A stretch of 64,000 bases of DNA, taken from positions 5,756-69,755 of the forward strand of contig CAYQMF010000015.1 of the NCBI GenBank assembly GCA_964418595.1, given 5' to 3'. This DNA comes from an uncultured candidatus Brocadiaceae bacterium. Its GTDB lineage: Bacteria > Planctomycetota > UBA1135 > UBA2386. A model generated the notes under the pieces. The model made no database searches, was not told where the DNA came from, and was given only the letters and a program-made list of their open reading frames with translations. Position 1 is the first letter of the stretch. Every line of letters starts with the position of its first letter. The translations under genes and the position numbers were made by a program. Shown in pieces: positions 1 to 64,000 of the stretch.

Positions 1-1146
1 TGCCTCGCCGCCCAGGACCTCCCGCCCGCGCCCCCCGGCGTCGCCATCCCCGTCGATCGCGATCCGGTCACCACGGCGTCGGGCCTGCGCTACACGGTGC
101 TCACGCCCGGTGCGCCCGACGGGGAGCGGCCGCGCGTGGGCGATCGCGTGCGCGTGCACTACACGGGCTGGCTGAAGGACGGCACGCAGTTCGACTCGAG
201 CCGCGGCGGCCAGCCCGCCGAGTTCCTGCTCGGCCGCGTGATCGGCGGGTGGAACGAGGGGGTTGCGCTGATGACCAAGGGGGCGCGCTTCAAGCTGACC
301 ATCCCGCCGGCGCTGGGCTACGGCGCCGCGGGCGCGCCGCCCACGATCCCAGGCGACGCGACGCTCATGTTCGACGTGGAGCTGCTCGACTTCGTGGCGG
401 GCCCGCGCTTCGTCGCCATCGACGGCGACAAGGCCAAGTCCACCGAGTCGGGCCTTCGCCATCAGGTGCTGGCCGCTGGCGAAGGCGACGCCCTCGCGGC
501 ATCCGATCGCTTCGAGCTGCGCTACGGCGTTTGGACTCCGGCGGGCGAGTTCGTGCTGAACTACCTCGGTGAGCCGCGGCCCGTGCGCATCGCGCTCGAA
601 CAGATGAGCATGGCGTTCATGAAGGAACTCGTCGGCCTGCTCAAGACCGGCGGCCGGTGCGTGGCCGAAGTGCCGGTCGAGGCTGCGTTCCCCGACGCCG
701 AGCGTCGCCCGCCGACCCTCGGCGACGCGAAGCTGTGCGTCTGGCAGTTCGAGGTCGTGCGCACCTTCCGCCCCATGCCGGTGCCGGAGTTCAAGGCGAG
801 CGACGCCGACAAGCTGAAGAAGACCGCGAGCGGGCTCGCCTACGAGACGCTGCGCGAGGGCACCGGCAAGACGCCCACCGCGGACGACGTCGTGCAGGTT
901 CACTACGTGGGCTGGCTGGAGGACGGCAAGGTCTTCGACTCCAGCTACGCCAGCGGCGAGGAGGCGGAGTTTCCCCTGCGCGGCGTGATCGACGGGTGGA
1001 CCGAGGGCTTGCAGCTCATGAAGGAGGGCGGCATGGCCCAGTTCGTGATCCCGGCGGCCCTTGCCTACGGGGCCGAGGGGCGACCGCCGGTGATCCCCGC
1101 GGGCGCCACCCTCGTGTTCCGGATCGAGCTGATCACGGTGCGCTGA
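1..1146 (+). CDS. FKBP-type peptidyl-prolyl cis-trans isomerase with two FKBP domains (5' end outside window)
   Basis: Frame 1 is open from nt 1 (..TTASGLRYTVLTPG..), so the GTG at 97 is internal. Two FKBP halves are present: 'GDRVRVHYTGWLKDGTQFDSSRGGQPAEFLLGRVIGGWNEGVALMTKGARFKLTIPPALGYG' and 'DDVVQVHYVGWLEDGKVFDSSYASGEEAEFPLRGVIDGWTEGLQLMKEGGMAQFVIPAALAYG'. Confidence 0.92.
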   Translation, partial: CLAAQDLPPAPPGVAIPVDRDPVTTASGLRYTVLTPGAPDGERPRVGDRVRVHYTGWLKDGTQFDSSRGGQPAEFLLGRVIGGWNEGVALMTKGARFKLTIPPALGYGAAGAPPTIPGDATLMFDVELLDFVAGPRFVAIDGDKAKSTESGLRHQVLAAGEGDALAASDRFELRYGVWTPAGEFVLNYLGEPRPVRIALEQMSMAFMKELVGLLKTGGRCVAEVPVEAAFPDAERRPPTLGDAKLCVWQFEVVRTFRPMPVPEFKASDADKLKKTASGLAYETLREGTGKTPTADDVVQVHYVGWLEDGKVFDSSYASGEEAEFPLRGVIDGWTEGLQLMKEGGMAQFVIPAALAYGAEGRPPVIPAGATLVFRIELITVR

Positions 1147-1213
1147 AGAAGAGTTGCGGAGTCCCGCGGTGAGACGCGGTGCTGGCCGATGCACATGGAG
1201 AAGGGGAAGAACC

Positions 1214-1942
1214 ATGCACAGACGGCAGTCCGGTTTCACATTGATCGAGTTGATGATCGTGGTCGCGGTGATCGCGGTCCTCGCGGCCATCGCGGTCCCG
1301 AACCTCGTCGGGTCGCGGGCGGTGGCGAACGAGACCGCCGCGATCGCGACCCTGCGGGAGATCGCGCGCGCCCAGATGCAGTGCCGCGTGTCGGGTGCCA
1401 TCGACGTCAACACCAACGGAACCGGGGAGTACGGCTTCCTCGCCGAGCTGAATGCCGGCGTCGGGATCCGCCAGCGCAACGGGCGACAGTCGAACAACCT
1501 GGTGCAGCCGAGGCTGCTCGGGCCTGCCGACGTGACGGCGGTGCGGTACCGGGGGAATCCCAACCAGGGCTGCGCCATCGAGCGCAGCGGCTATTTCTTC
1601 TCGGTCTTCCTCCCCAACGCCACCGCCCGCTTCGTGGCGGAGGCGACCACGGGCGGCGCATCGAACCGCAACAACCCTGACGCGACGGCTGCCCAGAACC
1701 TGTGGTGTGCGTACGCGTGGCCGGTGCAGTGGTCGGTGACGGGATCCCGGGTGTTCTTCGTCAACCAGGCGGGCGACATCCTGGTCGCCCCCAACCAGAC
1801 CAACGCGTCGAAGTACAGCGGCGCGACGCGCGGCCCGCGGGCGGACTCGGCCTACCTGCGGGGTGGCGGGCGCACGATGACGGCGCCGTTGGCGATCAAC
1901 GCCACCGGCAACGACGGCCAGACCTGGATCCCGGTCCGCTAG
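1214..1942 (+). CDS. prepilin-type N-terminal cleavage/methylation domain protein (type IV pilin / T2SS pseudopilin-like)
   Basis: Prepilin leader and hydrophobic helix 'MHRRQSG|FTLIELMIVVAVIAVLAAIAVPNL'. The ATG at 1214 lies 20 codons inside the TTG-started track ORF 1154..1942. Confidence 0.88.
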   Translation: MHRRQSGFTLIELMIVVAVIAVLAAIAVPNLVGSRAVANETAAIATLREIARAQMQCRVSGAIDVNTNGTGEYGFLAELNAGVGIRQRNGRQSNNLVQPRLLGPADVTAVRYRGNPNQGCAIERSGYFFSVFLPNATARFVAEATTGGASNRNNPDATAAQNLWCAYAWPVQWSVTGSRVFFVNQAGDILVAPNQTNASKYSGATRGPRADSAYLRGGGRTMTAPLAINATGNDGQTWIPVR

Positions 1943-1964
1943 CTAGGCCGACTCGCCTGCTCGC

Positions 1965-3257
1965 TCAGCCGGGCAGGCCGTGCCGGGCGACGTGCTCGAT
2001 CGCTGCGCTCAGTGTGTCGAGTTCGTCCAGCGTGGTGAAGACGTTGGCGCTGATCCTGATCCCCTCGAAGCGGGGATGCTTGATCCCGGCCACCAGGATC
2101 CGGCGCTCGTCCCACAGCCACTTCGCCAGCGCGAGGCTGTCGATCCCCTCGAGTTCCAGCGTGCCGATCGCGCAGGAGAACGCGGGCCGCAGGCTGGTGT
2201 GCAGGCGCGCGCGTCCGGTGGCCAGGGCGCGCCTGGCCCAGGTGTCGCGCAGGAAGCGCAGGCGCGCCGACTTGCGGGCCATGCCGATGGTCTGATGCAG
2301 GGTGAGCGCTTCGGCGATGGCCAGGTAGGGAGCCAGCGGGTGCGTGCCGATCTCCTCGAACTTGCGGATGTCGTCGTCGAGCGCTGCCGGGGCGGCCTGC
2401 AAGGGCCATAGACCGCCGATGCGATCCTTCCGTACCCAGAGCAGGCCGCAACCCACCGGCGCCGCGAGCCACTTGTGCAGGCTGGTCGCGAAGTAGTCGG
2501 CGCCGAGGTCTGCCACCGCGAAGCCGAACTGCGCCAGCGAGTGTGCGCCGTCGACGATGACGGGGATGCCGCGGGCGCGGGCGAGGTCGGCGACCGCGCG
2601 CACCGGCAGGATCTGGCCCGTGAGGTTGATCACGTGGCTGATGAGGATGACGCGGGTCTTGTCGGTGAGCGCGGCGGCGAATCGGCGCACGACCTCGGCG
2701 TCGTCCTCGCACGGGACCGGCAGCTCGATCTCCCGCAGCACGATGCCGTCGCGGCGCTCGCGCTGCTTCCAGGTGTTCAGCATCCGCGGGTAGTCCTGGT
2801 CGGTGGTGACGACCTCGTCGCCGGCCTTCAGGTCGAGCCCCGCCTCGCAGATCTGCAGGCCTTCCGACGCGTTGCGGGTGATGGCGATCTCTTCCGGATC
2901 GGCGCCGAAGGCCCGCGCGAGCTGCGCGCGCACGGCCTCGCGCTGCGGCGGGAGTTCCGTCCACAGGGTGTACGGCGGCGCCTTGTTGCAGTAGTCGAGG
3001 TGCCGCTTCATCGCCTCCAGCGCCATCGACGACGTGGGACTGCAGCCGCCGCTGTTGAGGTTCAGGATGCTGCGGTCGAGTGGGAACGCGCGCGCCACCT
3101 CGGCCCACAGCGCTTCGTCCTCGGCGTCGGACTCCGGCGACCGGCCGCGCCGGTCCGCGGCCTCGAGCGCGGCGAGCGCCCCTTCGTGGTCGCGGCGGAG
3201 CGCATGCGTGGCGAGGAGCGGCGCGCCGATGGCGCCGAGGAAGCGTCGACGGTCCAT
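1965..3257 (-). CDS. aminotransferase class V-fold PLP-dependent enzyme (isopenicillin-N-epimerase/cysteine-desulfurase-like) with Tat-type signal
   Basis: N-terminal twin-arginine motif 'MDRRRFLGAIGAPLLA'. PLP-lysine region 'ATSLHKWLAAPVGCGLLWV'. Protein-like composition, unlike the overlapping 806-aa shadow ORF. Confidence 0.85.
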   Translation of the reverse strand: MDRRRFLGAIGAPLLATHALRRDHEGALAALEAADRRGRSPESDAEDEALWAEVARAFPLDRSILNLNSGGCSPTSSMALEAMKRHLDYCNKAPPYTLWTELPPQREAVRAQLARAFGADPEEIAITRNASEGLQICEAGLDLKAGDEVVTTDQDYPRMLNTWKQRERRDGIVLREIELPVPCEDDAEVVRRFAAALTDKTRVILISHVINLTGQILPVRAVADLARARGIPVIVDGAHSLAQFGFAVADLGADYFATSLHKWLAAPVGCGLLWVRKDRIGGLWPLQAAPAALDDDIRKFEEIGTHPLAPYLAIAEALTLHQTIGMARKSARLRFLRDTWARRALATGRARLHTSLRPAFSCAIGTLELEGIDSLALAKWLWDERRILVAGIKHPRFEGIRISANVFTTLDELDTLSAAIEHVARHGLPG

Positions 3258-3323
3258 CGCGGCAGTCTACGCCTGTGACCCAAGGCTGCCTGCGGTGCTT
3301 CGCACCGCCAGGCGGAGCGGGGC

Positions 3324-4766
3324 TCAGGTCCGGCTTGCCTGGTAGCCGTCGGTGATGCCGACGCCCAACCAGGAACCCTCGCGCAGGTAGCGGATGCTGC
3401 GTTGGCCGGCCGCCAGCATCGGCACCACTTCCATCGCCATCTCGATGCACTCGTTCTGGTTGCAGTAGCGGAACAGGCCCTGGCGCCCCACGGATACCAG
3501 GTTCCTGGCTTCGCCGAGCGCCTCGAGCAGCCGGCCGGCGCGCTCCTTGTACTGCTGCACCTGGACCGGGTACGCGAAGCGCGTGCGCACGACGTCGTAG
3601 CCGAGCACGTCGGCGCGGTTCAGGAAGCCGAGCTGGCACAGCGCCGTGATGCTGTCCTCGGCGATGGTCGTGTCCGCCTGCTGCCAGGCGGGCTCTTCGG
3701 GACTCATCGCGACCTCGAGCACGAGGCCGGTGGTGCCTGGCGGGCACATGTCGGCCTCGAACAGGCCGAACTCGGTGCTGCGCTGGAACGGTACCTTGGC
3801 GTCCGGGAAGTAGATCCAGTGGTTGCCGGTCACGACCGGCTTGCCGACGCGCAGGAAGACGAACGCCATGCCCCGGAAGGGCAGGTGGTTGTCGGCCAGC
3901 AGCCGATCGGCGCGCGGGCCCAGCACCATCCTGGTGAGCGCCGGCAGCGGGATCGTGGACACCACGCTGTCGAAGCCGCCGTGCGTCGAGCCGTCGGCGA
4001 ACCGGAGTTCGTCGATGTCGCCGTCGGCGTTGCGGCGCACGGCCACGAGCTGGCGTCCGAACTCGATGCTGCCGCCCAGTTCCTCGAAGGCGCGGCGCAG
4101 GTGGCGCTGCAGCGTGCCCGCGCCGCCGCGCGTGTACAGGAAGTCCTTGCGGAACTCGCTGTGGGTCTTCTTGAAGTCGTCGGCGCCGAGCCAGCGGTGC
4201 TTGACCATCTTCTTGAAGAGGTCCCACACCGAATCGACCGTGATCCGGTCCGAGGCGGTGCGCGGGTCGATGTCGTGCGGATCGATGCCCCAGACCTTCT
4301 GCGTGTAGGGTCCGAAGTACACGTCGTACAGCGAACGGCCGAACCGCGCCTTGGTCCACGCCGCGAAGCTGTCGTCGGCCGGCTTGCGGAACAGGTTGCA
4401 GAGCCGGTTGAACGCGGCCTCGAAGCCGGCGCGCAGGGTGATCAACGGGTTGATGCTGCGCACCACGTCGACCAGGCCGAACGGGTAGGGGACGAGGCGT
4501 CCGCCGAAGTGCTGCGAGGTCTTCTTGACCACCGTCAGCAGGTCGTCGCCGCAGACCTCGCGCAGGAGGGCCTTCAGCTCCTCGTTGTCGGTGACGAACT
4601 CGTGCGGCCCGAAGTCGAACGCGAACCCGCTCGGGTGCCGGTAGGTGCCGGCGAGGCCGCCCTCCGTCGCCGCGGCCTCGAAGATGCGCGCCGGGATGCC
4701 GCGCTTGGCCAGCAGATAGCCGAAGGCGAGGCCGGTGATGCCGGCGCCTAGGATGGCGACGGTCAT
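3324..4766 (-). CDS. NAD(P)/FAD-dependent oxidoreductase (amine-oxidase / protoporphyrinogen-oxidase-like fold)
   Basis: N-terminal dinucleotide-binding motif 'VAILGAGITGLAFGYLLAKRGIPARIFEAAATEGGLAGT'. Full-length 480-aa ORF with normal composition. Confidence 0.8.
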   Translation of the reverse strand: MTVAILGAGITGLAFGYLLAKRGIPARIFEAAATEGGLAGTYRHPSGFAFDFGPHEFVTDNEELKALLREVCGDDLLTVVKKTSQHFGGRLVPYPFGLVDVVRSINPLITLRAGFEAAFNRLCNLFRKPADDSFAAWTKARFGRSLYDVYFGPYTQKVWGIDPHDIDPRTASDRITVDSVWDLFKKMVKHRWLGADDFKKTHSEFRKDFLYTRGGAGTLQRHLRRAFEELGGSIEFGRQLVAVRRNADGDIDELRFADGSTHGGFDSVVSTIPLPALTRMVLGPRADRLLADNHLPFRGMAFVFLRVGKPVVTGNHWIYFPDAKVPFQRSTEFGLFEADMCPPGTTGLVLEVAMSPEEPAWQQADTTIAEDSITALCQLGFLNRADVLGYDVVRTRFAYPVQVQQYKERAGRLLEALGEARNLVSVGRQGLFRYCNQNECIEMAMEVVPMLAAGQRSIRYLREGSWLGVGITDGYQASRT

Positions 4767-4949
4767 CGCGGCTCGATGGGATTGGGACGCGGCGGCAGCA
4801 CGGGAGGATCAGAGTCTATATCGGCGATGCGGGCCCTGACCTTGGCGCCGAGTGGGAAAGCATCGGTCGTGTCGCGGTCTGGCGCGGTCCGCCGTGTGCG
4901 CCACCACCTTGATTCGTCGCCCGGCAGCGCAGAGATTGCCCGCCCTGCC

Positions 4950-5261
4950 ATGGTCAAGATCCACCGCAACCAGTCCGACGACGACCGCCTCGAGCAGATG
5001 CTGGCCGCGTTGTGTGCGAGGCAAGGCTACCGGTTGGACGTCGAGGGGTGGGCGCGCAAGACCTTCGACATCTACGCGGGCACGGTGCGGAATCGCGACA
5101 GCGTCCTCCTCGTGCGCACCGAGAGCTTCACCCTGCAGAACGGCGAGATCCGCGTGTTCGACGATCGCGGGCTGCCGCTCGCCCAGGAGATCGGCGAGGC
5201 GCTGGAGCGCGACTTCGGCGTGAAGGAAGCGGTCGTGATCCCCGACCGGTTGCCGGACTGA
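4950..5261 (+). CDS. hypothetical protein (103 aa)
   Basis: The protein-like part of track ORF 4776..5261 starts at the internal ATG ('MVKIHRNQSDDDRLEQMLAALCARQGYRLDVEGW..'). I recognise no motif. Confidence 0.45.
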   Translation: MVKIHRNQSDDDRLEQMLAALCARQGYRLDVEGWARKTFDIYAGTVRNRDSVLLVRTESFTLQNGEIRVFDDRGLPLAQEIGEALERDFGVKEAVVIPDRLPD

Positions 5262-5262
5262 G

Positions 5263-6054
5263 TCAGTTGCGCTTGCGCGAGAAGATCGCGAACTTCGCCA
5301 GCCGCAGCTTCGCGAGCGTGAACTGCAGCAGCGTCCAGACCGTGAGCAGGCCGTAGCGCAGGCTGCGCTTGAAGTTGATCGACGACGCTTCCTTGAAGTA
5401 GCGGCACGGCACCGGCACGTCGCTCATGCGGAAGTCGAAGAATGCGACCTGGGCGAGGAACTGGCTGTCGAACACGAAGTCGTCGGAGTTCGCCTGCCAG
5501 GGGATCTGCTCGAGCACCTCGCGCGCGTACGCCCGGTAGCCGGTGTGGAAGTCGCCGAGGTTCTGCCCGAGCACCACGTTCTCGGTCATCGTCAGCAGGC
5601 GGTTGGCGAGGTATTTCCAGCGCGGCATGCCGCAGCGCACGGCTTCGCGCCGGCTGCGGATGCGGCTGCCCAGCACGACGTCGCAGATGTTGAGGCCGAT
5701 GAACTCGGCCAGCGTCGGCACCACGCGCGGGTCGTACTGGTAGTCGGGGTGGAGCATCACCACGATGTCGGCGCCCATCTCGAGCGCGAGGCGGTAGCAG
5801 GTCTTCTGGTTGCCACCGTAGCCTAGGTTGCGCTCGTGGCGCACCGCGCGGATGCCCAGCCGCTGCGCCGTCGCCAGCGTGTCGTCGGGGCTGTGGTCGT
5901 CGACCAGGAGGAACTCGATGCGCGGGTCCTTCGGCACCGCGGCGACCGTGGCCTCCACCGTCTTGGCGGCGCGATACGCCGGCAGGACCACCACGATCTT
6001 GCCGACCTTTCGTGGCGGTGGTTCGTCGACGAAGGCGGGGTGGAGTTCGCTCAC
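5263..6054 (-). CDS. glycosyltransferase family 2
   Basis: GT2 signature 'VVVLPAYRAAKTVEATVAAVP...FLLVDDHSPDDT...RHERNLGYGGNQKTCY'. Confidence 0.88.
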   Translation of the reverse strand: MSELHPAFVDEPPPRKVGKIVVVLPAYRAAKTVEATVAAVPKDPRIEFLLVDDHSPDDTLATAQRLGIRAVRHERNLGYGGNQKTCYRLALEMGADIVVMLHPDYQYDPRVVPTLAEFIGLNICDVVLGSRIRSRREAVRCGMPRWKYLANRLLTMTENVVLGQNLGDFHTGYRAYAREVLEQIPWQANSDDFVFDSQFLAQVAFFDFRMSDVPVPCRYFKEASSINFKRSLRYGLLTVWTLLQFTLAKLRLAKFAIFSRKRN

Positions 6055-6085
6055 GGGTTGCCGCGGAGCCTACGCCGCACCGCGG

Positions 6086-6523
6086 TCATGTCGAGGCCGA
6101 GTCCGGCGCCGGAGCATCGGGCTGCAGGGGGTGCGTGCCGATGGCGCGATGGTGCACCGGCCGGCCCGCAAGCAGATGTTCCTGGATGATCTCCTCGAGT
6201 GTCGCGGGGTCGCAGCCCCCGTACCAGGTGCCTTCGGGATAGACGACGGCGATCGGGCCGCCGGCGCAGATGCGCAGGCAGTTGGCCTTCGTGCGCTGCA
6301 CCCCACCGTGTTCGGAGAGTCCGAGTTCCCGCAGCCGCCGCTTGAGGAACTCCCACGCCGCGAGCGACTCGCCCTTGTCGCAGCACTTGGGCACGGTCTG
6401 ATCGCAGCAGAGGAAGATGTGGCGCCGCACCTGGGGGAGCCCCAGGCGTTCGGCGATGGCGCGTTGCTCGGCGGTTGCCGGTGCGGGCACGGGCGCCGGC
6501 GGGGGATCTCGACTCGGGTCCAT
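6086..6523 (-). CDS. thioredoxin-like (2Fe-2S) ferredoxin domain protein
   Basis: Cys pattern '[17 protein letters not shown]...[23 protein letters not shown]'. The start at internal ATG 'MDPSRD' sits 2 nt after the upstream gene stop. The N-terminal 116 codons of the track ORF are Arg-rich shadow. Confidence 0.75.
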
Positions 6524-6525
6524 CG

Positions 6526-6915
6526 TCACTCGACGAAGTCGTAGACCACGACCCGCTCGAGGTGTTCGCCCATCAGGGTCCGCAGCTCTTCGTGCACCGG
6601 GTGCGTCTGCCAGTCGGCCTCCGCTGCGCCGTCCGCGAAGCGGACGATGCTCATGAGCGAGAACGAGTCGTCGACCACGTCGCGGCCGGACGGCCGCGCC
6701 TTGCCGATCCAGACTACCTCCACGCCGGGCACGCTGCCGTGCAGCCGCCGCGTGTAGAACTCGACCATGCGCGTGCCGAGCTCGGGCGGCGCGCTCGGCT
6801 TGATCCAGAAGGCGACGACGTGGACGAGGGCGCCGGCACCTGGGGCGGTGACGTGGGGCACGCTGGCGCATGCGGAGAGCAACGCCGCCTGGGCGAGGCC
6901 GAGTGCGAGACGCAT
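6526..6915 (-). CDS. Dabb (stress-responsive alpha/beta-barrel) family lipoprotein
   Basis: Lipobox 'LLSACAS', then '[11 protein letters not shown]...[10 protein letters not shown]...[30 protein letters not shown]', typical of Dabb domains. Confidence 0.7.
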
Positions 6916-6937
6916 CGCGCCGATCGTAGCCGAAGGA

Positions 6938-8305
6938 TCAGCCGCGCCTGAACACCATGCTCTGCACCGGCGGGAGCAGCGGCTTGGCGAGCCGGCGTTC
7001 GGTGTACATCGCCCCGACGACCGCCGACATCAGCATCAGGTGTGGCTGGCGCAGGAACGAGTCGCCCCAGGCCGAGAACGTCAGCCAGCCGATGATGGGG
7101 GCGAGGTAGGCGCCGATGTAGGCGAAGGGCGTGTTGCCGGCGAACGCGGCACGCCCGACGTACCACGCGACCGCCAGCCAGAACGAGACGATCAGCACGG
7201 CGCCCGGGAACCCATAGGCGAGCGTGTGCAGGAGGAGGATGCCGTCGATCACCTTGATCGGGCCCGGCCGCTGGTAGTTCTCGCCGAACCCCACCCAGGG
7301 CGTCGAGTGCACCATCGACTTGAAGTGATCGATCTGCAGGAACCGGTAGTTCAGGGTCTGGCCCGTGGAGCCGATGTCGTCGTTGGTGGCGCCGAGGTAG
7401 TGCGCAGCTTGGGCGCCAGAGCCGAGCGGACTCATCATCCACACGAAGAGAGCGAAGCCGGCCAGGCCCAGAGCGACCCCGAGCCAGCGCGTGTTGCGCA
7501 GCAGGACGGGGCCGAGCAGCGCCAACGCGAGTCCCGTGATCGGCCCGCGACTCAGCGTGAGCAGGCAACCCGCTGCCGTGGCGAGGGCTGCTGGCAGGAG
7601 GAAGCGCGGCAGTGGCTGGCCCTGACCGCGCCAGCCGCGCCAGGTGCCGAGGAAGAGGATCGCCGCCAGCCCCATGTGGTGGCCGAGCTCGAGCGTGTCG
7701 CTGGCGAACACCGTGGGCCGGTACAGCCCCCCGCGCATGTCGGTGACCGTCCAGACGCCGTAGAGCGACGGGCGGAACACGGGTCCCATGCGGGTCTCGA
7801 TCAGGATCAGGCCGAGGTACAGGATGAAGAGAGGGATCGTGGCCTTGATGAAGGCCTGCAGGTCGTCGTGCGAGTGCAGATAGAGTCGGCCGGCGACGTA
7901 CGGGACGACCAGGCTCACCAGCATGACCATGAACCTCGCGAGCGCCGGCCATGTGCCCTGCAGGAGGAACACGCAGAACACGCCCCAGGCGACGAACGCG
8001 TACAGGAACGCGTCGGGCCACGCGGTACGGTAGGCGGCCCAACGTTGCCGGCTCGTGGTGAGCAGCAGGAACAGGGCAGGCAGGGTCACCGCCGTCCTGC
8101 GATCGAGGTCGGGAAGCGCGGGGAGGTTCCACACCACGTTCGGCGGCAACAGCAGCGTGCCGCAGAAGAGCAGGAACGGGATCAGCCGGTCGGGACCCAG
8201 GACGAGCCCGCCCCACAGGCAGACCAGGAACACGAGCCCCAGTGTGATCAGGGCGGAGGTGGTCATCCGAGGCGGCCTCTCGATCCACCGCGGTGGGTGC
8301 GGCAA
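6938..8305 (-). CDS. O-antigen ligase (Wzy_C)-like polytopic membrane protein
   Basis: About 10-12 hydrophobic segments and a loop motif 'CLLTLSRGPITGLALALLGPVLL'. It sits in a cluster with the GT2. An alternative start is ATG at 8266. Confidence 0.7.
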   Translation of the reverse strand: MPHPPRWIERPPRMTTSALITLGLVFLVCLWGGLVLGPDRLIPFLLFCGTLLLPPNVVWNLPALPDLDRRTAVTLPALFLLLTTSRQRWAAYRTAWPDAFLYAFVAWGVFCVFLLQGTWPALARFMVMLVSLVVPYVAGRLYLHSHDDLQAFIKATIPLFILYLGLILIETRMGPVFRPSLYGVWTVTDMRGGLYRPTVFASDTLELGHHMGLAAILFLGTWRGWRGQGQPLPRFLLPAALATAAGCLLTLSRGPITGLALALLGPVLLRNTRWLGVALGLAGFALFVWMMSPLGSGAQAAHYLGATNDDIGSTGQTLNYRFLQIDHFKSMVHSTPWVGFGENYQRPGPIKVIDGILLLHTLAYGFPGAVLIVSFWLAVAWYVGRAAFAGNTPFAYIGAYLAPIIGWLTFSAWGDSFLRQPHLMLMSAVVGAMYTERRLAKPLLPPVQSMVFRRG

Positions 8306-8504
8306 CGGACCCAGGTGCCGGTGATCCGGGGGGAGGCTGCGGCCGGGACGGGCATGTGTGGATCGGCAGCCATGGCGAGCGCGTGCGGTTGATTTCGGCA
8401 GGACAGGGTCGGTGAGTCAACGAGCGACGCGCGGAAGCTGCGTTGGCGTCGGGGCGTGGCTAAGATCGCGGCCTTCGCCTGACCCCATCCCCAACCGACA
8501 ACTC

Positions 8505-9080
8505 ATGCGCACCCTCGCCATCGCCGCCACCCTTCTCGCCATCGCTCTGCCCCTCACCGCGCAACGCGGTGGTTCCGCCAACCGGGCCGTGCCCAAGGCG
8601 ACCCAGGGCATCGAGTTCGCCAATGGCTGCTCGATCGAGATCAAGTACCGCTCGCTGAGCTGGGCGCAGGGCCGGTTCATGGAGGCGCTGAAGACGGAGG
8701 CGGGGCGCACCCGCACCAACACCGACCTCAAGGCCAACCCCACCGGGTCGCTGACGGTGTCGAAGGACTGCACGATCGGCGGCCAGGGCGTCAAGACCGG
8801 CACGCACAAGCTGTACTTCGAGGTCGATGCCGACGTCGCATTCCACCTCGTCCTCGAGGACGAAGCCGGCGGCACCGTGAAGGTCAAGCTTGCCCTCGCG
8901 GAGCAGGACGCGATGAACTCGCGCCTGTCGCTGGTCCTCACCGCCGGCAAGGGTGACACCGACGGGAACCTCGCGGTCGCCTTCGGCTCGATGGCCGGCA
9001 CGCTCGCGGTGAGCGCGACGGCCGCCAAGGCCGAGAAGGCCGAGAAGGCCGAGAACGCCAAGAAGGGCGAGCCGCGCTGA
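8505..9080 (+). CDS. secreted hypothetical protein (possibly DUF2911-like beta-sandwich)
   Basis: Signal peptide 'MRTLAIAATLLAIALPLTAQ' at an internal ATG. Beta-rich body and a low-complexity tail 'AKAEKAEKAENAKKGEPR'. Confidence 0.6.
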   Translation: MRTLAIAATLLAIALPLTAQRGGSANRAVPKATQGIEFANGCSIEIKYRSLSWAQGRFMEALKTEAGRTRTNTDLKANPTGSLTVSKDCTIGGQGVKTGTHKLYFEVDADVAFHLVLEDEAGGTVKVKLALAEQDAMNSRLSLVLTAGKGDTDGNLAVAFGSMAGTLAVSATAAKAEKAEKAENAKKGEPR

Positions 9081-9163
9081 CACCGCAGGGTGTCGATCTG
9101 CGCGTCGATGGTGACGCGCACGCGCCCTGGACGCTCGCGCTGGCGCACGGCGCCGGCGCGCCG

Positions 9164-9718
9164 ATGGACTCGCCGTTCCTCGAAGACCTGACAGCGGGCT
9201 TCGTGCAGACGGGGCTGCGCGTCGCGCGCTTCGAGTTCCCCTACATGGCCGCGCGGCGCGACGGATCGCGCCGGCCGCCCGACCGCGAGCCGGTGCTGCG
9301 GCAGACATGGCACGACGTGGTCTCGGCCCTCGCGGCCGACGTGCCACGGTCGCGGCTTGCCATCGGCGGCAAGTCGATGGGGGGGCGGATCGCGAGCCTC
9401 GTCGCCGACGACCTGGAGGTCGGCGCGCTGGTTTGCCTCGGCTATCCGTTCCATCCGCCGAAGCAGCCGGCGCGGCTGCGCGTGGCACACCTTGCCGACC
9501 TGCGGACGCCCACGCTCATCGTGCAGGGTGAGCGCGATGCCTTCGGCGGGCGCGCCGAGGTGGCTGGCTATGTGCTCTCGCCGGCGATCGAGCTGGCGTG
9601 GTGCCCCGATGGCGACCACTCGCTCGTGCCGCGGCGCGCGAGCGGGCACACGGCGGCGTCGAATCTGGCGTTGGCCGTGGCGCGAGTTGCCGCTTTCCTC
9701 ACGGCGCGACCCGTCTAG
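9164..9718 (+). CDS. alpha/beta hydrolase (KANL3/Tex30-like family); true start probably upstream of the first ATG
   Basis: 'GGKSMGGRIASLVA' nucleophile elbow, 'CLGYPFHPPKQP', 'LIVQGERDAFG', 'PDGDHSL'. The family-typical N-terminal strand 'LALAHGAGAP' is encoded in frame just upstream of 9164, where no ATG/GTG/TTG exists (see finding). Confidence 0.8.
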   Translation: MDSPFLEDLTAGFVQTGLRVARFEFPYMAARRDGSRRPPDREPVLRQTWHDVVSALAADVPRSRLAIGGKSMGGRIASLVADDLEVGALVCLGYPFHPPKQPARLRVAHLADLRTPTLIVQGERDAFGGRAEVAGYVLSPAIELAWCPDGDHSLVPRRASGHTAASNLALAVARVAAFLTARPV

Positions 9719-9728
9719 ATTGCGCGCG

Positions 9729-10721
9729 ATGCGCAGCAGCCCCGTCCTCATCGCCAGTCTTTTCGTCCTTGTCACCGCGAGTTGCGGCCCCGGCGCCCCG
9801 GCCGGTCCGACCTTCACCGACGCCGACCTCGCGGCGTTCCGGATCGAGCCCACGCCGCCGGCCCTGGACACCGTCCTCACCAAGGCGAAGGTCGACCTCG
9901 GCAAGGTCCTCTACCACGACAAGCGTCTGTCGAGCGACGGCACCGTGGCGTGCGCGAGCTGTCACGAACTCACGCGTTTTGGCGTGGACGGCAAGCCCGT
10001 GTCCGAGGGCGTGGGCGGTCAGAAGGGCGGGCGCAACGCGCCGAGCACGCTCAACGCCGCGCTCCACTTCGAGCAGTTCTGGGACGGCCGCGCGCACACG
10101 ATCGAGGATCAGGCGATCGGGCCGGTCCTCAACCCCATTGAGCACGGCCTCGCGGACGAAGCCGCGCTCGTGGCCAGGCTCAACGCCGACCCCACGCTCG
10201 TGGCGTCGTTCCAGCGCGCGTTCCCGGGCGAGCCGCAGCCGGTCACGGCCAGGAACTTCCAGCGCGCGGTGGGCGCGTTCGAGCGCACGCTGGTGACGCG
10301 CTCCCGCTTCGACGACTTCGTCGACGGCAAGGCGGACGCGCTGACGGCCGAGGAGCGCACCGGCCTGAAGACGTTCCTCGCCACGGGCTGCGTGACGTGC
10401 CACATGGGGCGCCTGATGGGCGGCAGCATGTTCCGCAAGCTCGGGCTCGTGAAGCCCTACGAGACCAAGGATCCCGGCCGCTTCGAGCACACCAAGGACG
10501 AGGCGGACCGCGGCGTGTTCAAGGTGCCGTCGCTGCGCAACGTGGCCGAGACCGGCCCGTGGTTCCACGACGGCAGCGTGACGTCGTTGCAGGACGCGGT
10601 GAAGCTCATGGCGCGGCACCAGTTGGGCAAGGAACTGGCGCCGGCGGATGTGGCGGCGATCGTCACCTTCCTGCGGGCGTTGACCGGCGAGGTCGATCCC
10701 CGCTTCGCGCCGAAGGAGTAG
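9729..10721 (+). CDS. di-haem cytochrome c peroxidase (CCP/MauG family) lipoprotein
   Basis: Lipobox 'LVTASCG'. Haem motifs 'CASCH' and 'CVTCH'. 'GRNAPSTLNAALHFEQFWDGRAHTIEDQAIGPVLNPIEHG', 'FKVPSLRNVAETGPWFHDGS'. Confidence 0.92.
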   Translation: MRSSPVLIASLFVLVTASCGPGAPAGPTFTDADLAAFRIEPTPPALDTVLTKAKVDLGKVLYHDKRLSSDGTVACASCHELTRFGVDGKPVSEGVGGQKGGRNAPSTLNAALHFEQFWDGRAHTIEDQAIGPVLNPIEHGLADEAALVARLNADPTLVASFQRAFPGEPQPVTARNFQRAVGAFERTLVTRSRFDDFVDGKADALTAEERTGLKTFLATGCVTCHMGRLMGGSMFRKLGLVKPYETKDPGRFEHTKDEADRGVFKVPSLRNVAETGPWFHDGSVTSLQDAVKLMARHQLGKELAPADVAAIVTFLRALTGEVDPRFAPKE

Positions 10722-10751
10722 GCGGCCCGCGCGGCGCGGGCACGCGCCGTG

Positions 10752-11366
10752 TCACGCGATTCGACTGTACCACTCGACGATGAAGTTCTCCTTCACGTCG
10801 AGCTGCACGTCTTCGCGGGCCGGGTCCTGGATGAACTCGACCGTCACCTTCTCTGCGTCGAACGTGAGGAAGGGAGGCACCTGGCGGCCAGGCTCGGCGA
10901 GCGAGTTCTGGACCAGCGCCATCTTCTGGGCGGCAGGCTTGAGCGTGACCTTCTCGCCGGAGGTCAGCACGCGGCTGCCGATGCTGCAGCGGCGACCGTC
11001 CACCAGGACGTGGCCGTGGTTCACGAGCTGCCGCGCCGCGCGGATCGTCGGCGCGATGCCGACGCGGTACAGCACGTTGTCGAGGCGTGACTCGAGCAGT
11101 TGCAGCAGGCGCAGGCCGGTGTTGCCCGGCGACTTCTTGGCGATGCGGAAGAACCGGCGCAGCTGCCGCTCGGAGAGCCCGTAGTTGAACCGCACCTTCT
11201 GCTTCTCATCGAGGCGCAGCTTGTACTCGCTCACCTTGCGGCGCGGCAACGCACCGTGCTGGCCCGGCCGGTTCTGGCGGTGCTTCGGTTGCTTCCAGGT
11301 GAGGCCAGGGAGCACTTCGCCGAGACGACGCAGGATCCTGATGCGGGGGCCGGTGTAGCGAGACAC
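10752..11366 (-). CDS. rpsD: 30S ribosomal protein S4
   Basis: 'MSRYTGPRIRILRRLG...EYKLRLDEKQKVRFNYGLSERQLRRFF...LLESRLDNVLYRVGIAPTIRAARQLVNHGHVLVDGRR' is the canonical S4 N-terminal plus S4 RNA-binding domain. Confidence 0.97.
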   Translation of the reverse strand: MSRYTGPRIRILRRLGEVLPGLTWKQPKHRQNRPGQHGALPRRKVSEYKLRLDEKQKVRFNYGLSERQLRRFFRIAKKSPGNTGLRLLQLLESRLDNVLYRVGIAPTIRAARQLVNHGHVLVDGRRCSIGSRVLTSGEKVTLKPAAQKMALVQNSLAEPGRQVPPFLTFDAEKVTVEFIQDPAREDVQLDVKENFIVEWYSRIA

Positions 11367-11430
11367 TTACTATTCTCCGAAAATGGCGCGGTAGGAGGGC
11401 GCGGGATCAGAGCAGAACCCGGCCGACGAG

Positions 11431-11904
11431 TCAAGAGCGCGCGGGGCGCGCGGCCAGGTACGCGTACGCGACGCAGTGTCCCGTGGGGATCAGGTTCACC
11501 AGCACGAGGGTGCGCCGGTAGTCGCGACCCTCGAACGCGTCGAGGCGCGCCCAGGCCGAAGGCAGGTCGTCGGACTCGAGCACGCCGACGGGTACCGCGG
11601 TCGTCGCCGGCTCGAGGTCGAGGCCGGGGTGGCCGCTGCCGAGTGTGCGCAGCGAACCCACGACCGAGCCGAGCCGCCACCGACCGCGCAGTGCCGCCAC
11701 CTGACCGTGGTTCGACTCGCCGGGTCGCAGCGTCCCGTATGCCGCCAGCCGACGCGACGGTCGGTCCAGGTACTCGTCGAGCGCCGCGCGGGGATCGGCG
11801 CTCACGGGTTGGCGGAGCACCGCGAGCGCGCGCGTGTGCGCGTCGACCTCGTCGATCGCGTGCTCCCGCAAGAGCGCCAACGCTTCGCGGATCAGGATCT
11901 GCAC
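11431..11904 (-). CDS. gamma-glutamylcyclotransferase (GGACT/AIG2-like) family protein
   Basis: 'LAAYGTLRPGESNH...VGVLESDDLPSAWARLDAFEGRDYRRTLVLV'. Start placed at the in-frame GTG ('VQILIREAL'). The longer track ORF would overlap the divergent gene at 11993. Confidence 0.7.
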   Translation of the reverse strand: MQILIREALALLREHAIDEVDAHTRALAVLRQPVSADPRAALDEYLDRPSRRLAAYGTLRPGESNHGQVAALRGRWRLGSVVGSLRTLGSGHPGLDLEPATTAVPVGVLESDDLPSAWARLDAFEGRDYRRTLVLVNLIPTGHCVAYAYLAARPARS

Positions 11905-11992
11905 GGCGATCGCGGTTGCAGCATGGCCGGCGCAGGTTACTCTGCGCGCGTCCTTTGTCGCTTCGGCGGTTTCCTGACGGAGGATTCTCCTT

Positions 11993-13108
11993 ATGTCGTT
12001 TCTCGCTCCGCGACCGGCATGTACCGGTCGCCTCGTCGCCGCGTTGCTCGTGGCGTCTCTCTTCTCGGCGTGTGGTGGGGACGGGGATGGATCTCCCACC
12101 GGCATCCAGGCCCTGTCGCTCGAACCGACCGGTTCGCCGAGCATCAGCTCGGACGGTGATGGTCGCACGCGCGTGCTGATGTCGTTCGTGGCGCGCGCGT
12201 CCCTCAGCGACTCGCGGCGCGCCATGACGGTCGCCGAGACCAAGATCGAGTTCTATCTCGACGGCGCCAAGGTCAGTGGCGAGTCGGTGCTGGACCGCAA
12301 CGAACTCGGCGGCGACATGATGTACAGCCTCGTGCTCGACGGCAGCTACTCGATGATCGTCGACCACCAGCCGCCGGCGTTCCAGCCCATGCTCGCCGCG
12401 GCCCGCGCGAGCGTGGAAGCAGTGACCGCCGAATGGCAGGCGCGCGGCAGTCTGGCGCAGGTTCGCGCCGACTGGCTGTGGTTCGACGACTACATCCACT
12501 ATCCCGACGACAAGTCGGTGACCAACATCAGCCTGATCACGGCGCCACGCAGCGGTGAGAACGACACGCGCCTGTTCGGTGCCGTCGACTTCATGCTGCA
12601 GAAGCACGTCGCCGCGGTCGCCAGCGGCTTCGCCACCAAGGCGCAGGACCGCCACGTCATGGTGTTGTTCACGGACGGCCGCGACAACCGCAGCTACTTC
12701 GTGACGCAGGAGACCAACGAACAGCTCGCGGTGCCGTTCCCGCACCTCAAGCACCGTCCCGGTCAGCCCACCAACACCCATCAGGTGTTGGTCGATCGCA
12801 TCGCGGCGCTCCGGGCGCAGGGCAAGCTGCCGACCTTCACGCTGCACTCGATCGGCCTCGGCACCAATCTCGATGCCGAGCCGATCCGTCAGCTCGCCGA
12901 GAGCCAGGGTGGCGTGTTCGTGCAGAACCCGTCGAGCGGCAAGCTCGCGTCGTTGTTCGAGACGATCACACGGGAGGTCGTGAGCATCCAGACGGCGGGG
13001 GTCAAGCTGCCGCTGCGCGCCGGGGCCTACCAGCTCACCGTGCGGGTCATGGTGAAGGACCAGCCGGAGCTCTTCGCAGACCACGTGATCGACTTCACCG
13101 CGCAGTGA
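11993..13108 (+). CDS. VWA (von Willebrand factor type A) domain lipoprotein
   Basis: GGAGG-like RBS upstream. Lipobox 'LFSACGG'. MIDAS 'VLDGSYSM'. 'VMVLFTDGRDN', 'HSIGLG'. Confidence 0.85.
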   Translation: MSFLAPRPACTGRLVAALLVASLFSACGGDGDGSPTGIQALSLEPTGSPSISSDGDGRTRVLMSFVARASLSDSRRAMTVAETKIEFYLDGAKVSGESVLDRNELGGDMMYSLVLDGSYSMIVDHQPPAFQPMLAAARASVEAVTAEWQARGSLAQVRADWLWFDDYIHYPDDKSVTNISLITAPRSGENDTRLFGAVDFMLQKHVAAVASGFATKAQDRHVMVLFTDGRDNRSYFVTQETNEQLAVPFPHLKHRPGQPTNTHQVLVDRIAALRAQGKLPTFTLHSIGLGTNLDAEPIRQLAESQGGVFVQNPSSGKLASLFETITREVVSIQTAGVKLPLRAGAYQLTVRVMVKDQPELFADHVIDFTAQ

Positions 13109-13112
13109 CCCG

Positions 13113-14090
13113 ATGACCGCGCGCGGCGTCGCATTCGCCGGCGGGTCGATCACCCTCCTGTTGCTGGCTGCGTGGTCGTTGGCGCCGTGGGTGCGAGAGC
13201 CCTTGGCGCCGTCGCCCGCGAACCGCGACGAGGGGCAAGGGCCGGTCGCCGTCATGGTCGCCGTGTCGCTCCCGCCGACGCAGGTCGGCGTGCAGCGCAC
13301 CGCGAGCCCGGCATCGGGTTGGACCCTGACGCCCGTCGCGCCGACCGCGACCTCGTCGTCGGGTGTCGCTGTACTCCTGCACCAGCCGCGCTTCGCTCCC
13401 CGCGTCGACGTCGAGGGAGAAGTGTGGGCCGCGTTTGCCGCGACGCCCCGCGGTGACCCTCGCGCGCGCTGGGCGGCGGTCGCCGATCGGTTGGCGCGGC
13501 TCGGGCTGGCGTGCGACTGGGAGCGGGACTGGACCGGGGGTGGCTTGTCCGAGGCGCAGCCGGAGGCGGACGGCGATCTCCGCCTCGCCCTGGTCCTGAC
13601 CGGCGACGCGATCGGAGTGGTGCGGGTGACGGCGGCGATGGTGGACGTGCGGCTCCCGCTCTGGGCGACGGCGGAAGTCGTCTTCGCGCCCGGCGACCCT
13701 GCGTGGGACCACGCGGCTGCCTGGTCGGCGAGTGCGTTCGCCGGGCCCCACCTGCTGCGACCCGGCGCCGTGGTTCCAGCGGCCTGTCTGCGGGTCGTCG
13801 CGTGGCGGGAAGCGACGCCGCTGACGGTCGGGTTCTCGGATCCCCTCCTCCCCGCCCCCGGGGGGCGCGCGGTGGTAACCTTCGCACCGAAGCGACGGGA
13901 ACGGGATCTCGATCTCCCCCCGGGGTCGCTGGCGCTGCGCTGCGCCGCGTCAGGCTGGTCCAGCGTGGAGATTGCGCTCGGTGCGCCGCGGGCCCCACTC
14001 CGGGTGATCGAACTCGGCGTACCGTTTGGCGAGTACGGGACTTCCCCCGCACCCCGAAGCGCGAGAGCTCTGGGCGCCGGTGGGTGGTAG
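13113..14090 (+). CDS. hypothetical membrane-anchored protein
   Basis: Starts 4 nt after the VWA gene stop. N-terminal anchor 'GGSITLLLLAAWSLAPW'. No recognised motif. Confidence 0.5.
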   Translation: MTARGVAFAGGSITLLLLAAWSLAPWVREPLAPSPANRDEGQGPVAVMVAVSLPPTQVGVQRTASPASGWTLTPVAPTATSSSGVAVLLHQPRFAPRVDVEGEVWAAFAATPRGDPRARWAAVADRLARLGLACDWERDWTGGGLSEAQPEADGDLRLALVLTGDAIGVVRVTAAMVDVRLPLWATAEVVFAPGDPAWDHAAAWSASAFAGPHLLRPGAVVPAACLRVVAWREATPLTVGFSDPLLPAPGGRAVVTFAPKRRERDLDLPPGSLALRCAASGWSSVEIALGAPRAPLRVIELGVPFGEYGTSPAPRSARALGAGGW

Positions 14091-14219
14091 GCTTCCCACC
14101 ACGTCTCGGCATCTCGTCTCCCCCGGGTACGGCGACCTGCGCGGGTTACCGCGTCCCGCCCGCCTGATATGAAGGTCGAGGCGCGCGTTCCTCGGTGCCC
14201 GACTCTCTCCCCGCTGCCC

Positions 14220-17200
14220 ATGCGTGAGACCAATCGCCGGTTCTCCCTTCTCCTCCTGACCCTGCTCCCGCTCACCGCCGGCTGCGGCGGCGGTGGTGGG
14301 AACGCTCCGGGCTTGGGCGCTGGCGGCACCACCGCGGTGCTGGCGGTGGAGTACGGCTCGCTGGTGGACGTGTACGGCTTCCGCCGCACGGCGGCAGGGG
14401 GCTTTGGCACCGCGCTGGTGGCGCAAGACGTGCTCATCGGGGCCGACATCGTGGACGAGCGCGATGGCGCGAATCGCAACAAGCGCGACAACGAGATCCT
14501 CTACGACTTCCTCGCCGCCAACCCCGACAACCTGCAGCCGCGTCTGCTGATCACGCGCGAGATCGGCACCCCCGAGTTCGAGCGCGCGTTCGATGCGCTC
14601 GACGACCGGGTGCGGCGCGTGGGTCCCGGCCGGTTCGGGCAGGACACGACCCAGTCGCCGTTCACCGTGGTTCCGCGCAACGGCGCGATCCGGGTCACGT
14701 TCACGCGCGACCTCGGCATCGACACCTCGTTCTTCTACGAGATGCAGAACGGGCAGATCGTCGGCGTGAAGAACAGCGAGGCGATCCAGGTGCTGCGCAT
14801 CGTCGGCGATCCCAACGACGCGAACACGACGGGGGACTTCGAGGTCATCCCGGCGCGGTTCGTGCCACGCGGTGCACAGCTCATCATCGACCCGGTCCTC
14901 CTCGGCAGCGAGGGCGTCCGGCTGCAGGTGCGGAACCAGGCCGGCGGACTTCCGGAGGCGGCGGACCAGGTCGGGGCCAACATCCGTCTCGCGTTCGCGA
15001 TCGAGGGACCGCTGGGGATCCCGTCGCTGCGGCGCGACGACGAGGCCCAGCTCACCGGGCTCAACAACGGCGGCAGCAAGAGCGTGATCCGCGACTTCCG
15101 CTCCGGCAACTCGCTCGACGACACCGCCGAGATCTCGCGTGGGTTCCGGCGTGACCCGGTGCCGCCGCGCCTCGTCGGCGAGATGTTGATGTACCTGGAG
15201 CGCGTCGAGGATGTGGACGCCTTCACCCAGTTGCTGACCATCTACAAGGGCAGCGTCGCGCATCGGATCGACGCGGGCGACGCGCTGCGCATCGTGAGTG
15301 CCGACGGCTTGGCGACGCAGTTGGCGGTGACGGAGATCGTGGCCGATCCGCGCGATCGCAAGGAGCTCACTCACACGCTCGTGCTGGTGCGCCGTGAGCC
15401 GGCGCTCGCGGCGGCCGACCCGGCGAAGATGCCGGGGTACCCGGCAGATCGGGTCGAGCGTGAACAGTGGTTGCCACAGTTCGCCCCGCGTGCGGTCGTC
15501 GTGGCCGAGTACGAGTCCGGGGACGGTGGTGCCGGCAGCGACGACCCGCAGTACTTCGTGCGCTTCTCGCCATCGCCCATCGCCGGCGCCGGTGGGGCGC
15601 AGGTGCCCAACCGCGACATCTCACCGTTCGCGGCGGTGATCGTCCGGTTCAGCAAGCCGATCGATATCCACTCGGTGCGCGCCCAGGACAGCTTGTTCTT
15701 CGCGACCAAGCCGCTGACCGGCACGCGTGGCGAGGAAGCCATCCAGCAGTTCCTCACCGACAGCGTGATGGATCCTGCGTCGTTCGACCGGAACAAGTTC
15801 GTCACACCCCATCTGGTGGTGGGACGACGCTTCGACGAGGACGGGTCGCAGACGACCGTGCGCCTGCAACCGCCGCTCGGCTTCTACCTGGACGACGAAC
15901 TGCGGCTGCCGCAGAACGAGGCGTTCCGGACCTACTACCTGCACATCCTCGGTGGGCAGAAGGGCATCAAGGACCTCGCCGGCAACGAACTCGACTTCCT
16001 GGCCGATGCCGGCCGCCTGCAGGACTCGATCCTCGTCGACTTCACCCTGGACGTGCGGAACGATGCGCGCGGCCAGCCGCTCTTCCCGAACAACCGGGTC
16101 GTCAACGTCGCGCGCCGCTTCGAGGCGATCGACGAGGACGAGCAGCCGTCCTACTACCGTTCGGACGAGATCCGACGCGTCGGCGGTCAGGCGAACGACA
16201 AGGCCTACCCGCTCGAAGACTTGTTCGGCGCCGTCAACTACTTCGCCGGGCGGATCCACGCGCGGCCCAGTGCGCGCATCTCGCGCGTGGCCGACGACCT
16301 CAACCAGCAGCCGCCGCCGTCGCAGGACAGCGAGTTGCGCTGGTGCCCGGAGTCGGACGGCGGCGAGGCGCAGATCGCCGCGAACACGGCGGGGACCAAG
16401 TTCGGCCAGCCGATCCAGAACCCGCTCAACCCGTACGGTTGTCGTCTCATGACCGTGTGGCGTGAGATCGATCTCAACCTCTCGCGCGTCGACCCGTTCG
16501 ACTTCAACCTCGATCTCGAGGAGGTGCACTGGGCGCCGCACACGAACAGCACGCTGGTGTTCGACGAGTTCGACCGCATGAGCCTCTTCGTGGGGCACTC
16601 GGAGTACCGGGCCGAGAACTGCGTCGGCACCCAGTGGGCGTTGCCGTACGCGATCGAGAGCTCCGGCCTCGACCCCACCTTCGCCAGGAACTTCGCACGC
16701 GACACGGACACCCGCGGCGCACCGGAGCCGGCCGGTCCCCGCAACCCGCCGGAGCACGTTGGCTATCGCGACCACTACGTGGTGATCGACGCGAACCTCG
16801 CGTTCACGGAGCCCAACAACGTCAACCGGTTCCACCCGCTGCCGCCGCTCGAGAAGCCCTACTTCGTATGGCGCGACGAGACCCTGGACGTGCAGGGTGG
16901 CGTGAGCCGGCACAGCGCGGATGTCGCCAACGGCAGCCGTGACTGGGAACCGTACATCATCTCGCCCTTCCTCACCGGCGGCGGCCGCTTCGTGACGCGC
17001 ACCTCCAACGGCCAGTTGAGCTTCAACTACGGCCGCTGGATGAACACGCGGAACTTCCACCTCCGCAGCCGGACGACCGTCGAGACCATCACCGACGGGC
17101 TCGTTGGCGCGATCGCGCTGCCGCTGCTCGGCGACTTCCAGATGTACCCCGACGCGGCGAACTTGCCGGAGGGTCGCGGCTACGTGGCGTCCGGCGCGAA

Positions 17201-18038
17201 CGGCTGGCAGATCGCGCTTACCGTCACGTCGTCGTCGGTGCCGTATTTCCGGGTCTACTCTGCGGGCGGCGTCGCCAACGGCCAGATCCGCCGCGTGACC
17301 CCGGGCTCGTCGCAGTGGAGCCGGGCGAGCGGCGGCATCAATCCGGTCACCGGGCAGCCGACCGCCTTCGGCGACAACTCCTTCTACTGGATCCAGACCG
17401 ACTTCCTGAAGCGGCAGTCGGTGGTGACCGCGGGGTTCGTCGATCTGCTCGACCCGCACCGCGTCGATCCGGCCTTCCCCAACCGTGATCCACGCCTCGG
17501 CCCGTACTTCCCGGCGGGTGCGACGAGCGTGATGCCGCGCGGCACGGCGCCGATGTTCACCACGCTCTTCGAGCCGTCGCTCGACTCGCTGCCGGGCGGG
17601 ACGGAGATCGTGCCGCAGTACCGCGGTGCGAGCATCGTCGACCCGCGGCCGTGGATCGCCGTCGAGTGCGCGTTCCCGTTCTGGACGCGGCGCAACCAGG
17701 TGCGGCCCGACAACCTCAACTTCCCGCTCGATCCGCGCAAGGCGGGGGATGCCGGCATCCGCAAGTACAGCGACCAGTTCAACGCGAGCAACCAGGCGCG
17801 CAACTTCTGGACGCACACCTACAACCTGCACGTCACCGACTACGTGGACGATCCCAATCGTCTGGCGGAGGACGGTTTCCTCGCCAGGTTCGCGGGTCCG
17901 GCCGACTCCTTCCGCGCCAACGAAGTGCGCTACGCCAACTGGCGCTTCATCATGAAGAACAACGTCGAGTCGACGCCGCCGGTGGCACCGAGCCTCGAGT
18001 CGTTCGCGCTGCTGTATCGCTTCCAGGAAACGCGCTGA
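14220..18038 (+). CDS. very large lipoprotein of unknown function (about 1270 aa) with Ig-like (SbsA_Ig/Big-type) segments
   Basis: Lipobox 'LLLLTLLPLTAGCGGGGG' at an internal ATG. Segments such as 'IRVTFTRDLGIDTSFF' and 'VIVRFSKPIDIHSVRAQDSLFFA' resemble bacterial Ig-like domains. Normal composition over 3.8 kb. Confidence 0.7.
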   Translation: MRETNRRFSLLLLTLLPLTAGCGGGGGNAPGLGAGGTTAVLAVEYGSLVDVYGFRRTAAGGFGTALVAQDVLIGADIVDERDGANRNKRDNEILYDFLAANPDNLQPRLLITREIGTPEFERAFDALDDRVRRVGPGRFGQDTTQSPFTVVPRNGAIRVTFTRDLGIDTSFFYEMQNGQIVGVKNSEAIQVLRIVGDPNDANTTGDFEVIPARFVPRGAQLIIDPVLLGSEGVRLQVRNQAGGLPEAADQVGANIRLAFAIEGPLGIPSLRRDDEAQLTGLNNGGSKSVIRDFRSGNSLDDTAEISRGFRRDPVPPRLVGEMLMYLERVEDVDAFTQLLTIYKGSVAHRIDAGDALRIVSADGLATQLAVTEIVADPRDRKELTHTLVLVRREPALAAADPAKMPGYPADRVEREQWLPQFAPRAVVVAEYESGDGGAGSDDPQYFVRFSPSPIAGAGGAQVPNRDISPFAAVIVRFSKPIDIHSVRAQDSLFFATKPLTGTRGEEAIQQFLTDSVMDPASFDRNKFVTPHLVVGRRFDEDGSQTTVRLQPPLGFYLDDELRLPQNEAFRTYYLHILGGQKGIKDLAGNELDFLADAGRLQDSILVDFTLDVRNDARGQPLFPNNRVVNVARRFEAIDEDEQPSYYRSDEIRRVGGQANDKAYPLEDLFGAVNYFAGRIHARPSARISRVADDLNQQPPPSQDSELRWCPESDGGEAQIAANTAGTKFGQPIQNPLNPYGCRLMTVWREIDLNLSRVDPFDFNLDLEEVHWAPHTNSTLVFDEFDRMSLFVGHSEYRAENCVGTQWALPYAIESSGLDPTFARNFARDTDTRGAPEPAGPRNPPEHVGYRDHYVVIDANLAFTEPNNVNRFHPLPPLEKPYFVWRDETLDVQGGVSRHSADVANGSRDWEPYIISPFLTGGGRFVTRTSNGQLSFNYGRWMNTRNFHLRSRTTVETITDGLVGAIALPLLGDFQMYPDAANLPEGRGYVASGANGWQIALTVTSSSVPYFRVYSAGGVANGQIRRVTPGSSQWSRASGGINPVTGQPTAFGDNSFYWIQTDFLKRQSVVTAGFVDLLDPHRVDPAFPNRDPRLGPYFPAGATSVMPRGTAPMFTTLFEPSLDSLPGGTEIVPQYRGASIVDPRPWIAVECAFPFWTRRNQVRPDNLNFPLDPRKAGDAGIRKYSDQFNASNQARNFWTHTYNLHVTDYVDDPNRLAEDGFLARFAGPADSFRANEVRYANWRFIMKNNVESTPPVAPSLESFALLYRFQETR

Positions 18039-18047
18039 CCGACCCGT

Positions 18048-19490
18048 TCAGAAGGGGAGGTCTTCGGCGGCCACGGGCTCCGCGCGCGGCGTGATGCGCT
18101 GGTCGGCAGACCAGGAGTCGAACTCGAGGGCAAACGGATCGCCGAGCAGGCGCCAGCGGCCCGTTGTAGGCTCGTAGACCCCGCCCCAGTCCACGCGCAG
18201 GCCGGGCATGCCGCCGTGGGCCGCCAGGAAGCGCGCGCGGGCGCGGGCGCGCGTCGCCACCGGCGGGACCCACCGTTCGGTCTCGGTGCCGGCGGCCATC
18301 GGTGCGCCGACGCGGTGCTCGATGAGGCCTGACCCGACCATCGTGTCGAACACGCTCGTCGGATCGGTGATCGCGTGGTAGCTGTGGTCGATGAGGGTGA
18401 GCGCACGGAGACGCTGCGCGTCGCCCGGCAGCGTCGCCCAACTGCCGCCCATGTGCGTGAGCACGGAGTCGAACAGGCGCAGCTTGGCGAACGCGTCGAG
18501 CCGCCGGGCGAGCCACGGCTCGTCACCGCGCTGCATGGCGGCGAGGGTGTCCGCCCAGTCCTGCAGGCAGCGCGCGACCCACGGCGGCGCGTCGCGGCGG
18601 CGATCGGCCCACGCCCGCGCGAGGCCGAGGTACAGCGCCTGGATCTCGAGCACGATGCCGTGCACGCGCACCGCTTCGCCCGGGCCAGCGAGGCGACAGC
18701 ACGTGCGCAGGGTCTCCGCCCAGCTTCCGCCCAACGGCAGGCCGAGCCGTGCGCACGCAGCGGCGACCGCGGCCGGCACGCTCGGGTCGGCTTCGAGCGC
18801 GCGCAGCACCAGCGCGGTGGCCCCGTGCTGCAGCGCGAGGTTGAACTGCGATCGATGCCCGTCGCCGACCAGCAGGTGGCAGCGGTGGTAGCTGCGCTTG
18901 CCGGGCGTGTGGTGTTCTTCGCGGGCGGTGCTGAAGACGGCGCGGGCCGCGGTCGTCCCGCCTCCCGCGTCGTGGGTCATGAACAGGGGCCGCGTCGCCG
19001 CGAGCCGTTCGCCGCTGGGGAACAGCACGCCGCCGGAGCCGGCGTAGATGCGCGTGGCGAGGAACGGCAGCATGGCCGCGCCCAGGGTCGCGGCCGGTCG
19101 CGTCAGCAGGTAGTTCTCGTGCGTGCCCCACGTGTGCGCCTGCGGATGCAGGACGCCGTCGTGGTTGTTGGCGTGCAGTGACAGCACCAGACCATCGGCT
19201 GCGAGTTCGCGCACGGCGCGGGCGAGCAGCCCGACCTGCGCTTCGACCAGGAGCGCCAGCTCGTACGGATCGCTGCACTCCAGCGCCGCCAGCTCCGGGT
19301 GATCGTTGACGTCGACGTAGACTCGCCCGTAGGCGTTGAAGAACCCGCGGCCCACGTCCGGGAGCGAAGGCGCGTACGTCGCCATCAGGTCCAGCAGCCG
19401 CCGCAGCGCGGCAGGGCGTGGACCCGCCTGCACGAAGCACATCAGCTCGTGCTCCACACTCAGGAGGAACCTGGATCCGGGATCGGCCAT
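18048..19490 (-). CDS. Pup-ligase/deamidase family protein (PafA/Dop homologue, canonical motifs)
   Basis: Ordered family motifs: 'LLSVEHELMCF' (E-x-E), 'NAYGRVYVDVNDHPELAALEC', 'HTWGTHENYLL', 'LPFLATRIYAGSGGV', 'HRCHLLVGDGH'. Confidence 0.85.
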   Translation of the reverse strand: MADPGSRFLLSVEHELMCFVQAGPRPAALRRLLDLMATYAPSLPDVGRGFFNAYGRVYVDVNDHPELAALECSDPYELALLVEAQVGLLARAVRELAADGLVLSLHANNHDGVLHPQAHTWGTHENYLLTRPAATLGAAMLPFLATRIYAGSGGVLFPSGERLAATRPLFMTHDAGGGTTAARAVFSTAREEHHTPGKRSYHRCHLLVGDGHRSQFNLALQHGATALVLRALEADPSVPAAVAAACARLGLPLGGSWAETLRTCCRLAGPGEAVRVHGIVLEIQALYLGLARAWADRRRDAPPWVARCLQDWADTLAAMQRGDEPWLARRLDAFAKLRLFDSVLTHMGGSWATLPGDAQRLRALTLIDHSYHAITDPTSVFDTMVGSGLIEHRVGAPMAAGTETERWVPPVATRARARARFLAAHGGMPGLRVDWGGVYEPTTGRWRLLGDPFALEFDSWSADQRITPRAEPVAAEDLPF

Positions 19491-19498
19491 GGCTTCGC

Positions 19499-19702
19499 CT
19501 ACTGGCCGCTCGCGTTGCGGCGCGCGTTGAGTTCGCGCTCGACATCGACGCCGCTGACGCAGCGCTCGTGCGCCTGCTGCGCGATGGCATCGAGCGCTCG
19601 CACCTGCCGGAGCAGGCCCCCGGGTACCGGGGGCTCGGGATCGTGGTTGGCGGTCGTCGTCTGGGGACGCCGTTCGGCGCTGCGCTTGCGTTCGTCACTC
19701 AT
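19499..19702 (-). CDS. Pup/UBact-like small modifier (67 aa, C-terminal Gly-Gln)
   Basis: Fills the gap between the two ligase paralogues exactly (8-nt overlap upstream, 8-nt gap downstream). High GC3 codon usage. Polar, probably disordered N-terminus, helical C-half, and terminus '...ELNARRNASGQ*'. Confidence 0.7.
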   Translation of the reverse strand: MSDERKRSAERRPQTTTANHDPEPPVPGGLLRQVRALDAIAQQAHERCVSGVDVERELNARRNASGQ

Positions 19703-21359
19703 GGTGGGTTCCTCGCGTGGGTCGGGTCCGTGGGCTGCAGCAGGTCTCGCTCGGGCGCGACAGCTCGGGCCGGAGATCCTGCAAGGGGTGCGTCGTGTGC
19801 ACGGTGTCGTCCGCGTCGCTCAGGGACGCGAGGTCCATGACCTCGCGGGCGGCACCCAGCGCGTGCTCTGCCACCGCGCGACCGAGCCGGCCGGGGTGCG
19901 GCATGTCGACGCGGAGCCGGCGACCGAATCGCTCGTCGGTCAGGCTCAGCTCGACGTGGTCCCAGTCGACCGCCTCGATGTCGTCGGCGAAGCGCTTGAT
20001 GAGGCGGCCGCGCGTCCAGCTCCGACTCGCCTCCGGCCCATCGCGCAGGCACGCATCGATCTGCGCCCGGTCGATCAGCGGGTCGATGCGATCGTGTTCG
20101 AGCAGGCGCCAGATCGCGCCACGCGTCGGGTCGGTGTTGGTGAAGTCGTGGTCGAGCAGGCGCACGGCCGACGACTCGAGGCCTTCGCCCGTCCGCTCGC
20201 AGTGGCCGAGCAGGACCATGAGCTTGGCGGCCCAGTCGAGGTGGCGCGAGCACGCGGCGATGTCGCCGCGATCGGCGCGCTGCGCCAGCTCGACGATGCG
20301 GGGCAGGAGCTGCGCGGCGCAGGGCGCCACCGCGTCCTGGATCACGCCCTCCTCGACGAGGCGCAGCATCGCCTGCGCGATCTCGGCGACGTAGGCGCCG
20401 AGCGTCACCTGGCGACCGTCGGCGAGCGGCGCCGTCCCGCGCAACCGGCCGGACTCGAGGTCGAGCCCGAGGCTCCACGCACGCAGCGCCTCGACGGGCG
20501 AGGCGAGCAGGAGCTGGCCGTAGCCGACCTCGGCGGCGGCGAGGCAGCACTGCACGAAGCTCGTCATCAGCGCGCTCGAGACGAGGGCGAAGTCGAAGCC
20601 GATGAGGTGCAGCCGGTCGATGCCCTGCGCGTGCGGCTCGCGGCGGGCGTTGAGCAGGCCGCGCGAGAACGCCTCCGTCGTCGACAGCCCGCACACCCGC
20701 GACAGGTGGTGGGCGCGCGCGCTGAGGCTGAAGACCACCGAACCGTCGCGCAGCGGGAGCAGGTAGCCGCTGCCGAAGAACGGGACGGCGGCGGCGATCG
20801 CACTGGTGACGAAGCCGAGCACGCCTGGGTGACGCGGATCGACGATGAGGTCGTCGAAGAGCTGCGGTGCGATCGAGATGTTGAAGTGCGAGCCCCACGA
20901 GATCGACGGATCGAGGAGGTCGACGTTGGCGGCCGTCAGCAGGTAGCGCGTGCCCGCCTCGGCGTCTTCCTGGGCCTGCTGCCGCGCCGCCTCCGCGACG
21001 ACCAGCGTGCTCCAGCTCTGCGCGGCCACTTCGCACGGGCGATGCGTCTCCGCCGTGCACACCTCGACGTGCGCCATGTCGGAGTAGTAGCACTGGCCAT
21101 TCGACGGCCACTGGCGCAGGCAGTCGGTGGAACTCGCCGACGCGTACGACCCGCCCCAGTGGTCGCCCCGGCTCCAGCTCGAATCGCGCCGCGTGCGGCG
21201 TCGCCAGACGTTGCCTCCGACCCGCACGAAGGCCGTGTCGATGGCCCCGAGCACGCGTTGCGCCACGGTCCAGCTCGGGATCGCCTGGCCTCGGCCGTCG
21301 ATGCCGGTCGTCGACAGCTCGCAGTCGCGACCGACGAACTTCACGACGGGCGCGCTCAT
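19695..21359 (-). CDS. Pup-ligase/deamidase family protein (larger, divergent Dop-like paralogue)
   Basis: 'FVGRDCELST', 'NGQCYYSDMAHVEVCTAE', 'ISWGSHFNISI' (in place of HENY), 'VPFFGSGYLL', 'FSLSARAHHLSRVCGLSTTEAFSRGLLNARREPHA', 'DRLHLIGFDF'. Only the last 554 codons of the 802-aa track ORF are protein-like. The ATG overlaps the upstream stop (ATGA). Confidence 0.8.
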   Translation of the reverse strand: MSAPVVKFVGRDCELSTTGIDGRGQAIPSWTVAQRVLGAIDTAFVRVGGNVWRRRTRRDSSWSRGDHWGGSYASASSTDCLRQWPSNGQCYYSDMAHVEVCTAETHRPCEVAAQSWSTLVVAEAARQQAQEDAEAGTRYLLTAANVDLLDPSISWGSHFNISIAPQLFDDLIVDPRHPGVLGFVTSAIAAAVPFFGSGYLLPLRDGSVVFSLSARAHHLSRVCGLSTTEAFSRGLLNARREPHAQGIDRLHLIGFDFALVSSALMTSFVQCCLAAAEVGYGQLLLASPVEALRAWSLGLDLESGRLRGTAPLADGRQVTLGAYVAEIAQAMLRLVEEGVIQDAVAPCAAQLLPRIVELAQRADRGDIAACSRHLDWAAKLMVLLGHCERTGEGLESSAVRLLDHDFTNTDPTRGAIWRLLEHDRIDPLIDRAQIDACLRDGPEASRSWTRGRLIKRFADDIEAVDWDHVELSLTDERFGRRLRVDMPHPGRLGRAVAEHALGAAREVMDLASLSDADDTVHTTHPLQDLRPELSRPSETCCSPRTRPTRGTHHE

Positions 21360-23152
21360 GCGTGTTCTCCCGCTGCACGGTCTCCCACGGCCCGTTCTCC
21401 CACCACAGGCCCGACGAGATCGCGTTGCCAGCCGACTTCGTCGCGCGGCACGGTCTCGACGCGCTGGATGCGGCCGCGGACCCGCAGCAGGCGCTGCAGC
21501 GTGATCCAGTCGGCCTCCATCGCGCTCGCGGCTGCGCAGGCCTGATCGACGAGACCGGCGACGACGTCGTCGAGGCCGACTGCGCCGAAGCCGATGCCGC
21601 TGCGGCGGCGCCGCGCGCCGCGCAGCTTGGCCTGGCTCATCGCTTCGCGGTAGTGCACCGCGGACAGCAGCGTGCCCGCGGTGACGTCGATGCTGCGCTG
21701 CGGCTCGGTGCCGTAGCGCAGCACGACGGTGTCCAGGATGGTCGCAAGCGCGGGCCGCAGGATCGTGGCCTCGAGCACCGCGGGGGCGACGCCGTGGCGC
21801 ACGTCGCCATCGATCAGCCAGGGCACCTCGGCGGGCGCGTACACGGCCATGACCTTCGCCGCGGCCTCGGCGCCGAGCGGCGGCATCTCGAGGACGAGGT
21901 CGCCGAGGCGACCGGGCCGCTTCAGCGCCGGATCGACGGCGTCGGGGCGGTTGGTGAGGCCGAGCCACAGCACATGGGCGCGCGGCGTGGCCTCGGTGCG
22001 GACGAGCCCGTCCAGTTCGACGAGCAGGGCCTGGATCGCGTCGTTGTGCGCGCTGGACAGGAGCTCGCCGCCGTCGTGGCCCCCGGCACGCCGACCGAGG
22101 CAATCAATTTCGTCCATGACCACGATTTGGACGATGGGGCGCGTGCGCGGCACCGCCTGGCGCGCGCGGATGCTCCCGCACAGGTCTTCGCGCACGAGGC
22201 GCGCATCCTCGCCGTGCCACATCGACTTGAGCTCGTTGGGCTTGACCACGTAGAGCACGACGTCGAAGCCGCGCGTCGCACCGACGTCGCGCAGCCACGT
22301 GGCGACGAGACGCGTGAGCAGGGTCTTGCCCTCACCGGGCTTGAGCGACCACAGCAGCACGCCGTGCAGGGGTTCGAGGGCGAACTCGCCGCGGACGTCG
22401 TCCGCGAGGAGCCGCAACTCGATGGCCTCGAGCAGCGGTTCGAGCACGGGCTCGAGGCCGGCGACGTCCTCGGCGTCGACGGCGACGGAATCGATGCCGA
22501 CCTCGAAGCGGCTGTTGCTGCTGATGCTCGCCGCGCGCGCGATGGCCCAACCGGGCGCCTCACGGCTGAGGACGAGCCGGTCGCCGGGCCGCAGTGGTTC
22601 GTCGCGAAGGCACCGTGCGATCTGCACGATGTCTTCCTGCCCACCGACGCGGGCGACATGCACCTGCTCGCGCCCATCCGCATGCCAGCCGCGCATCTCG
22701 ACGACTTCGCCCAGGGCCCGCGCGCGCGCGCCGGCGTCGTCGGCGACGCCGATCAGCACCTGCTCCTTGGTGTGCACGCGCACCGGCTCCCAGGGTTCGA
22801 GGTCGCGGAGGCGGGCGATGTCGACTTCCGGGTGGATCGCGAGTTCGAGCACGTCGCCGCGCCAGCGCACCCGGGCGGCCGGGCCCTGCGGCGTGGTCAG
22901 CAAGCCCTCGCACACGCACAGCGCCGCCGGTCCGCGGAGCATGCCCTCGAGGATCTCGCGCATCTCCTTCGCCGCGGCCGCGGCCTGTTCGCACTCACGC
23001 CGGGCGCGCAGCCACCGCGCCGCGACGGTGACCGGATCCTGCGCGGCCTCCTGGAGGACGGTCTCGATCTCCTGGATCTGCGCGGGCGTCACGCGATCGA
23101 GGCGCACGCCGGCGAGGCGCAGGAGTTGGACGATGGTCTGTTGGTTGCTCAT
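21356..23152 (-). CDS. AAA+ ATPase, proteasomal-ATPase (Mpa/ARC/PAN)-like architecture
   Basis: N-terminal helical/coiled-coil region 'RECEQAAAAAKEMREILEGML'. Two OB-like segments ('ARVRWRGDVLELAIHPEV..', 'GEVVEMRGWHADGREQVHVARVGGQEDIVQIA..PLRPGDRLVL'). Walker A variant 'LKPGEGKTLL', Walker B 'IVVMDEID', 'KRPGRLGD'. Confidence 0.85.
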   Translation of the reverse strand: MSNQQTIVQLLRLAGVRLDRVTPAQIQEIETVLQEAAQDPVTVAARWLRARRECEQAAAAAKEMREILEGMLRGPAALCVCEGLLTTPQGPAARVRWRGDVLELAIHPEVDIARLRDLEPWEPVRVHTKEQVLIGVADDAGARARALGEVVEMRGWHADGREQVHVARVGGQEDIVQIARCLRDEPLRPGDRLVLSREAPGWAIARAASISSNSRFEVGIDSVAVDAEDVAGLEPVLEPLLEAIELRLLADDVRGEFALEPLHGVLLWSLKPGEGKTLLTRLVATWLRDVGATRGFDVVLYVVKPNELKSMWHGEDARLVREDLCGSIRARQAVPRTRPIVQIVVMDEIDCLGRRAGGHDGGELLSSAHNDAIQALLVELDGLVRTEATPRAHVLWLGLTNRPDAVDPALKRPGRLGDLVLEMPPLGAEAAAKVMAVYAPAEVPWLIDGDVRHGVAPAVLEATILRPALATILDTVVLRYGTEPQRSIDVTAGTLLSAVHYREAMSQAKLRGARRRRSGIGFGAVGLDDVVAGLVDQACAAASAMEADWITLQRLLRVRGRIQRVETVPRDEVGWQRDLVGPVVGERAVGDRAAGEHA

Positions 23153-23175
23153 GGCGGGTGTCGGGTCGGGGCGGG

Positions 23176-24201
23176 TCAGTCGGAGAAGCTCAGCCAGGGG
23201 ATCGAGGCCATGCGTCCGCCGCGCCACGCATGCACGGCGAGCACGGGACGTCTGCCGGGTGCGCCGAAGCGGCGGCCGGCGATGGGGAACACGGTGGTCT
23301 TGCTCGGGAACATGGCCTCGAGCACCTGGTAGTCGTCGAGCGACACGTGCTCGCAGCTCGGCAGTGCGCACTCGGCCTTCTGGTTGCAGTTGCCGCAGTC
23401 CTTGCCCCATCCGTGGCTGTGGAACACGGTGAGCGGCCGCTCGCCGCGGCCACGCAGCGCGGCCAGCTCGCCGGCTTCGGCCATTGCCTCGGGGTCGAAC
23501 TGGAGGCTGGCGAACGATCCGACGTGTCGGGTGTCGCCGAGCGCCTCCGACAAGACGGTGACGATGCGGGTGCGCGTGCCCGGCAGCGGTTCGCTCAGCC
23601 GCAGGAGCGTGCCCAGCACGCAGCCACCGATCTCCGCCGAGCCGGCGGCCTCGGTGCGATCGACGATGTCAGCGACGGCCCGGGCGCACATGAGCACCGG
23701 GCGGTCCGCGGCGAGTCCGCCGTCGCCGAGCGAGACGACCCCGAGGTCCTGTAGCGTGCCGTCGCGCACCAGCAGCGGCAGCAGGCGGGGCGGACGGGGC
23801 GTTGCCGGACCGGGCGTGGCGGTGAGCACCGTGTGCACGCGCTGGCCGGCCGACACTTGGATCTGCCGCGCCTGCAGCATCGTCGACATGCGGCGATCCC
23901 AGCGACCGGCGTCGAAGCGCTGCGCGTGCTCCGCACCGCTCGCCGCCGTCACGGTCACGTCGAGGCCGAGCACGCGCTCGCCCGCCGCAGAGACCGGTTC
24001 GATGGCGATGCGCACCGGCTCGGGCTCGGTGGGCAGCACATCGGCGAGGACGCCGCTGGTCCAGGCCTCTTCGGCGACGTCGGTGATGTCGTCGGTCACC
24101 GGGAACCAGGCCAGCGCCTCGCCCCCGGTCGCCTCGGTGCGCAGCTCCACGGCGAACTGGTGGCGGCAGGACAGCTCGACCTCGACGGCGATGGCGCTCA
24201 T
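23176..24201 (-). CDS. JAB/MPN (JAMM) metallopeptidase domain protein with N-terminal unknown domain
   Basis: JAMM elements in order: 'AEIGGCVLG' (Glu), 'TVFHSHGW' (HxH), 'VSLDDYQ' (S..D). A Cys-rich insert 'CGNCNQKAECALPSCEH' lies between them. The ATG overlaps the Ubl stop (ATGA). Confidence 0.8.
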   Translation of the reverse strand: MSAIAVEVELSCRHQFAVELRTEATGGEALAWFPVTDDITDVAEEAWTSGVLADVLPTEPEPVRIAIEPVSAAGERVLGLDVTVTAASGAEHAQRFDAGRWDRRMSTMLQARQIQVSAGQRVHTVLTATPGPATPRPPRLLPLLVRDGTLQDLGVVSLGDGGLAADRPVLMCARAVADIVDRTEAAGSAEIGGCVLGTLLRLSEPLPGTRTRIVTVLSEALGDTRHVGSFASLQFDPEAMAEAGELAALRGRGERPLTVFHSHGWGKDCGNCNQKAECALPSCEHVSLDDYQVLEAMFPSKTTVFPIAGRRFGAPGRRPVLAVHAWRGGRMASIPWLSFSD

Positions 24202-24461
24202 GGCCTTCCCGCCGAGACCTCCGGCAGGACGGTCCAGCGCGCGTCGTCCGCGGGGACCTCGTGCAGCAGGCTCTTGTTGTCGAGGCGGCGGCCGCGGCTG
24301 AAGGCCAGCCAGCGCAGGCCGTGGTCGGGGATGTCGAGCTCGCTGCGGAAGAACTCGATCGCCTGGCCGACGGTGTGGTCGGGCGTGAGGTCGTCGCCGA
24401 CGACGGCGCGCACGCGCTTCTGCTGGCTGAGGTCGGTCATCTCGATGGTGGCGGTGGTCAT
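24198..24461 (-). CDS. ubiquitin-like (beta-grasp) small protein, 87 aa
   Basis: The size, its position between the E2 side and JAB, and a C-terminal half 'LAFSRGRRLDNKSLLHEVPADDARWTVLPEVSAG-RP' that aligns ungapped by eye with ubiquitin '[34 protein letters not shown]'. Confidence 0.6.
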   Translation of the reverse strand: MTTATIEMTDLSQQKRVRAVVGDDLTPDHTVGQAIEFFRSELDIPDHGLRWLAFSRGRRLDNKSLLHEVPADDARWTVLPEVSAGRP

Positions 24462-25270
24462 GACGTTGCGTCTCCTTGGTTGGGGTCGTGGTGGATCGGC
24501 GCGTGGCCGAGGATGGCACGCGCGTACCGCGCGCGGAGATCCGCGTCTCCGCACAGCAACTGCAGCGAGGGCGCGGCGTGCTGGGCGAAGGCGGCGATGG
24601 CGCGCACCGTGCGCGCCAGGAAGGCGGGGGTGACGTCGAGCGCGTCGAGGCGAGCCTCGGCGTGCAGCTCGTGGCCGTGCCGGTCGCTCGCCTGCAGGGC
24701 GAGGCGCGCGAAGCGCACGCGGCCGTTGACGCGCAGCGCCTGGTCGGCCGCGGCGTCGCGGGCGGCGTCGGTCGGCCACGACGTGATCAGCCGGTGGGTG
24801 AGGCGGAGGCCGGTGCCGTCGGGATCGATCGTCACCGGCCGCACGAGACCGTCCAGGCTCACCCGCACCTCGACGCCGCGCGCACGGGCCGCGATCGCGT
24901 CCGGTTCGAACCGGCCGGCGCGCAGCAGGGCCCCGAGCGCATCGGGGTCGCAGCTCGTGGCGGCGCCGGTGTCGGCAGTGAGGGGACGCGCACTCGCGGC
25001 GACCGCGAGCGCGTCCACGAGCGTCTCGGCGCGGCCGCGCGGACCCGGCGGCAGGTCGGCCACGATCCAATGGCTCGCGGTGAACGCGGCGACGCGCGCG
25101 TTCCCGGGCAGGCAGGCGGTGTGCAGGAGCAGCGACGTCGGATCCGGGCCCGGCATGCCGCGCGGATCGAGGGCGAGTTCGATCGCGTACCCGCCATCGA
25201 GCGTCGGCGTGATGCGCGGCCCCGGCGCATGACGACGGCGCCGCGGCGTGCTGACGGTGGGGGTGGTCAC
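24458..25270 (-). CDS. hypothetical protein (270 aa), possible YbjN/CesT-chaperone-like C-terminal half
   Basis: GTG start overlaps the E2 stop (GTGA) and its stop overlaps the Ubl ATG (ATGA). Normal composition. The pattern 'ALRVNGRVRFARLALQASDRHGHELHAEARLDALDVTPAFLARTVRAIAAFAQ' resembles chaperone-like alpha/beta folds (weak, by eye). Confidence 0.55.
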   Translation of the reverse strand: MTTPTVSTPRRRRHAPGPRITPTLDGGYAIELALDPRGMPGPDPTSLLLHTACLPGNARVAAFTASHWIVADLPPGPRGRAETLVDALAVAASARPLTADTGAATSCDPDALGALLRAGRFEPDAIAARARGVEVRVSLDGLVRPVTIDPDGTGLRLTHRLITSWPTDAARDAAADQALRVNGRVRFARLALQASDRHGHELHAEARLDALDVTPAFLARTVRAIAAFAQHAAPSLQLLCGDADLRARYARAILGHAPIHHDPNQGDATS

Positions 25271-25857
25271 GCGGCCCCCTTGCCCCACAGGGGCGTGGCG
25301 GCCGGCAGCGCGGCGAGGGCTTCGCGGCCTTCGGCGAACCACTCCGCCGCGTCGTGATCGGCGGGGTCGACGGTGCTGACGTTGGCGTAGGTGAGGATCG
25401 AATAGATGTGCTCGAGGAGCGTGGTCAGCTGCATCGGGCCGCGCGGCAGCGCCCCCAGGCACAGGATCCCGAACAGGCGCGAGTAGTTGGGGTGCAGGAG
25501 CCCGGTGTCCCTCCCGATCAGCACGCACACCGACGGCTGGTCGAGGCCGGCCTCGAACGGATCGGCGCGGTAGACGATGGTGCCGCGCAGGGGACCTGCG
25601 GCGACGTCGACGCCTTCGCCGGGGCGGTGCTGGCGCAGGTAGGGGATCGCGAGCGTGAAGTCGAGGACACGCCGTGCGGGCAGGTGCGGCTCGATGCGCA
25701 GCTTCGGCGCGCCGCTGAGCAGCGGCTGGGCCGCGTCCCAGTTGCCCGCGAAGAACTCGGCAGCGAGCTGGGTGATGGGCGCGTCGGCTTCGGTGGACGG
25801 CTCCAGGAGAGAGAGCCGCCGCAGGAGGTCGGCGAGGTCGGGCGTCTGGTCGGTCAT
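25267..25857 (-). CDS. E2 (UBC-fold) ubiquitin-conjugating-enzyme-like protein
   Basis: 'DTGLLHPNYSRLFGILCLGALPRG' carries the HPN triad, with a Cys 9 residues after the Asn as in eukaryotic E2s. The ATG overlaps the E1 stop (ATGA). Confidence 0.7.
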   Translation of the reverse strand: MTDQTPDLADLLRRLSLLEPSTEADAPITQLAAEFFAGNWDAAQPLLSGAPKLRIEPHLPARRVLDFTLAIPYLRQHRPGEGVDVAAGPLRGTIVYRADPFEAGLDQPSVCVLIGRDTGLLHPNYSRLFGILCLGALPRGPMQLTTLLEHIYSILTYANVSTVDPADHDAAEWFAEGREALAALPAATPLWGKGAA

Positions 25858-27080
25858 TCGAGAAGGCCTCGTTGGGCAAAGGGCGTGTGCGCAGGGCGGA
25901 GCAGGAGATCGGTGCGCGTTGCGCCGGCGCGGGCGACGACCAGGGCGCCGTCGGGGATGCCGAGCGCGGCGAGGGGCGCATCGAGGATCCGCAGGTGCGC
26001 CGCTTGCGCGGCGCCGATCGACGCGAGCAGGGCGTCGCGCCGCCAGTACATCGCTCGGCCGCAGCGCGGGCAGGCCGGCGGGGTCGACCACACGCACGCG
26101 GGCTGCACGACACCGCTGCCGCAGGAGCAGGCGGCAGCCAGCGCCAGCGGAGCGGCGAGCGGAGTCAGGGTCGGGTCCGGCGCGCGCAGGAGGTCGCGCG
26201 CCTTGGCGAACAACCCGCGCAGGGTGATCTCCGCCGTGGTCGACGCGAGCGCGACCGCGGTGATCGGCGCATGGTCGCCGAGGCAACGGGCGCTGCGCGC
26301 CAGCGCGAGCGTGTGCAGCACGCCGCCGGTGAGGTCGAGGAGGGTCTCGTGGTCGAGCGCCCGCTCGCGGTCGCGGCCGCCGACCAACCGTTGCGCCTGC
26401 AGCAGACCGAGGCCGACGACGGCCAGCGTCGTCGCCATGCCGGCCAGCGTCGGCGCGCGGCCTTCCGCGCCATCGTCGGCGCGGCCGCCGGGACAAGGCG
26501 TCGGTGGTCCGCCGACGAGGTCTTCGACGCCGTACGAGCAGAGCTGGCAGGCGTGGCCGCCCCCGCCGTGCGACACGAGGACGCGGCCCATCTCGCGCGT
26601 ACCCGTGCCATCGACGGCCAGCCGGACCAGCGGGATCGCGGCGGCGTTGGAGATCGACGTCAGGTGCCGAGCGAGGCCGCCGGCGTCGGTGCAGTCCACG
26701 ATCAGATCGCAGGCGGCGAGCACGCCGTAGCCGACGCCACGCACGTCGATCGGGAGCGCGAAGGCCCGGCCGGGCTCGATCGCGTCGCACGCGTCGACCA
26801 CGGCGTCGACCTTGCGGCGTCCCACCGCCGCGATGGGGACGGCCTGTGTGCCGACGTTGTGGGCCTCGACCCGATCCGCATCGATCGCGAGCACCACCGC
26901 GCCGCTGCGCACGACCGCCAGCGCGAAGTGCGAGCCCAGCGCCCCGGCGCCGATGATCGCGATGCGTGCCGTGCGCCAGCGAGCGAACGGATCGCCCGTG
27001 AGCAGTGAGGTGCCACGCACCCGCGCCAGGCGGTCGCTCGCGGGTGCGGCCACGGGCATGGCGTGCAGCTCAGCGCGCAT
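25854..27080 (-). CDS. ThiF/MoeB/E1-like adenylyltransferase (ubiquitin-activating-enzyme-like)
   Basis: 'ARIAIIGAGALGSHFALAVVRSGAVVLAIDADRVEAHNVGTQ' (Rossmann GxGxxG plus DxD..N), 'DLIVDCTD', and Cys pairs 'CQLC' and 'CPRC'. The ATG at 27080 overlaps the upstream stop by 11 nt (alternative ATG at 27059). Confidence 0.85.
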   Translation of the reverse strand: MRAELHAMPVAAPASDRLARVRGTSLLTGDPFARWRTARIAIIGAGALGSHFALAVVRSGAVVLAIDADRVEAHNVGTQAVPIAAVGRRKVDAVVDACDAIEPGRAFALPIDVRGVGYGVLAACDLIVDCTDAGGLARHLTSISNAAAIPLVRLAVDGTGTREMGRVLVSHGGGGHACQLCSYGVEDLVGGPPTPCPGGRADDGAEGRAPTLAGMATTLAVVGLGLLQAQRLVGGRDRERALDHETLLDLTGGVLHTLALARSARCLGDHAPITAVALASTTAEITLRGLFAKARDLLRAPDPTLTPLAAPLALAAACSCGSGVVQPACVWSTPPACPRCGRAMYWRRDALLASIGAAQAAHLRILDAPLAALGIPDGALVVARAGATRTDLLLRPAHTPFAQRGLLE

Positions 27081-27663
27081 CGCGGCCCTCCTTCGCCATC
27101 GCCAGCAACTCGGCGAGGCGCGGGCCACCGCGGCGTGCCGGCGGGCGCCAGCGACGGGCGCGCGGGTCGAACCCGCACTGGTGGCAACGCAAGGTCGGCC
27201 GCCACGCGGTGCGCTTGAACATGCCCGCGCACGGCGTCGTCGGCGTGCCGGGGCAGACCACGATCGGCTCGCCCGCGGCGAGTCGCGTCCGCGTGCGCAG
27301 GCAACGCTGGTCGTCGCCGTGCTGCGCCGGATCGTAGGTCGTCTCCACGGGTTCCGTGTCGGCCGAGACCCACGTCGGGTGGCCGCCCATGTCGATGCGA
27401 TCGCCGTGCCGCAGGACGTGCAGCCCGATGCCCGCCGGCGTGCCGTTGATCGTCACGCCGCCGCCGAGGTCAGCCGGCACGAGGAGCGCACCGACGGTGC
27501 GCCCGCGGCGGGCGGCGAACACGGTCGCGTGGTGCGCCGCGTCCTGCGGGTCTTGGACCGCGACGCCGGTGGCGGCGATACCGACGATGCGACCGACGAC
27601 CTGCTCCGTGCCGCCGTCGCCGTACCAGAGCGTGACCTGCGTGATCGGAGTTTGCGGGTTCAT
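27070..27663 (-). CDS. FHA-domain protein with C-terminal Cys-rich zinc-ribbon-like segment
   Basis: FHA-like 'VVGR...AAHHATVFAARRG...LLVPADLGGGVTINGTP...HVLRHGDRIDMGG'. C-terminal 'CLRTRTRLAAGEPIVVCPGTPTTPCAGMFKRTAWRPTLRCHQCGF'. The ATG overlaps the upstream stop (ATGA). Confidence 0.65.
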   Translation of the reverse strand: MNPQTPITQVTLWYGDGGTEQVVGRIVGIAATGVAVQDPQDAAHHATVFAARRGRTVGALLVPADLGGGVTINGTPAGIGLHVLRHGDRIDMGGHPTWVSADTEPVETTYDPAQHGDDQRCLRTRTRLAAGEPIVVCPGTPTTPCAGMFKRTAWRPTLRCHQCGFDPRARRWRPPARRGGPRLAELLAMAKEGRDAR

Positions 27664-28259
27664 GGGGTGGCCTCGTCGGTGGAGTAGCCCTTCAACCGCG
27701 CGCGCACCGCGTCTGCCAGAGACGGGTCGGCGAGCGCCTTCACGTACCGATCCACGTACGCCTGCAAGATCGGCGACATCGGCACCTGCCCGAGCCCGGG
27801 CACGCGCAGCGTCGCCGCGAGCCGGCCACCCTGTCGCTGCTGCACGAGGGGCGCGACGGAGTGGCCCGGCCACGCCCTCGCTGCCGCACGCGCGATCTTG
27901 GCGTTGAGGGTACGGATGTACGTGCCGACGCCTTCCGCATGGATCGGCACGGAGTGGCCGTCGAGGATCGCGAGCAGCGCGGCGAGCCCAGCCAGAGTCG
28001 GGCGGCCGCGGCGCCAACTCGGCCGTGGGTCGCTGGCGCGCGGGGTGACCGCGTCGGTGATCTCGACGAACAGCAACGCCAGCAGCAGGCGGGTGCAGCG
28101 CGCCGGGATCGCGACGCGCAGCGGCGGGCGTGGCTCGGTGGCGTGCACTTCCAGTTCGCCGCGACCGTCGTCGTCGATGCGCAGCGTGTAGGAGATCGGC
28201 GGAGTTGACGGCGAACGCGGGTCGGCGGAGCGTTTCATCGTGAGGATGAAGGTCCGCAC
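27660..28259 (-). CDS. hypothetical protein, possible OmpR/PhoB-type winged-helix (Trans_reg_C-like)
   Basis: First gene of the operon. 'LRVAIPARCTRLLLALLFVE....VGTYIRTLNAKIARAA' resembles the winged-helix recognition pattern (by eye only). An alternative start is ATG at 28238. Confidence 0.5.
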   Translation of the reverse strand: MRTFILTMKRSADPRSPSTPPISYTLRIDDDGRGELEVHATEPRPPLRVAIPARCTRLLLALLFVEITDAVTPRASDPRPSWRRGRPTLAGLAALLAILDGHSVPIHAEGVGTYIRTLNAKIARAAARAWPGHSVAPLVQQRQGGRLAATLRVPGLGQVPMSPILQAYVDRYVKALADPSLADAVRARLKGYSTDEATP

Positions 28260-28512
28260 GCGCGAGCAACCTGTCGACCGGGTGCGGATGGCATTCGGCG
28301 CTGAATACGCGCTCTCGCTTCGCGGCCTTACGCGGTGCGTGAGCGCGGCTCGCGTTCAGTGTGGAAAGCCGCAGACTCGCGGGGAGTCACGCGGCGCGAG
28401 GGGGGAGCGGAGTCGGCGCGCGGTGTCCATGATGTCGATCCGCGGTCATGCTCCCCCTCGGCGCATCGAAGGCCGCAACCGTCACCGTTCCTCCTTCCAA
28501 GGACTCGCACCC
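28260..28512. promoter_or_regulatory. divergent intergenic region between the Ubl/Pup operon and the SorC-type regulator gene
   Basis: 253-nt non-coding gap flanked by divergently oriented start codons. Promoters for both units must lie here, but I could not identify specific boxes confidently. Confidence 0.4.
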
Positions 28513-29697
28513 ATGCCGAAGGCTCGCACGCGTTTCACCGATCCCGAAATCCTCGCCGCCGCGATCCTGCGCTCGCGTGGTGCTCTCCAGGCCAGCATCG
28601 CCGAAGCGCTGGGCGTGTCGCCGGCGACCGTGACCCGGATGCTGGATGAAGCGGAGGCCAACAAGTGGTTCAACCCGAACCCGGCGGTGCTGTTCCGCAA
28701 CGTGCCGCCCGGCCTCGTCGACGAGGCGAATGCCTACCTCGCGCCGTCGGAGCTCGGCGAGAAGCTGCGGCTCGCGATGGGCAGCGAGCACCGCTGCCAT
28801 GTCTCGATCATCCGCGACAAGACGACCCGCGCGTGGAACGTGGGCGCCGCCGGGGCGGTCGTCCAGCAGTTGATCGACGCCGGCGTACTGGGAGTATCCT
28901 GGGGCTGGGCGATCTCCGGCGTGGTCGACGGCCTGGAGCGGATGGTGATGTCGCCGCCGCGGGCCGACGGGCGTACGCCGGTCCGGCCGATCCCGGTGTG
29001 TGGCGATCCGATCTGCGCACACAAGACCCGGCAGGAGTTCTCGTCGACCTGGCTGGCGGACTGCATCGATCGGGTTCTCAACGACGACGCGGCGCGCGAG
29101 GCGGTGCCGTCGTTGTCGGCGGTGTTCGCCTACATCCCCCGCGCCATGGCCAAGCCTTCGAGCGGCGTGCGCGAGTTCCTGGCGAACAGCCCCGGCTACA
29201 GCGAACTCGTCGGCGCGACCCCCGGCGGAGGCCTCTTCGCCAAAGTCGACACCCTGCTCACGGGCATCGGGATTCCGGCCACCTCCGGTCCCTACTCGCT
29301 CGGGGTCTTCGTGCGCGAGCGCGCCGAGTGCGAGAAGATCCCTGAGGCGGAGATGAGCCGGCTGGTCTTCGGCGACATCGCGGGCGTGCTCATCCCGCGG
29401 CCGAACCTGAGTGCCGCCGATCGCAAGCTCGTGCAGAGTCTCAACGAGGGGTGGACCGGCCTGCGGCTCGCCGACATCGAGCGCTGCGCCCGCGAGGGCC
29501 GCGCGAAGGGCCGGGGCGGCGTGATCGTCGTCACGCAGGGCAAGCTCAAGAAGGACTTCATCCTCGAGTTGCTGCGGTTGGGTCTCGTCAACCGGCTCGT
29601 CGTGGATGGCGAGCTGGCGGATGCGCTCTCGGCGCACGGGCGGGCTGCTCCGGCGAAGTCGGCGGGGCTTGCCTCGTCCGGCGCAGCCGAATCGTGA
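28513..29697 (+). CDS. SorC/DeoR-like transcriptional regulator (HTH plus sugar-phosphate-binding-type domain)
   Basis: N-terminal HTH 'LQASIAEALGVSPATVTRMLDEA'. C-terminal 'GVSWGWAISGVVDGL', 'LLTGIGIP', 'GDIAGVLIP', 'VIVVTQGKLKKDFILELLRLGLVNRLVVDGELADAL'. Internal ATG at 28513. Confidence 0.7.
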   Translation: MPKARTRFTDPEILAAAILRSRGALQASIAEALGVSPATVTRMLDEAEANKWFNPNPAVLFRNVPPGLVDEANAYLAPSELGEKLRLAMGSEHRCHVSIIRDKTTRAWNVGAAGAVVQQLIDAGVLGVSWGWAISGVVDGLERMVMSPPRADGRTPVRPIPVCGDPICAHKTRQEFSSTWLADCIDRVLNDDAAREAVPSLSAVFAYIPRAMAKPSSGVREFLANSPGYSELVGATPGGGLFAKVDTLLTGIGIPATSGPYSLGVFVRERAECEKIPEAEMSRLVFGDIAGVLIPRPNLSAADRKLVQSLNEGWTGLRLADIERCAREGRAKGRGGVIVVTQGKLKKDFILELLRLGLVNRLVVDGELADALSAHGRAAPAKSAGLASSGAAES

Positions 29698-29847
29698 GGC
29701 CGAGGCTCATGGGCCGCGAGGTTTTTCGAGATCGGATTGGATGATCGGCCTCCTGACGGCGCTATGGCGCCGGCACGATTGCGCGGGGCTTCCCCGACGC
29801 CTCGCAGGCACCTAGGATCGGCCACCCCTCGTTCCAGGAAGGACAGC

Positions 29848-32835
29848 ATGATCGCTCCCGTACCGTTGGTTCTCGCCGCCAGCCTGGCGGTGAGTGGGAC
29901 TTCCGTCGCCGCGCAAGGTCCGCGGCTCGATCTGCCGCAGCATCCCGTACGCTGGAGCCAGGACGTCGGGTCCGCGCGCAATCCCGCCCGCGCCGCCGTC
30001 GTGGTCACTGCCGACACCTACGACGCGCGACCGAACTGGGCGTTGCCCGCGGCGGCGGCCGCGGGCGACCTGGTCGGCAAGGCACTCGAGGAGGCCGGGG
30101 GATTCTCGAATGGCATCACCCGGGTGCACCGCGAGCGCGCGATCCCGTACTACGTGGAAGATGCGATCGTGGAGGCCGGCCGGAGCCTGACCCGCCCGGG
30201 CGTGCTGCTCGTGTATTGGCTGGGGCACGGCTGCGTGAAGAGCGGGCAGCAGGAGTTGTTCACGCATCACTCGAAAGATGTCGGCTCCGACTACGACCAG
30301 ACGATCGGGCGCGCGACGATCGTCCAGTGGCTGGACAAGGCGCGTGCCGAAGCCGAAGGACGCGGCGTGCGCCTCACGACCGCGTTGATCGTGGATGCCT
30401 GCCGCGTCGAGACCGCTGGTCCGCCCCCCAAGGCCAGACTGATCGCCAGCCAGACCTGGGAGGTCTACAGCACGGAGGAGGGCCACTTCGTGCCGGCCGG
30501 AAGCGGCGACGCGTTCCCGTTCAGCCACCAGTTCGCGGCGGCGATGCGCAGCCACGCGGAGCGCAACATCGTGGTCTCGCTGGTGGACGTGTTCCGTGAC
30601 TGCGACTACGAGACCCGTCGGGCGCCCGGTGGTCTGAAGCCGAAACTGATTCCCCCCAACGGGGATCTGACCGCGGCCGCGCCCGCGCTCGTCGTGCCGC
30701 CGCGCGTGGCGTTCACGTTGCGCGTCAAGGATGCCCTCGCAGACACTGCGGTGGCCGGCGCGGAAGTCGTGTTCAACGACCAGAAGATCCAGCTCGACGG
30801 TCCCACGTGCCAGCTCGAGGGTGGGGCGAGCCGGGACAGCCTCGTCAGCCGCCACAACCTCGTCATCAATTGCCGGGGCTATCTCTCCCGCGCCGATCGG
30901 GTCGAGCTGCGCCGTGAGCACACCGGCCGGGAGTTGACCATCGCGCTCCTCCCCGCGCTCTGCGTCGTCACCGGCAGGATCGAGCCGCGACCCAAGGGCC
31001 GCGTGCGCGTCGAGGCTTCGTCGATGGAGGGGATCAGGTCGGGCTTCCACGTGGCGGCTGCGCTCACCGATGCGGACGGAAGGTTCGAGTTGCGTCTGCC
31101 GCGGGTAACCGAGGGCAGCAAGGTGCGGATCGTCGCGGGCACGAAGTCGATCGCCGACTACGACATCCCGCGCACGACGCGGCTCGTGTCGGTTGGGGCC
31201 CACGATGGGATCAGCCTCCACGAGATGACCCTGAACCTGGGCTTGGAGGCCGGCGCCGCGCTCGGCGTGGAGGCCGTCATGAGCAAGCCGGCGGACGCAC
31301 CGGCGAAGGACCCGGAGTTCGCGAGTCGGATCGACCGCATCGAGTGGGGGTACGTGCTGGATGCCGTGCGCCTCGAGAACTTCGACCTCGCCGTGGAGCG
31401 CATGGCGCAGTTCAAGGGCAACGAGCCCGGACTCGACGCGTGGCGCACGTTCGTTGCGAGCCGCTGGGCTCCGGTCCGCTTGCGCGAGGGCCTGAAGGCC
31501 GGCAAGGCAGAGGGCGACTGGAGCAAGGCGGAGCAGGTCGTGACGTGGTTGAGTCAGCCGCGACGGGTCGCGCTGCCCAACGAGGTCGAGATCGAGGAAC
31601 TCGTGGCAGAGGTGACCCGCGAGAAGATGCCGTTGGCGGCGCGCCGGGCATACGAGGCGGGATACCAGGCTCGCCGTGAAGGCCGCCTGGAGGATGCACT
31701 TGCGGGCTACGTGGCTGCTCGCTCTGGCGTGAGCGCGCACTACCGCGCCGAAGTGGAGATGGCGATCGAGGATGTATCCGCCCAGCTCTACGAGCGGCAC
31801 AGCAGCGCCGGGTCGGATGCGGAGCTGAGCGGCGATTTCGAGAAGGCCCTGGCCGCCTACATGCGGGCGGCGGAGTACAACAAGCGCGCGGAGTGGAACG
31901 TCGAGCGGTTGCTGAAGGATCCACGGTTCGTGGGGACGGCGACGGGGCGCGCCGCGCTCGTGCGGCTCAACCGCGGCGCCGAAGTGTTCGGTTCGTGGAA
32001 CGTGAAGATCGTGGAGGCTTCGTTCGGCACTGTGTCCGGCTACCCGCGACGGGTCGAGGACCAGACCACGGGCATCGTGCTCATCCTGGTGGAGCCCGGT
32101 GAGTTCGCCATGGGCAGCACGGCCGACGCGAACAGCCGCCCCGTCCATCAGGTGCGGATCACCCAGCCGTTCTACCTGGGCGAGACGGAGGTGACCGTCG
32201 AGCAGTGGCGGCGCTTCGCGATGGCGAACCGCGCGAACCGTGACCTGGCGCGTGGCCTCGCCGACCCGCGCACCAACGCGCCGTGGAAGAAGGCGGTTGC
32301 GTGGGACGAGTCGCATCCGGTCGTCAACGTGCGGTGGAGCGAGGCCAATGCGTTCTGCCGGCACTTCGGCATGCGCCTGCCCACGGAGGCCGAGTGGGAG
32401 TACGCATGTCGAGCCGGAACGCCCGGTCCGTTCTGGTTCGGCTCGAACCCGAGCGACGGTCAGGGCAACGGCAACTTCTTCGGCCGCGACACACAGCGCG
32501 CGTCCGGACTGACGCAGGGGATGCCCTGGCCGTTCGAGGATGGACACCTGCTCACGGCGCCGGTTCGCAGCTTCCGCCCCAACGCGTGGGGCTTCTACGA
32601 CATGTCTGGCAACGTCGCCGAGTACTGCGCCGATGCCTACGACCCGCAGGCGTACTCCGGCAGGCGCGGTGAGGTCGTCGACCCGTTCGTGCAGGCGGGC
32701 CCGCAGCGCGTGTACCGCGGTGGCTCGTGGGTGCACGTGCCCACGGCCGCGACCTCGGCATCGCGGGTCGGGCGTGACCCGGAGAAGGGAACGGACTACG
32801 TGGGGTTCCGCGTCGCGAGGTCGGTGGGATCGTGA
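29848..32835 (+). CDS. secreted caspase-like (peptidase C14) - CarboxypepD_reg-like - TPR-like - FGE-sulfatase (SUMF1) domain protein
   Basis: Signal peptide 'MIAPVPLVLAASLAVSGTSVAAQ'. Caspase dyad 'LLVYWLGHGCV' and 'ALIVDACRVE'. 'TDADGRFELRLP'. C-terminal 'VEPGEFAMGS...RWSEANAFCRHFGMRLPTEAEWEYACRAGT...NAWGFYDMSGNVAEYC...YRGGSW...VGFRVAR'. Confidence 0.85.
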   Translation: MIAPVPLVLAASLAVSGTSVAAQGPRLDLPQHPVRWSQDVGSARNPARAAVVVTADTYDARPNWALPAAAAAGDLVGKALEEAGGFSNGITRVHRERAIPYYVEDAIVEAGRSLTRPGVLLVYWLGHGCVKSGQQELFTHHSKDVGSDYDQTIGRATIVQWLDKARAEAEGRGVRLTTALIVDACRVETAGPPPKARLIASQTWEVYSTEEGHFVPAGSGDAFPFSHQFAAAMRSHAERNIVVSLVDVFRDCDYETRRAPGGLKPKLIPPNGDLTAAAPALVVPPRVAFTLRVKDALADTAVAGAEVVFNDQKIQLDGPTCQLEGGASRDSLVSRHNLVINCRGYLSRADRVELRREHTGRELTIALLPALCVVTGRIEPRPKGRVRVEASSMEGIRSGFHVAAALTDADGRFELRLPRVTEGSKVRIVAGTKSIADYDIPRTTRLVSVGAHDGISLHEMTLNLGLEAGAALGVEAVMSKPADAPAKDPEFASRIDRIEWGYVLDAVRLENFDLAVERMAQFKGNEPGLDAWRTFVASRWAPVRLREGLKAGKAEGDWSKAEQVVTWLSQPRRVALPNEVEIEELVAEVTREKMPLAARRAYEAGYQARREGRLEDALAGYVAARSGVSAHYRAEVEMAIEDVSAQLYERHSSAGSDAELSGDFEKALAAYMRAAEYNKRAEWNVERLLKDPRFVGTATGRAALVRLNRGAEVFGSWNVKIVEASFGTVSGYPRRVEDQTTGIVLILVEPGEFAMGSTADANSRPVHQVRITQPFYLGETEVTVEQWRRFAMANRANRDLARGLADPRTNAPWKKAVAWDESHPVVNVRWSEANAFCRHFGMRLPTEAEWEYACRAGTPGPFWFGSNPSDGQGNGNFFGRDTQRASGLTQGMPWPFEDGHLLTAPVRSFRPNAWGFYDMSGNVAEYCADAYDPQAYSGRRGEVVDPFVQAGPQRVYRGGSWVHVPTAATSASRVGRDPEKGTDYVGFRVARSVGS

Positions 32836-32968
32836 CCCTCGCGGCGGTCGCGGGCCGTCCCGCTCCGCCCGGTGTGGTCAGGTATTGGGTTGATCTTCGT
32901 CCATGTCTTTTTCAGAGGAGCCGTTCGTGGGATACGCACAGTTGTCAGATCGTCGCCCGGGTTGCTGC

Positions 32969-33814
32969 ATGGCGGTGACGAGGGCGCTCGTCTTGGTCGC
33001 GCTCGCGCTGCCGGCGGCCGCCCAGTTCGAAGAGGGTGAGAAGCAGGACCAGGGTGTCGCCAAGCCGCCGCCGAAGGAGGTCGAGCGCCCGGTCACGCCG
33101 CCGCGTTCCTACACGCCGTCCCGCACGCTGAATGCCGTCGAGTTCGGCAAGGGCGAACTCACCATCGCCTTCGGCGCCGGCGACGAGACGCACGAGACGA
33201 TCGGTGCCAGTCCGCCGCTGGATGGCGAGGTGGATTCCACCTACTTCCGGCTCGGCCTGGCCGCGGCCGACGGCGGAGTGCTCCGCTTCGGGTTGGAGTG
33301 GATGGCCTCGGACGACGACCTGTTCCCGACCTTCGCGGGCGAGGAATCGTCGGAGATGATCGATGTCGAGTTCCTGGGCGGCGGCGAGGTCCGAGGGCGG
33401 CGCGCTCGGCTCCAGATCATGGGCGGACTGACGATCCACCAGTTGAGCCTCGACTTCGACCCGCAGACCGTCGACTGGCTGGGGGTCGGCTTCCGCCTCG
33501 CGGTGGCTCCGGAGATCGCGCTCGTGGCCTCCGATGATGGCGAGAGTTTCCTCTCGGCGTTCGGCATGCTGTCGGGATCGTTCTCGGTCTACGACATCGA
33601 CGCGTCGACGCAGTCGGAGACCTTTACCTCCACGGGCACGCAGTTCGGGGTGGACGTTGGTTTGCGCGTGCAGGCAGAGCGGTTCGTCGCCAGCCTCTCC
33701 TACGTCCTGCGGTCGATGAGCGTCGACGACAGCGATCCTGCGGGCGGCGTGTTCGTCCGCGAGATCGACCACGAGTTCTCCGGGATCGTCGCGTCGGTCG
33801 GCGTGCGCTTCTGA
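32969..33814 (+). CDS. outer-membrane beta-barrel-like protein
   Basis: Signal peptide 'MAVTRALVLVALALPAAAQ', alternating-residue beta strands, and a C-terminal '...GIVASVGVRF' ending in Phe. Confidence 0.6.
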   Translation: MAVTRALVLVALALPAAAQFEEGEKQDQGVAKPPPKEVERPVTPPRSYTPSRTLNAVEFGKGELTIAFGAGDETHETIGASPPLDGEVDSTYFRLGLAAADGGVLRFGLEWMASDDDLFPTFAGEESSEMIDVEFLGGGEVRGRRARLQIMGGLTIHQLSLDFDPQTVDWLGVGFRLAVAPEIALVASDDGESFLSAFGMLSGSFSVYDIDASTQSETFTSTGTQFGVDVGLRVQAERFVASLSYVLRSMSVDDSDPAGGVFVREIDHEFSGIVASVGVRF

Positions 33815-33823
33815 CGCAGAAAC

Positions 33824-33880
33824 GACGAGAGCCGGGCGGGTCCCCGGCTCTCGTCGCGGCGGGCGCACCTGGGTGCGCCC
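33824..33880. terminator. two GC-rich hairpins between convergent genes (putative bidirectional terminator)
   Basis: Perfect 13-bp stem GACGAGAGCCGGG/CCCGGCTCTCGTC (33824-33855, 6-nt loop) and an 8-bp stem GGGCGCAC/GTGCGCCC (33861-33880, 4-nt loop). There is no U-tract. Confidence 0.5.
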
Positions 33881-33898
33881 GCGAGCTTCATCCCTCGC

Positions 33899-36418
33899 TC
33901 AGTTCATCGGGTTGGCGCTGTGGACCAGCACCGCCTTGGCCGGCGTGGCGACCGGCGCCTGGCTGAGGTTGAGCACCGGGCAGCTCAGGTCGATCGGGCG
34001 CCACTGCGCGACGGTGTTGGCCGTCGGGATCGTGGTGCTGCCCGTGCCGACCGACCAGACCACGGCGTCCACGGGGCCGCCCGTGAACTGGATCGAGCCG
34101 TCGGTGATCGTCTGCCCGCCGGCCGCCGAGGTGGAGAGCTGGGTCGACGCGCCGACCACGGAGCTGGTCGCGATCACGAACACATCTTCGCTCGCCGTGC
34201 TCACGGTGTTGGTGCGCTTGGCGAACGCGACGTGCAGGCCGTCCTTGGAGACGACCATGCTCTGGATGTAGTTGACCGTCGATGTCGTGCCGCCGGCCGT
34301 CGCGAAGTTGGTCAACTGCACCGCCTGGCCGCCGTTCTCCATGTCGAAGCCGAAGATGTTGGCATCGTTGTAGAGGCTGGCAGTTGCGCCAGCGGCGTTC
34401 TCGGCGGCGAAGTAGGCCATGTCGCCGACCGGGGACTTCTTGAGCTGCGTCTCGACTGCGCACCACGGATCGGTGGTACGCGTGGTCGCGCCGCGGTAGA
34501 TGTCAGGGGCGGTGCCGGCCGAGAACTCGCTGCCGGTGATGTCCTTGAGCGCGAGCGTGTTCACGTTCACGCCGACGATGTTCTTGCGGAACGCGCCGGG
34601 CACGAGGGTGAGGTTCACGCCGCGCACGAAGTACAGCCAGTTGCCGTTCTCGGACTTGAACGTGCTGTGCACGATGATGTTGCCCGTGTTGCCGCCCTGG
34701 GTGAAGGGCGGGACCAGCGAGCCGGTGGACGTCCTGGTGAGGTTCGTCACCGTGTTGAGGCCCACGTCGTACGCGTACAGGTCGAGGTTGCCCGCCGACG
34801 AGCTGTGCGTGGTGCCGGCCCAGAACAGGACCGTGTTGTTGGTCACGAACTCGACGCCGCACATGTAGACCACCTGCGCGTCGAACAGACCGCCGGTCAC
34901 CGGCACCAGCGTGCCGGCATCGGCGCCGTTGGTGCGTGCGACGTAGAGCTGCGTGGGGTTGGCAGCCAGATTGGTGCCGCTCAGGAACGCGACGCGGGAA
35001 CCGTCCGGAGACAGGTCGACACGCTTGCCGATGCTCGATCCTGCCGAGCTGGAGAACGTGTAGGTGCCCGTGCCGAAGAAGCGCTGCAGCGCGGTGTTCG
35101 TCGGGAAGCCCGACGCATTGGCCACCGTGTAGCCAGTGCCGGTGATCCCGGTGATGGCCACGACGTCGTTGTGGTCCGCCGAGTTGCCGGTGTTGCCGCC
35201 GATCGGGATGACGACCGTCTGGCGGTCACGGCTGACGCGCCACGCCGGCGAGTAGATCCAGTAAGGCGCGAGCGCGGTGCCGGTGTTCGGGAGCGCGATG
35301 GGCGTCAGGATGCCGGTGTCGTCGATCGGGCACGACTGCCAGCTGTAGTTGCCTGCCGCGAACAGCCGGCCGTTGCCGAAGAAGATCGTCTGCGAGAAGT
35401 ACAACGGACCCGGCTGGGCGATGGTCACGTTGAGCACCGCGGTGCCGCTCGACGTCCAGGTGCTGCCGTCGGTCTTGACCAGCCAGCAGCGGTTGTAGGT
35501 CGTTGAGGCCGTGTTGGTCTCGTCGCGCACGTACACGCCGACCAGGTTGCCGTCATCGCTGACCGCCACCTGCGAGTGGTACATCACGGTCGGCGTCGCC
35601 GACGCCGCGACGTTGTCCTGCAGCACGGTGCCGCTGAGGATCGCCGCCTGACCGGTGTTCACGTTGATCGTCATCAGCGCGAACTCGCGCGTGTTGGTGC
35701 CGTTGCGCACGATCATCAGGTCGCGATCGGCGTTGAGCACGAGGCTCTGGAAGCCCGTGCCGGTCGCCATGTTGCGCGCCGGACGGTTGCGCTTGTAGGC
35801 GTTGATGTCCTGGTAGAACGGCGTGCCGGCGAACGCGTGCGCGTACGCCTCGACCCAGCCTTCCTGGCCGTAGTGCTGGATGGTCTGCACGCTGTACGAG
35901 CCGATGCCCTGACTCGTCGGCGCGCCGAGGCTGCCATTGGTCACCTTCTGGACGTCGAGGCTGCCGGTGGTCGTCGAAGTCGAGGCACCCTGGAAGAGCA
36001 CGGTGGTCCCGATGTTCTTGAACTCGACGAGGACATCGTTGACGCCGAAGTCGAAGGTCAGGCTCGGGCCGATGTTCAGCGGTTGCAACTCGACAGAGCC
36101 GCCGACCAGCGACGAGTTGTTCGGGATCGGCACGCCCTGGAGGTCGATGCCGCTACCGGGCACGACGCCGAAGTAGATGAGCAGGAGCGGGCTCGTGCCG
36201 ATGAGCAGCGTGCCGCCGATGCCCGGGATGGGGAGCGAGCCTGCGCTGGGCGCCGACAGGAACATCGCATACACGTCCGTCGGGGTGCCTTGGTATTGCA
36301 CGCCGAGCGTGGAGCCGATCAGTGCCGGCGTCGTCAGCGTCGTGATCCGTTGCGCGGAGGCGGTCGACGCCAGGGCCGCACACGTGGTCAGGGTTGCGAG
36401 AAAGGAGGCGGTACGCAT
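33899..36418 (-). CDS. secreted beta-propeller (TolB/PD40-like repeat) protein
   Basis: Signal peptide 'MRTASFLATLTTCAALASTASAQ'. Repeated 'SPDGSRVAFLSG', 'VSKDGLHVAFAKR', 'VSDDGNLVGVYVRD' motifs. Confidence 0.7.
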   Translation of the reverse strand: MRTASFLATLTTCAALASTASAQRITTLTTPALIGSTLGVQYQGTPTDVYAMFLSAPSAGSLPIPGIGGTLLIGTSPLLLIYFGVVPGSGIDLQGVPIPNNSSLVGGSVELQPLNIGPSLTFDFGVNDVLVEFKNIGTTVLFQGASTSTTTGSLDVQKVTNGSLGAPTSQGIGSYSVQTIQHYGQEGWVEAYAHAFAGTPFYQDINAYKRNRPARNMATGTGFQSLVLNADRDLMIVRNGTNTREFALMTINVNTGQAAILSGTVLQDNVAASATPTVMYHSQVAVSDDGNLVGVYVRDETNTASTTYNRCWLVKTDGSTWTSSGTAVLNVTIAQPGPLYFSQTIFFGNGRLFAAGNYSWQSCPIDDTGILTPIALPNTGTALAPYWIYSPAWRVSRDRQTVVIPIGGNTGNSADHNDVVAITGITGTGYTVANASGFPTNTALQRFFGTGTYTFSSSAGSSIGKRVDLSPDGSRVAFLSGTNLAANPTQLYVARTNGADAGTLVPVTGGLFDAQVVYMCGVEFVTNNTVLFWAGTTHSSSAGNLDLYAYDVGLNTVTNLTRTSTGSLVPPFTQGGNTGNIIVHSTFKSENGNWLYFVRGVNLTLVPGAFRKNIVGVNVNTLALKDITGSEFSAGTAPDIYRGATTRTTDPWCAVETQLKKSPVGDMAYFAAENAAGATASLYNDANIFGFDMENGGQAVQLTNFATAGGTTSTVNYIQSMVVSKDGLHVAFAKRTNTVSTASEDVFVIATSSVVGASTQLSTSAAGGQTITDGSIQFTGGPVDAVVWSVGTGSTTIPTANTVAQWRPIDLSCPVLNLSQAPVATPAKAVLVHSANPMN

Positions 36419-36655
36419 GTGGACTCCGGAGAGGAGCGATGGGGGGCTGAGGGGAGAGATGGCTTCGCGGACCGAAGTGGTCGGCGAGCGCGCGGCAACA
36501 ATCCGGTCGCTTGCCCTCCCCGTCAACGCCCGGCGAACGATCGGGCATACGCCCGCGCGGGCCGAGGGACGGCGGCCCGAGGCAGCGTTCTTCCTCGCCG
36601 TACGGCTGACCGCGGTGCGGTCGGGAGATTCGGCTGCTGCGGTGGAACGGATCCG

Positions 36656-38437
36656 CTACCGCGTGCCGCGCGCACGCGCGCGATCGAAGCGGCGGACCGT
36701 ACGAGCGCCGCGCGCGGCCGGCTCGTGCCGCGCAACGTGACCGGGCGCCGTGTCGTCGAGCAGCTCGATGAACACCCCGGGGTCGCGGGCGTCCGGCCGG
36801 CTCACGCGCGCCGCAAAGTCGACTGCGCACTCCGACGCCACGTCGAAGGTCGCGGAGTGCGCGCCGATCTGGATGCCGCCGATCGCGCCGCTGCGGATGT
36901 CGCCGCGCCGGCACACGTGCGCGAGGATCCGCTGCGGGCTAGCTCCCCCGCGCGTACCCCAGTTGATGGAGAATCGCGTGAACGCGCCGTCGTGGCGCTG
37001 GCGTTGCAACGGCGGCCGGCCCGGCGCTTCCGTGGTCCACGCCGGCGCGGCGCGCGGTGCCGCACTCGCGACCTCGCGCGGAGTCGTGGCCGTGCGTCCG
37101 TCGTCCAGCATGCCGAGCAGGGTGGCCACCACCTGGGTCGGGTCACCCGCGTCGAGGAGCTGGCGCGCGAACGCGAGGCGGTCCTCGCTGGGCGCCGCCG
37201 CCGACGCGAGCGCGGCCTGCACTCGCGTCTGCGCGCGCGCCGCCAGCTCGGCGCGTACGACCTCCGCGCCCGGCGCGCGTCGCCACTCGATGCGCACGCG
37301 CGCCGCGGCGACGAGGCGTTCCATCTTGCGCTGCGCGAACGCGGGCGCGAGCAGCACGCTCACGCCCTTGCGTCCGGCGCGGCCGGTGCGTCCGCTCCGG
37401 TGCGTGTACACCTCGCCGTCCATCGGTGGGTCGAAGTGCACGACGCTCTCGATGCCCTGGATGTCGAGGCCCCGCGCCGCCACGTCGGTGGCCACCAGCA
37501 CGGTCGTCACGCCCTCGCGGAAGGCCGCGAGCGTGCGCGTGCGTTGCGCCTGCGCCAACTCGCCGCTGATCGGCGCCGCCGCGAACCCGTCCTTCCGCAG
37601 TTGCTCCGCGAGGTCGGTCGAGTCGCCGCGCGTGCGCACGAACACCAGCGTGCGCTGGTCGCCCGCCAGCAGCAGCAGGTTGACGAGCGTCGCGTAGCGC
37701 TCGCGGGCGTGCAGGAGGTGGCCGACGTGCTCGATGTCCGCGTTGGCGGCGCCGAGGCGCGTGCCCTCGACGTGCTGCGGGTCGCGCTGGAACCGGTTCG
37801 CCAGCTCCAGGACGTCGGGCGGGAGCGTCGCCGACACGAGGTGCGTGGCGCGCTCGGCGGGCATGGTGGCGAGGATCGCATCCAGGTCCTCGCGGAAGCC
37901 GAGGTCGAGCATCTGGTCGGCCTCGTCGAGGACGAGCTGCGCGACGGTGGTGCAGTCGACCACGCCGCTGCGGATGTGGTCGAGGAGGCGACCTGGCGTG
38001 CCGACGAGCACGACGGGTGGGCGAGCGAGGCGCCGCCGCTCCGCGCCGAGGCTCGTGCCGCCGGTGACGCAGTCGACGGCGAAGCCCTTCACGTCCGCGA
38101 ACAGCCACGCCAGTTCGCCGCTCACCTGAGCCGCCAGCTCGCGCGTCGGCACGATCACCACCGCGACCGGGCCGTGGCGGCGGCGCGTGCCCGCGCCGGC
38201 GAGGATCGGGGCCGCCATGGCGAAGCCCAGGGCCACGGTCTTGCCCGAGCCGGTCTGCGACGAGATGCGCAGGTCGCGCTGGGCCTCCGCGGCTGCCAGG
38301 GCGGCGACCTGGACGGCGGTCAGCTCCGTGAAACCGCGGCGGGTGAGCGCGGGGCGGAGGATCGCGGGGACGGCGGCGAAGGCCTCGTCGGCGCTGGCGG
38401 GGGCTCCGGTTTCGGAGCGTGGAATCGCATCAGTCAT
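36656..38437 (-). CDS. DEAD-box ATP-dependent RNA helicase with DbpA-type C-terminal RNA-binding domain
   Basis: 'SQTGSGKTVALG' (motif I), 'VLDEADQMLDLGF' (DEAD), 'SAT', 'ATDVAARGLDI', 'HRSGRTGRAG'. C-terminal 'FSINWGTRGGASPQRILAHVCRRGDI'. Confidence 0.92.
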   Translation of the reverse strand: MTDAIPRSETGAPASADEAFAAVPAILRPALTRRGFTELTAVQVAALAAAEAQRDLRISSQTGSGKTVALGFAMAAPILAGAGTRRRHGPVAVVIVPTRELAAQVSGELAWLFADVKGFAVDCVTGGTSLGAERRRLARPPVVLVGTPGRLLDHIRSGVVDCTTVAQLVLDEADQMLDLGFREDLDAILATMPAERATHLVSATLPPDVLELANRFQRDPQHVEGTRLGAANADIEHVGHLLHARERYATLVNLLLLAGDQRTLVFVRTRGDSTDLAEQLRKDGFAAAPISGELAQAQRTRTLAAFREGVTTVLVATDVAARGLDIQGIESVVHFDPPMDGEVYTHRSGRTGRAGRKGVSVLLAPAFAQRKMERLVAAARVRIEWRRAPGAEVVRAELAARAQTRVQAALASAAAPSEDRLAFARQLLDAGDPTQVVATLLGMLDDGRTATTPREVASAAPRAAPAWTTEAPGRPPLQRQRHDGAFTRFSINWGTRGGASPQRILAHVCRRGDIRSGAIGGIQIGAHSATFDVASECAVDFAARVSRPDARDPGVFIELLDDTAPGHVARHEPAARGARTVRRFDRARARGTR

Positions 38438-38589
38438 GGGTTGGCGCCAGCGGTCCGGCAAAAGGGGCCGCGAAGGGTAGCGAGCCGGAGGCGGCGCGCA
38501 ACCTTCGCCTACGTCCTCACCGGGGTTTGCGCCGCACCGGGTGCCGGGCGACGGGCGGGACGCGTGTCAGCCCCGCCAACGCGCTCGCC

Positions 38590-40587
38590 CTATCCGTCTT
38601 TCTTCTTCTTCCCGCCGAGGATGTCGGAGAGGCCGCCGGGCAGCTTCTTCTTCATCTCCTCCTCCGCCTTGCGCTGCAGCTCGGCCTTCTTTCTCTCGGC
38701 CTCCGCGTCGGCGAGCTTCTTCGCCTCCGCTTCGGCGGCGGCCTTGGCTTCCGCGGCGAGCTGCTCCGGCGTCTTCGTGCCCTGCAGCAGGTCGGCGGCC
38801 GCGCCGCTGACCGCGCCGGCGGCGCCGGCCGGGACCGGCAGGTCCTTCAGCAGCGCCTGCGCGCGGGTGCGCACCTGATCGGCGAGTTCCTTGCGGCCGG
38901 CCGCGACCAGCGCGTCCGACAGCTTCTGGTCGTCGACGTGGATGCGCGGGTTGGTGAGCGGGCCGCGGATCCCGAGTGGCAGGGCGAGGGTGTCCACCGC
39001 CGCGGCCTGTCCGAAGAGGTGCAGGGTCGTGCCGCGCAGGGTCACCTGCAGGGGCAGATCCAAGGTCAGACCCTCCGGCGTGAAGGCGAGGTCGCCCTCG
39101 AGCACCGCGTCGACCTTGCCGCCCTGGATCGGGGCTGAGCCGCCGACCGCGAGGGCCGCGCCCAGCGCATCGCCGTCGAGGTCCTTCAGCGCCAGGCGGA
39201 GGTGCGGCTTGCCGCCCGCAAGTGAGAACGTGAACGCGTAGCGCCCGCTCTTCGACGCGATCGACAACGTCATCGGCTCGGTGAGCAAGGCGGGCTCCGA
39301 AGCGAGATTGCTCGCCGTGATGGCGAAAGAGTCGCCGGGCATGTCTGCCACCGCCACGTCCTCGAAGGCGAGGTGCTTCACGAGCACGGTCGGCGCCTGT
39401 TCGAGAAGATGCGTCGCGCGCACCTCCGTGATGCCGTCCTGCTTCTCCCGTTCGATGCGCGCCGTGCGCTCCTCCTTGGTCTCCTTGGCGCCGCCCGTGA
39501 CGGAGCCGAGCTTGCCGAGCCACTCGTTGGCCTGCACGAGGCGATCCTTCCAGACCTGGGCATCCTTGACGTACTCGTCGAGCGTCTTGCCCGCGCCGGG
39601 CGGCGGTGGCGGCGGCACCGGCGGCTTGCCGATGCGCTTCGCCGGCGCGTTCCGCTTCGCGCCGTGACTCGCGTCGGCCGAGACGATGCTCTCCACCACG
39701 AAACGCTTGCGCAGGAGGTCGCCGGTGCCGACGTCGAGTTCGAGGGTCTTGGCCCGGAAACTGTCGCGTTCGAGCTGGTTCGCGTCGGCGACCGCCAGCC
39801 CGGCGAGACTCACGCGTCCCGCGGCAAGGTCGAGATCGAGCCCTTCGATGTCGGCGGTGGCGCCGTTGATCGCTTCGAGCGCGCCCTGCATGGAAGAGCG
39901 CGCCATCGGCCCGGCGAGCGTTGCGTGCCCGAACCACAGCGCTGCGGTCACCACCAGCACCACGACGATCCCGGCGATCCGGATCGGCAGGCCCTTCTTG
40001 TCGCTCTCCGCGAGGTCGCGGTAGGTCAGCTTGCCCATCTTGTTGCCGCCGAACAGCAGCCACGTGAGGAAGCGCGCGCTCTTCTTCGTGGCGAGGCTCT
40101 TCATGCGGTCCGAGTTCTCCTGCAGGTCGGCCATCTTGCGCCGGAAGCCCTGCAGGCCGCGCCACAGCACGACGCCGAGCACCAGGCCGAACACGAGTCC
40201 GCACGCCAGCCCACCCGTGGTGGAGTAGTGCTCGAGGCCGAACCACGCCGTCACGCGCGAGTTGATGAGCGCCTTGAACAGGCCCTGGGTCGGGCCGTCG
40301 AGCAGCCACTGCCCGAGCGCGAAGTTCATCGGCAGCATGACCAGCGACAGCAGCTTGGCGACCAGCGTCACGAGTCCGAAGACCGCGAGGTTGGCGTTGA
40401 GCACGAGCACCAGGAACACGAGGCCGAGGATGAGCCCGGGCGCCTGCAGGAAGCCGCCGCCGAGATCGCCCGGCAGGAAGAAGCCAGGCACGAACCCGAG
40501 CATGCCGCCCAGCGTGGCGGCGAGCATCACCTGGGTGACGGTCGCCTTGCCGCGGAGGATCTTGCCGATCTTGCGAGTGAGGAACAT
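38590..40587 (-). CDS. membrane protein, DUF2062/TIGR03546-like N-terminus fused to an AsmA/TIGR03545-like region
   Basis: 'MFLTRKIGKILRGKATVTQVMLAATLGGMLGFVPGF' plus several TM segments, then a long periplasmic-type region, a poly-Pro 'PPVPPPPPPG' and a Lys/Glu/Ala tail. The family assignment is from memory. Confidence 0.55.
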   Translation of the reverse strand: MFLTRKIGKILRGKATVTQVMLAATLGGMLGFVPGFFLPGDLGGGFLQAPGLILGLVFLVLVLNANLAVFGLVTLVAKLLSLVMLPMNFALGQWLLDGPTQGLFKALINSRVTAWFGLEHYSTTGGLACGLVFGLVLGVVLWRGLQGFRRKMADLQENSDRMKSLATKKSARFLTWLLFGGNKMGKLTYRDLAESDKKGLPIRIAGIVVVLVVTAALWFGHATLAGPMARSSMQGALEAINGATADIEGLDLDLAAGRVSLAGLAVADANQLERDSFRAKTLELDVGTGDLLRKRFVVESIVSADASHGAKRNAPAKRIGKPPVPPPPPPGAGKTLDEYVKDAQVWKDRLVQANEWLGKLGSVTGGAKETKEERTARIEREKQDGITEVRATHLLEQAPTVLVKHLAFEDVAVADMPGDSFAITASNLASEPALLTEPMTLSIASKSGRYAFTFSLAGGKPHLRLALKDLDGDALGAALAVGGSAPIQGGKVDAVLEGDLAFTPEGLTLDLPLQVTLRGTTLHLFGQAAAVDTLALPLGIRGPLTNPRIHVDDQKLSDALVAAGRKELADQVRTRAQALLKDLPVPAGAAGAVSGAAADLLQGTKTPEQLAAEAKAAAEAEAKKLADAEAERKKAELQRKAEEEMKKKLPGGLSDILGGKKKKDG

Positions 40588-40657
40588 CGCGGGCGGTTGT
40601 ACCCGGGCCGCGACAGCGGTCGTAGGCGATTCGTCGGGTGCCGAGTCCGGGCGCCGA

Positions 40658-42110
40658 TCAGTCGTCGAGGCTCATGTCGCCCGCGCTGCGCACGAACATG
40701 ACCCGGGGGACATCGCGGGTGAGCGCGTCCAGCCGGTCGAGGAAGGCGCCTTCGTTCGGCTCCGCGGGGAGGTCGAAACCCACGATGACGAGTGCGGACG
40801 AACTGCTGTGCTCGAGGAGCGCGGGCCGGAACTGGCTGCCGACGACGACGACCGGGGTCACGGTGATGCGCGCGCCTTCGCTGAGCTGGGCGAGGTGTGC
40901 GAGCGAGCCCTCGCGCCCGGCGTCCTTCTCGATCATCCGGATGAGGCGGATCTGCCGGCCGATCCAGCCGTCGTTCTTCCGCACGAGGAGTGCGAGCAGG
41001 AGCATGAGTGACCCGTTGGCCTGCCCGCGCCACCAGACGTCGATGTGGCCTTGCGGCGGTGTCCAGGGATCGTCTTCGCCGCGTTGATGCCGCCTGACAA
41101 ACGTCTGCGCCACCGTGACCGCGGGGAACGCCTCGAGATCGTTGTCGACGATGAACGTGCGCAGCAGCCGCCGGTGCGTGACGTGTCGCTCGAGGTACGC
41201 GTCCGGCTCGGCGACCAGAACGTGGCCGAGGATGAGCAGGCCGAGCGGCCCGGCGATCCAGCGGCTGAAGGCGGCGAGATGGATGCGGTCGTCGCGCCCG
41301 ACCCCGAGGGCGAGCACGGCGGGCCGCCAGTTCTTCGGGTGGTAGCGCTCCTGTTCCAGGGCCACGAGGCTGCGGGGCGCGCGTTCGAGCATCGAACCAC
41401 CGTGCACGTCGCCCCAGGTGGCCTCCAGATCCTTGAACGTGAGGAACCCGTAGACCACCGCCATGCCGACGATCGCGATGACCGCCCACAGCGGGTCGAT
41501 GACGAACATCGCGACGGCGCAGCCGAGCGCGCCCGCCAGCGACGTGCTCCAGTGCGAGAAGCGGAACGCCGGCCGGTAGCTGGGGTTGTTGCTGATCGCC
41601 TCGACGAACGTCGCGGCGCTGAGCGCGCCGTAGGTGATCATGAAGAACCTCGTGATCATCGGCGCGATCGCGTCGAGATCGCCGAGCAGGATGCCAGCCT
41701 GGGCGATGCCGAACGACAGCACGGTCGCGCGGCGCGGCTCGTTGGAGGGGCCGCTGCCGCGGGCGAACACCGTGAGTCTGCGGAAGACGCGGTCCTTGGC
41801 CATCGCCTGCAGGATGCGCGGTGCGCCCATCATGCTGCCGAGTGCCGAGGACAGGGTGGCGGCGAACACACCGGCGAGGATCAGCGACTCCGACCACGCG
41901 AGTTCGGCGACGACCAACCGTCGTGATCGCCTTGGCCAGGAGCGCGACGAGCGCCGCGTGCAGGATCCCCGACCGGCCGACGACCTGCCCGAAGCGCAGG
42001 AACATGATCACGCCGAAGATGGTCAGCGCGCACGGCGTGAACACGCCGCCGAACGTGCCAAACCTGGTGGGGGCGGCGGAGTCGGCGCGAGCCATGGGCT
42101 GCGACGACAT
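40658..42110 (-). pseudogene. cation:chloride (SLC12/APC-superfamily) symporter pseudogene with internal deletion and frameshift
   Basis: The N-terminal 65 codons 'MSSQPMARADSAAPTRFGTFGGVFTPCALTIFGVIMFLRFGQVVGRSGILHAALVALLAKAITTV' (TM1-2) switch frame at about 41915-41920. They join directly to 'VVAELAWSESLILAGVFAATLSSALGSMMGAPRILQAMAKDRVF...' (late TMs plus the cytoplasmic C-domain). The central TMs are absent. Confidence 0.7.
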
Positions 42111-42474
42111 CAACCCGGAAAGTACGACGCCAGGTGCAGCGGCTTGCCGCTGCACCGAGGTGTCGGACACGGGTCGATCCTCCGGATCCGCAGCCTCGCG
42201 GAACGCGAGGGTGCGGGAACGGAGGATCAACCCTTCGGGTTGCGGCCGCCGGCCGCGATGGGGAGGCGTCCTCGGAGCCGACGCCGGGCGGGTGATCGCC
42301 CTGCGTGCGCGTGGCGTTGGGGCGGGAGCGTAGCGACGCACGCCGGGTCGGCACGAGCTTCTTGGCTGCCTGCCCGGGGCCCGTGGGCTGGCCGGACCGG
42401 GGTCGTCACGCTCTGATTGTGGTCCCCGCGCAGCAGGCGTTGCGCCGCGGGTTCCACGCCACCACGGAACCGCC

Positions 42475-43641
42475 ATGCGATCAGTCTTCGTCGTCGTAGC
42501 TCTCGTCCTTGCACCTCTGGCCTCAGCGTTGGGCGCGCAGCCGCCGCCGGGTGGGCAGCCGCCTGCGGCGCCGACCCTGACCGATCCCGGCCAGCTCCTG
42601 GCGCGGGCCGTGGTGACCGGCGAGTCCATGGCGAGCGCGGCAGCGGTCGAGAGCCTGCTCAAGGCGGGTGCTGAAGGTCGCGCGCGTCTGCGCGGTCTCG
42701 TCGAACGCGCCATGGCGGCCGGTGAGACGCTGCCTCCCGTCGATCCAGCCGTGCCGCAAGACCCGAAGGCCGCGACCCAGCCCCTCGACGACGCGACCGC
42801 GGCGCTGGTCGCCGGTCTCGTGAGCGACGACGCCGAGAAAGCCGACGCCGCCGTGGTCGCGTTGAAGGAGGCCGCCGGCTCGGCGTCGGACCAGGTCCGC
42901 CGGCTCGTCGGCAGGTGCCAGGCCGTGCTCGGGTCGTACGTGCTCCGCGTGTTCCGCGACCACGCCCAGTCCAACGCGATCTTCGCGGGTCAGTACACCC
43001 CGCTGCGCGAACTCGGGCCCGCGGGCCTGCGGCTGGTGAGTGGGTGGATGGTGACGCCGCCGATGCGCAGTGCGACCGCCGCGCTGCGCGCGCAGTGCAT
43101 CCGGGCACTGCGCGACATGGTCGAAGGCCAGCCCGACGAGGCGCTCGCTGCGTCGCTCCGCGGCGTCGCCGGCAAGGCGACGGAAGATCGCGAGGTCCGG
43201 CGCGAGGCGATGTACGCACTCGCCCAGTTCGGCGACCGCACCTTCGTCGATCCGGAGCAAAAGCGTCTCGAAGCCCAGCTCGAGGGCGAGAACGTCGCCG
43301 CCAAGGGCGCCGCCCTCGCCGGCCTGGCGGACATGCACTACCAGCTCCGCGACTACGCGCGCGCCGTCGAGGCGTACGAACAGCACATCGCCTTGATCGA
43401 GGCCGGCACGCTGCCGCGCAGCAGCGTGGCGAGCATGCCGACGCTGTACTACAACGCATGCTGCTCGATGGCGCTGGGCGGGATGACCGACAAGGCGTTC
43501 ACCTTCCTCGAGAAGGCGATCGCCGAGGGACGCAAGGGTCAGCCCCTCGGGCGTCGGTTGCTCGAGGTCGACATGGACATCGACACACTGCGCAAGGACC
43601 CGCGCTTCGCCAAGGTGATGGAGTCGCTCGGCGGCCGCTGA
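42475..43641 (+). CDS. secreted HEAT/TPR-like repeat protein with TPR end-of-group-type C-terminus
   Basis: Signal peptide 'MRSVFVVVALVLAPLASALGAQ'. C-terminal 'LYYNACCSMALGGMTDKAFTFLEKAIAEG...DMDIDTLRKDPRFAKVMESL'. Confidence 0.65.
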   Translation: MRSVFVVVALVLAPLASALGAQPPPGGQPPAAPTLTDPGQLLARAVVTGESMASAAAVESLLKAGAEGRARLRGLVERAMAAGETLPPVDPAVPQDPKAATQPLDDATAALVAGLVSDDAEKADAAVVALKEAAGSASDQVRRLVGRCQAVLGSYVLRVFRDHAQSNAIFAGQYTPLRELGPAGLRLVSGWMVTPPMRSATAALRAQCIRALRDMVEGQPDEALAASLRGVAGKATEDREVRREAMYALAQFGDRTFVDPEQKRLEAQLEGENVAAKGAALAGLADMHYQLRDYARAVEAYEQHIALIEAGTLPRSSVASMPTLYYNACCSMALGGMTDKAFTFLEKAIAEGRKGQPLGRRLLEVDMDIDTLRKDPRFAKVMESLGGR

Positions 43642-43653
43642 CGGGCGCGGGGG

Positions 43654-44223
43654 TCAGCCCTGCCACTCGTGCGCGAGCAGGCCGTACAGGTACTCGTCGA
43701 TCCACGCGCCGTGCAGCGTCGAGTGCTGGCGGAGGATGCCCTCGCGCTGCATGCCGAGCTTCTCCATGAGCCGCCAGGACGCCACGTTCTCAGGCACGCA
43801 GTGGGCGATCACCTTGCGCACGCGGATGGATCGGAACATCCACGTGAGCAGGCGGTGGCACGCCTCGAAGGTGATGCCCTGGCGCTGGTGATCCGGGTGC
43901 AGCCGGTAGCCGATCTCGACGGTCTGGTTGGCGATCAGCGTGATCCGCAGCGCGAGCATGCCGAGCATGCGGTAGTCGTCGCGCCGCGCGATCACGATCG
44001 CCAGCCACTCGCCGTCGCCGCCGCGCCACGGCTCGAGGAAGCCGGCCACCTTGGTGCGAGTGGCCTCGATGGGTTGGATCTCGCGTACGTAGCGCATGAT
44101 GCGCGGGTCCTGCTCGTGTTCGATCGCGGTGCGCAGGTCTTGCGAGCGGAAACGGCGCAGGACCAGCCGCGGGGACTCGAGGTGCAGCGCCGTGACGTCG
44201 TCGGTCATCCGCGTCAGGTCCAT
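43654..44223 (-). CDS. GNAT family N-acetyltransferase (RimJ/RimL-like)
   Basis: 'LESPRLVLRRFRSQDL...VEIGYRLHPDHQRQGITFEACHRLLTWMF...VIAHCVPENVASWRLMEKLGMQREG'. Internal ATG at 44223. Confidence 0.88.
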   Translation of the reverse strand: MDLTRMTDDVTALHLESPRLVLRRFRSQDLRTAIEHEQDPRIMRYVREIQPIEATRTKVAGFLEPWRGGDGEWLAIVIARRDDYRMLGMLALRITLIANQTVEIGYRLHPDHQRQGITFEACHRLLTWMFRSIRVRKVIAHCVPENVASWRLMEKLGMQREGILRQHSTLHGAWIDEYLYGLLAHEWQG

Positions 44224-44276
44224 CGCCCGGAGCGTAGCGAGTCGGGAGTCGCGGGCTCCATGGTCCGCCCGCGCAG

Positions 44277-46061
44277 TCACGGAGAGCGACGCACCTCGAC
44301 CTGATACGCGCCGTACTCGCCCTTGGTATCCGCCAGAGTGACACGCAGCGCAGCAGGTCCCGCGGGCAGGTCGAGGGCGAACTCCGCGTGCGCTGCCTCG
44401 CGAGTCAGCTCGAACTCGGCGGTCACGTCGCCGCAGCGCAGCACACCGCGCGTGGCTTCGCGGCCCCTGGGCATCCGCACGGTCGCGAGGTATTCGCCGG
44501 CGCGCCGCACGTCGACCAGCCACTCGCCTTGCGCGCCCCAACCCTGGCCGGCGACGCGGCGCCAATCCTGACGTGTCAACACGGTCACCAGCTCGGCTTC
44601 GCTGCCGACGAAGATCCGCGGCGGTGCGAACGCATCCGACCGCGTCGCAGCCACGTCGTCGAACCATGCGTCGTATCTGGCGCTCAGCTCGGCCACCACG
44701 TCTTGATGCTGCGCGGCCACATCGTGCTGCTCGAAGGGATCCTCGACCATGTCGTACAGCTCCGGGCGCAGCGGCGGCGGCGCGTCGAGTTCACGCCAGA
44801 ACCCGGTCGGGTTGACCAGCTTCCACCGCTGCGTGCGCAGGGCGAAGTGGTGGTAGCGCACCGGCACATCGCCCCGGTTGGCCTGGATCACCAGGGTCCG
44901 ATCGGGCCACGGCGCGTCGCGGCGCTCGAGGAGGCCGAGCACGCTGCGCCCGTCCAGGCGGACACTCGCGGGTGCGGCCACACCGCACGCCTCGAGGATC
45001 GTCGGCATCAGATCGACGTGCGCGGTGATCCGATCCGACGCGTCGCCGGGCTGCAGACGCGAGGGCCAGTGTGCCCACAGCGGTGAGCGGATCCCGCCCT
45101 CGTACACATCGCCTTTGGAGCCACGGTAGCCGGCGACCCAGCGGCGGCCCTCCGGCCCGTTGTCGCAGAGGAACACGACGAGCGTGTCGTCGAGGCAACC
45201 GAGCGCACGCAGGCCGTCCACCAGCCGTCCGACGTTCGCGTCGACGTTCTCGATCATGGCGTAGGTGCGCGCGAGGACGTCGGCGTCGACCCTCTCCTTC
45301 GCTGGCCAGCCCGGCGTCGCGGGAAACCTCTCCGCGCCGACGCCCTCCTTCGCGTACCGCTCGCGCAGGTCCTCTGGCACATCGCCGAAGGGACCATGCG
45401 GTGCGTTGGTGGGCAGGTAGCAGAAGAACGGCCGGCCCGCCGCGCGACAGGTCGCCATCCACCGCAGTGCGGCGGCGAAGAACACGTCGGTGCAGTAGCC
45501 GTTGGCCTGCTCGCGCGCGCCGTTGCGGAACAGGACCGGGTCGGTGTACCTGCGTTCCCCGCCCACCGGATCGCTCGGTTGGCCGATGCCGCCGCCGCGC
45601 AGCACCAAGGTCTCCTCGAACCCCTGGTCGCTCGCGCGCAGCGGGTGGCAGTCGCCGAGGTGCCACTTGCCGAAGATCCCCGTCGCGTAGCCCGCTGCCC
45701 GCAGGATCTCCGCCACCGTCACTTCGTCGGGCTCCATCATCGCGCGTCCGATGTAGGTGTCGAAGGCGCGCGTCCGCTGGCACCAGCGCCCCGTCATCAG
45801 CGCCGCCCGCGTCGGCGTGCAGACCGGCGAGACGTAGAACGCCGTGAGCCGCGCACTCGCGCGCGCCAGGGCATCGAGATGCGGGGTGCGGATCACCGGG
45901 TTGCCGGCGAAGCCGAAGTCGCCGAAGCCCTGGTCGTCGGTCATCACGAGCACCACGTTGGGACGGGCGGCAGGCGCGTCCGTCTGCGCGCCGACCGTCC
46001 CGACCATGAGCAAGCCCACCAAAGCGACCCTTGCCATGCCGCGACCATAACCCCTGGCCAT
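44277..46061 (-). CDS. sulfatase (arylsulfatase A family)
   Basis: Signal peptide, then 'NVVLVMTDDQGFGDFGFAGN...SPVCTPTRAALMTGRW' (C-x-P-x-R formylglycine motif) and 'GKWHLG'. Alternative ATG at 46037. Confidence 0.92.
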   Translation of the reverse strand: MARGYGRGMARVALVGLLMVGTVGAQTDAPAARPNVVLVMTDDQGFGDFGFAGNPVIRTPHLDALARASARLTAFYVSPVCTPTRAALMTGRWCQRTRAFDTYIGRAMMEPDEVTVAEILRAAGYATGIFGKWHLGDCHPLRASDQGFEETLVLRGGGIGQPSDPVGGERRYTDPVLFRNGAREQANGYCTDVFFAAALRWMATCRAAGRPFFCYLPTNAPHGPFGDVPEDLRERYAKEGVGAERFPATPGWPAKERVDADVLARTYAMIENVDANVGRLVDGLRALGCLDDTLVVFLCDNGPEGRRWVAGYRGSKGDVYEGGIRSPLWAHWPSRLQPGDASDRITAHVDLMPTILEACGVAAPASVRLDGRSVLGLLERRDAPWPDRTLVIQANRGDVPVRYHHFALRTQRWKLVNPTGFWRELDAPPPLRPELYDMVEDPFEQHDVAAQHQDVVAELSARYDAWFDDVAATRSDAFAPPRIFVGSEAELVTVLTRQDWRRVAGQGWGAQGEWLVDVRRAGEYLATVRMPRGREATRGVLRCGDVTAEFELTREAAHAEFALDLPAGPAALRVTLADTKGEYGAYQVEVRRSP

Positions 46062-46188
46062 CGCCACCGACCGCCATGTGTCCCGCGGCGAGACGGCGTC
46101 GGGGCTCGGCGAACAGTGTCCCGCCGATCGTGACGACACAGGCGAGGAGCCGGCGCGCGGTGGCGCCGGCGGTCCAGGGAAACCCACC

Positions 46189-49100
46189 ATGCGATCGCAC
46201 CTTTGTCATGCCCCGTCGCGCGCGCGCGCCGACGTGCCCGCCCTCCCGCTTCGTCGTCCTTCGTCGGTCTCACCTCGTCGGTTCGGCTGGCTGGCTGCGG
46301 CAACCCTGATCCTCGCGGCTTGCGGCGCCGGGGGCGAGAACACCGCCGGCGGTGGCGGTGGTGGTGGCGGCGGCGGAGGTGGTGGCGGTGGCGGTGGCGG
46401 CGGGGGCTGGGGCAACGGCGGCGGCGGCAATCGCCCTGGTGCGGCGATCGACCTCGGCTCGGCGACGCTCGCCAACTACGACACGCGGCGGCGACGCCTC
46501 ATGCAGGTGGTGTGCCTGCCGTTCAACGAGCGCGATCTCTTCACGGCCAACGACCCCATCACGGTGCTCGATCCCGGCACCGGGCGGGACGAGCGGTGTC
46601 AGGTGGAGGCCGACTGGCTCACGCCGTACGCCGACGGCGTGCAGCGCGGGGTCCGCGTCACCTTCCCGGCGGTCGTCGATCCCGGCACGCGCACGACCTT
46701 CGAGTTCCGTCGCGGCGACACGGGTGCCGCGCCGGCGTTCGCGGCGCGCCCGAACGTGATCGCGGGCCTGGTCGCGACGGGCCTGACGTTCTTCGCGGGT
46801 CCGCGGGCCACGCACTTCGTGCGCTTCAAGGCCGCCGGCGAGCCGCTGCCGACTCCGGTCTATCTGGGCGCGCGGTCGGTCGTCTATCGCTGGTTCGCCC
46901 GTATCTACCAGCCGGCGCACGCGCCGACGCTGCGCACCCAGATGTGGTGCGAACTCGACATCGAGGTCTTCCATGACGAGGACTACGCGGAGTTCTCCAC
47001 GCGTTGGGGTTGTTGCGATCCACGCGTCGACGAGCCGGACGGCTTCAATCGTTCCGGCTTCAGCGACGCCGACACGCAGGTGGGCTTCGAGTTCGCCATC
47101 CAGAGTCCCACCGTGTGCCAGCCGGTTCCGTTCTTCCCGGAGCAGTGCGTGGTGTCGCTGACCCACGACGGCGCGCGCTGGCGCTGGGTCCAGGATCAGC
47201 GCAACCGCTACCAGGGCCAGATCCTCAACGACATCCTGCCCTGGGGCATCTGTGCGCAGGCGCGCGGCGTGCTCCTCTTCCGGGGCACCAACGGCACCAT
47301 CGGCGAGCCGCTGCGCGACGCGTCGCTGCAGGCGTTCCTGTCGTTGCCGGAGCCGGTCTTCGCCATCGCGAACACCTGGGGGATCCGCGACGAGGCCTAC
47401 GGCCCGGTCGGCACCCTGCCGCGCCCGTTCAAGCGCCACGAGCACTACGACCGCACGCGCGACTACGACTACGTGCGCGGCAAGCTCGAGCTGGAAGCGC
47501 GCACGCTCGCCGAAGGCTCGTCGCCTTCCGACTTCCCGTACATCTGGTACAAGGACAACGCCGTGGGGATGTCGATCCATCAGCAGTACGGCTCGACGTC
47601 CACCGGCACGCACGGCTCGTGGCAGAAGCTGCCGCACTACCCGGCGTGCGCGTACGCGGTGCCGGGGCTCGGGCTGTATGTGGAGAAGTTCATGCAGGCG
47701 TTCGCGGCGCCGTTCGCGTTCCGCGAGGCCGACGGTCGTCTGGTGACGGTGTTCGAACATCCCGAACTCGACGTCGATCGCATGAGCCCCGGACGCACGG
47801 GTGGTCGCGGCGACATGCTGGGCAAGACCGCCGATCAGGCCTGGCGGCTGTCGCAGACGTCCTGGCTGATCCGCTCGCCGGCCAACATCGGCGGTGCGAT
47901 CGGCCCCGCGAACGAAGGCACCGCGGAGTCGCACTTCGACCAGCCGTTCCCGTTCGTGCAGGCCGCGGTGTTCGGCTCGCGCAACATGCGCCGCTTCGCG
48001 GAGTCGCTCACCTACTTCTCGATCCTCGGCGGCTGGCAGCCCACCGAGTGGAGCCTCGGCCGCACCGGCCAGCCGCGCGGGCTGCAGCGCGGCGGCATCA
48101 TGCATTCGTGGGCGCTGTGGATGTTCGGCGCCGACACGCGCCTCGCCGATCGCTGCTACGACTCGCTCTACACGCACTACTACGCGCGCGCGGTGAGCGA
48201 CACGAACGCACAGTTCGGCCTGCAGGCGAACCGGCTCGTGAAGACGCCCAACATCATCTCGCCCAACGCCAGCGCCGGTCCCGACCGCGTCGAACTGCGC
48301 AACTACCCGTACTTCCGGCCGTGGGAGGACGGCCTCGGTGTCGGCGCGTGGTACGGCATCGCCCGCCTCGGCACGCACCAGCGTCCGGAGCTGGCGATCT
48401 GGAAGACGGTGGCGAAGGACTTCGCCACCGACGCCTATCGCTACGGGACACCGACCGAGGTCGATGCCAGCGGGCGCATCCTCTATCGCTACCTGCGCCC
48501 GCACGCCAACGGCGCGGGTGGCTCGATCTACGAGCCGGGCGCGGCGGTGGCGATCGGCGCCAACCAGGGCAACCGCGCCCTGCTGCGCACGGAGATGCAG
48601 CAGAACAACTGGGAGCTGTGCTCGGGCCAGAGCGGCAACTGCACGGCATCGAACGATGGCTTCATGCGCCTCGGCACTCCTGGTGCCGGCACGACCTCGT
48701 TCACCATGGGTGCTGCCGCCTACATCCTGGAACTCGAGGGTGGCGTCGGCGACGTCATGCTGACGCGCTACGTGCAGCAGTTGTTCACCACGCGCGCCGG
48801 CATCCCGGGCGGGTGGACGCCGCAGTTCACCTGGCTCACCGGCGAAGCCAAGTGGCCGATCGCGTTCGAGACGGTCATCTTCGGCGCGCAGCGCACGCGC
48901 GGGGCGATGCCGGTGCGGCGCGGCAAGGGCAGCTCGATGTCACGGCTCGAGGGTCAGCTCGATCATGCGTGGGTCGTCACCGACGACGACACCGCGCTGC
49001 GGCGCATCAACATCGCCACCGGTCAGGTCCTCGCCACGGTCACGCCATCCGTGGCTCCTGCCGGTGGCCGCTGGAGCGACATCCATTGCATGCGCTACGG

Positions 49101-49638
49101 CGAGGAAGACATGCTCTGCGTCCTCGACGGACGCGACACGGGCTTCAACCGCGGCAGCTACCGCTTCGCGTACACGCGCGAACAGACGCCGACCACCGGG
49201 TGGCAGACCGTCGCCTTCACGTTCGGCGACGGGCTGTCACGCACGTGCTCCGGCATCGCCTGGGACCCCAACCTCGGCGGCTGGCTCATCATCGCCCGTC
49301 GTCCTGCCGCGGGCAGCGAGGGTGACGTGAGCATCTGGCGCGTGCCGATCGCGGGTGGCGTCGCCGAGCGCGACAGTGACCGCACCGTGCTCGACGTGGA
49401 CTTCGCCGAAGGTGTCGACGTGCTCGAAGACGGCCGGCTCATGGCCGTCACGCGCGTCGACGGCACGGTCGATGTCTACGCCTACGCCAAGGGCGGCTAT
49501 TGGGGTTCGCCGCGCAACCAGTACACGCTTCCTTCGGGGACCTCGGTCGCGTGCTTCACGCGTCATCGTCGTTTCGACGACTCGCTCCGCCTGATCATGG
49601 TGGGCGATGGTGGGTCGTTCTACGAGGTGGAGATCTAG
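46189..49638 (+). CDS. large lipoprotein of unknown function with poly-glycine linker
   Basis: Lipobox 'LILAACGAGG' followed by 20 consecutive Gly. After that, about 1040 aa of normal composition with no motif I recognise. The start choice (ATG 46189) is uncertain. Confidence 0.65.
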   Translation: MRSHLCHAPSRARADVPALPLRRPSSVSPRRFGWLAAATLILAACGAGGENTAGGGGGGGGGGGGGGGGGGGGWGNGGGGNRPGAAIDLGSATLANYDTRRRRLMQVVCLPFNERDLFTANDPITVLDPGTGRDERCQVEADWLTPYADGVQRGVRVTFPAVVDPGTRTTFEFRRGDTGAAPAFAARPNVIAGLVATGLTFFAGPRATHFVRFKAAGEPLPTPVYLGARSVVYRWFARIYQPAHAPTLRTQMWCELDIEVFHDEDYAEFSTRWGCCDPRVDEPDGFNRSGFSDADTQVGFEFAIQSPTVCQPVPFFPEQCVVSLTHDGARWRWVQDQRNRYQGQILNDILPWGICAQARGVLLFRGTNGTIGEPLRDASLQAFLSLPEPVFAIANTWGIRDEAYGPVGTLPRPFKRHEHYDRTRDYDYVRGKLELEARTLAEGSSPSDFPYIWYKDNAVGMSIHQQYGSTSTGTHGSWQKLPHYPACAYAVPGLGLYVEKFMQAFAAPFAFREADGRLVTVFEHPELDVDRMSPGRTGGRGDMLGKTADQAWRLSQTSWLIRSPANIGGAIGPANEGTAESHFDQPFPFVQAAVFGSRNMRRFAESLTYFSILGGWQPTEWSLGRTGQPRGLQRGGIMHSWALWMFGADTRLADRCYDSLYTHYYARAVSDTNAQFGLQANRLVKTPNIISPNASAGPDRVELRNYPYFRPWEDGLGVGAWYGIARLGTHQRPELAIWKTVAKDFATDAYRYGTPTEVDASGRILYRYLRPHANGAGGSIYEPGAAVAIGANQGNRALLRTEMQQNNWELCSGQSGNCTASNDGFMRLGTPGAGTTSFTMGAAAYILELEGGVGDVMLTRYVQQLFTTRAGIPGGWTPQFTWLTGEAKWPIAFETVIFGAQRTRGAMPVRRGKGSSMSRLEGQLDHAWVVTDDDTALRRINIATGQVLATVTPSVAPAGGRWSDIHCMRYGEEDMLCVLDGRDTGFNRGSYRFAYTREQTPTTGWQTVAFTFGDGLSRTCSGIAWDPNLGGWLIIARRPAAGSEGDVSIWRVPIAGGVAERDSDRTVLDVDFAEGVDVLEDGRLMAVTRVDGTVDVYAYAKGGYWGSPRNQYTLPSGTSVACFTRHRRFDDSLRLIMVGDGGSFYEVEI
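46348..46407 (+). repeat. 20 x GGN codon tract (poly-Gly) inside CDS 46189..49638
   Basis: Read directly: ggc ggt ggc ggt ggt ggt ggc ggc ggc gga ggt ggt ggc ggt ggc ggt ggc ggc ggg ggc. The antisense reads as poly-Pro (track ORF 46206..46475). Confidence 0.95.
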
Positions 49639-49642
49639 GCGA

Positions 49643-49670
49643 GCGATGGCCGAGCTTGCTCGGCCATCGC
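49643..49670. terminator. GC-rich hairpin between convergent genes (putative terminator)
   Basis: Perfect 12-bp stem GCGATGGCCGAG / CTCGGCCATCGC with 4-nt loop CTTG, 5 nt after the stop at 49638. Confidence 0.5.
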
Positions 49671-49714
49671 AGGTGCCAGCCTGTTGTCGGCGCAGATCCC
49701 GACGCACAACGACC

Positions 49715-52402
49715 TCACCGGTCGTCGTCGTCATCTGCACCTTTGTTCACCGCCCACTCCGGGTACGGCGCCGCGCTGCCCTTCATCGCCCGCCACAGGA
49801 TGCGGTTGAGTGCGTCTTCCGGCGCGCGGTCGACCCTGGAGAAGTCCATCTGCGCCGACGCCTCGGCGTCGGCGCGCAGGCGCGGATCGAGGAGCGCGGT
49901 CGACCCGGGGTTCATCTGATCCAGGGGCACGTTGGCCGCCCGCGCCGTGAACGGCCGCAGGTCGGGCGTGTCGGTGAAGCAGTCGAACATCGGCGTCGCG
50001 CTCGCGTCGAATGCGTTCATCGGCGGCAGCCCGAGGATCTGCTCGATCGTGCGCAGCACGCTGGTCGTGTTGTACTGCGTGCTCACCGTCACCCCGCGGC
50101 GCGCGTACGGGCTCGCAACGTACGCCGTCGTGCGGTATCCGCTCACGTGATCCCACCCCGCCTGCGGGTCGTCCTCGATCACGAACACCGCCATGTCCTT
50201 CCAGAACGACGAGCGGCTGAGACCGTCCAGGATGCGACCCAGGGCCAGGTCGTTGTCGGCCACGCAGGCCGCCGGCGTCGGGCAGTCCTTGCTGGTGCCG
50301 CTGGTGTGGTCGTTCGGGAGGCAGATCAGCGTCAACTGCGGGTACACCCCGCGCGCTTCGCACTCGGCCAGCTCGCGCAGCACGAAGTCGGCGCGGTACT
50401 GGTCGGGCACCGCCATCTCCCAGCCCACGTAGGCCGGCGGCGAGTACGGCACGAGCGACTCGACCACGGGTCGGCTCTGAAAGACCACGGCATCGCTCTC
50501 GCCCTTCCAGGTCCGCCAGCAATCGCGGAAGCGGATCGCGTCCTGGCGGGCCGGATCCTTCCACCGCACCAGCGGTTCGCAGAATTCGCCGTAGTTGCGC
50601 AACGTCACGCCGCGCGCGATGGCGAGGTCCCACAGGAACCCGCTGCTCGCGTAGGAGAGGGCGTCCTTGTCGTCCTCGCCCATCCCGTCGGGATAGCTCC
50701 GCGGGAAGCCGGCGAAGCTCTTCTCGAGGTAGTCGGTCGAGAACGCCGCCGTGCTCCACTGGTGCCCGTCGGCGCTGAGGATGCCGGCGCAGTAGGTGTT
50801 GTCGAGGAGGACGAACTCGCGGGCGAGCGCGTGCTGGTTCGGCGTGATCCGTTCGCCGAACACGCACAGGCTCGCATCGCCGTTGCCCGCGGCGACATCG
50901 CCGAGCACCTGGTCGTACGTCCGGTTCTCCTTGATCACGTACACCACGTGCCGGATCAGGCTCGGCTCGCCGCTGCGCTCCGGGATCGCCCGCGCGGGCT
51001 GCCCGGGGCGCGCCGGCAACCGCGCCTGGGCGATCGCCGGCGCGCGCAGGTCGATCGCGAGGCGTGCCGACAGCGCGGCGAGTTCCTCCGCGTCGGGGAT
51101 CGGCGCGAGCGACACCGACCCGTGGTACTGATGGCTGTTGAACTCCGGGCCGCGCCCTGCGGCGCCTTCACCCTCGCGCGCCCGGCCGAAGCCGATGCCC
51201 TTGATGTTGGCGACGCAGAGCTGCGCGCGCGCAGCGTCGACGACCAGGGCGCCCGGAAACCAGCCGACCGGGATCAGACCCGCCAGCCGGCTCTCGCGGT
51301 CGGCAGGATCGAAGCGGACCACGGCGATGGCGTTCTGCGTGCCGTTGGCGACGTAGAGCGTCTTGCCGTCGGGGGCGAAGGCCAGCGCGTTGGGCGTGGC
51401 GGTGAGCAGGTCCGAGGGCTTGGGACGCATCCAGATCGTCTCCACGATCCGGCCATCGCCCGCGTCCAGCACCGACAACGTGTCGCTCGCCGCGTTCGCG
51501 CACACGACGAAGCGCGCGTCGGGGGACACGGCGAGTGCGCTCGCGTGCAGGCCCGTGATGATCTCGGCCATGACGCTGCCGGCCTCGAGGTCGACGATGC
51601 TGACCGAGCCCTCGCTCGCGATGTGGCGCACGGGATCGACGCGCACGACGGTGCCGCGTCCCGCGGGGCCGACGACATCGCCCTCCCCGGGGCGTCGACC
51701 ACCCCAGTTGCTGACGAAGGCGCGGTTGCGCACGCGCACGACGTCGTACGGCGCGACTCCGACCGGGAAGGTCCGTCGCACGGCGCCCGTGCCGGTGTCC
51801 ACCTCGAGCAGCCGGTTGGAGAGATTGCCGCACACGAGCAGCGTCGCACCATCGCCGCTCAGCGCGAGCCCGCTCGGAATCTCGGCCTCGCGCCGCGGCG
51901 CGTCGGCATTCGGCAGCGGGATCGAGTGCGACGCGCGCACCGTCCCTCCGTCGAGGGCGAAGACCTTCACGGAGCCGCGCACGTTGCTGAGGTAGGCGCG
52001 CGTGCCATCCGCGCTGACCGCGAGCCCGGTGAAGCTGACCTGATCCCCCTTGTCGGGCTGCAGGATGTTGCGTGACACCGGATCCTGTGGCGTCGTCTGC
52101 CGGTCGCTCGGCAGCGGCACCCGGGCGCGCACGGTGCCGGTGTCGGGATCGAGGACCAGGAGCTGGTTGGACTTGCCGGCGACGAGGAGCGAGCGTCCGT
52201 CCGGCGTGAGCGCGATGACCTGCGGGCGCAGGCCGTCGAGATCGACGAGCCTGCCGTGCGGGCGCAGGTTCTGATTCACCGGCGTCGCAGTGTGGTCGGC
52301 GTGGCGTCCCACGGGCTCCGCCGTGTGGATGACGCGCGCGTCGATGGCGACGCCACACGAGGTGAGGGCCACGGCGGCGAGGGTGGTGAGGCGCGTGTGC
52401 AT
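49715..52402 (-). CDS. bifunctional YncE-like beta-propeller / phosphoesterase (PLC / acid-phosphatase family) lipoprotein
   Basis: Lipobox 'AVALTSCG'. N-terminal propeller repeats ('SPDGRSLLVAG', 'SADGTRAYLSN', 'SGDGATLLVCG', 'APDGKTLYVANG'). C-terminal 'VVYVIKENRTYDQVLGD', 'HTSGT', 'DDPQAGWDHVSGYRT'. Confidence 0.85.
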   Translation of the reverse strand: MHTRLTTLAAVALTSCGVAIDARVIHTAEPVGRHADHTATPVNQNLRPHGRLVDLDGLRPQVIALTPDGRSLLVAGKSNQLLVLDPDTGTVRARVPLPSDRQTTPQDPVSRNILQPDKGDQVSFTGLAVSADGTRAYLSNVRGSVKVFALDGGTVRASHSIPLPNADAPRREAEIPSGLALSGDGATLLVCGNLSNRLLEVDTGTGAVRRTFPVGVAPYDVVRVRNRAFVSNWGGRRPGEGDVVGPAGRGTVVRVDPVRHIASEGSVSIVDLEAGSVMAEIITGLHASALAVSPDARFVVCANAASDTLSVLDAGDGRIVETIWMRPKPSDLLTATPNALAFAPDGKTLYVANGTQNAIAVVRFDPADRESRLAGLIPVGWFPGALVVDAARAQLCVANIKGIGFGRAREGEGAAGRGPEFNSHQYHGSVSLAPIPDAEELAALSARLAIDLRAPAIAQARLPARPGQPARAIPERSGEPSLIRHVVYVIKENRTYDQVLGDVAAGNGDASLCVFGERITPNQHALAREFVLLDNTYCAGILSADGHQWSTAAFSTDYLEKSFAGFPRSYPDGMGEDDKDALSYASSGFLWDLAIARGVTLRNYGEFCEPLVRWKDPARQDAIRFRDCWRTWKGESDAVVFQSRPVVESLVPYSPPAYVGWEMAVPDQYRADFVLRELAECEARGVYPQLTLICLPNDHTSGTSKDCPTPAACVADNDLALGRILDGLSRSSFWKDMAVFVIEDDPQAGWDHVSGYRTTAYVASPYARRGVTVSTQYNTTSVLRTIEQILGLPPMNAFDASATPMFDCFTDTPDLRPFTARAANVPLDQMNPGSTALLDPRLRADAEASAQMDFSRVDRAPEDALNRILWRAMKGSAAPYPEWAVNKGADDDDDR

Positions 52403-52580
52403 GCGGATCGCTGGCACGATCCTGCCACGCGGGGAGGCGGATTCCACGACGGGGAGACGCGGTGTGACCCTCGGCGGCGGCGAGAACCGCGGATCGGATT
52501 GGTGCATCGCCGCCCTGTCCGGCGATGATGCGGCACGCGCATCTTGCGATGGGCGAAGCGACGCCCGCGCGGTCCCGACC

Positions 52581-53858
52581 TTGACCTTCCCCGTCTACAT
52601 CACCGGCGTCGGTGCCAGCCTGCCGGAGCGGACGCTCACCAACGAGCAGATCGCCGCCGGCATGCCCTGGCTCGACCTCAGCGCCGACTGGGTGCGCGAG
52701 CACACCGGGATCCGCCGCCGCCATGTGGCCGCGCCCGACCAGCACGCGATCGATCTCGGCTACGCGGCGGCGCGGCAGGCGCTGGCGCGCAGCGCCTGCG
52801 ACGCGGACGACATCGACCTGATCATCATGGCCACCAACACCGCCGAGTTCGTGTATCCGGCGGGGGCGGCGATGATCCAGGAGCGCCTCGCCGCGGAGTG
52901 CGCGAAGTTCTCGCGCATGGCGCGTGCGGCGGCGCTCGACCTGCAGCAGGGCTGCGCCAGCTTCGTCGCCGGCATCGCCATCGCGGCGTCCATGATCCAG
53001 AGCGGGGCCTGTGCGCGCACGCTGGTGATCGGCGCGGACGTCGCCACGCGCATGGTGGACTGGACCGACCGCAGCGCGGTCCTGCTCGGCGACGGCGGCA
53101 CGGCCTGCGTGCTCGGTCGCGATCCGCCGTCGGTCTCGGCGGCCCACCCCGGGCTCGAGGTCCTCGCGTCGTTCATGCGGACGATCCCGGACCGGGAGTC
53201 GATCTACCAACGCGGCGTGCTCGACCCGCGCAACGACCCGTTCCAGCACATGGAGTTCGCGAAGCGGCTCAACGGGCCCGTCACGCGGCGTTCGCTCTAT
53301 GCGCGCTTCAACCCGCCGGGCGGCACCGACGAGGTCTCGCGCTTCTTCCAGATGGACGGGCGCAAGGTCTACCGCTTCGTGCGCCGCACGGTGGCGGCGT
53401 CGGGCTACCTGGAGGTGATGTGCCGCGCCGGGCTGGTGACCGACGCGGAGCGCGAACGGATCGAACAGCACCTGCGCGCCGACGCCCCGGCGTTGGCCGA
53501 ACTGAGCGAGGAGTTCCTGGCGCGACTCGCGGGGCGGATCGACCGCTTCATCCCGCACGGCGCCAACATGGTCCTCGACCAGGAACTCGCCGACCAGATG
53601 CAGATCCCCTACGAGCGCATGGCGCTCACGCTCGCCGAGCACGGCAACACCTCGGCGGCGAGCGTCGGCATCACGCTCGAACGCCTGCTGCGTAACAGCG
53701 TCGCCTTCTCGACCATCGCCAAGCGCGACGCGCAGGGCGTGATCAGCAAGCCGGCCCGCGACGTCGTGGTGCGGCCGCTCGCGCGCGGCCATACCGCGCT
53801 GTTGTTGTCCTTCGGCGCGGGGACGAGCTGGAACTACGTGGTCGCGCGCGTGGTCTGA
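52581..53858 (+). CDS. 3-oxoacyl-ACP synthase III (FabH-like KAS III) with extended insert
   Basis: 'VYITGVGASLPERTLTNEQI', Cys 'DLQQGCASFVAG', His 'FIPHGANMV', Asn 'LAEHGNTSAASVGITL', 'SFGAGTSW'. Start placed at the in-frame TTG 52581, because upstream track codons are Arg-rich and overlap the divergent gene. Confidence 0.8.
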   Translation: MTFPVYITGVGASLPERTLTNEQIAAGMPWLDLSADWVREHTGIRRRHVAAPDQHAIDLGYAAARQALARSACDADDIDLIIMATNTAEFVYPAGAAMIQERLAAECAKFSRMARAAALDLQQGCASFVAGIAIAASMIQSGACARTLVIGADVATRMVDWTDRSAVLLGDGGTACVLGRDPPSVSAAHPGLEVLASFMRTIPDRESIYQRGVLDPRNDPFQHMEFAKRLNGPVTRRSLYARFNPPGGTDEVSRFFQMDGRKVYRFVRRTVAASGYLEVMCRAGLVTDAERERIEQHLRADAPALAELSEEFLARLAGRIDRFIPHGANMVLDQELADQMQIPYERMALTLAEHGNTSAASVGITLERLLRNSVAFSTIAKRDAQGVISKPARDVVVRPLARGHTALLLSFGAGTSWNYVVARVV

Positions 53859-54937
53859 CGGTCGGACGTCGGCACCGACACTTCGAGCAGCTCGCAGTCG
53901 TCGCTCAGCGCGGTGAATGCGAATCCGTCGTCGGCCGGGAGCGTGCAGGCATCTCCCTCGCGCAGCGCGTGGCGTCCGTGCGTGGCGCTGCACAGGTCGG
54001 CCGTGCCGCGCAGCACGGCGAAGAAGCACAGCTCGCCGGCGGCGCGCCGGTTCGCATGTCCGGCCCGGCCCTCGCTCGCGCGCAGCACCCGTGCCTGCGC
54101 GAGCCCATGGGTCGCCGTGCCGATACCGAGGTCGCGCGCTTCGAGACCGCCGCCGGCATCCTGCCAGGCGGCGTCGGCCCCGCGGTGGTGCACGAAGCGC
54201 TGGCCGCCGAAGTCGCGCGTGCGGTCGACTCGTGCCGTCGGCAGCGACAGGTCGTGGTCGGCGAGGGTCTCGTGGTCGGCGGGGCAGGTCAACTCGATCA
54301 CCTCGAGCCCAGGCGAACTCTCGAGTACCCGGTGCCGGATCCTCGGCGGCTGCAGCACGCAGTCCCCGGCCTCCAGCACGAACGGCGGGCCCTGATCCTC
54401 GTACACCACGCGCACCCAGCCGCGGCGGCAGTAGATCATCTGCAGGCGCACGCGGTGGAAGTGGACGTAGTCGGGCACGGGTCCGCCCGCGTCGATCTTG
54501 ATGTGCGAGGCGATGAAGCGCCCGCCCTGGCGACCCGGAATGAGGTCGCGGTAGCGCATGCCGGCGCGGCCTTCGATCCACGGCGCATCGGCGCGTGCGA
54601 GGGTGAAGGTCGCGGCGGCGTCGGGGACGCGAACCGGCGGGTCGGCGTCGACAATCACGACGTGCGTGCCGTTGGGGGCGAGCAGGTCGCCTTCGGAGCG
54701 CGCGAGGGCCGAGGGCAACCGGCAGCGCAGGCGTAGGACGCCCGGTGTGCCGATCGCGTCGCGCTCCAGGCGCAGGGTCACGCCGTGTCCGGAGACGACC
54801 GCGGTGGAGGGATCGTCGGCCGGATGGATGGCGTCGACCCGGAACCCGAGCCGATCACAGAAGAACGCGAGCGTCGGCGCGAGGTCGGGACACGGCAGGA
54901 CGACCTCGGCGCCGAGGATGGATCCGTCGGCCGGCAC
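53834..54937 (-). CDS. cupin (bicupin) domain protein with VOC/glyoxalase-like N-terminal segment
   Basis: 'VVLPCPDLAPTLAFFCDRLGFRVDAIHPADDP' (VOC-like). 'PDYVHFHRVRLQMIYCRRGWVRVVYEDQGPPFVLEAGDCVLQPPRIRHRV' (cupin). GTG start 12 nt after the upstream stop. Only the last 367 codons of the 1067-aa track ORF are protein-like. Confidence 0.65.
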   Translation of the reverse strand: MPADGSILGAEVVLPCPDLAPTLAFFCDRLGFRVDAIHPADDPSTAVVSGHGVTLRLERDAIGTPGVLRLRCRLPSALARSEGDLLAPNGTHVVIVDADPPVRVPDAAATFTLARADAPWIEGRAGMRYRDLIPGRQGGRFIASHIKIDAGGPVPDYVHFHRVRLQMIYCRRGWVRVVYEDQGPPFVLEAGDCVLQPPRIRHRVLESSPGLEVIELTCPADHETLADHDLSLPTARVDRTRDFGGQRFVHHRGADAAWQDAGGGLEARDLGIGTATHGLAQARVLRASEGRAGHANRRAAGELCFFAVLRGTADLCSATHGRHALREGDACTLPADDGFAFTALSDDCELLEVSVPTSDRQTTRATT

Positions 54938-54948
54938 GCCGGCGGATC

Positions 54949-57612
54949 CTACCGCGCGGCGCCGAAGGTCAGCGCGAGCCCGTTGCTCGCCGACGCGCCG
55001 CTCGGCGCCGCGGCGTCGAGCAGGAAGAACTGCTCGTAGATCGTGAGGCCCGCGACCACCGGCGGGATGACCAGCGGGATCGTCAACGCGCCCGCGCCCG
55101 CCTCGCCCGTGGTGCCCGAAAGCGGCATGACCGAGATCCCGATCGGCGCCACGAACAGGCGCAGGCCGGGAAGCGGAGTGTCGGCGAGGTCGACCGGCTG
55201 CGTGCCGATCACGAACACGCCGAACGTGCCGCCGACGCCGCCGACGAGGCGCGTCTCCGTCGCCACGTTGCCGCGCATGGGCCCGCGCGCGCCGAGCGTG
55301 GGCACCACGCCACCGGTCCCCGGTGACCCGACGCCGTACTGGCGGATGGCGCCGGCGTCGGGACTGTCGATGGCGATGCACGGGATGATGCCTTCGAAGG
55401 TCACCGCGTCGCGGTCGCCGTCGCCGTCGATGTCGACCAGCGACATCGGCGCCACGATCTGATCGACCGGCGGCGCGAAGCCGCCACCGGGGAGGCCGCG
55501 CGCGAACCAGGTGCCGAGGCTCGACGCCGCCTGTCCCACGACGAGGTCGGGCACGCCGTCGCCGTCGATGTCGCGCACGAAGTTGCGCCGCACGGAGTTC
55601 AGGTACTCTGTTGCGGGCAACTGGTTGCTCTGCACGAAGCCGCCGACGCCGTCGTTGAGCAGCAGGCTCGTCACACCGCTGGTGCCGACCGAGCCGCCCA
55701 CGAGGTCGAGATCGCCGTCGCGATCGAAGTCGGCCACCTCGACGCGATCCCAGTACGGATGCAGCAGGGGGTTGCCGGGGAAGGCCGGGCCGGGCGCGAA
55801 CCTGAAACTGCCGAGGCCGCGCCACCACAACAGTTGTCCGACCGTGATCCCCTGCCACGCCGTCACCGTGACGAGGTCGACGTTGCCGTCGCGATCGAGG
55901 TCGGCCACGTACTGGGGCACCTGGCCGTTGATCCGGCCCATGTCCTCGAAGTGGCCGCCGCCCGTGTTCCGCCACAGCAATGTGAAGTGCGTGACCGCGC
56001 CCTCGCGCGTGAAGGTCAGCAGGTCGAGGTCGCCGTCGCCATCGAGGTCGGCGGGCAGGTTGGTGATCGAGTCGGTCTGCCACTCGCGCATCGGATGGAA
56101 GTCCATCCCCAGCGGACCGGCCGCGCCGCCGTCGTGGAACGCGCCGCCGACGTTGCGCATGAGGCGCATGGAGATGAGCTGCGAGCCCTGCATGTGGCGC
56201 ACGAGGAGATCGACGTCGCCGTCGCCGTCGAAGTCGCCCGGGATGCCACCCTGCTCGTAGAACGTGCCAGCGCTCGCCGCGGGGAAGATCAGGTTCGCGG
56301 TGTCGAACTTGCCGTCGGCGGAGTTGCGTTCGACCGCGCCCATGCGGACGCGCAGGTCGATGTCGCCATCGCCTTCCACGTCGTGGAACTGCGTCTCGAG
56401 GTTCCAGCCGGGCATGCGGGTGTGCGGCGCACGGCGGATCGGGCCGCGTGCGTAGTAGATGCAGCGACCGCCCACGAGGTCGAGGTCGCCGTCGCCGTCG
56501 AGGTCGATGGCGGCCGCGAGCCGCTCGGACCCCATCGCCGGAATCTCGATCGCTGGCGCGAACAGCCCTTGGTCGTTCCGCGCGATGCGGAACATCGACG
56601 CCGTCTTGTTGGGGGTGGGGTAGGGACCGCCGCCGCCGCAGCACACGCCGTCGAGGTCGCCATCGCCATCGATGTCCTTCAGGTAGCGCGCCGGACCACC
56701 GACCGCGCTCGCCTCCTGCACGAAGGTCGTCGGCCCCGTGCGCCGCATCACCACGTAGCGGTCGGGGGCCATGCCCCACAGCACGATGTCGCGGTCGCCG
56801 TCGCCGTCGATGTCGCCGCACGCGGGCTTCACCTCGTTGAGGCCGTGCGCGTGGCCGGAGACCGGCACCGGCACGCCGTTGACGATGCGGATGAGGCGCA
56901 GGGTCGTGGCGTCGGAGAGGAGCAGATCGGGCGTGCTGTCGCTGTCGACGTCGCCGGGTTCGAGCTCGCTCGGCGCCGCGAGTGCCGCGATGGTGGCGGT
57001 GCCGGCGAGCGTGAACGACGCGCCGTCGTTGCGCCACAGGCGCACCGATCCCGGGATCACCACGGCGAGGTCGTCGCGGCCGTCGCCGGAGAAGTCGAGG
57101 ACGAGCAGGCGCTCGATCGAGTCCGCCTCATTCGTGGACCAGAGCAGCGCCGGCGTGCCGTCGGGTTGGGACGTGTACACGCGGATGCCGAGCCGCATCG
57201 AGATTGCCCAGTCGGTGCGGTTGTCGCCGTCGAAGTTGCCGACGTCGAGGACCGGCGGCCGCAACGTCCCGCCGCCGACCGAGGTCGTCTCCCGCCATGC
57301 CAGCGACCACCGCCCCGCCTGGTCCTGCCGGTAGGTGGAGAGGTGGACCGTGTTGGAGTAGTTGTTCGTGTACCACCAGCCCAGCGCCTCGACCCGACCG
57401 TCGCCGTCGAGGTCGGCGACCTTGCGGATGCTGGTCCATTGGTCGAAGGCGACCAGCGGTGCGTCGAAGAGGGTGGCTGCCTGTTGGGCGGCTCCCGACG
57501 TCGGAATGACGACGGCCGCCAGCGCCACGGCGACGGCGGACGCCGGCGCGAATCCGGCGGAGCACACGCGCAGACCTGGGGATACGAACGCGGAGACGCG
57601 AGACTCGAGCAT
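54949..57612 (-). CDS. FG-GAP/VCBS repeat-containing secreted protein
   Basis: Many 'DxDGDGDxD' calcium-binding repeats ('DFDGDGDVDLLV', 'DLDGDGDLDLL', 'DIDGDGDRDAV', 'DVEGDGDIDL'). N-terminal signal-like segment. Confidence 0.88.
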   Translation of the reverse strand: MLESRVSAFVSPGLRVCSAGFAPASAVAVALAAVVIPTSGAAQQAATLFDAPLVAFDQWTSIRKVADLDGDGRVEALGWWYTNNYSNTVHLSTYRQDQAGRWSLAWRETTSVGGGTLRPPVLDVGNFDGDNRTDWAISMRLGIRVYTSQPDGTPALLWSTNEADSIERLLVLDFSGDGRDDLAVVIPGSVRLWRNDGASFTLAGTATIAALAAPSELEPGDVDSDSTPDLLLSDATTLRLIRIVNGVPVPVSGHAHGLNEVKPACGDIDGDGDRDIVLWGMAPDRYVVMRRTGPTTFVQEASAVGGPARYLKDIDGDGDLDGVCCGGGGPYPTPNKTASMFRIARNDQGLFAPAIEIPAMGSERLAAAIDLDGDGDLDLVGGRCIYYARGPIRRAPHTRMPGWNLETQFHDVEGDGDIDLRVRMGAVERNSADGKFDTANLIFPAASAGTFYEQGGIPGDFDGDGDVDLLVRHMQGSQLISMRLMRNVGGAFHDGGAAGPLGMDFHPMREWQTDSITNLPADLDGDGDLDLLTFTREGAVTHFTLLWRNTGGGHFEDMGRINGQVPQYVADLDRDGNVDLVTVTAWQGITVGQLLWWRGLGSFRFAPGPAFPGNPLLHPYWDRVEVADFDRDGDLDLVGGSVGTSGVTSLLLNDGVGGFVQSNQLPATEYLNSVRRNFVRDIDGDGVPDLVVGQAASSLGTWFARGLPGGGFAPPVDQIVAPMSLVDIDGDGDRDAVTFEGIIPCIAIDSPDAGAIRQYGVGSPGTGGVVPTLGARGPMRGNVATETRLVGGVGGTFGVFVIGTQPVDLADTPLPGLRLFVAPIGISVMPLSGTTGEAGAGALTIPLVIPPVVAGLTIYEQFFLLDAAAPSGASASNGLALTFGAAR

Positions 57613-57664
57613 GAGGAGGCTCCTTGGGTCAGGACGTGGCCCCAAGGTTAGCAACCACCGTGCC

Positions 57665-59887
57665 TCACAGGTTGCGCTTCCAGAAGTCGATCATCGTGGT
57701 GAACAGGTGCACGCGCGCGGGGCGGTCGGCGATGCCGTGCTTGCGCATGGGATAGAGCTGCAGCTCGAAGAGCTTGCGTGCGGCGATCAGCTCGTCGACG
57801 AAGTGCAGCGTGTTTTGCGGGTGTACGTTGTCGTCGTAGGTGCCGTGCACGAGCAACAGTCGCCCGTGCAGGTCCTTGGCGCGCGCGGTGAGGTCGCAGT
57901 GCGCGTAGCCCTTCGGGTTGTCCTGCGGGCGCTTGATCGACGCCTCGCCCCACTTGGTGTCGTAGTACTCCCAGCGCGTGACGCCCGCGACGGCGATCCC
58001 GGCCTTGAACTCGTGCGACCGCGTCATCGCCAGCAGGGTCATCGAGCCGCCGCCCGACCAGCCCCAGATGCCCACGCGCGCGGGGTCGACGAACGGCTGG
58101 GCCTTCAACCACTTCACGCCGGCGACGAGGTCGGTCACCTCGCTGTCGCCGTACATCTGGCCGAGGAGCACGTTCTCCGTGTGCTTCGAGATGGCGGTGG
58201 CGGAGCGGTTGTCGATACAGGCGACGAGGAACCCCTGGTCGAGCAGGAGCTGGTGGTAGAAGACGTCGCTGCCGCTCCACTCGTTCTTGACCGAGGGCGC
58301 CGAGGGCCCGCCGTAGCAGTACAGGATCACCGGGTAGCGGCGCTCGGGGTCGAAGTCCTTCGGCTTGCAGAGATACGCCGGCATCGCGAAGCCGTCGTCG
58401 GCCGGGACCGTGAACAGCTCCGGGATGGCGGCATCCCAGGTCTCGAGCGCCTTGGTCGAAGGCGCTGCCACGACCGCGATGCGGCTGCCATCGGCCTTGC
58501 ACAGCGTGAGGCTCTTGGGCGTGCGCGCGTCGGAGAACGCATCGAGGAACACGCTCGCGTCCGGCGCGAACGAAGGGGCGTGATTGCCGCGCGCCTTCGT
58601 GATCGCCGTCGGGGTGGTGGCATCCGTGCCGTCGAGGCGCGCGCGGTACACCTGCGTCTCCACCGAGTTGTCGCGGTGCGAGCTGAAGTAGACGACGCCC
58701 GCCTTCTCGTCGACGGCCTGGATCGCCTGCCGCAGCCAGTAGATCGCGCCCGCCGCGTGCACCGCCCAGTCGCCCGCAGTCACCGCGTTGCGCAGCTTGC
58801 CGTCGAGGTCGTAGCGATAGATGTGGGCGAAGCCGGTGCGCTCCGACACCCACAGGAACTGCTTGCCTCCGGCGAGGAAGGTGAGGTCGTCGTTGATGTT
58901 GATCCAGGCCGGGTCGGTCTCGTGGAGCATCGGTCGCGCGGCACCGGAGCCGCGGTCGACGATCGAGAGGTCGAGCACGTCCTGCGCGCGGTTCATGGTC
59001 TGCACCGCGTAGCTCTTGCCGTCGGGCAGCCAGGTCACGCGGCAGAGGTATTCGAAGGGCGTGGCCGAGAGGTCGGCCCAGATGGTCTTGCCCGCGGGGT
59101 CGGTCACCGACACGCAGCCGAGCGTCACGATCGGGTTCTCGTCGCCGGCCTTGGGATAGCGCTGGCGATGCACCGCCGGCGTCGCCGGCTCGAAGTCCAC
59201 GAACGACGACACCGGCACGTTGCCCTCGTCGGTGCGCAGGAAGGCGATCGCGGTGGAATCGGGCGACCACCAGTAGGCGAGGTCGGCGCGGCCGAAGATC
59301 TCCTCCCAGTACACCCACGAGAGCGTGCCGTTGAGGATCGAGTCGGACCCGTCGTGCGTGAGGCGCGTGGCCTTGCCGCTGGCGAGGTCGCGCACCCAGA
59401 GGTCGTTGGCGGTGACGTACGCGACGCGGGTGCCATCGGGCGAGAGACGCGCGGCCTTCTCCTCGGCCTCGGGCGTCTCCGTGACGCGGAAGGCTGCGAG
59501 CGTCGTGAGGTCGAGCACGAACACGTCGTTGCCGATCTCGTACAGCGCGCGCCGGCCCGCCTTGTCGAAGCCCGACGGCCACCCGATCGCTTCCACCGCA
59601 GCGCCGACCTTGGCGAGCGCGGCGCGCGCCCTGCCGCTGTCGCAAGCTGGCGTCAGCTTGCCCGTCTTCGGATCGAGCTGCTGCAGGCCGTCTGGCGTGC
59701 GTGGGTCGAAGACCCATGCGCTGCCGTCGGCCGCCCAGGCGTGCTCCGGGACGACGTCGGTCGCGGCGACCACCGGACCGTAGAGGTCGTCGACGGTGAG
59801 CTTGGGTCTGGCCTGCGCCGGGAGGAGGGCGACGAGGAAGAGCGGTGCCAGTCCGCGAACGAGGGAGCGCGAGCCAGGGTCAGGCAT
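57665..59887 (-). CDS. S9 family peptidase, dipeptidyl-peptidase IV-like
   Basis: Signal peptide, a DPP-IV N-terminal propeller region, then 'RVGIWGWSGGGSMTLLAM' (Ser nucleophile) and 'LLLVHGTYDDNVHPQNT' (Asp/His region). Confidence 0.92.
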   Translation of the reverse strand: MPDPGSRSLVRGLAPLFLVALLPAQARPKLTVDDLYGPVVAATDVVPEHAWAADGSAWVFDPRTPDGLQQLDPKTGKLTPACDSGRARAALAKVGAAVEAIGWPSGFDKAGRRALYEIGNDVFVLDLTTLAAFRVTETPEAEEKAARLSPDGTRVAYVTANDLWVRDLASGKATRLTHDGSDSILNGTLSWVYWEEIFGRADLAYWWSPDSTAIAFLRTDEGNVPVSSFVDFEPATPAVHRQRYPKAGDENPIVTLGCVSVTDPAGKTIWADLSATPFEYLCRVTWLPDGKSYAVQTMNRAQDVLDLSIVDRGSGAARPMLHETDPAWININDDLTFLAGGKQFLWVSERTGFAHIYRYDLDGKLRNAVTAGDWAVHAAGAIYWLRQAIQAVDEKAGVVYFSSHRDNSVETQVYRARLDGTDATTPTAITKARGNHAPSFAPDASVFLDAFSDARTPKSLTLCKADGSRIAVVAAPSTKALETWDAAIPELFTVPADDGFAMPAYLCKPKDFDPERRYPVILYCYGGPSAPSVKNEWSGSDVFYHQLLLDQGFLVACIDNRSATAISKHTENVLLGQMYGDSEVTDLVAGVKWLKAQPFVDPARVGIWGWSGGGSMTLLAMTRSHEFKAGIAVAGVTRWEYYDTKWGEASIKRPQDNPKGYAHCDLTARAKDLHGRLLLVHGTYDDNVHPQNTLHFVDELIAARKLFELQLYPMRKHGIADRPARVHLFTTMIDFWKRNL

Positions 59888-60147
59888 GGGTGGGATTCGA
59901 ACAGAGCGTGCGCCGAACGCCTACGGGGCAGATGCGGGCTCGATCGCAGGCGGTGGGACCGTGGTGGGAGGGGAATGGCTTGCTTCCTGTGGGGGCCGTT
60001 GGCGGCGACCATCCTCGTGAACCTCGCTCCGGTCGCCGACCTCGATGCCGAGCTGGTGCAGGCCGAGTTGGCGAAGGCGCTGTCGCGCTGAAGAACCGCG
60101 TACCTCCGGGTCGCCCGCCCGCCGCCGGCTCGCTAGCCTTCGGCGCC

Positions 60148-63100
60148 GTGACTCGGGAGACCATCGAGGAACGCGAACGGATCCGGCTTGCGGCGCTGTG
60201 CGACGCGGGTGCCTTCCTGCAGGTACAGGCCAGCGTGGCCGACCTGCCACCGCCGGCGCACTGGCGCGGCGCCGAGTCGACCCTCCTCGCGGCGCGCCTG
60301 CTCTACCCGCTGGGGGCGGAGCGTCTTGCCGACGCCGTCGCCCGGCGCGGCCTGCGCCGGCACCCCAGGTCGATCGACCTGCTCGAGCGCGTCGTGTTCG
60401 CACAGATCCGGCGCCGTGGGGCGCTGTCCGCGAAGCGGATGCTCGCCGCGGCGCCGACGCCCAGCACCGTTGCCGAAGAGTCGACGCTGTGTGGCGTGCG
60501 CGCGCACGGCGCGACCGAGCTGCGCGACTTCGACACGGCCGACGAGGCGCTGCGACGCGCGCTCGAACTCGAGCCGGACTCCGGCTGGAACCACGTCATC
60601 GCCAGCGCCGTGCGCGCAGCGGAAGACCGCTATGACGAGGCGCTGGCGGCGGCGCGGCGGGCCGTGGCCCTGCGGCCGGGGATGGGGGCGGCGATCAGCG
60701 CGCTCGCCCACCTGCTGCAGTTGCGCGAGCACGACGACGAGGCGATCGAGGTGTTGCAGGCCGGCGTTGCGCGCACGGAGATCGCGTACCTGTCGGTCCA
60801 GCTCGCCGGTGTCCTGCTGGAAGTCGAGCGCGCGGACGAGGCGCTGGTCGCGCTCGACCGTGCCGCGGCCTGCGCACCGCTCGCCGAGTCCGTGTTCCAG
60901 GAAGGCATTCGCTCCCTGCGCTTCAGCGCGCTCTACCAACAGGATCGCATCGACGACGCCCGGCAGGTCGCCGCGGCGATGCGGTCGCCCTTCCACCAGC
61001 GCCAGGCGGACCGGCTGGCGACCGCGACCGACCAGCCCGTGCTGCGCTGCCCCGTTCCGTTCGTGCGCCAGCACCATCTCACCTGCGGGCCGGCGACGCT
61101 GACGGCGTTGGCGATGTCCTTCGGCGCGTCGACCGATCATCTGGCCGTCGCCGACGCGATCTGCTGGGGCGGCACGCGCGGCTACGTGGAACGACGCTGG
61201 GCGCTGCAGAACGGGTTCGCTGCGCGCGAGTTCACGCTCACCGTGCCGGCGGCGCGGGCGCTGCTGGCGCGGGGCATCCCGTTCGCGGTGGCGACCCAGG
61301 AGGCGACCAGCGGTCACCTGCAGGCGCTGATGGGACACGACCCGCGCCGCGGGGTCATGCTCGTGCGCGACCCGTACTTCCGGCACACGCGCGAGTGGCT
61401 CGACGAGGAGTTCCTCGAGCGGTACCGCAGCTCTGGCCCGCGCGCCATGGCGATCGTGCCGGCGGCGCGGGCAGCGGAGCTGGCGGAACGGGACCTTCCC
61501 GATGCGGAGCTGTTCGACCTGCTGTTCCAGGTGCAGGAGGCGCTGCACGCGCACGACCACGCCGCGGCGCGCCGCGTGCACGCGGAACTCGTCGAGCGGG
61601 CGCCCGACCACGCGCTCACCATCTACTCGCGCTGGTCGTTGACCGACTACGAGCAGGACGCGGTCGGTGCCCTGGCCTGCATCGAGCGCATGCTCGCGCT
61701 CTACCCCGACGACCACGGTCTCCTGCTGCGACGCGTGGCCGCGCTGGAGGCTTTGGGCCGCGGTACGGACAGTCGGGCGGCGCTCGAGAGCGTGGTCGCG
61801 TCGCAGCCGTCGGATCCGGCGTTCCTCGTGCACCTCGCGAGTGTGCTCGCCCGCGACCCTGGGCAGCAGCCGCGCCGGCGCGAACTGCTGCGCCGGCTCG
61901 AACGGTACGCCGCGGGACACGCGGGGATCCTGCGCGCGCTCGCCTCGTGGCACTGGGATGAACAGGATCAGGCGACGGCGGTGGAGCTGTTCCGGCTGGC
62001 GGCGTGTGCGGACGAGGTCTCGGAGTCCACGGCGTTTGCGTCGTACTTCCGCGCAGCGCACGCGTGCGGGCGGCAGGACGAGGGGCTCGCCTTCCTGCGC
62101 CGGCGGTTCGAACGGCATGGGCGCAAGGACGCCGGACCCGCGCGCAGCTTGTTCCTGGCGCTGGATCTGCTGGGGCGGACGCACGAAGGCCTCGCCGTGC
62201 TCGACTCGGCGCTGGAGCTGCGGCCGGACGACCCCGAACTCCTCCTGTTCGCCGCGGACGTGTTCTCGGCGAATGGGCGGGACGAGGACGCACGCGGTCT
62301 GCTTCAGCGCGCCCGCGGTCGCGCGAACGTCGCGGAGCACGCGGCCACCGCCGCGCGCCTGGCGGAGCGTCGGGGCGAGTTGGCGGCCAGCCTGGGTCAC
62401 TGGCGCGAGGTCGTCGCGTGCGAGCCGCTGCATTGGCGCGCCCACGATGCGATCACGGCCGCACTGGCGGCGACGGTCGGGCACGCGGCGGCGGCCGAGC
62501 ACATGCGCGGCGTCGTCGAGACCTTCCCGTTCCTGAGCGAGCCGCGGCGCCGGCTCGCGATCCACCACGGAGCGCGGGAACCGGAGCGTGCGGCCGAGGC
62601 CCTGCGGGAACTGCTCGAACTCGAACCGGACGATGCGTGGGCGCGCCGCGAACTCGCACTGCGCTGCGTCGATCTGGGGCAGCGCGAGCAGGCACTGGCC
62701 GAGGTCGAGCGCGCGTGTGAACTCGAGCCACGCGCCGCCGCCAGTCACGGCATCCGCGCCTTCGTGCTCACCGAACTCGGACGCCGTGCGGAAGCCGCCA
62801 CGGCGGCACTCGTGGCCCTCCGTCTCGACCCGGACTACGCGCTCTGCATCGAGCCGGCGATCACGCACGCGGCCACCGACGCAGCGCGCCTCGCGGCGAT
62901 CGACACCGTGTTCGAGCTGATGTCGGCCGGGGGTACGGGCGCAGGCGTCGCCACGCTCTTCCGGGTCGCGAGTGTTCACCTGCCCACACCGGAGGTCGAG
63001 TGGCGGCTCAGGGAGTTCGTGACGCGTCGACCGGCGGTGTGGCAAGCGCGCGCGCTGCTCGCCGCGCACGAGTTGCGCTCCGGTCGTCCGGCCGCGGCGC

Positions 63101-64000
63101 GAGCCTGCGCGGAACGCCTCGTGGCCGACCACCCGCTCCTGCCGGTGGGGTGGCGGACGCTGGCGGAAGCGTGCGCCAAGGTCGGCGATGCCGAGGCGGC
63201 AGGGGCCGCGTGCATGCGCGCCATCCGGCTCGCGCCCGAGGACGACGCCGGTTGGGACCTGCTGGGGGGGCTGTGCGGCGCGTCGGTGACCGCGGAGCTG
63301 GCGCGCGAACTCGTGGCGGAGCGTCCGCAGGACGCCGAGCGCTGGGCGCGCGTGGCGACGATGGACCTCGCGACCGGCGAGCGGCTCGCGGCCCTCGGTC
63401 GCGCCCGCGACCTGCGCCCCACGTGGTCGCAGCCGTACGACGAGGCCGCGGCGCTGCTCGGCGCGGAGGGGCGATGGGAAGATGCCAGGGCGTGGCTCGC
63501 GACGTACCCGGGCGACCTGCCCTTCAACCTGCGCGGTCGCGCCGCCTGGCTGCAGCATCGGGCCGGGGACCCCGACGGGGCGATCGCGGCGATGCGCGGG
63601 ATCCTCGCGGAGGTCGCGACCTACGCCTGGGGGTGGTTCCAGCTCTGCGCGTGGCTGGAGGAGCGCGAGGATTGGGCCGACCTGCGCGAAGCGGCCACGC
63701 GTCTCGCCGAGCTGAGTCCCGACGACCCGGTGCCCCTCGCGTACCTGGCCGATGCGCATCTGCACACCGACGAGCCCGCGGCGGCGGACGCCGCGCTCGG
63801 GCGCGCGGTCGAACTCGCCCCCGGCTATCGCTTCGCGTTGTGGAAGCTGGTGCAGCGGCGACTCGCGGCCGGCGAGTACGACGCGGCTGCCGAGGTCGTC
63901 GCGCGCGCCCACGCCCGCGCACCGGGAGCCACGACCACCGCCGCTGCGGTCGTGGTGGCAGCCGCGCGCGGCGATGAAGCCGCCGCGCGGAGGGCCTTCG
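60148..64000 (+). CDS. TPR-repeat protein with peptidase C39-like (papain-fold) domain; 3' end outside window
   Basis: Not in the ORF track because frame 1 has no stop before nt 64000; translated by hand. 'LRCPVPFVRQHHLTCGPATLTALAMSFGAS...ARGIPFAVATQEATSGHLQALMGHDPRRGVMLVRDPYF' (Cys/His C39-like). It is flanked by more than 1000 aa of TPR-like helices ('ALELEPDSGW', 'ALELRPDDPELL', 'ELLELEPDDAWARRELA'). The GTG 60148 start is tentative. Confidence 0.8.
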   Translation, partial: MTRETIEERERIRLAALCDAGAFLQVQASVADLPPPAHWRGAESTLLAARLLYPLGAERLADAVARRGLRRHPRSIDLLERVVFAQIRRRGALSAKRMLAAAPTPSTVAEESTLCGVRAHGATELRDFDTADEALRRALELEPDSGWNHVIASAVRAAEDRYDEALAAARRAVALRPGMGAAISALAHLLQLREHDDEAIEVLQAGVARTEIAYLSVQLAGVLLEVERADEALVALDRAAACAPLAESVFQEGIRSLRFSALYQQDRIDDARQVAAAMRSPFHQRQADRLATATDQPVLRCPVPFVRQHHLTCGPATLTALAMSFGASTDHLAVADAICWGGTRGYVERRWALQNGFAAREFTLTVPAARALLARGIPFAVATQEATSGHLQALMGHDPRRGVMLVRDPYFRHTREWLDEEFLERYRSSGPRAMAIVPAARAAELAERDLPDAELFDLLFQVQEALHAHDHAAARRVHAELVERAPDHALTIYSRWSLTDYEQDAVGALACIERMLALYPDDHGLLLRRVAALEALGRGTDSRAALESVVASQPSDPAFLVHLASVLARDPGQQPRRRELLRRLERYAAGHAGILRALASWHWDEQDQATAVELFRLAACADEVSESTAFASYFRAAHACGRQDEGLAFLRRRFERHGRKDAGPARSLFLALDLLGRTHEGLAVLDSALELRPDDPELLLFAADVFSANGRDEDARGLLQRARGRANVAEHAATAARLAERRGELAASLGHWREVVACEPLHWRAHDAITAALAATVGHAAAAEHMRGVVETFPFLSEPRRRLAIHHGAREPERAAEALRELLELEPDDAWARRELALRCVDLGQREQALAEVERACELEPRAAASHGIRAFVLTELGRRAEAATAALVALRLDPDYALCIEPAITHAATDAARLAAIDTVFELMSAGGTGAGVATLFRVASVHLPTPEVEWRLREFVTRRPAVWQARALLAAHELRSGRPAAARACAERLVADHPLLPVGWRTLAEACAKVGDAEAAGAACMRAIRLAPEDDAGWDLLGGLCGASVTAELARELVAERPQDAERWARVATMDLATGERLAALGRARDLRPTWSQPYDEAAALLGAEGRWEDARAWLATYPGDLPFNLRGRAAWLQHRAGDPDGAIAAMRGILAEVATYAWGWFQLCAWLEEREDWADLREAATRLAELSPDDPVPLAYLADAHLHTDEPAAADAALGRAVELAPGYRFALWKLVQRRLAAGEYDAAAEVVARAHARAPGATTTAAAVVVAAARGDEAAARRAF

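Follow-up and report, generated by a model that had tools for sequence, protein, structure and literature searches.

With moderate confidence we propose that the gene at 29848..32835 on the plus strand of the window, the 64,000-nucleotide stretch of DNA analyzed here, encodes an exported modular cysteine protease of the caspase/metacaspase superfamily, whose C-terminal formylglycine-generating enzyme (FGE)-like domain would be non-catalytic and would target it to a substrate or surface. Sequence comparisons place the protein in a coherent subfamily of exported proteins that comprises about 74 clusters, in which the protease dyad is strictly kept and the FGE catalytic cysteines are lost, a combination that suggests that the FGE fold serves in binding. 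The gene and its parts are as follows.

29836..29843, plus strand: Shine-Dalgarno-like sequence AGGAAGGA, 4 nt 5' of the ATG, read from the sequence.
29848..32835, plus strand: the whole gene, 995 codons and a stop, from the open reading frame list, GC3 and homologues.
29848..29913, plus strand: signal peptide, residues 1-22, a hydrophobic leader with a predicted SPase I site between VAA and QG.
29932..29955, plus strand: LPxxPxRW motif, residues 29-36, directly after the signal peptide and conserved in many family N-termini and in the consensus of the family alignment.
29983..30702, plus strand: divergent caspase-type (Peptidase C14, clan CD) domain, residues ~46-285, from the phmmer family, PF00656 in relatives, the PDB profile match and AF2.
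30226..30228, plus strand: codon of His127, the predicted catalytic His (WLGHG, residues 124-128), invariant.
30400..30402, plus strand: codon of Cys185, the predicted catalytic Cys (VDACR, residues 182-186), invariant.
30703..30948, plus strand: first beta-sandwich, residues 286-367, CarboxypepD_reg/PEGA-like, all-beta in AF2, with PF13620/PF08308 in relatives.
30955..31236, plus strand: second beta-sandwich, residues 370-463 (all-beta over 372-463), from AF2 and conserved with the relative P0002.
31243..31989, plus strand: alpha-helical repeat region, residues 466-714, with a TPR-like C-terminal part, from AF2 helices and weak TPR matches of relatives.
32002..32832, plus strand: domain of the FGE-sulfatase fold without the catalytic Cys pair, residues 719-995 (Pfam match 746-991), from Pfam, PDB and Foldseek.

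The open reading frame is a genuine single gene with a strong ribosome-binding site. Its GC3 is 0.87, and an NCBI record holds an identical 995-residue protein whose start agrees with the ATG at 29848; a longer N-terminus beginning at 29737 or 29764 is disfavored by the strong Shine-Dalgarno sequence before 29848 and by the N-termini of the homologues. No promoter or terminator was detected by scans around the gene, and family HMMs run over the window revealed no paralogue of it.

The leader of the protein, MIAPVPLVLAASLAVSGTSVAA, is followed by QG after the predicted cleavage and has no basic n-region. An N-terminal hydrophobic leader is present in 67 of 75 family sequences, and a lipobox-like motif in 33 of the 75. 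An earlier note, made from the letters alone, had described a signal peptide and an extracytoplasmic caspase-like protein with an intact dyad, and had preferred an envelope role to a cytoplasmic abortive-infection role. The leader bears out the first of these claims and the results support the others; since it characterizes the family as a whole, the signal peptide argues against cytoplasmic abortive infection. The protein probably ends up in the periplasm or is secreted.

The assignment of residues ~46-285 to the caspases rests on transitive homology and a family profile rather than on a direct match. The Pfam Peptidase_C14 model did not match the window protein alone even at E <= 10, and its matches to NCBIfam caspase_w_EACC1 (E = 6e-7) and to the PADLOC 'caspase' model (E = 5e-4, 17 bits) are weak. 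The same Pfam model, PF00656, matches 23 of the 51 family members scanned, the relatives P0008, P0009, P0016 and P0068 reaching 40-48 bits (cut-off 21.4) along nearly all of the model, which for the first three spans positions 2-225 of 233, and the window domain in turn matches P0008, P0009 and P0016 by phmmer at E = 1e-33 to 5e-27, so that homology to C14 is strong by this transitive route. When the family profile was compared with the PDB, the best solved structures were those of the Arabidopsis metacaspases AtMC9 and AtMC4 (PDB 9n3d, 8a53, 6w8s; E = 8e-6 to 1e-5), aligned from beta1 to the catalytic His, with H127 on the His of their SGHG motif; a phmmer search of the PDB with P0074, an intermediate member, found nothing. 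The likeness has its limits, as the alignment is significant over the first ~90 residues only, the position that aligns with the metacaspase S1 Asp varies in the window family, and the two metacaspases are cytosolic eukaryotic enzymes without accessory domains.

G126, H127 and C185 are invariant in the 51-sequence family alignment, so the intact His/Cys dyad described from WLGHG and VDACR withstood careful alignment; D183 and R186 are conserved at 90% or more in the family alignments, G-H and D-x-C are invariant in a 29-sequence alignment of the domain, and 64 of 75 family sequences show GH[GA] and then D-x-C, correctly spaced. A loop with the pattern APPPxA(R/K)L is conserved as well. In an AF2 model built on the 51-sequence alignment (pLDDT 87.7, pTM 0.74; the full protein modeled from its single sequence gave an unusable pLDDT of 37.6), H127 lies inside the long beta3 strand (residues 118-131) and C185 at the end of strand 176-186, that is, both on the expected strands at canonical positions. 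The modeled order of elements, beta-alpha-beta-alpha-beta(His)-hairpin-alpha-beta(Cys)-beta-alpha-alpha-beta, resembles that of the caspase fold. We predict that the C14 domain is proteolytic. The D-x-C motif around the catalytic Cys is common to metacaspases and paracaspases, and it is solely this motif that suggests a basic P1 preference.

Between the C14 and FGE-like domains the model places two beta-sandwiches and a helical repeat. Both sandwiches are all-beta, as had been noticed before, but the CarboxypepD_reg label does not extend to the window protein itself, since that model matches 10 of 51 relatives and not the protein; PF13620 and PF08308 match the equivalent region of relatives, for example residues 297-365 of P0016. 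The helical repeat reported earlier is likewise present, at about 250 rather than ~350 residues; residues 527-689 are 30% identical to P0002, and the TPR matches of relatives, which are weak, fall at the equivalent position.

Pfam PF03781 matches the C-terminal domain at E = 8e-53 over model positions 6-255 of 255, its sequence matches in the PDB are FGEs, PorK and PvdO, and Foldseek finds the FGE of S. coelicolor closest (E = 4e-18, target TM-score 0.72), the top matches being FGEs. In the S. coelicolor enzyme the LCHDSYC motif carries the two catalytic Cu(I)-binding cysteines, a pair that an aerobic FGE requires for Cu(I) binding. At this position the window protein reads 'VHVPT..AA', with His and Ala in place of the Cys pair, and none of 18 aligned FGE-like domains of the family has both catalytic Cys together. 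The domain previously called complete is thus complete in its fold but lacks both catalytic cysteines, and a true formylglycine-generating enzyme is rejected on the absence of the pair. Because the pair is missing, the domain is best read as a non-catalytic module that binds a ligand or target, and the earlier suggestion of a ligand-type module is supported in this form.

The family was collected with residues 40-285 as the phmmer query, which yielded 74 representatives (clusters at 50% identity), 12 of them at E < 1e-30. An exhaustive HMMER search was needed, as a word-indexed protein search with residues 1-740 returned only the protein itself and one relative; a genome-contig search with the window protein found no relative, and exact look-ups of this protein and of the relative P0011 matched no recorded contig. 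Family members keep the N-terminal module and differ in the C-terminus, which is FGE-like in 23 of 51 and Kelch, PEGA, Ig or Sel1 in others. The named relatives come from a Planctomycetota MAG only, and at least four paralogues occur in one such MAG. In public annotation the relatives appear as 'FGE family', 'SUMF1/EgtB/PvdO' or 'TPR protein', and their protease domain goes unnoticed.

Based on these comparisons, the protein would be exported by Sec and its signal peptide cleaved, after which the N-terminal C14 domain would cleave protein substrates through His127 and Cys185. The two beta-sandwiches and the helical repeat may form a rigid spacer or scaffold, and the FGE-like domain, having lost its copper-binding Cys pair, would direct the protease to a target that may be a protein, a glycan or a surface. 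The targeting role of the C-terminal domain is an inference; the variability of this domain fits targeting at least as well as sensing.

A possible but unlikely alternative is that the protein is an extracytoplasmic ligand-gated sensor-protease, in which the FGE-like domain senses an envelope or external ligand and its binding activates the caspase to signal or kill. FGE-sulfatase domains do serve as sensor modules in defense-associated STAND NTPases (PMC13581612), and together with defense-associated caspase-like effectors these present the same two domain types. The pTM of the model suggests a defined arrangement of the domains that could allow autoinhibition, and a regulatory function is conceivable for the N-terminal motif and for a loop that follows the catalytic Cys, both of which are conserved. 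However, STAND defense proteins are cytoplasmic and NTPase-based, whereas the window protein has a signal peptide and lacks the NTPase or oligomerization module that couples FGE sensors to effectors in those proteins; the C-terminal domain is freely swapped, a pattern expected of targeting or adhesion modules; several paralogues share one genome; and neither defense genes (PADLOC) nor a conserved partner gene are found nearby. That the FGE-like domain recognizes a foreign or envelope-derived molecule outside the cytoplasm and thereby releases proteolysis strikes us as improbable. If this were true, such a ligand-gated protease would use outside the cytoplasm the pairing of FGE sensor and caspase effector on which STAND immunity relies inside it, and the swapped Kelch, PEGA and Ig C-termini would give the paralogues different ligand specificities.

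By analogy with the FGE-fold ring protein PorK/GldK, the protein could instead be a non-proteolytic scaffold or adhesin, a structural component of the envelope with a pseudo-enzyme caspase-like domain, which we regard as rather doubtful. GldK is the best NCBIfam match of the FGE-like domain and PorK structures stand among its PDB matches, but the match to GldK reaches 107 bits, far short of its cut-off of 350, and covers the C-terminal half of the model only, and no T9SS genes were seen among the neighbors scanned in the window; on these grounds identity with GldK/PorK was rejected. PvdO, PorK/GldK and variable protein 1 of Treponema denticola work outside the cytoplasm without formylglycine-generating chemistry. 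All have the FGE fold (PDB 5hha, 9mzu, 2y3c), but they are single-domain proteins or ring components with no fused protease, and for PvdO, as for GldK, the NCBIfam score of the window protein is far below the cut-off. Pseudo-orthocaspases do occur in bacteria, yet those known are reported to carry Tyr and Ser in place of the dyad (PMC6426788), whereas all 51 sequences of our alignment retain His and Cys although they are only 21-39% identical to the window protein.

The gene lies beside a Ubl/Pup protein-tagging locus, a position that looks coincidental, and its immediate neighbors, given for context only, are the following.

28240..29697, plus strand: upstream neighbor, an HTH-containing putative regulator with weak HTH and Sugar-bind Pfam matches.
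32969..33814, plus strand: downstream neighbor, a secreted protein whose translation ends in ...SVGVRF, possibly an outer-membrane beta-barrel.

The downstream product matched nothing in Pfam or PADLOC, and tblastn of the window neighbors against the loci of six relatives found no counterpart. We give very little credence to a partnership with the tagging locus, be it as a protease acting on tagged proteins or as part of a shared defense or stress island. Proximity is what speaks for it, the ThiF gene ending 2.7 kb upstream and the Pup_ligase, AAA and JAB genes lying 5-12 kb upstream, but the tagging genes are on the opposite strand with two other genes intervening, and the window protein is exported whereas the tagging machinery is cytoplasmic. 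Nor do Pup_ligase, ThiF, JAB or proteasomal AAA genes co-occur with the family, being present in none of nine gene neighborhoods of its members, where the family gene stands alone in variable contexts without conserved neighbors. From the side of the tagging locus, ThiF-anchored scans of genome and metagenome contigs returned only generic ThiF at 23-38% identity, none with a family member nearby; no close relative of the tagging locus was among them, so these scans speak neither for nor against a link. In the tagging genes PADLOC detected no more than a generic similarity to E1 and AAA, and the immediate neighbors gave no match. With its weak PADLOC match, its signal peptide and no defense neighbors, the protein does not qualify as an anti-phage caspase-like effector, and a defense island is rejected for lack of PADLOC support. 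Of the two possibilities raised in the earlier note, the functional link or defense or stress island is therefore not supported, and the coincidental linkage appears to be correct; the protein leaves the neighboring tagging locus unexplained. We can all but dismiss a bifunctional enzyme whose C-terminal domain is an active FGE maturing sulfatases, for which the complete fold, the true FGEs among the closest structures, a secreted sulfatase with a (Cys-type) CTPTR motif at 44280-46190, 11 kb away, and a dual modification role speculated upon in the literature (PMC3501461) could be adduced, as His and Ala occupy the positions of the two catalytic Cys, which occur together in no relative.

The targeted exported protease that we favor has a parallel in the gingipains of Porphyromonas (clan CD, C25), exported caspase-fold Cys proteases followed by an Ig-like beta-sandwich and adhesin or targeting domains. 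The likeness is one of possible working mode and not of membership, as no search found sequence similarity, and the T9SS C-terminal domain used by the gingipains was not found in the window protein.

Caspase-FGE fusions have been listed in surveys since 2012, and to our knowledge none has been characterized. Asplund-Samuelsson et al. (2012) recorded fusions of metacaspase-like or orthocaspase domains with FGE-sulfatase domains in 33 of 671 sequences (PMC3501461), and MaOC4 of Microcystis is another orthocaspase-FGE fusion (PMC5756287). Like these, the window protein has an N-terminal C14 domain with a His-Cys dyad and a C-terminal PF03781 domain. Unlike them, it belongs to a subfamily that has diverged to the point where Pfam C14 fails to recognize about half of the members, the window protein included; the subfamily is consistently exported, by signal peptide or lipobox, and the window protein's own subfamily carries the two beta-sandwiches and the helical repeat between the C14 and FGE-like domains. 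The older surveys took the FGE part of the fusions to be an enzyme, whereas the loss of the catalytic Cys in the present subfamily points to binding. The window protein may thus be regarded as a new, divergent example of a type of fusion that earlier surveys had listed, and the annotation of its relatives can be corrected by adding the protease domain. The gain for biology is modest. Probably this is one secreted protease among the many that an environmental bacterium makes.

The gene at 29848-32835 (+) is real: it forms one single ORF in the ORF listing of the window, its frame has a GC3 of 0.87 and the codon-position GC pattern of real genes (window ~70% GC), its ATG (29848) follows 4 nt after AGGAAGGA, and the same 995-aa protein is present, without a name, in an NCBI assembly record. 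A long antisense ORF (29812-32736) was dismissed as the usual high-GC artefact. The upstream HTH gene (28240-29697, +) is in frame with the target, with 150 nt (29698-29847) and just one stop codon between them. Although the target ORF is open as far back as 29698, the Shine-Dalgarno site and the N-termini of homologues favour the start at 29848.

With slightly better than even confidence, we propose that the gene encodes a modular cysteine protease of clan CD, exported from the cell and working as follows: the domain carrying His127 and Cys185 would cut substrates, the beta-sandwiches and helices would serve as scaffold, and the cysteine-less FGE-like domain would bind the protease's target. 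Gingipain-type proteases are exported caspase-fold proteases with adhesin domains, and the target may be likened to them in function, with no membership claimed.

The signal peptide of the earlier note holds. The protein starts with a hydrophobic leader that has an AxA-type site (MIAPVPLVLAASLAVSGTSVAA before the cleavage point, QG after it); where this leader is cut and where the protein finally resides are predictions. Since 67/75 family sequences (relatives of the N-terminal domain) begin with a strongly hydrophobic segment and 33/75 carry a lipobox-like motif, export is a family trait. The module of leader, C14 domain, two beta-sandwiches and helices is constant across the family (the relative P0002 is 30% identical to the target over residues 48-443 and over 527-689), and the C-terminus varies, being FGE-like in 23/51 members and otherwise a Kelch propeller, PEGA, Sel1 or Ig-like. 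Such swapping is what one would expect if the C-terminal module served an exported enzyme in targeting or adhesion. In STAND proteins of defence systems, FGE-sulfatase domains are described as sensors (PMC13581612), in keeping with a ligand-gated extracytoplasmic sensor-protease, as first suggested, which we regard as rather unlikely beside the exported protease with a binding domain.

The two beta-sandwiches noted earlier stand as all-beta segments of the AlphaFold2 model (residues 286-367 and 372-463); in this beta region CarboxypepD_reg is matched in relatives (10/51), as is PEGA, but the target itself has no Pfam match to CarboxypepD_reg, PEGA or TPR. The helices span residues 466-714, about 250 aa and not the ~350 aa claimed, and in relatives weak TPR matches lie near the end of this region.

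The motifs quoted for the caspase-like domain are present (WLGHG, residues 124-128; VDACR, 182-186). Taken alone, the target falls below detection by Pfam Peptidase_C14 and matches NCBIfam caspase_w_EACC1 (E = 6e-7) and the PADLOC caspase model (E = 5e-4) weakly, and it is the relatives that bear out the assignment. Residues 40-285, used as query in an exhaustive HMMER search, brought up 74 representatives (50% clustering level), of which 12 had E < 1e-30. Peptidase_C14 is matched by 23/51 scanned members, and several of these exceed the gathering cut-off of 21.4 bits with nearly the whole model covered, among them P0008, P0009, P0016 and P0068 with 40-48 bits. A profile of 29 family domains, run against the PDB, finds Arabidopsis metacaspase-9 and -4 (E = 8e-6 to 1e-5), their catalytic SGHG aligned with the family GHG. 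AlphaFold2, with a 51-sequence alignment, gave a confident model (pLDDT 87.7, pTM 0.74) in which the element order of residues 48-282, beta-alpha-beta-alpha-beta(His)-hairpin-alpha-beta(Cys)-beta-alpha-alpha-beta, is consistent with a caspase fold. A non-proteolytic scaffold we consider improbable: loss of catalytic residues is not seen among members only 21-39% identical to the target, G126, H127 and C185 being invariant, D183 and R186 at least 90% conserved, and GH[GA] followed at the correct spacing by D-x-C in 64/75 sequences, the remainder mostly fragments. Two further conserved motifs might, speculatively, correspond to the prosegment and autoprocessing loop of metacaspases:

29932-29955 (residues 29-36), LPxxPxRW, directly after the signal peptide
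30403-30450 (residues 186-201), APPPxA(R/K)L, a loop just after the catalytic Cys

A link to the neighbouring Ubl/Pup tagging operon had also been raised.

Target gene and its upstream neighbourhood
18051-19490 and 19698-22103, -, two homologues of Pup_ligase, one of which (802 aa) has a long extra N-terminal part
21359-23410, -, AAA ATPase with proteasomal OB domain
23179-24519, -, weak JAB domain protein
25857-27128, -, ThiF/E1-like protein
27663-28259, -, gene without assigned function
28240-29697, +, HTH regulator
29848-32835, +, target gene

A partnership with these genes, which proximity suggests, is very improbable. It would pair an exported protein with cytoplasmic machinery, and the gene at 27663-28259 and the HTH regulator stand between. 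No Pup_ligase, ThiF, JAB or proteasomal AAA occurs in the nine family neighbourhoods read (P0002, P0003, P0005, P0006, P0007, P0008, P0009, P0014, P0017), whose neighbours vary from one to another, and ten neighbours from the window had no tblastn match in six of these nine loci. Their proximity to the target is best regarded as chance. Nor did a defence or stress island emerge, as PADLOC found nothing in the immediate neighbours and generic E1 and AAA similarity only in the tagging genes. The window ThiF gene has no close relatives in 185,579 species genomes or JGI metagenomes (best match 38% identity over a fragment).

Immediately downstream, the product of 32969-33814 (+) carries a signal peptide (MAVTRALVLVALALPAAAQ) and ends in ...SVGVRF, a C-terminus of the kind typical for outer-membrane beta-barrels; neither Pfam nor PADLOC matches it, and no counterpart lies beside the target's relatives. 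The gene at 33902-36526 (-), with an unusual codon-position GC pattern (GC1 0.56, GC3 0.92), encodes a protein of 875 aa, rich in Thr, Ser, Gly and Asn, that bears a signal peptide and is matched by neither Pfam nor PADLOC. Large ORFs at 14169-18035 (+), 38593-40587 (-) and 46051-49635 (+), of 1289, 665 and 1195 aa, have good coding statistics and no Pfam match at E <= 0.01.

At the C-terminus, the FGE-sulfatase domain reported earlier stands as a fold but not as an enzyme. Pfam FGE-sulfatase covers residues 746-991 over the entire model (E = 8e-53), and PDB sequence searches and Foldseek place Streptomyces coelicolor and human FGEs nearest, followed by PvdO, PorK, a Treponema surface protein and EgtB-type enzymes; the NCBIfam models for GldK, PvdO and EgtB all score well short of their cut-offs. 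The position of S. coelicolor LCHDSYC reads VHVPT..AA in the target, both catalysis-defining cysteines being absent, and none of 18 family FGE-like domains in a MAFFT alignment has both. As Cu(I) binding in aerobic FGE depends on the Cys pair, the domain is, judged by its residues, non-catalytic, and an active FGE, for all the full-length Pfam match, is the least probable reading. The window also encodes a secreted Cys-type sulfatase with a CTPTR motif (44280-46190, -; E = 4e-48 to Pfam Sulfatase), a type that requires a formylglycine maturase; lacking the cysteines, the target's domain cannot be that maturase, and the scanned parts of the window yielded no true FGE. This sulfatase and the high GC of the window would, tentatively, suit an origin in Planctomycetota.

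NCBI names three relatives, all from the Planctomycetota MAG GCA_041398565.1, 'tetratricopeptide repeat protein', 'formylglycine-generating enzyme family protein' and 'SUMF1/EgtB/PvdO family nonheme iron enzyme', never caspase, and thus current annotation overlooks the protease. This MAG holds at least four paralogues, at loci L034, L002 and L037, two of them 1.6 kb apart (L034:10001-12877 and L034:14485-18237). Metacaspase-FGE-sulfatase fusions were catalogued in 2012 in 33/671 prokaryotic metacaspases, FGE-sulfatase ranking fifth in frequency among partner domains (PMC3501461); they recurred in metagenomes, where a metacaspase-CarboxypepD_reg architecture was also seen (PMC4933709), and include Microcystis MaOC4 (PMC5756287). 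The target is a divergent addition to these, of modest significance; what is added here is the definition of an exported subfamily with a modular C-terminus, in which the FGE catalytic cysteines have been lost, and a corrected annotation.
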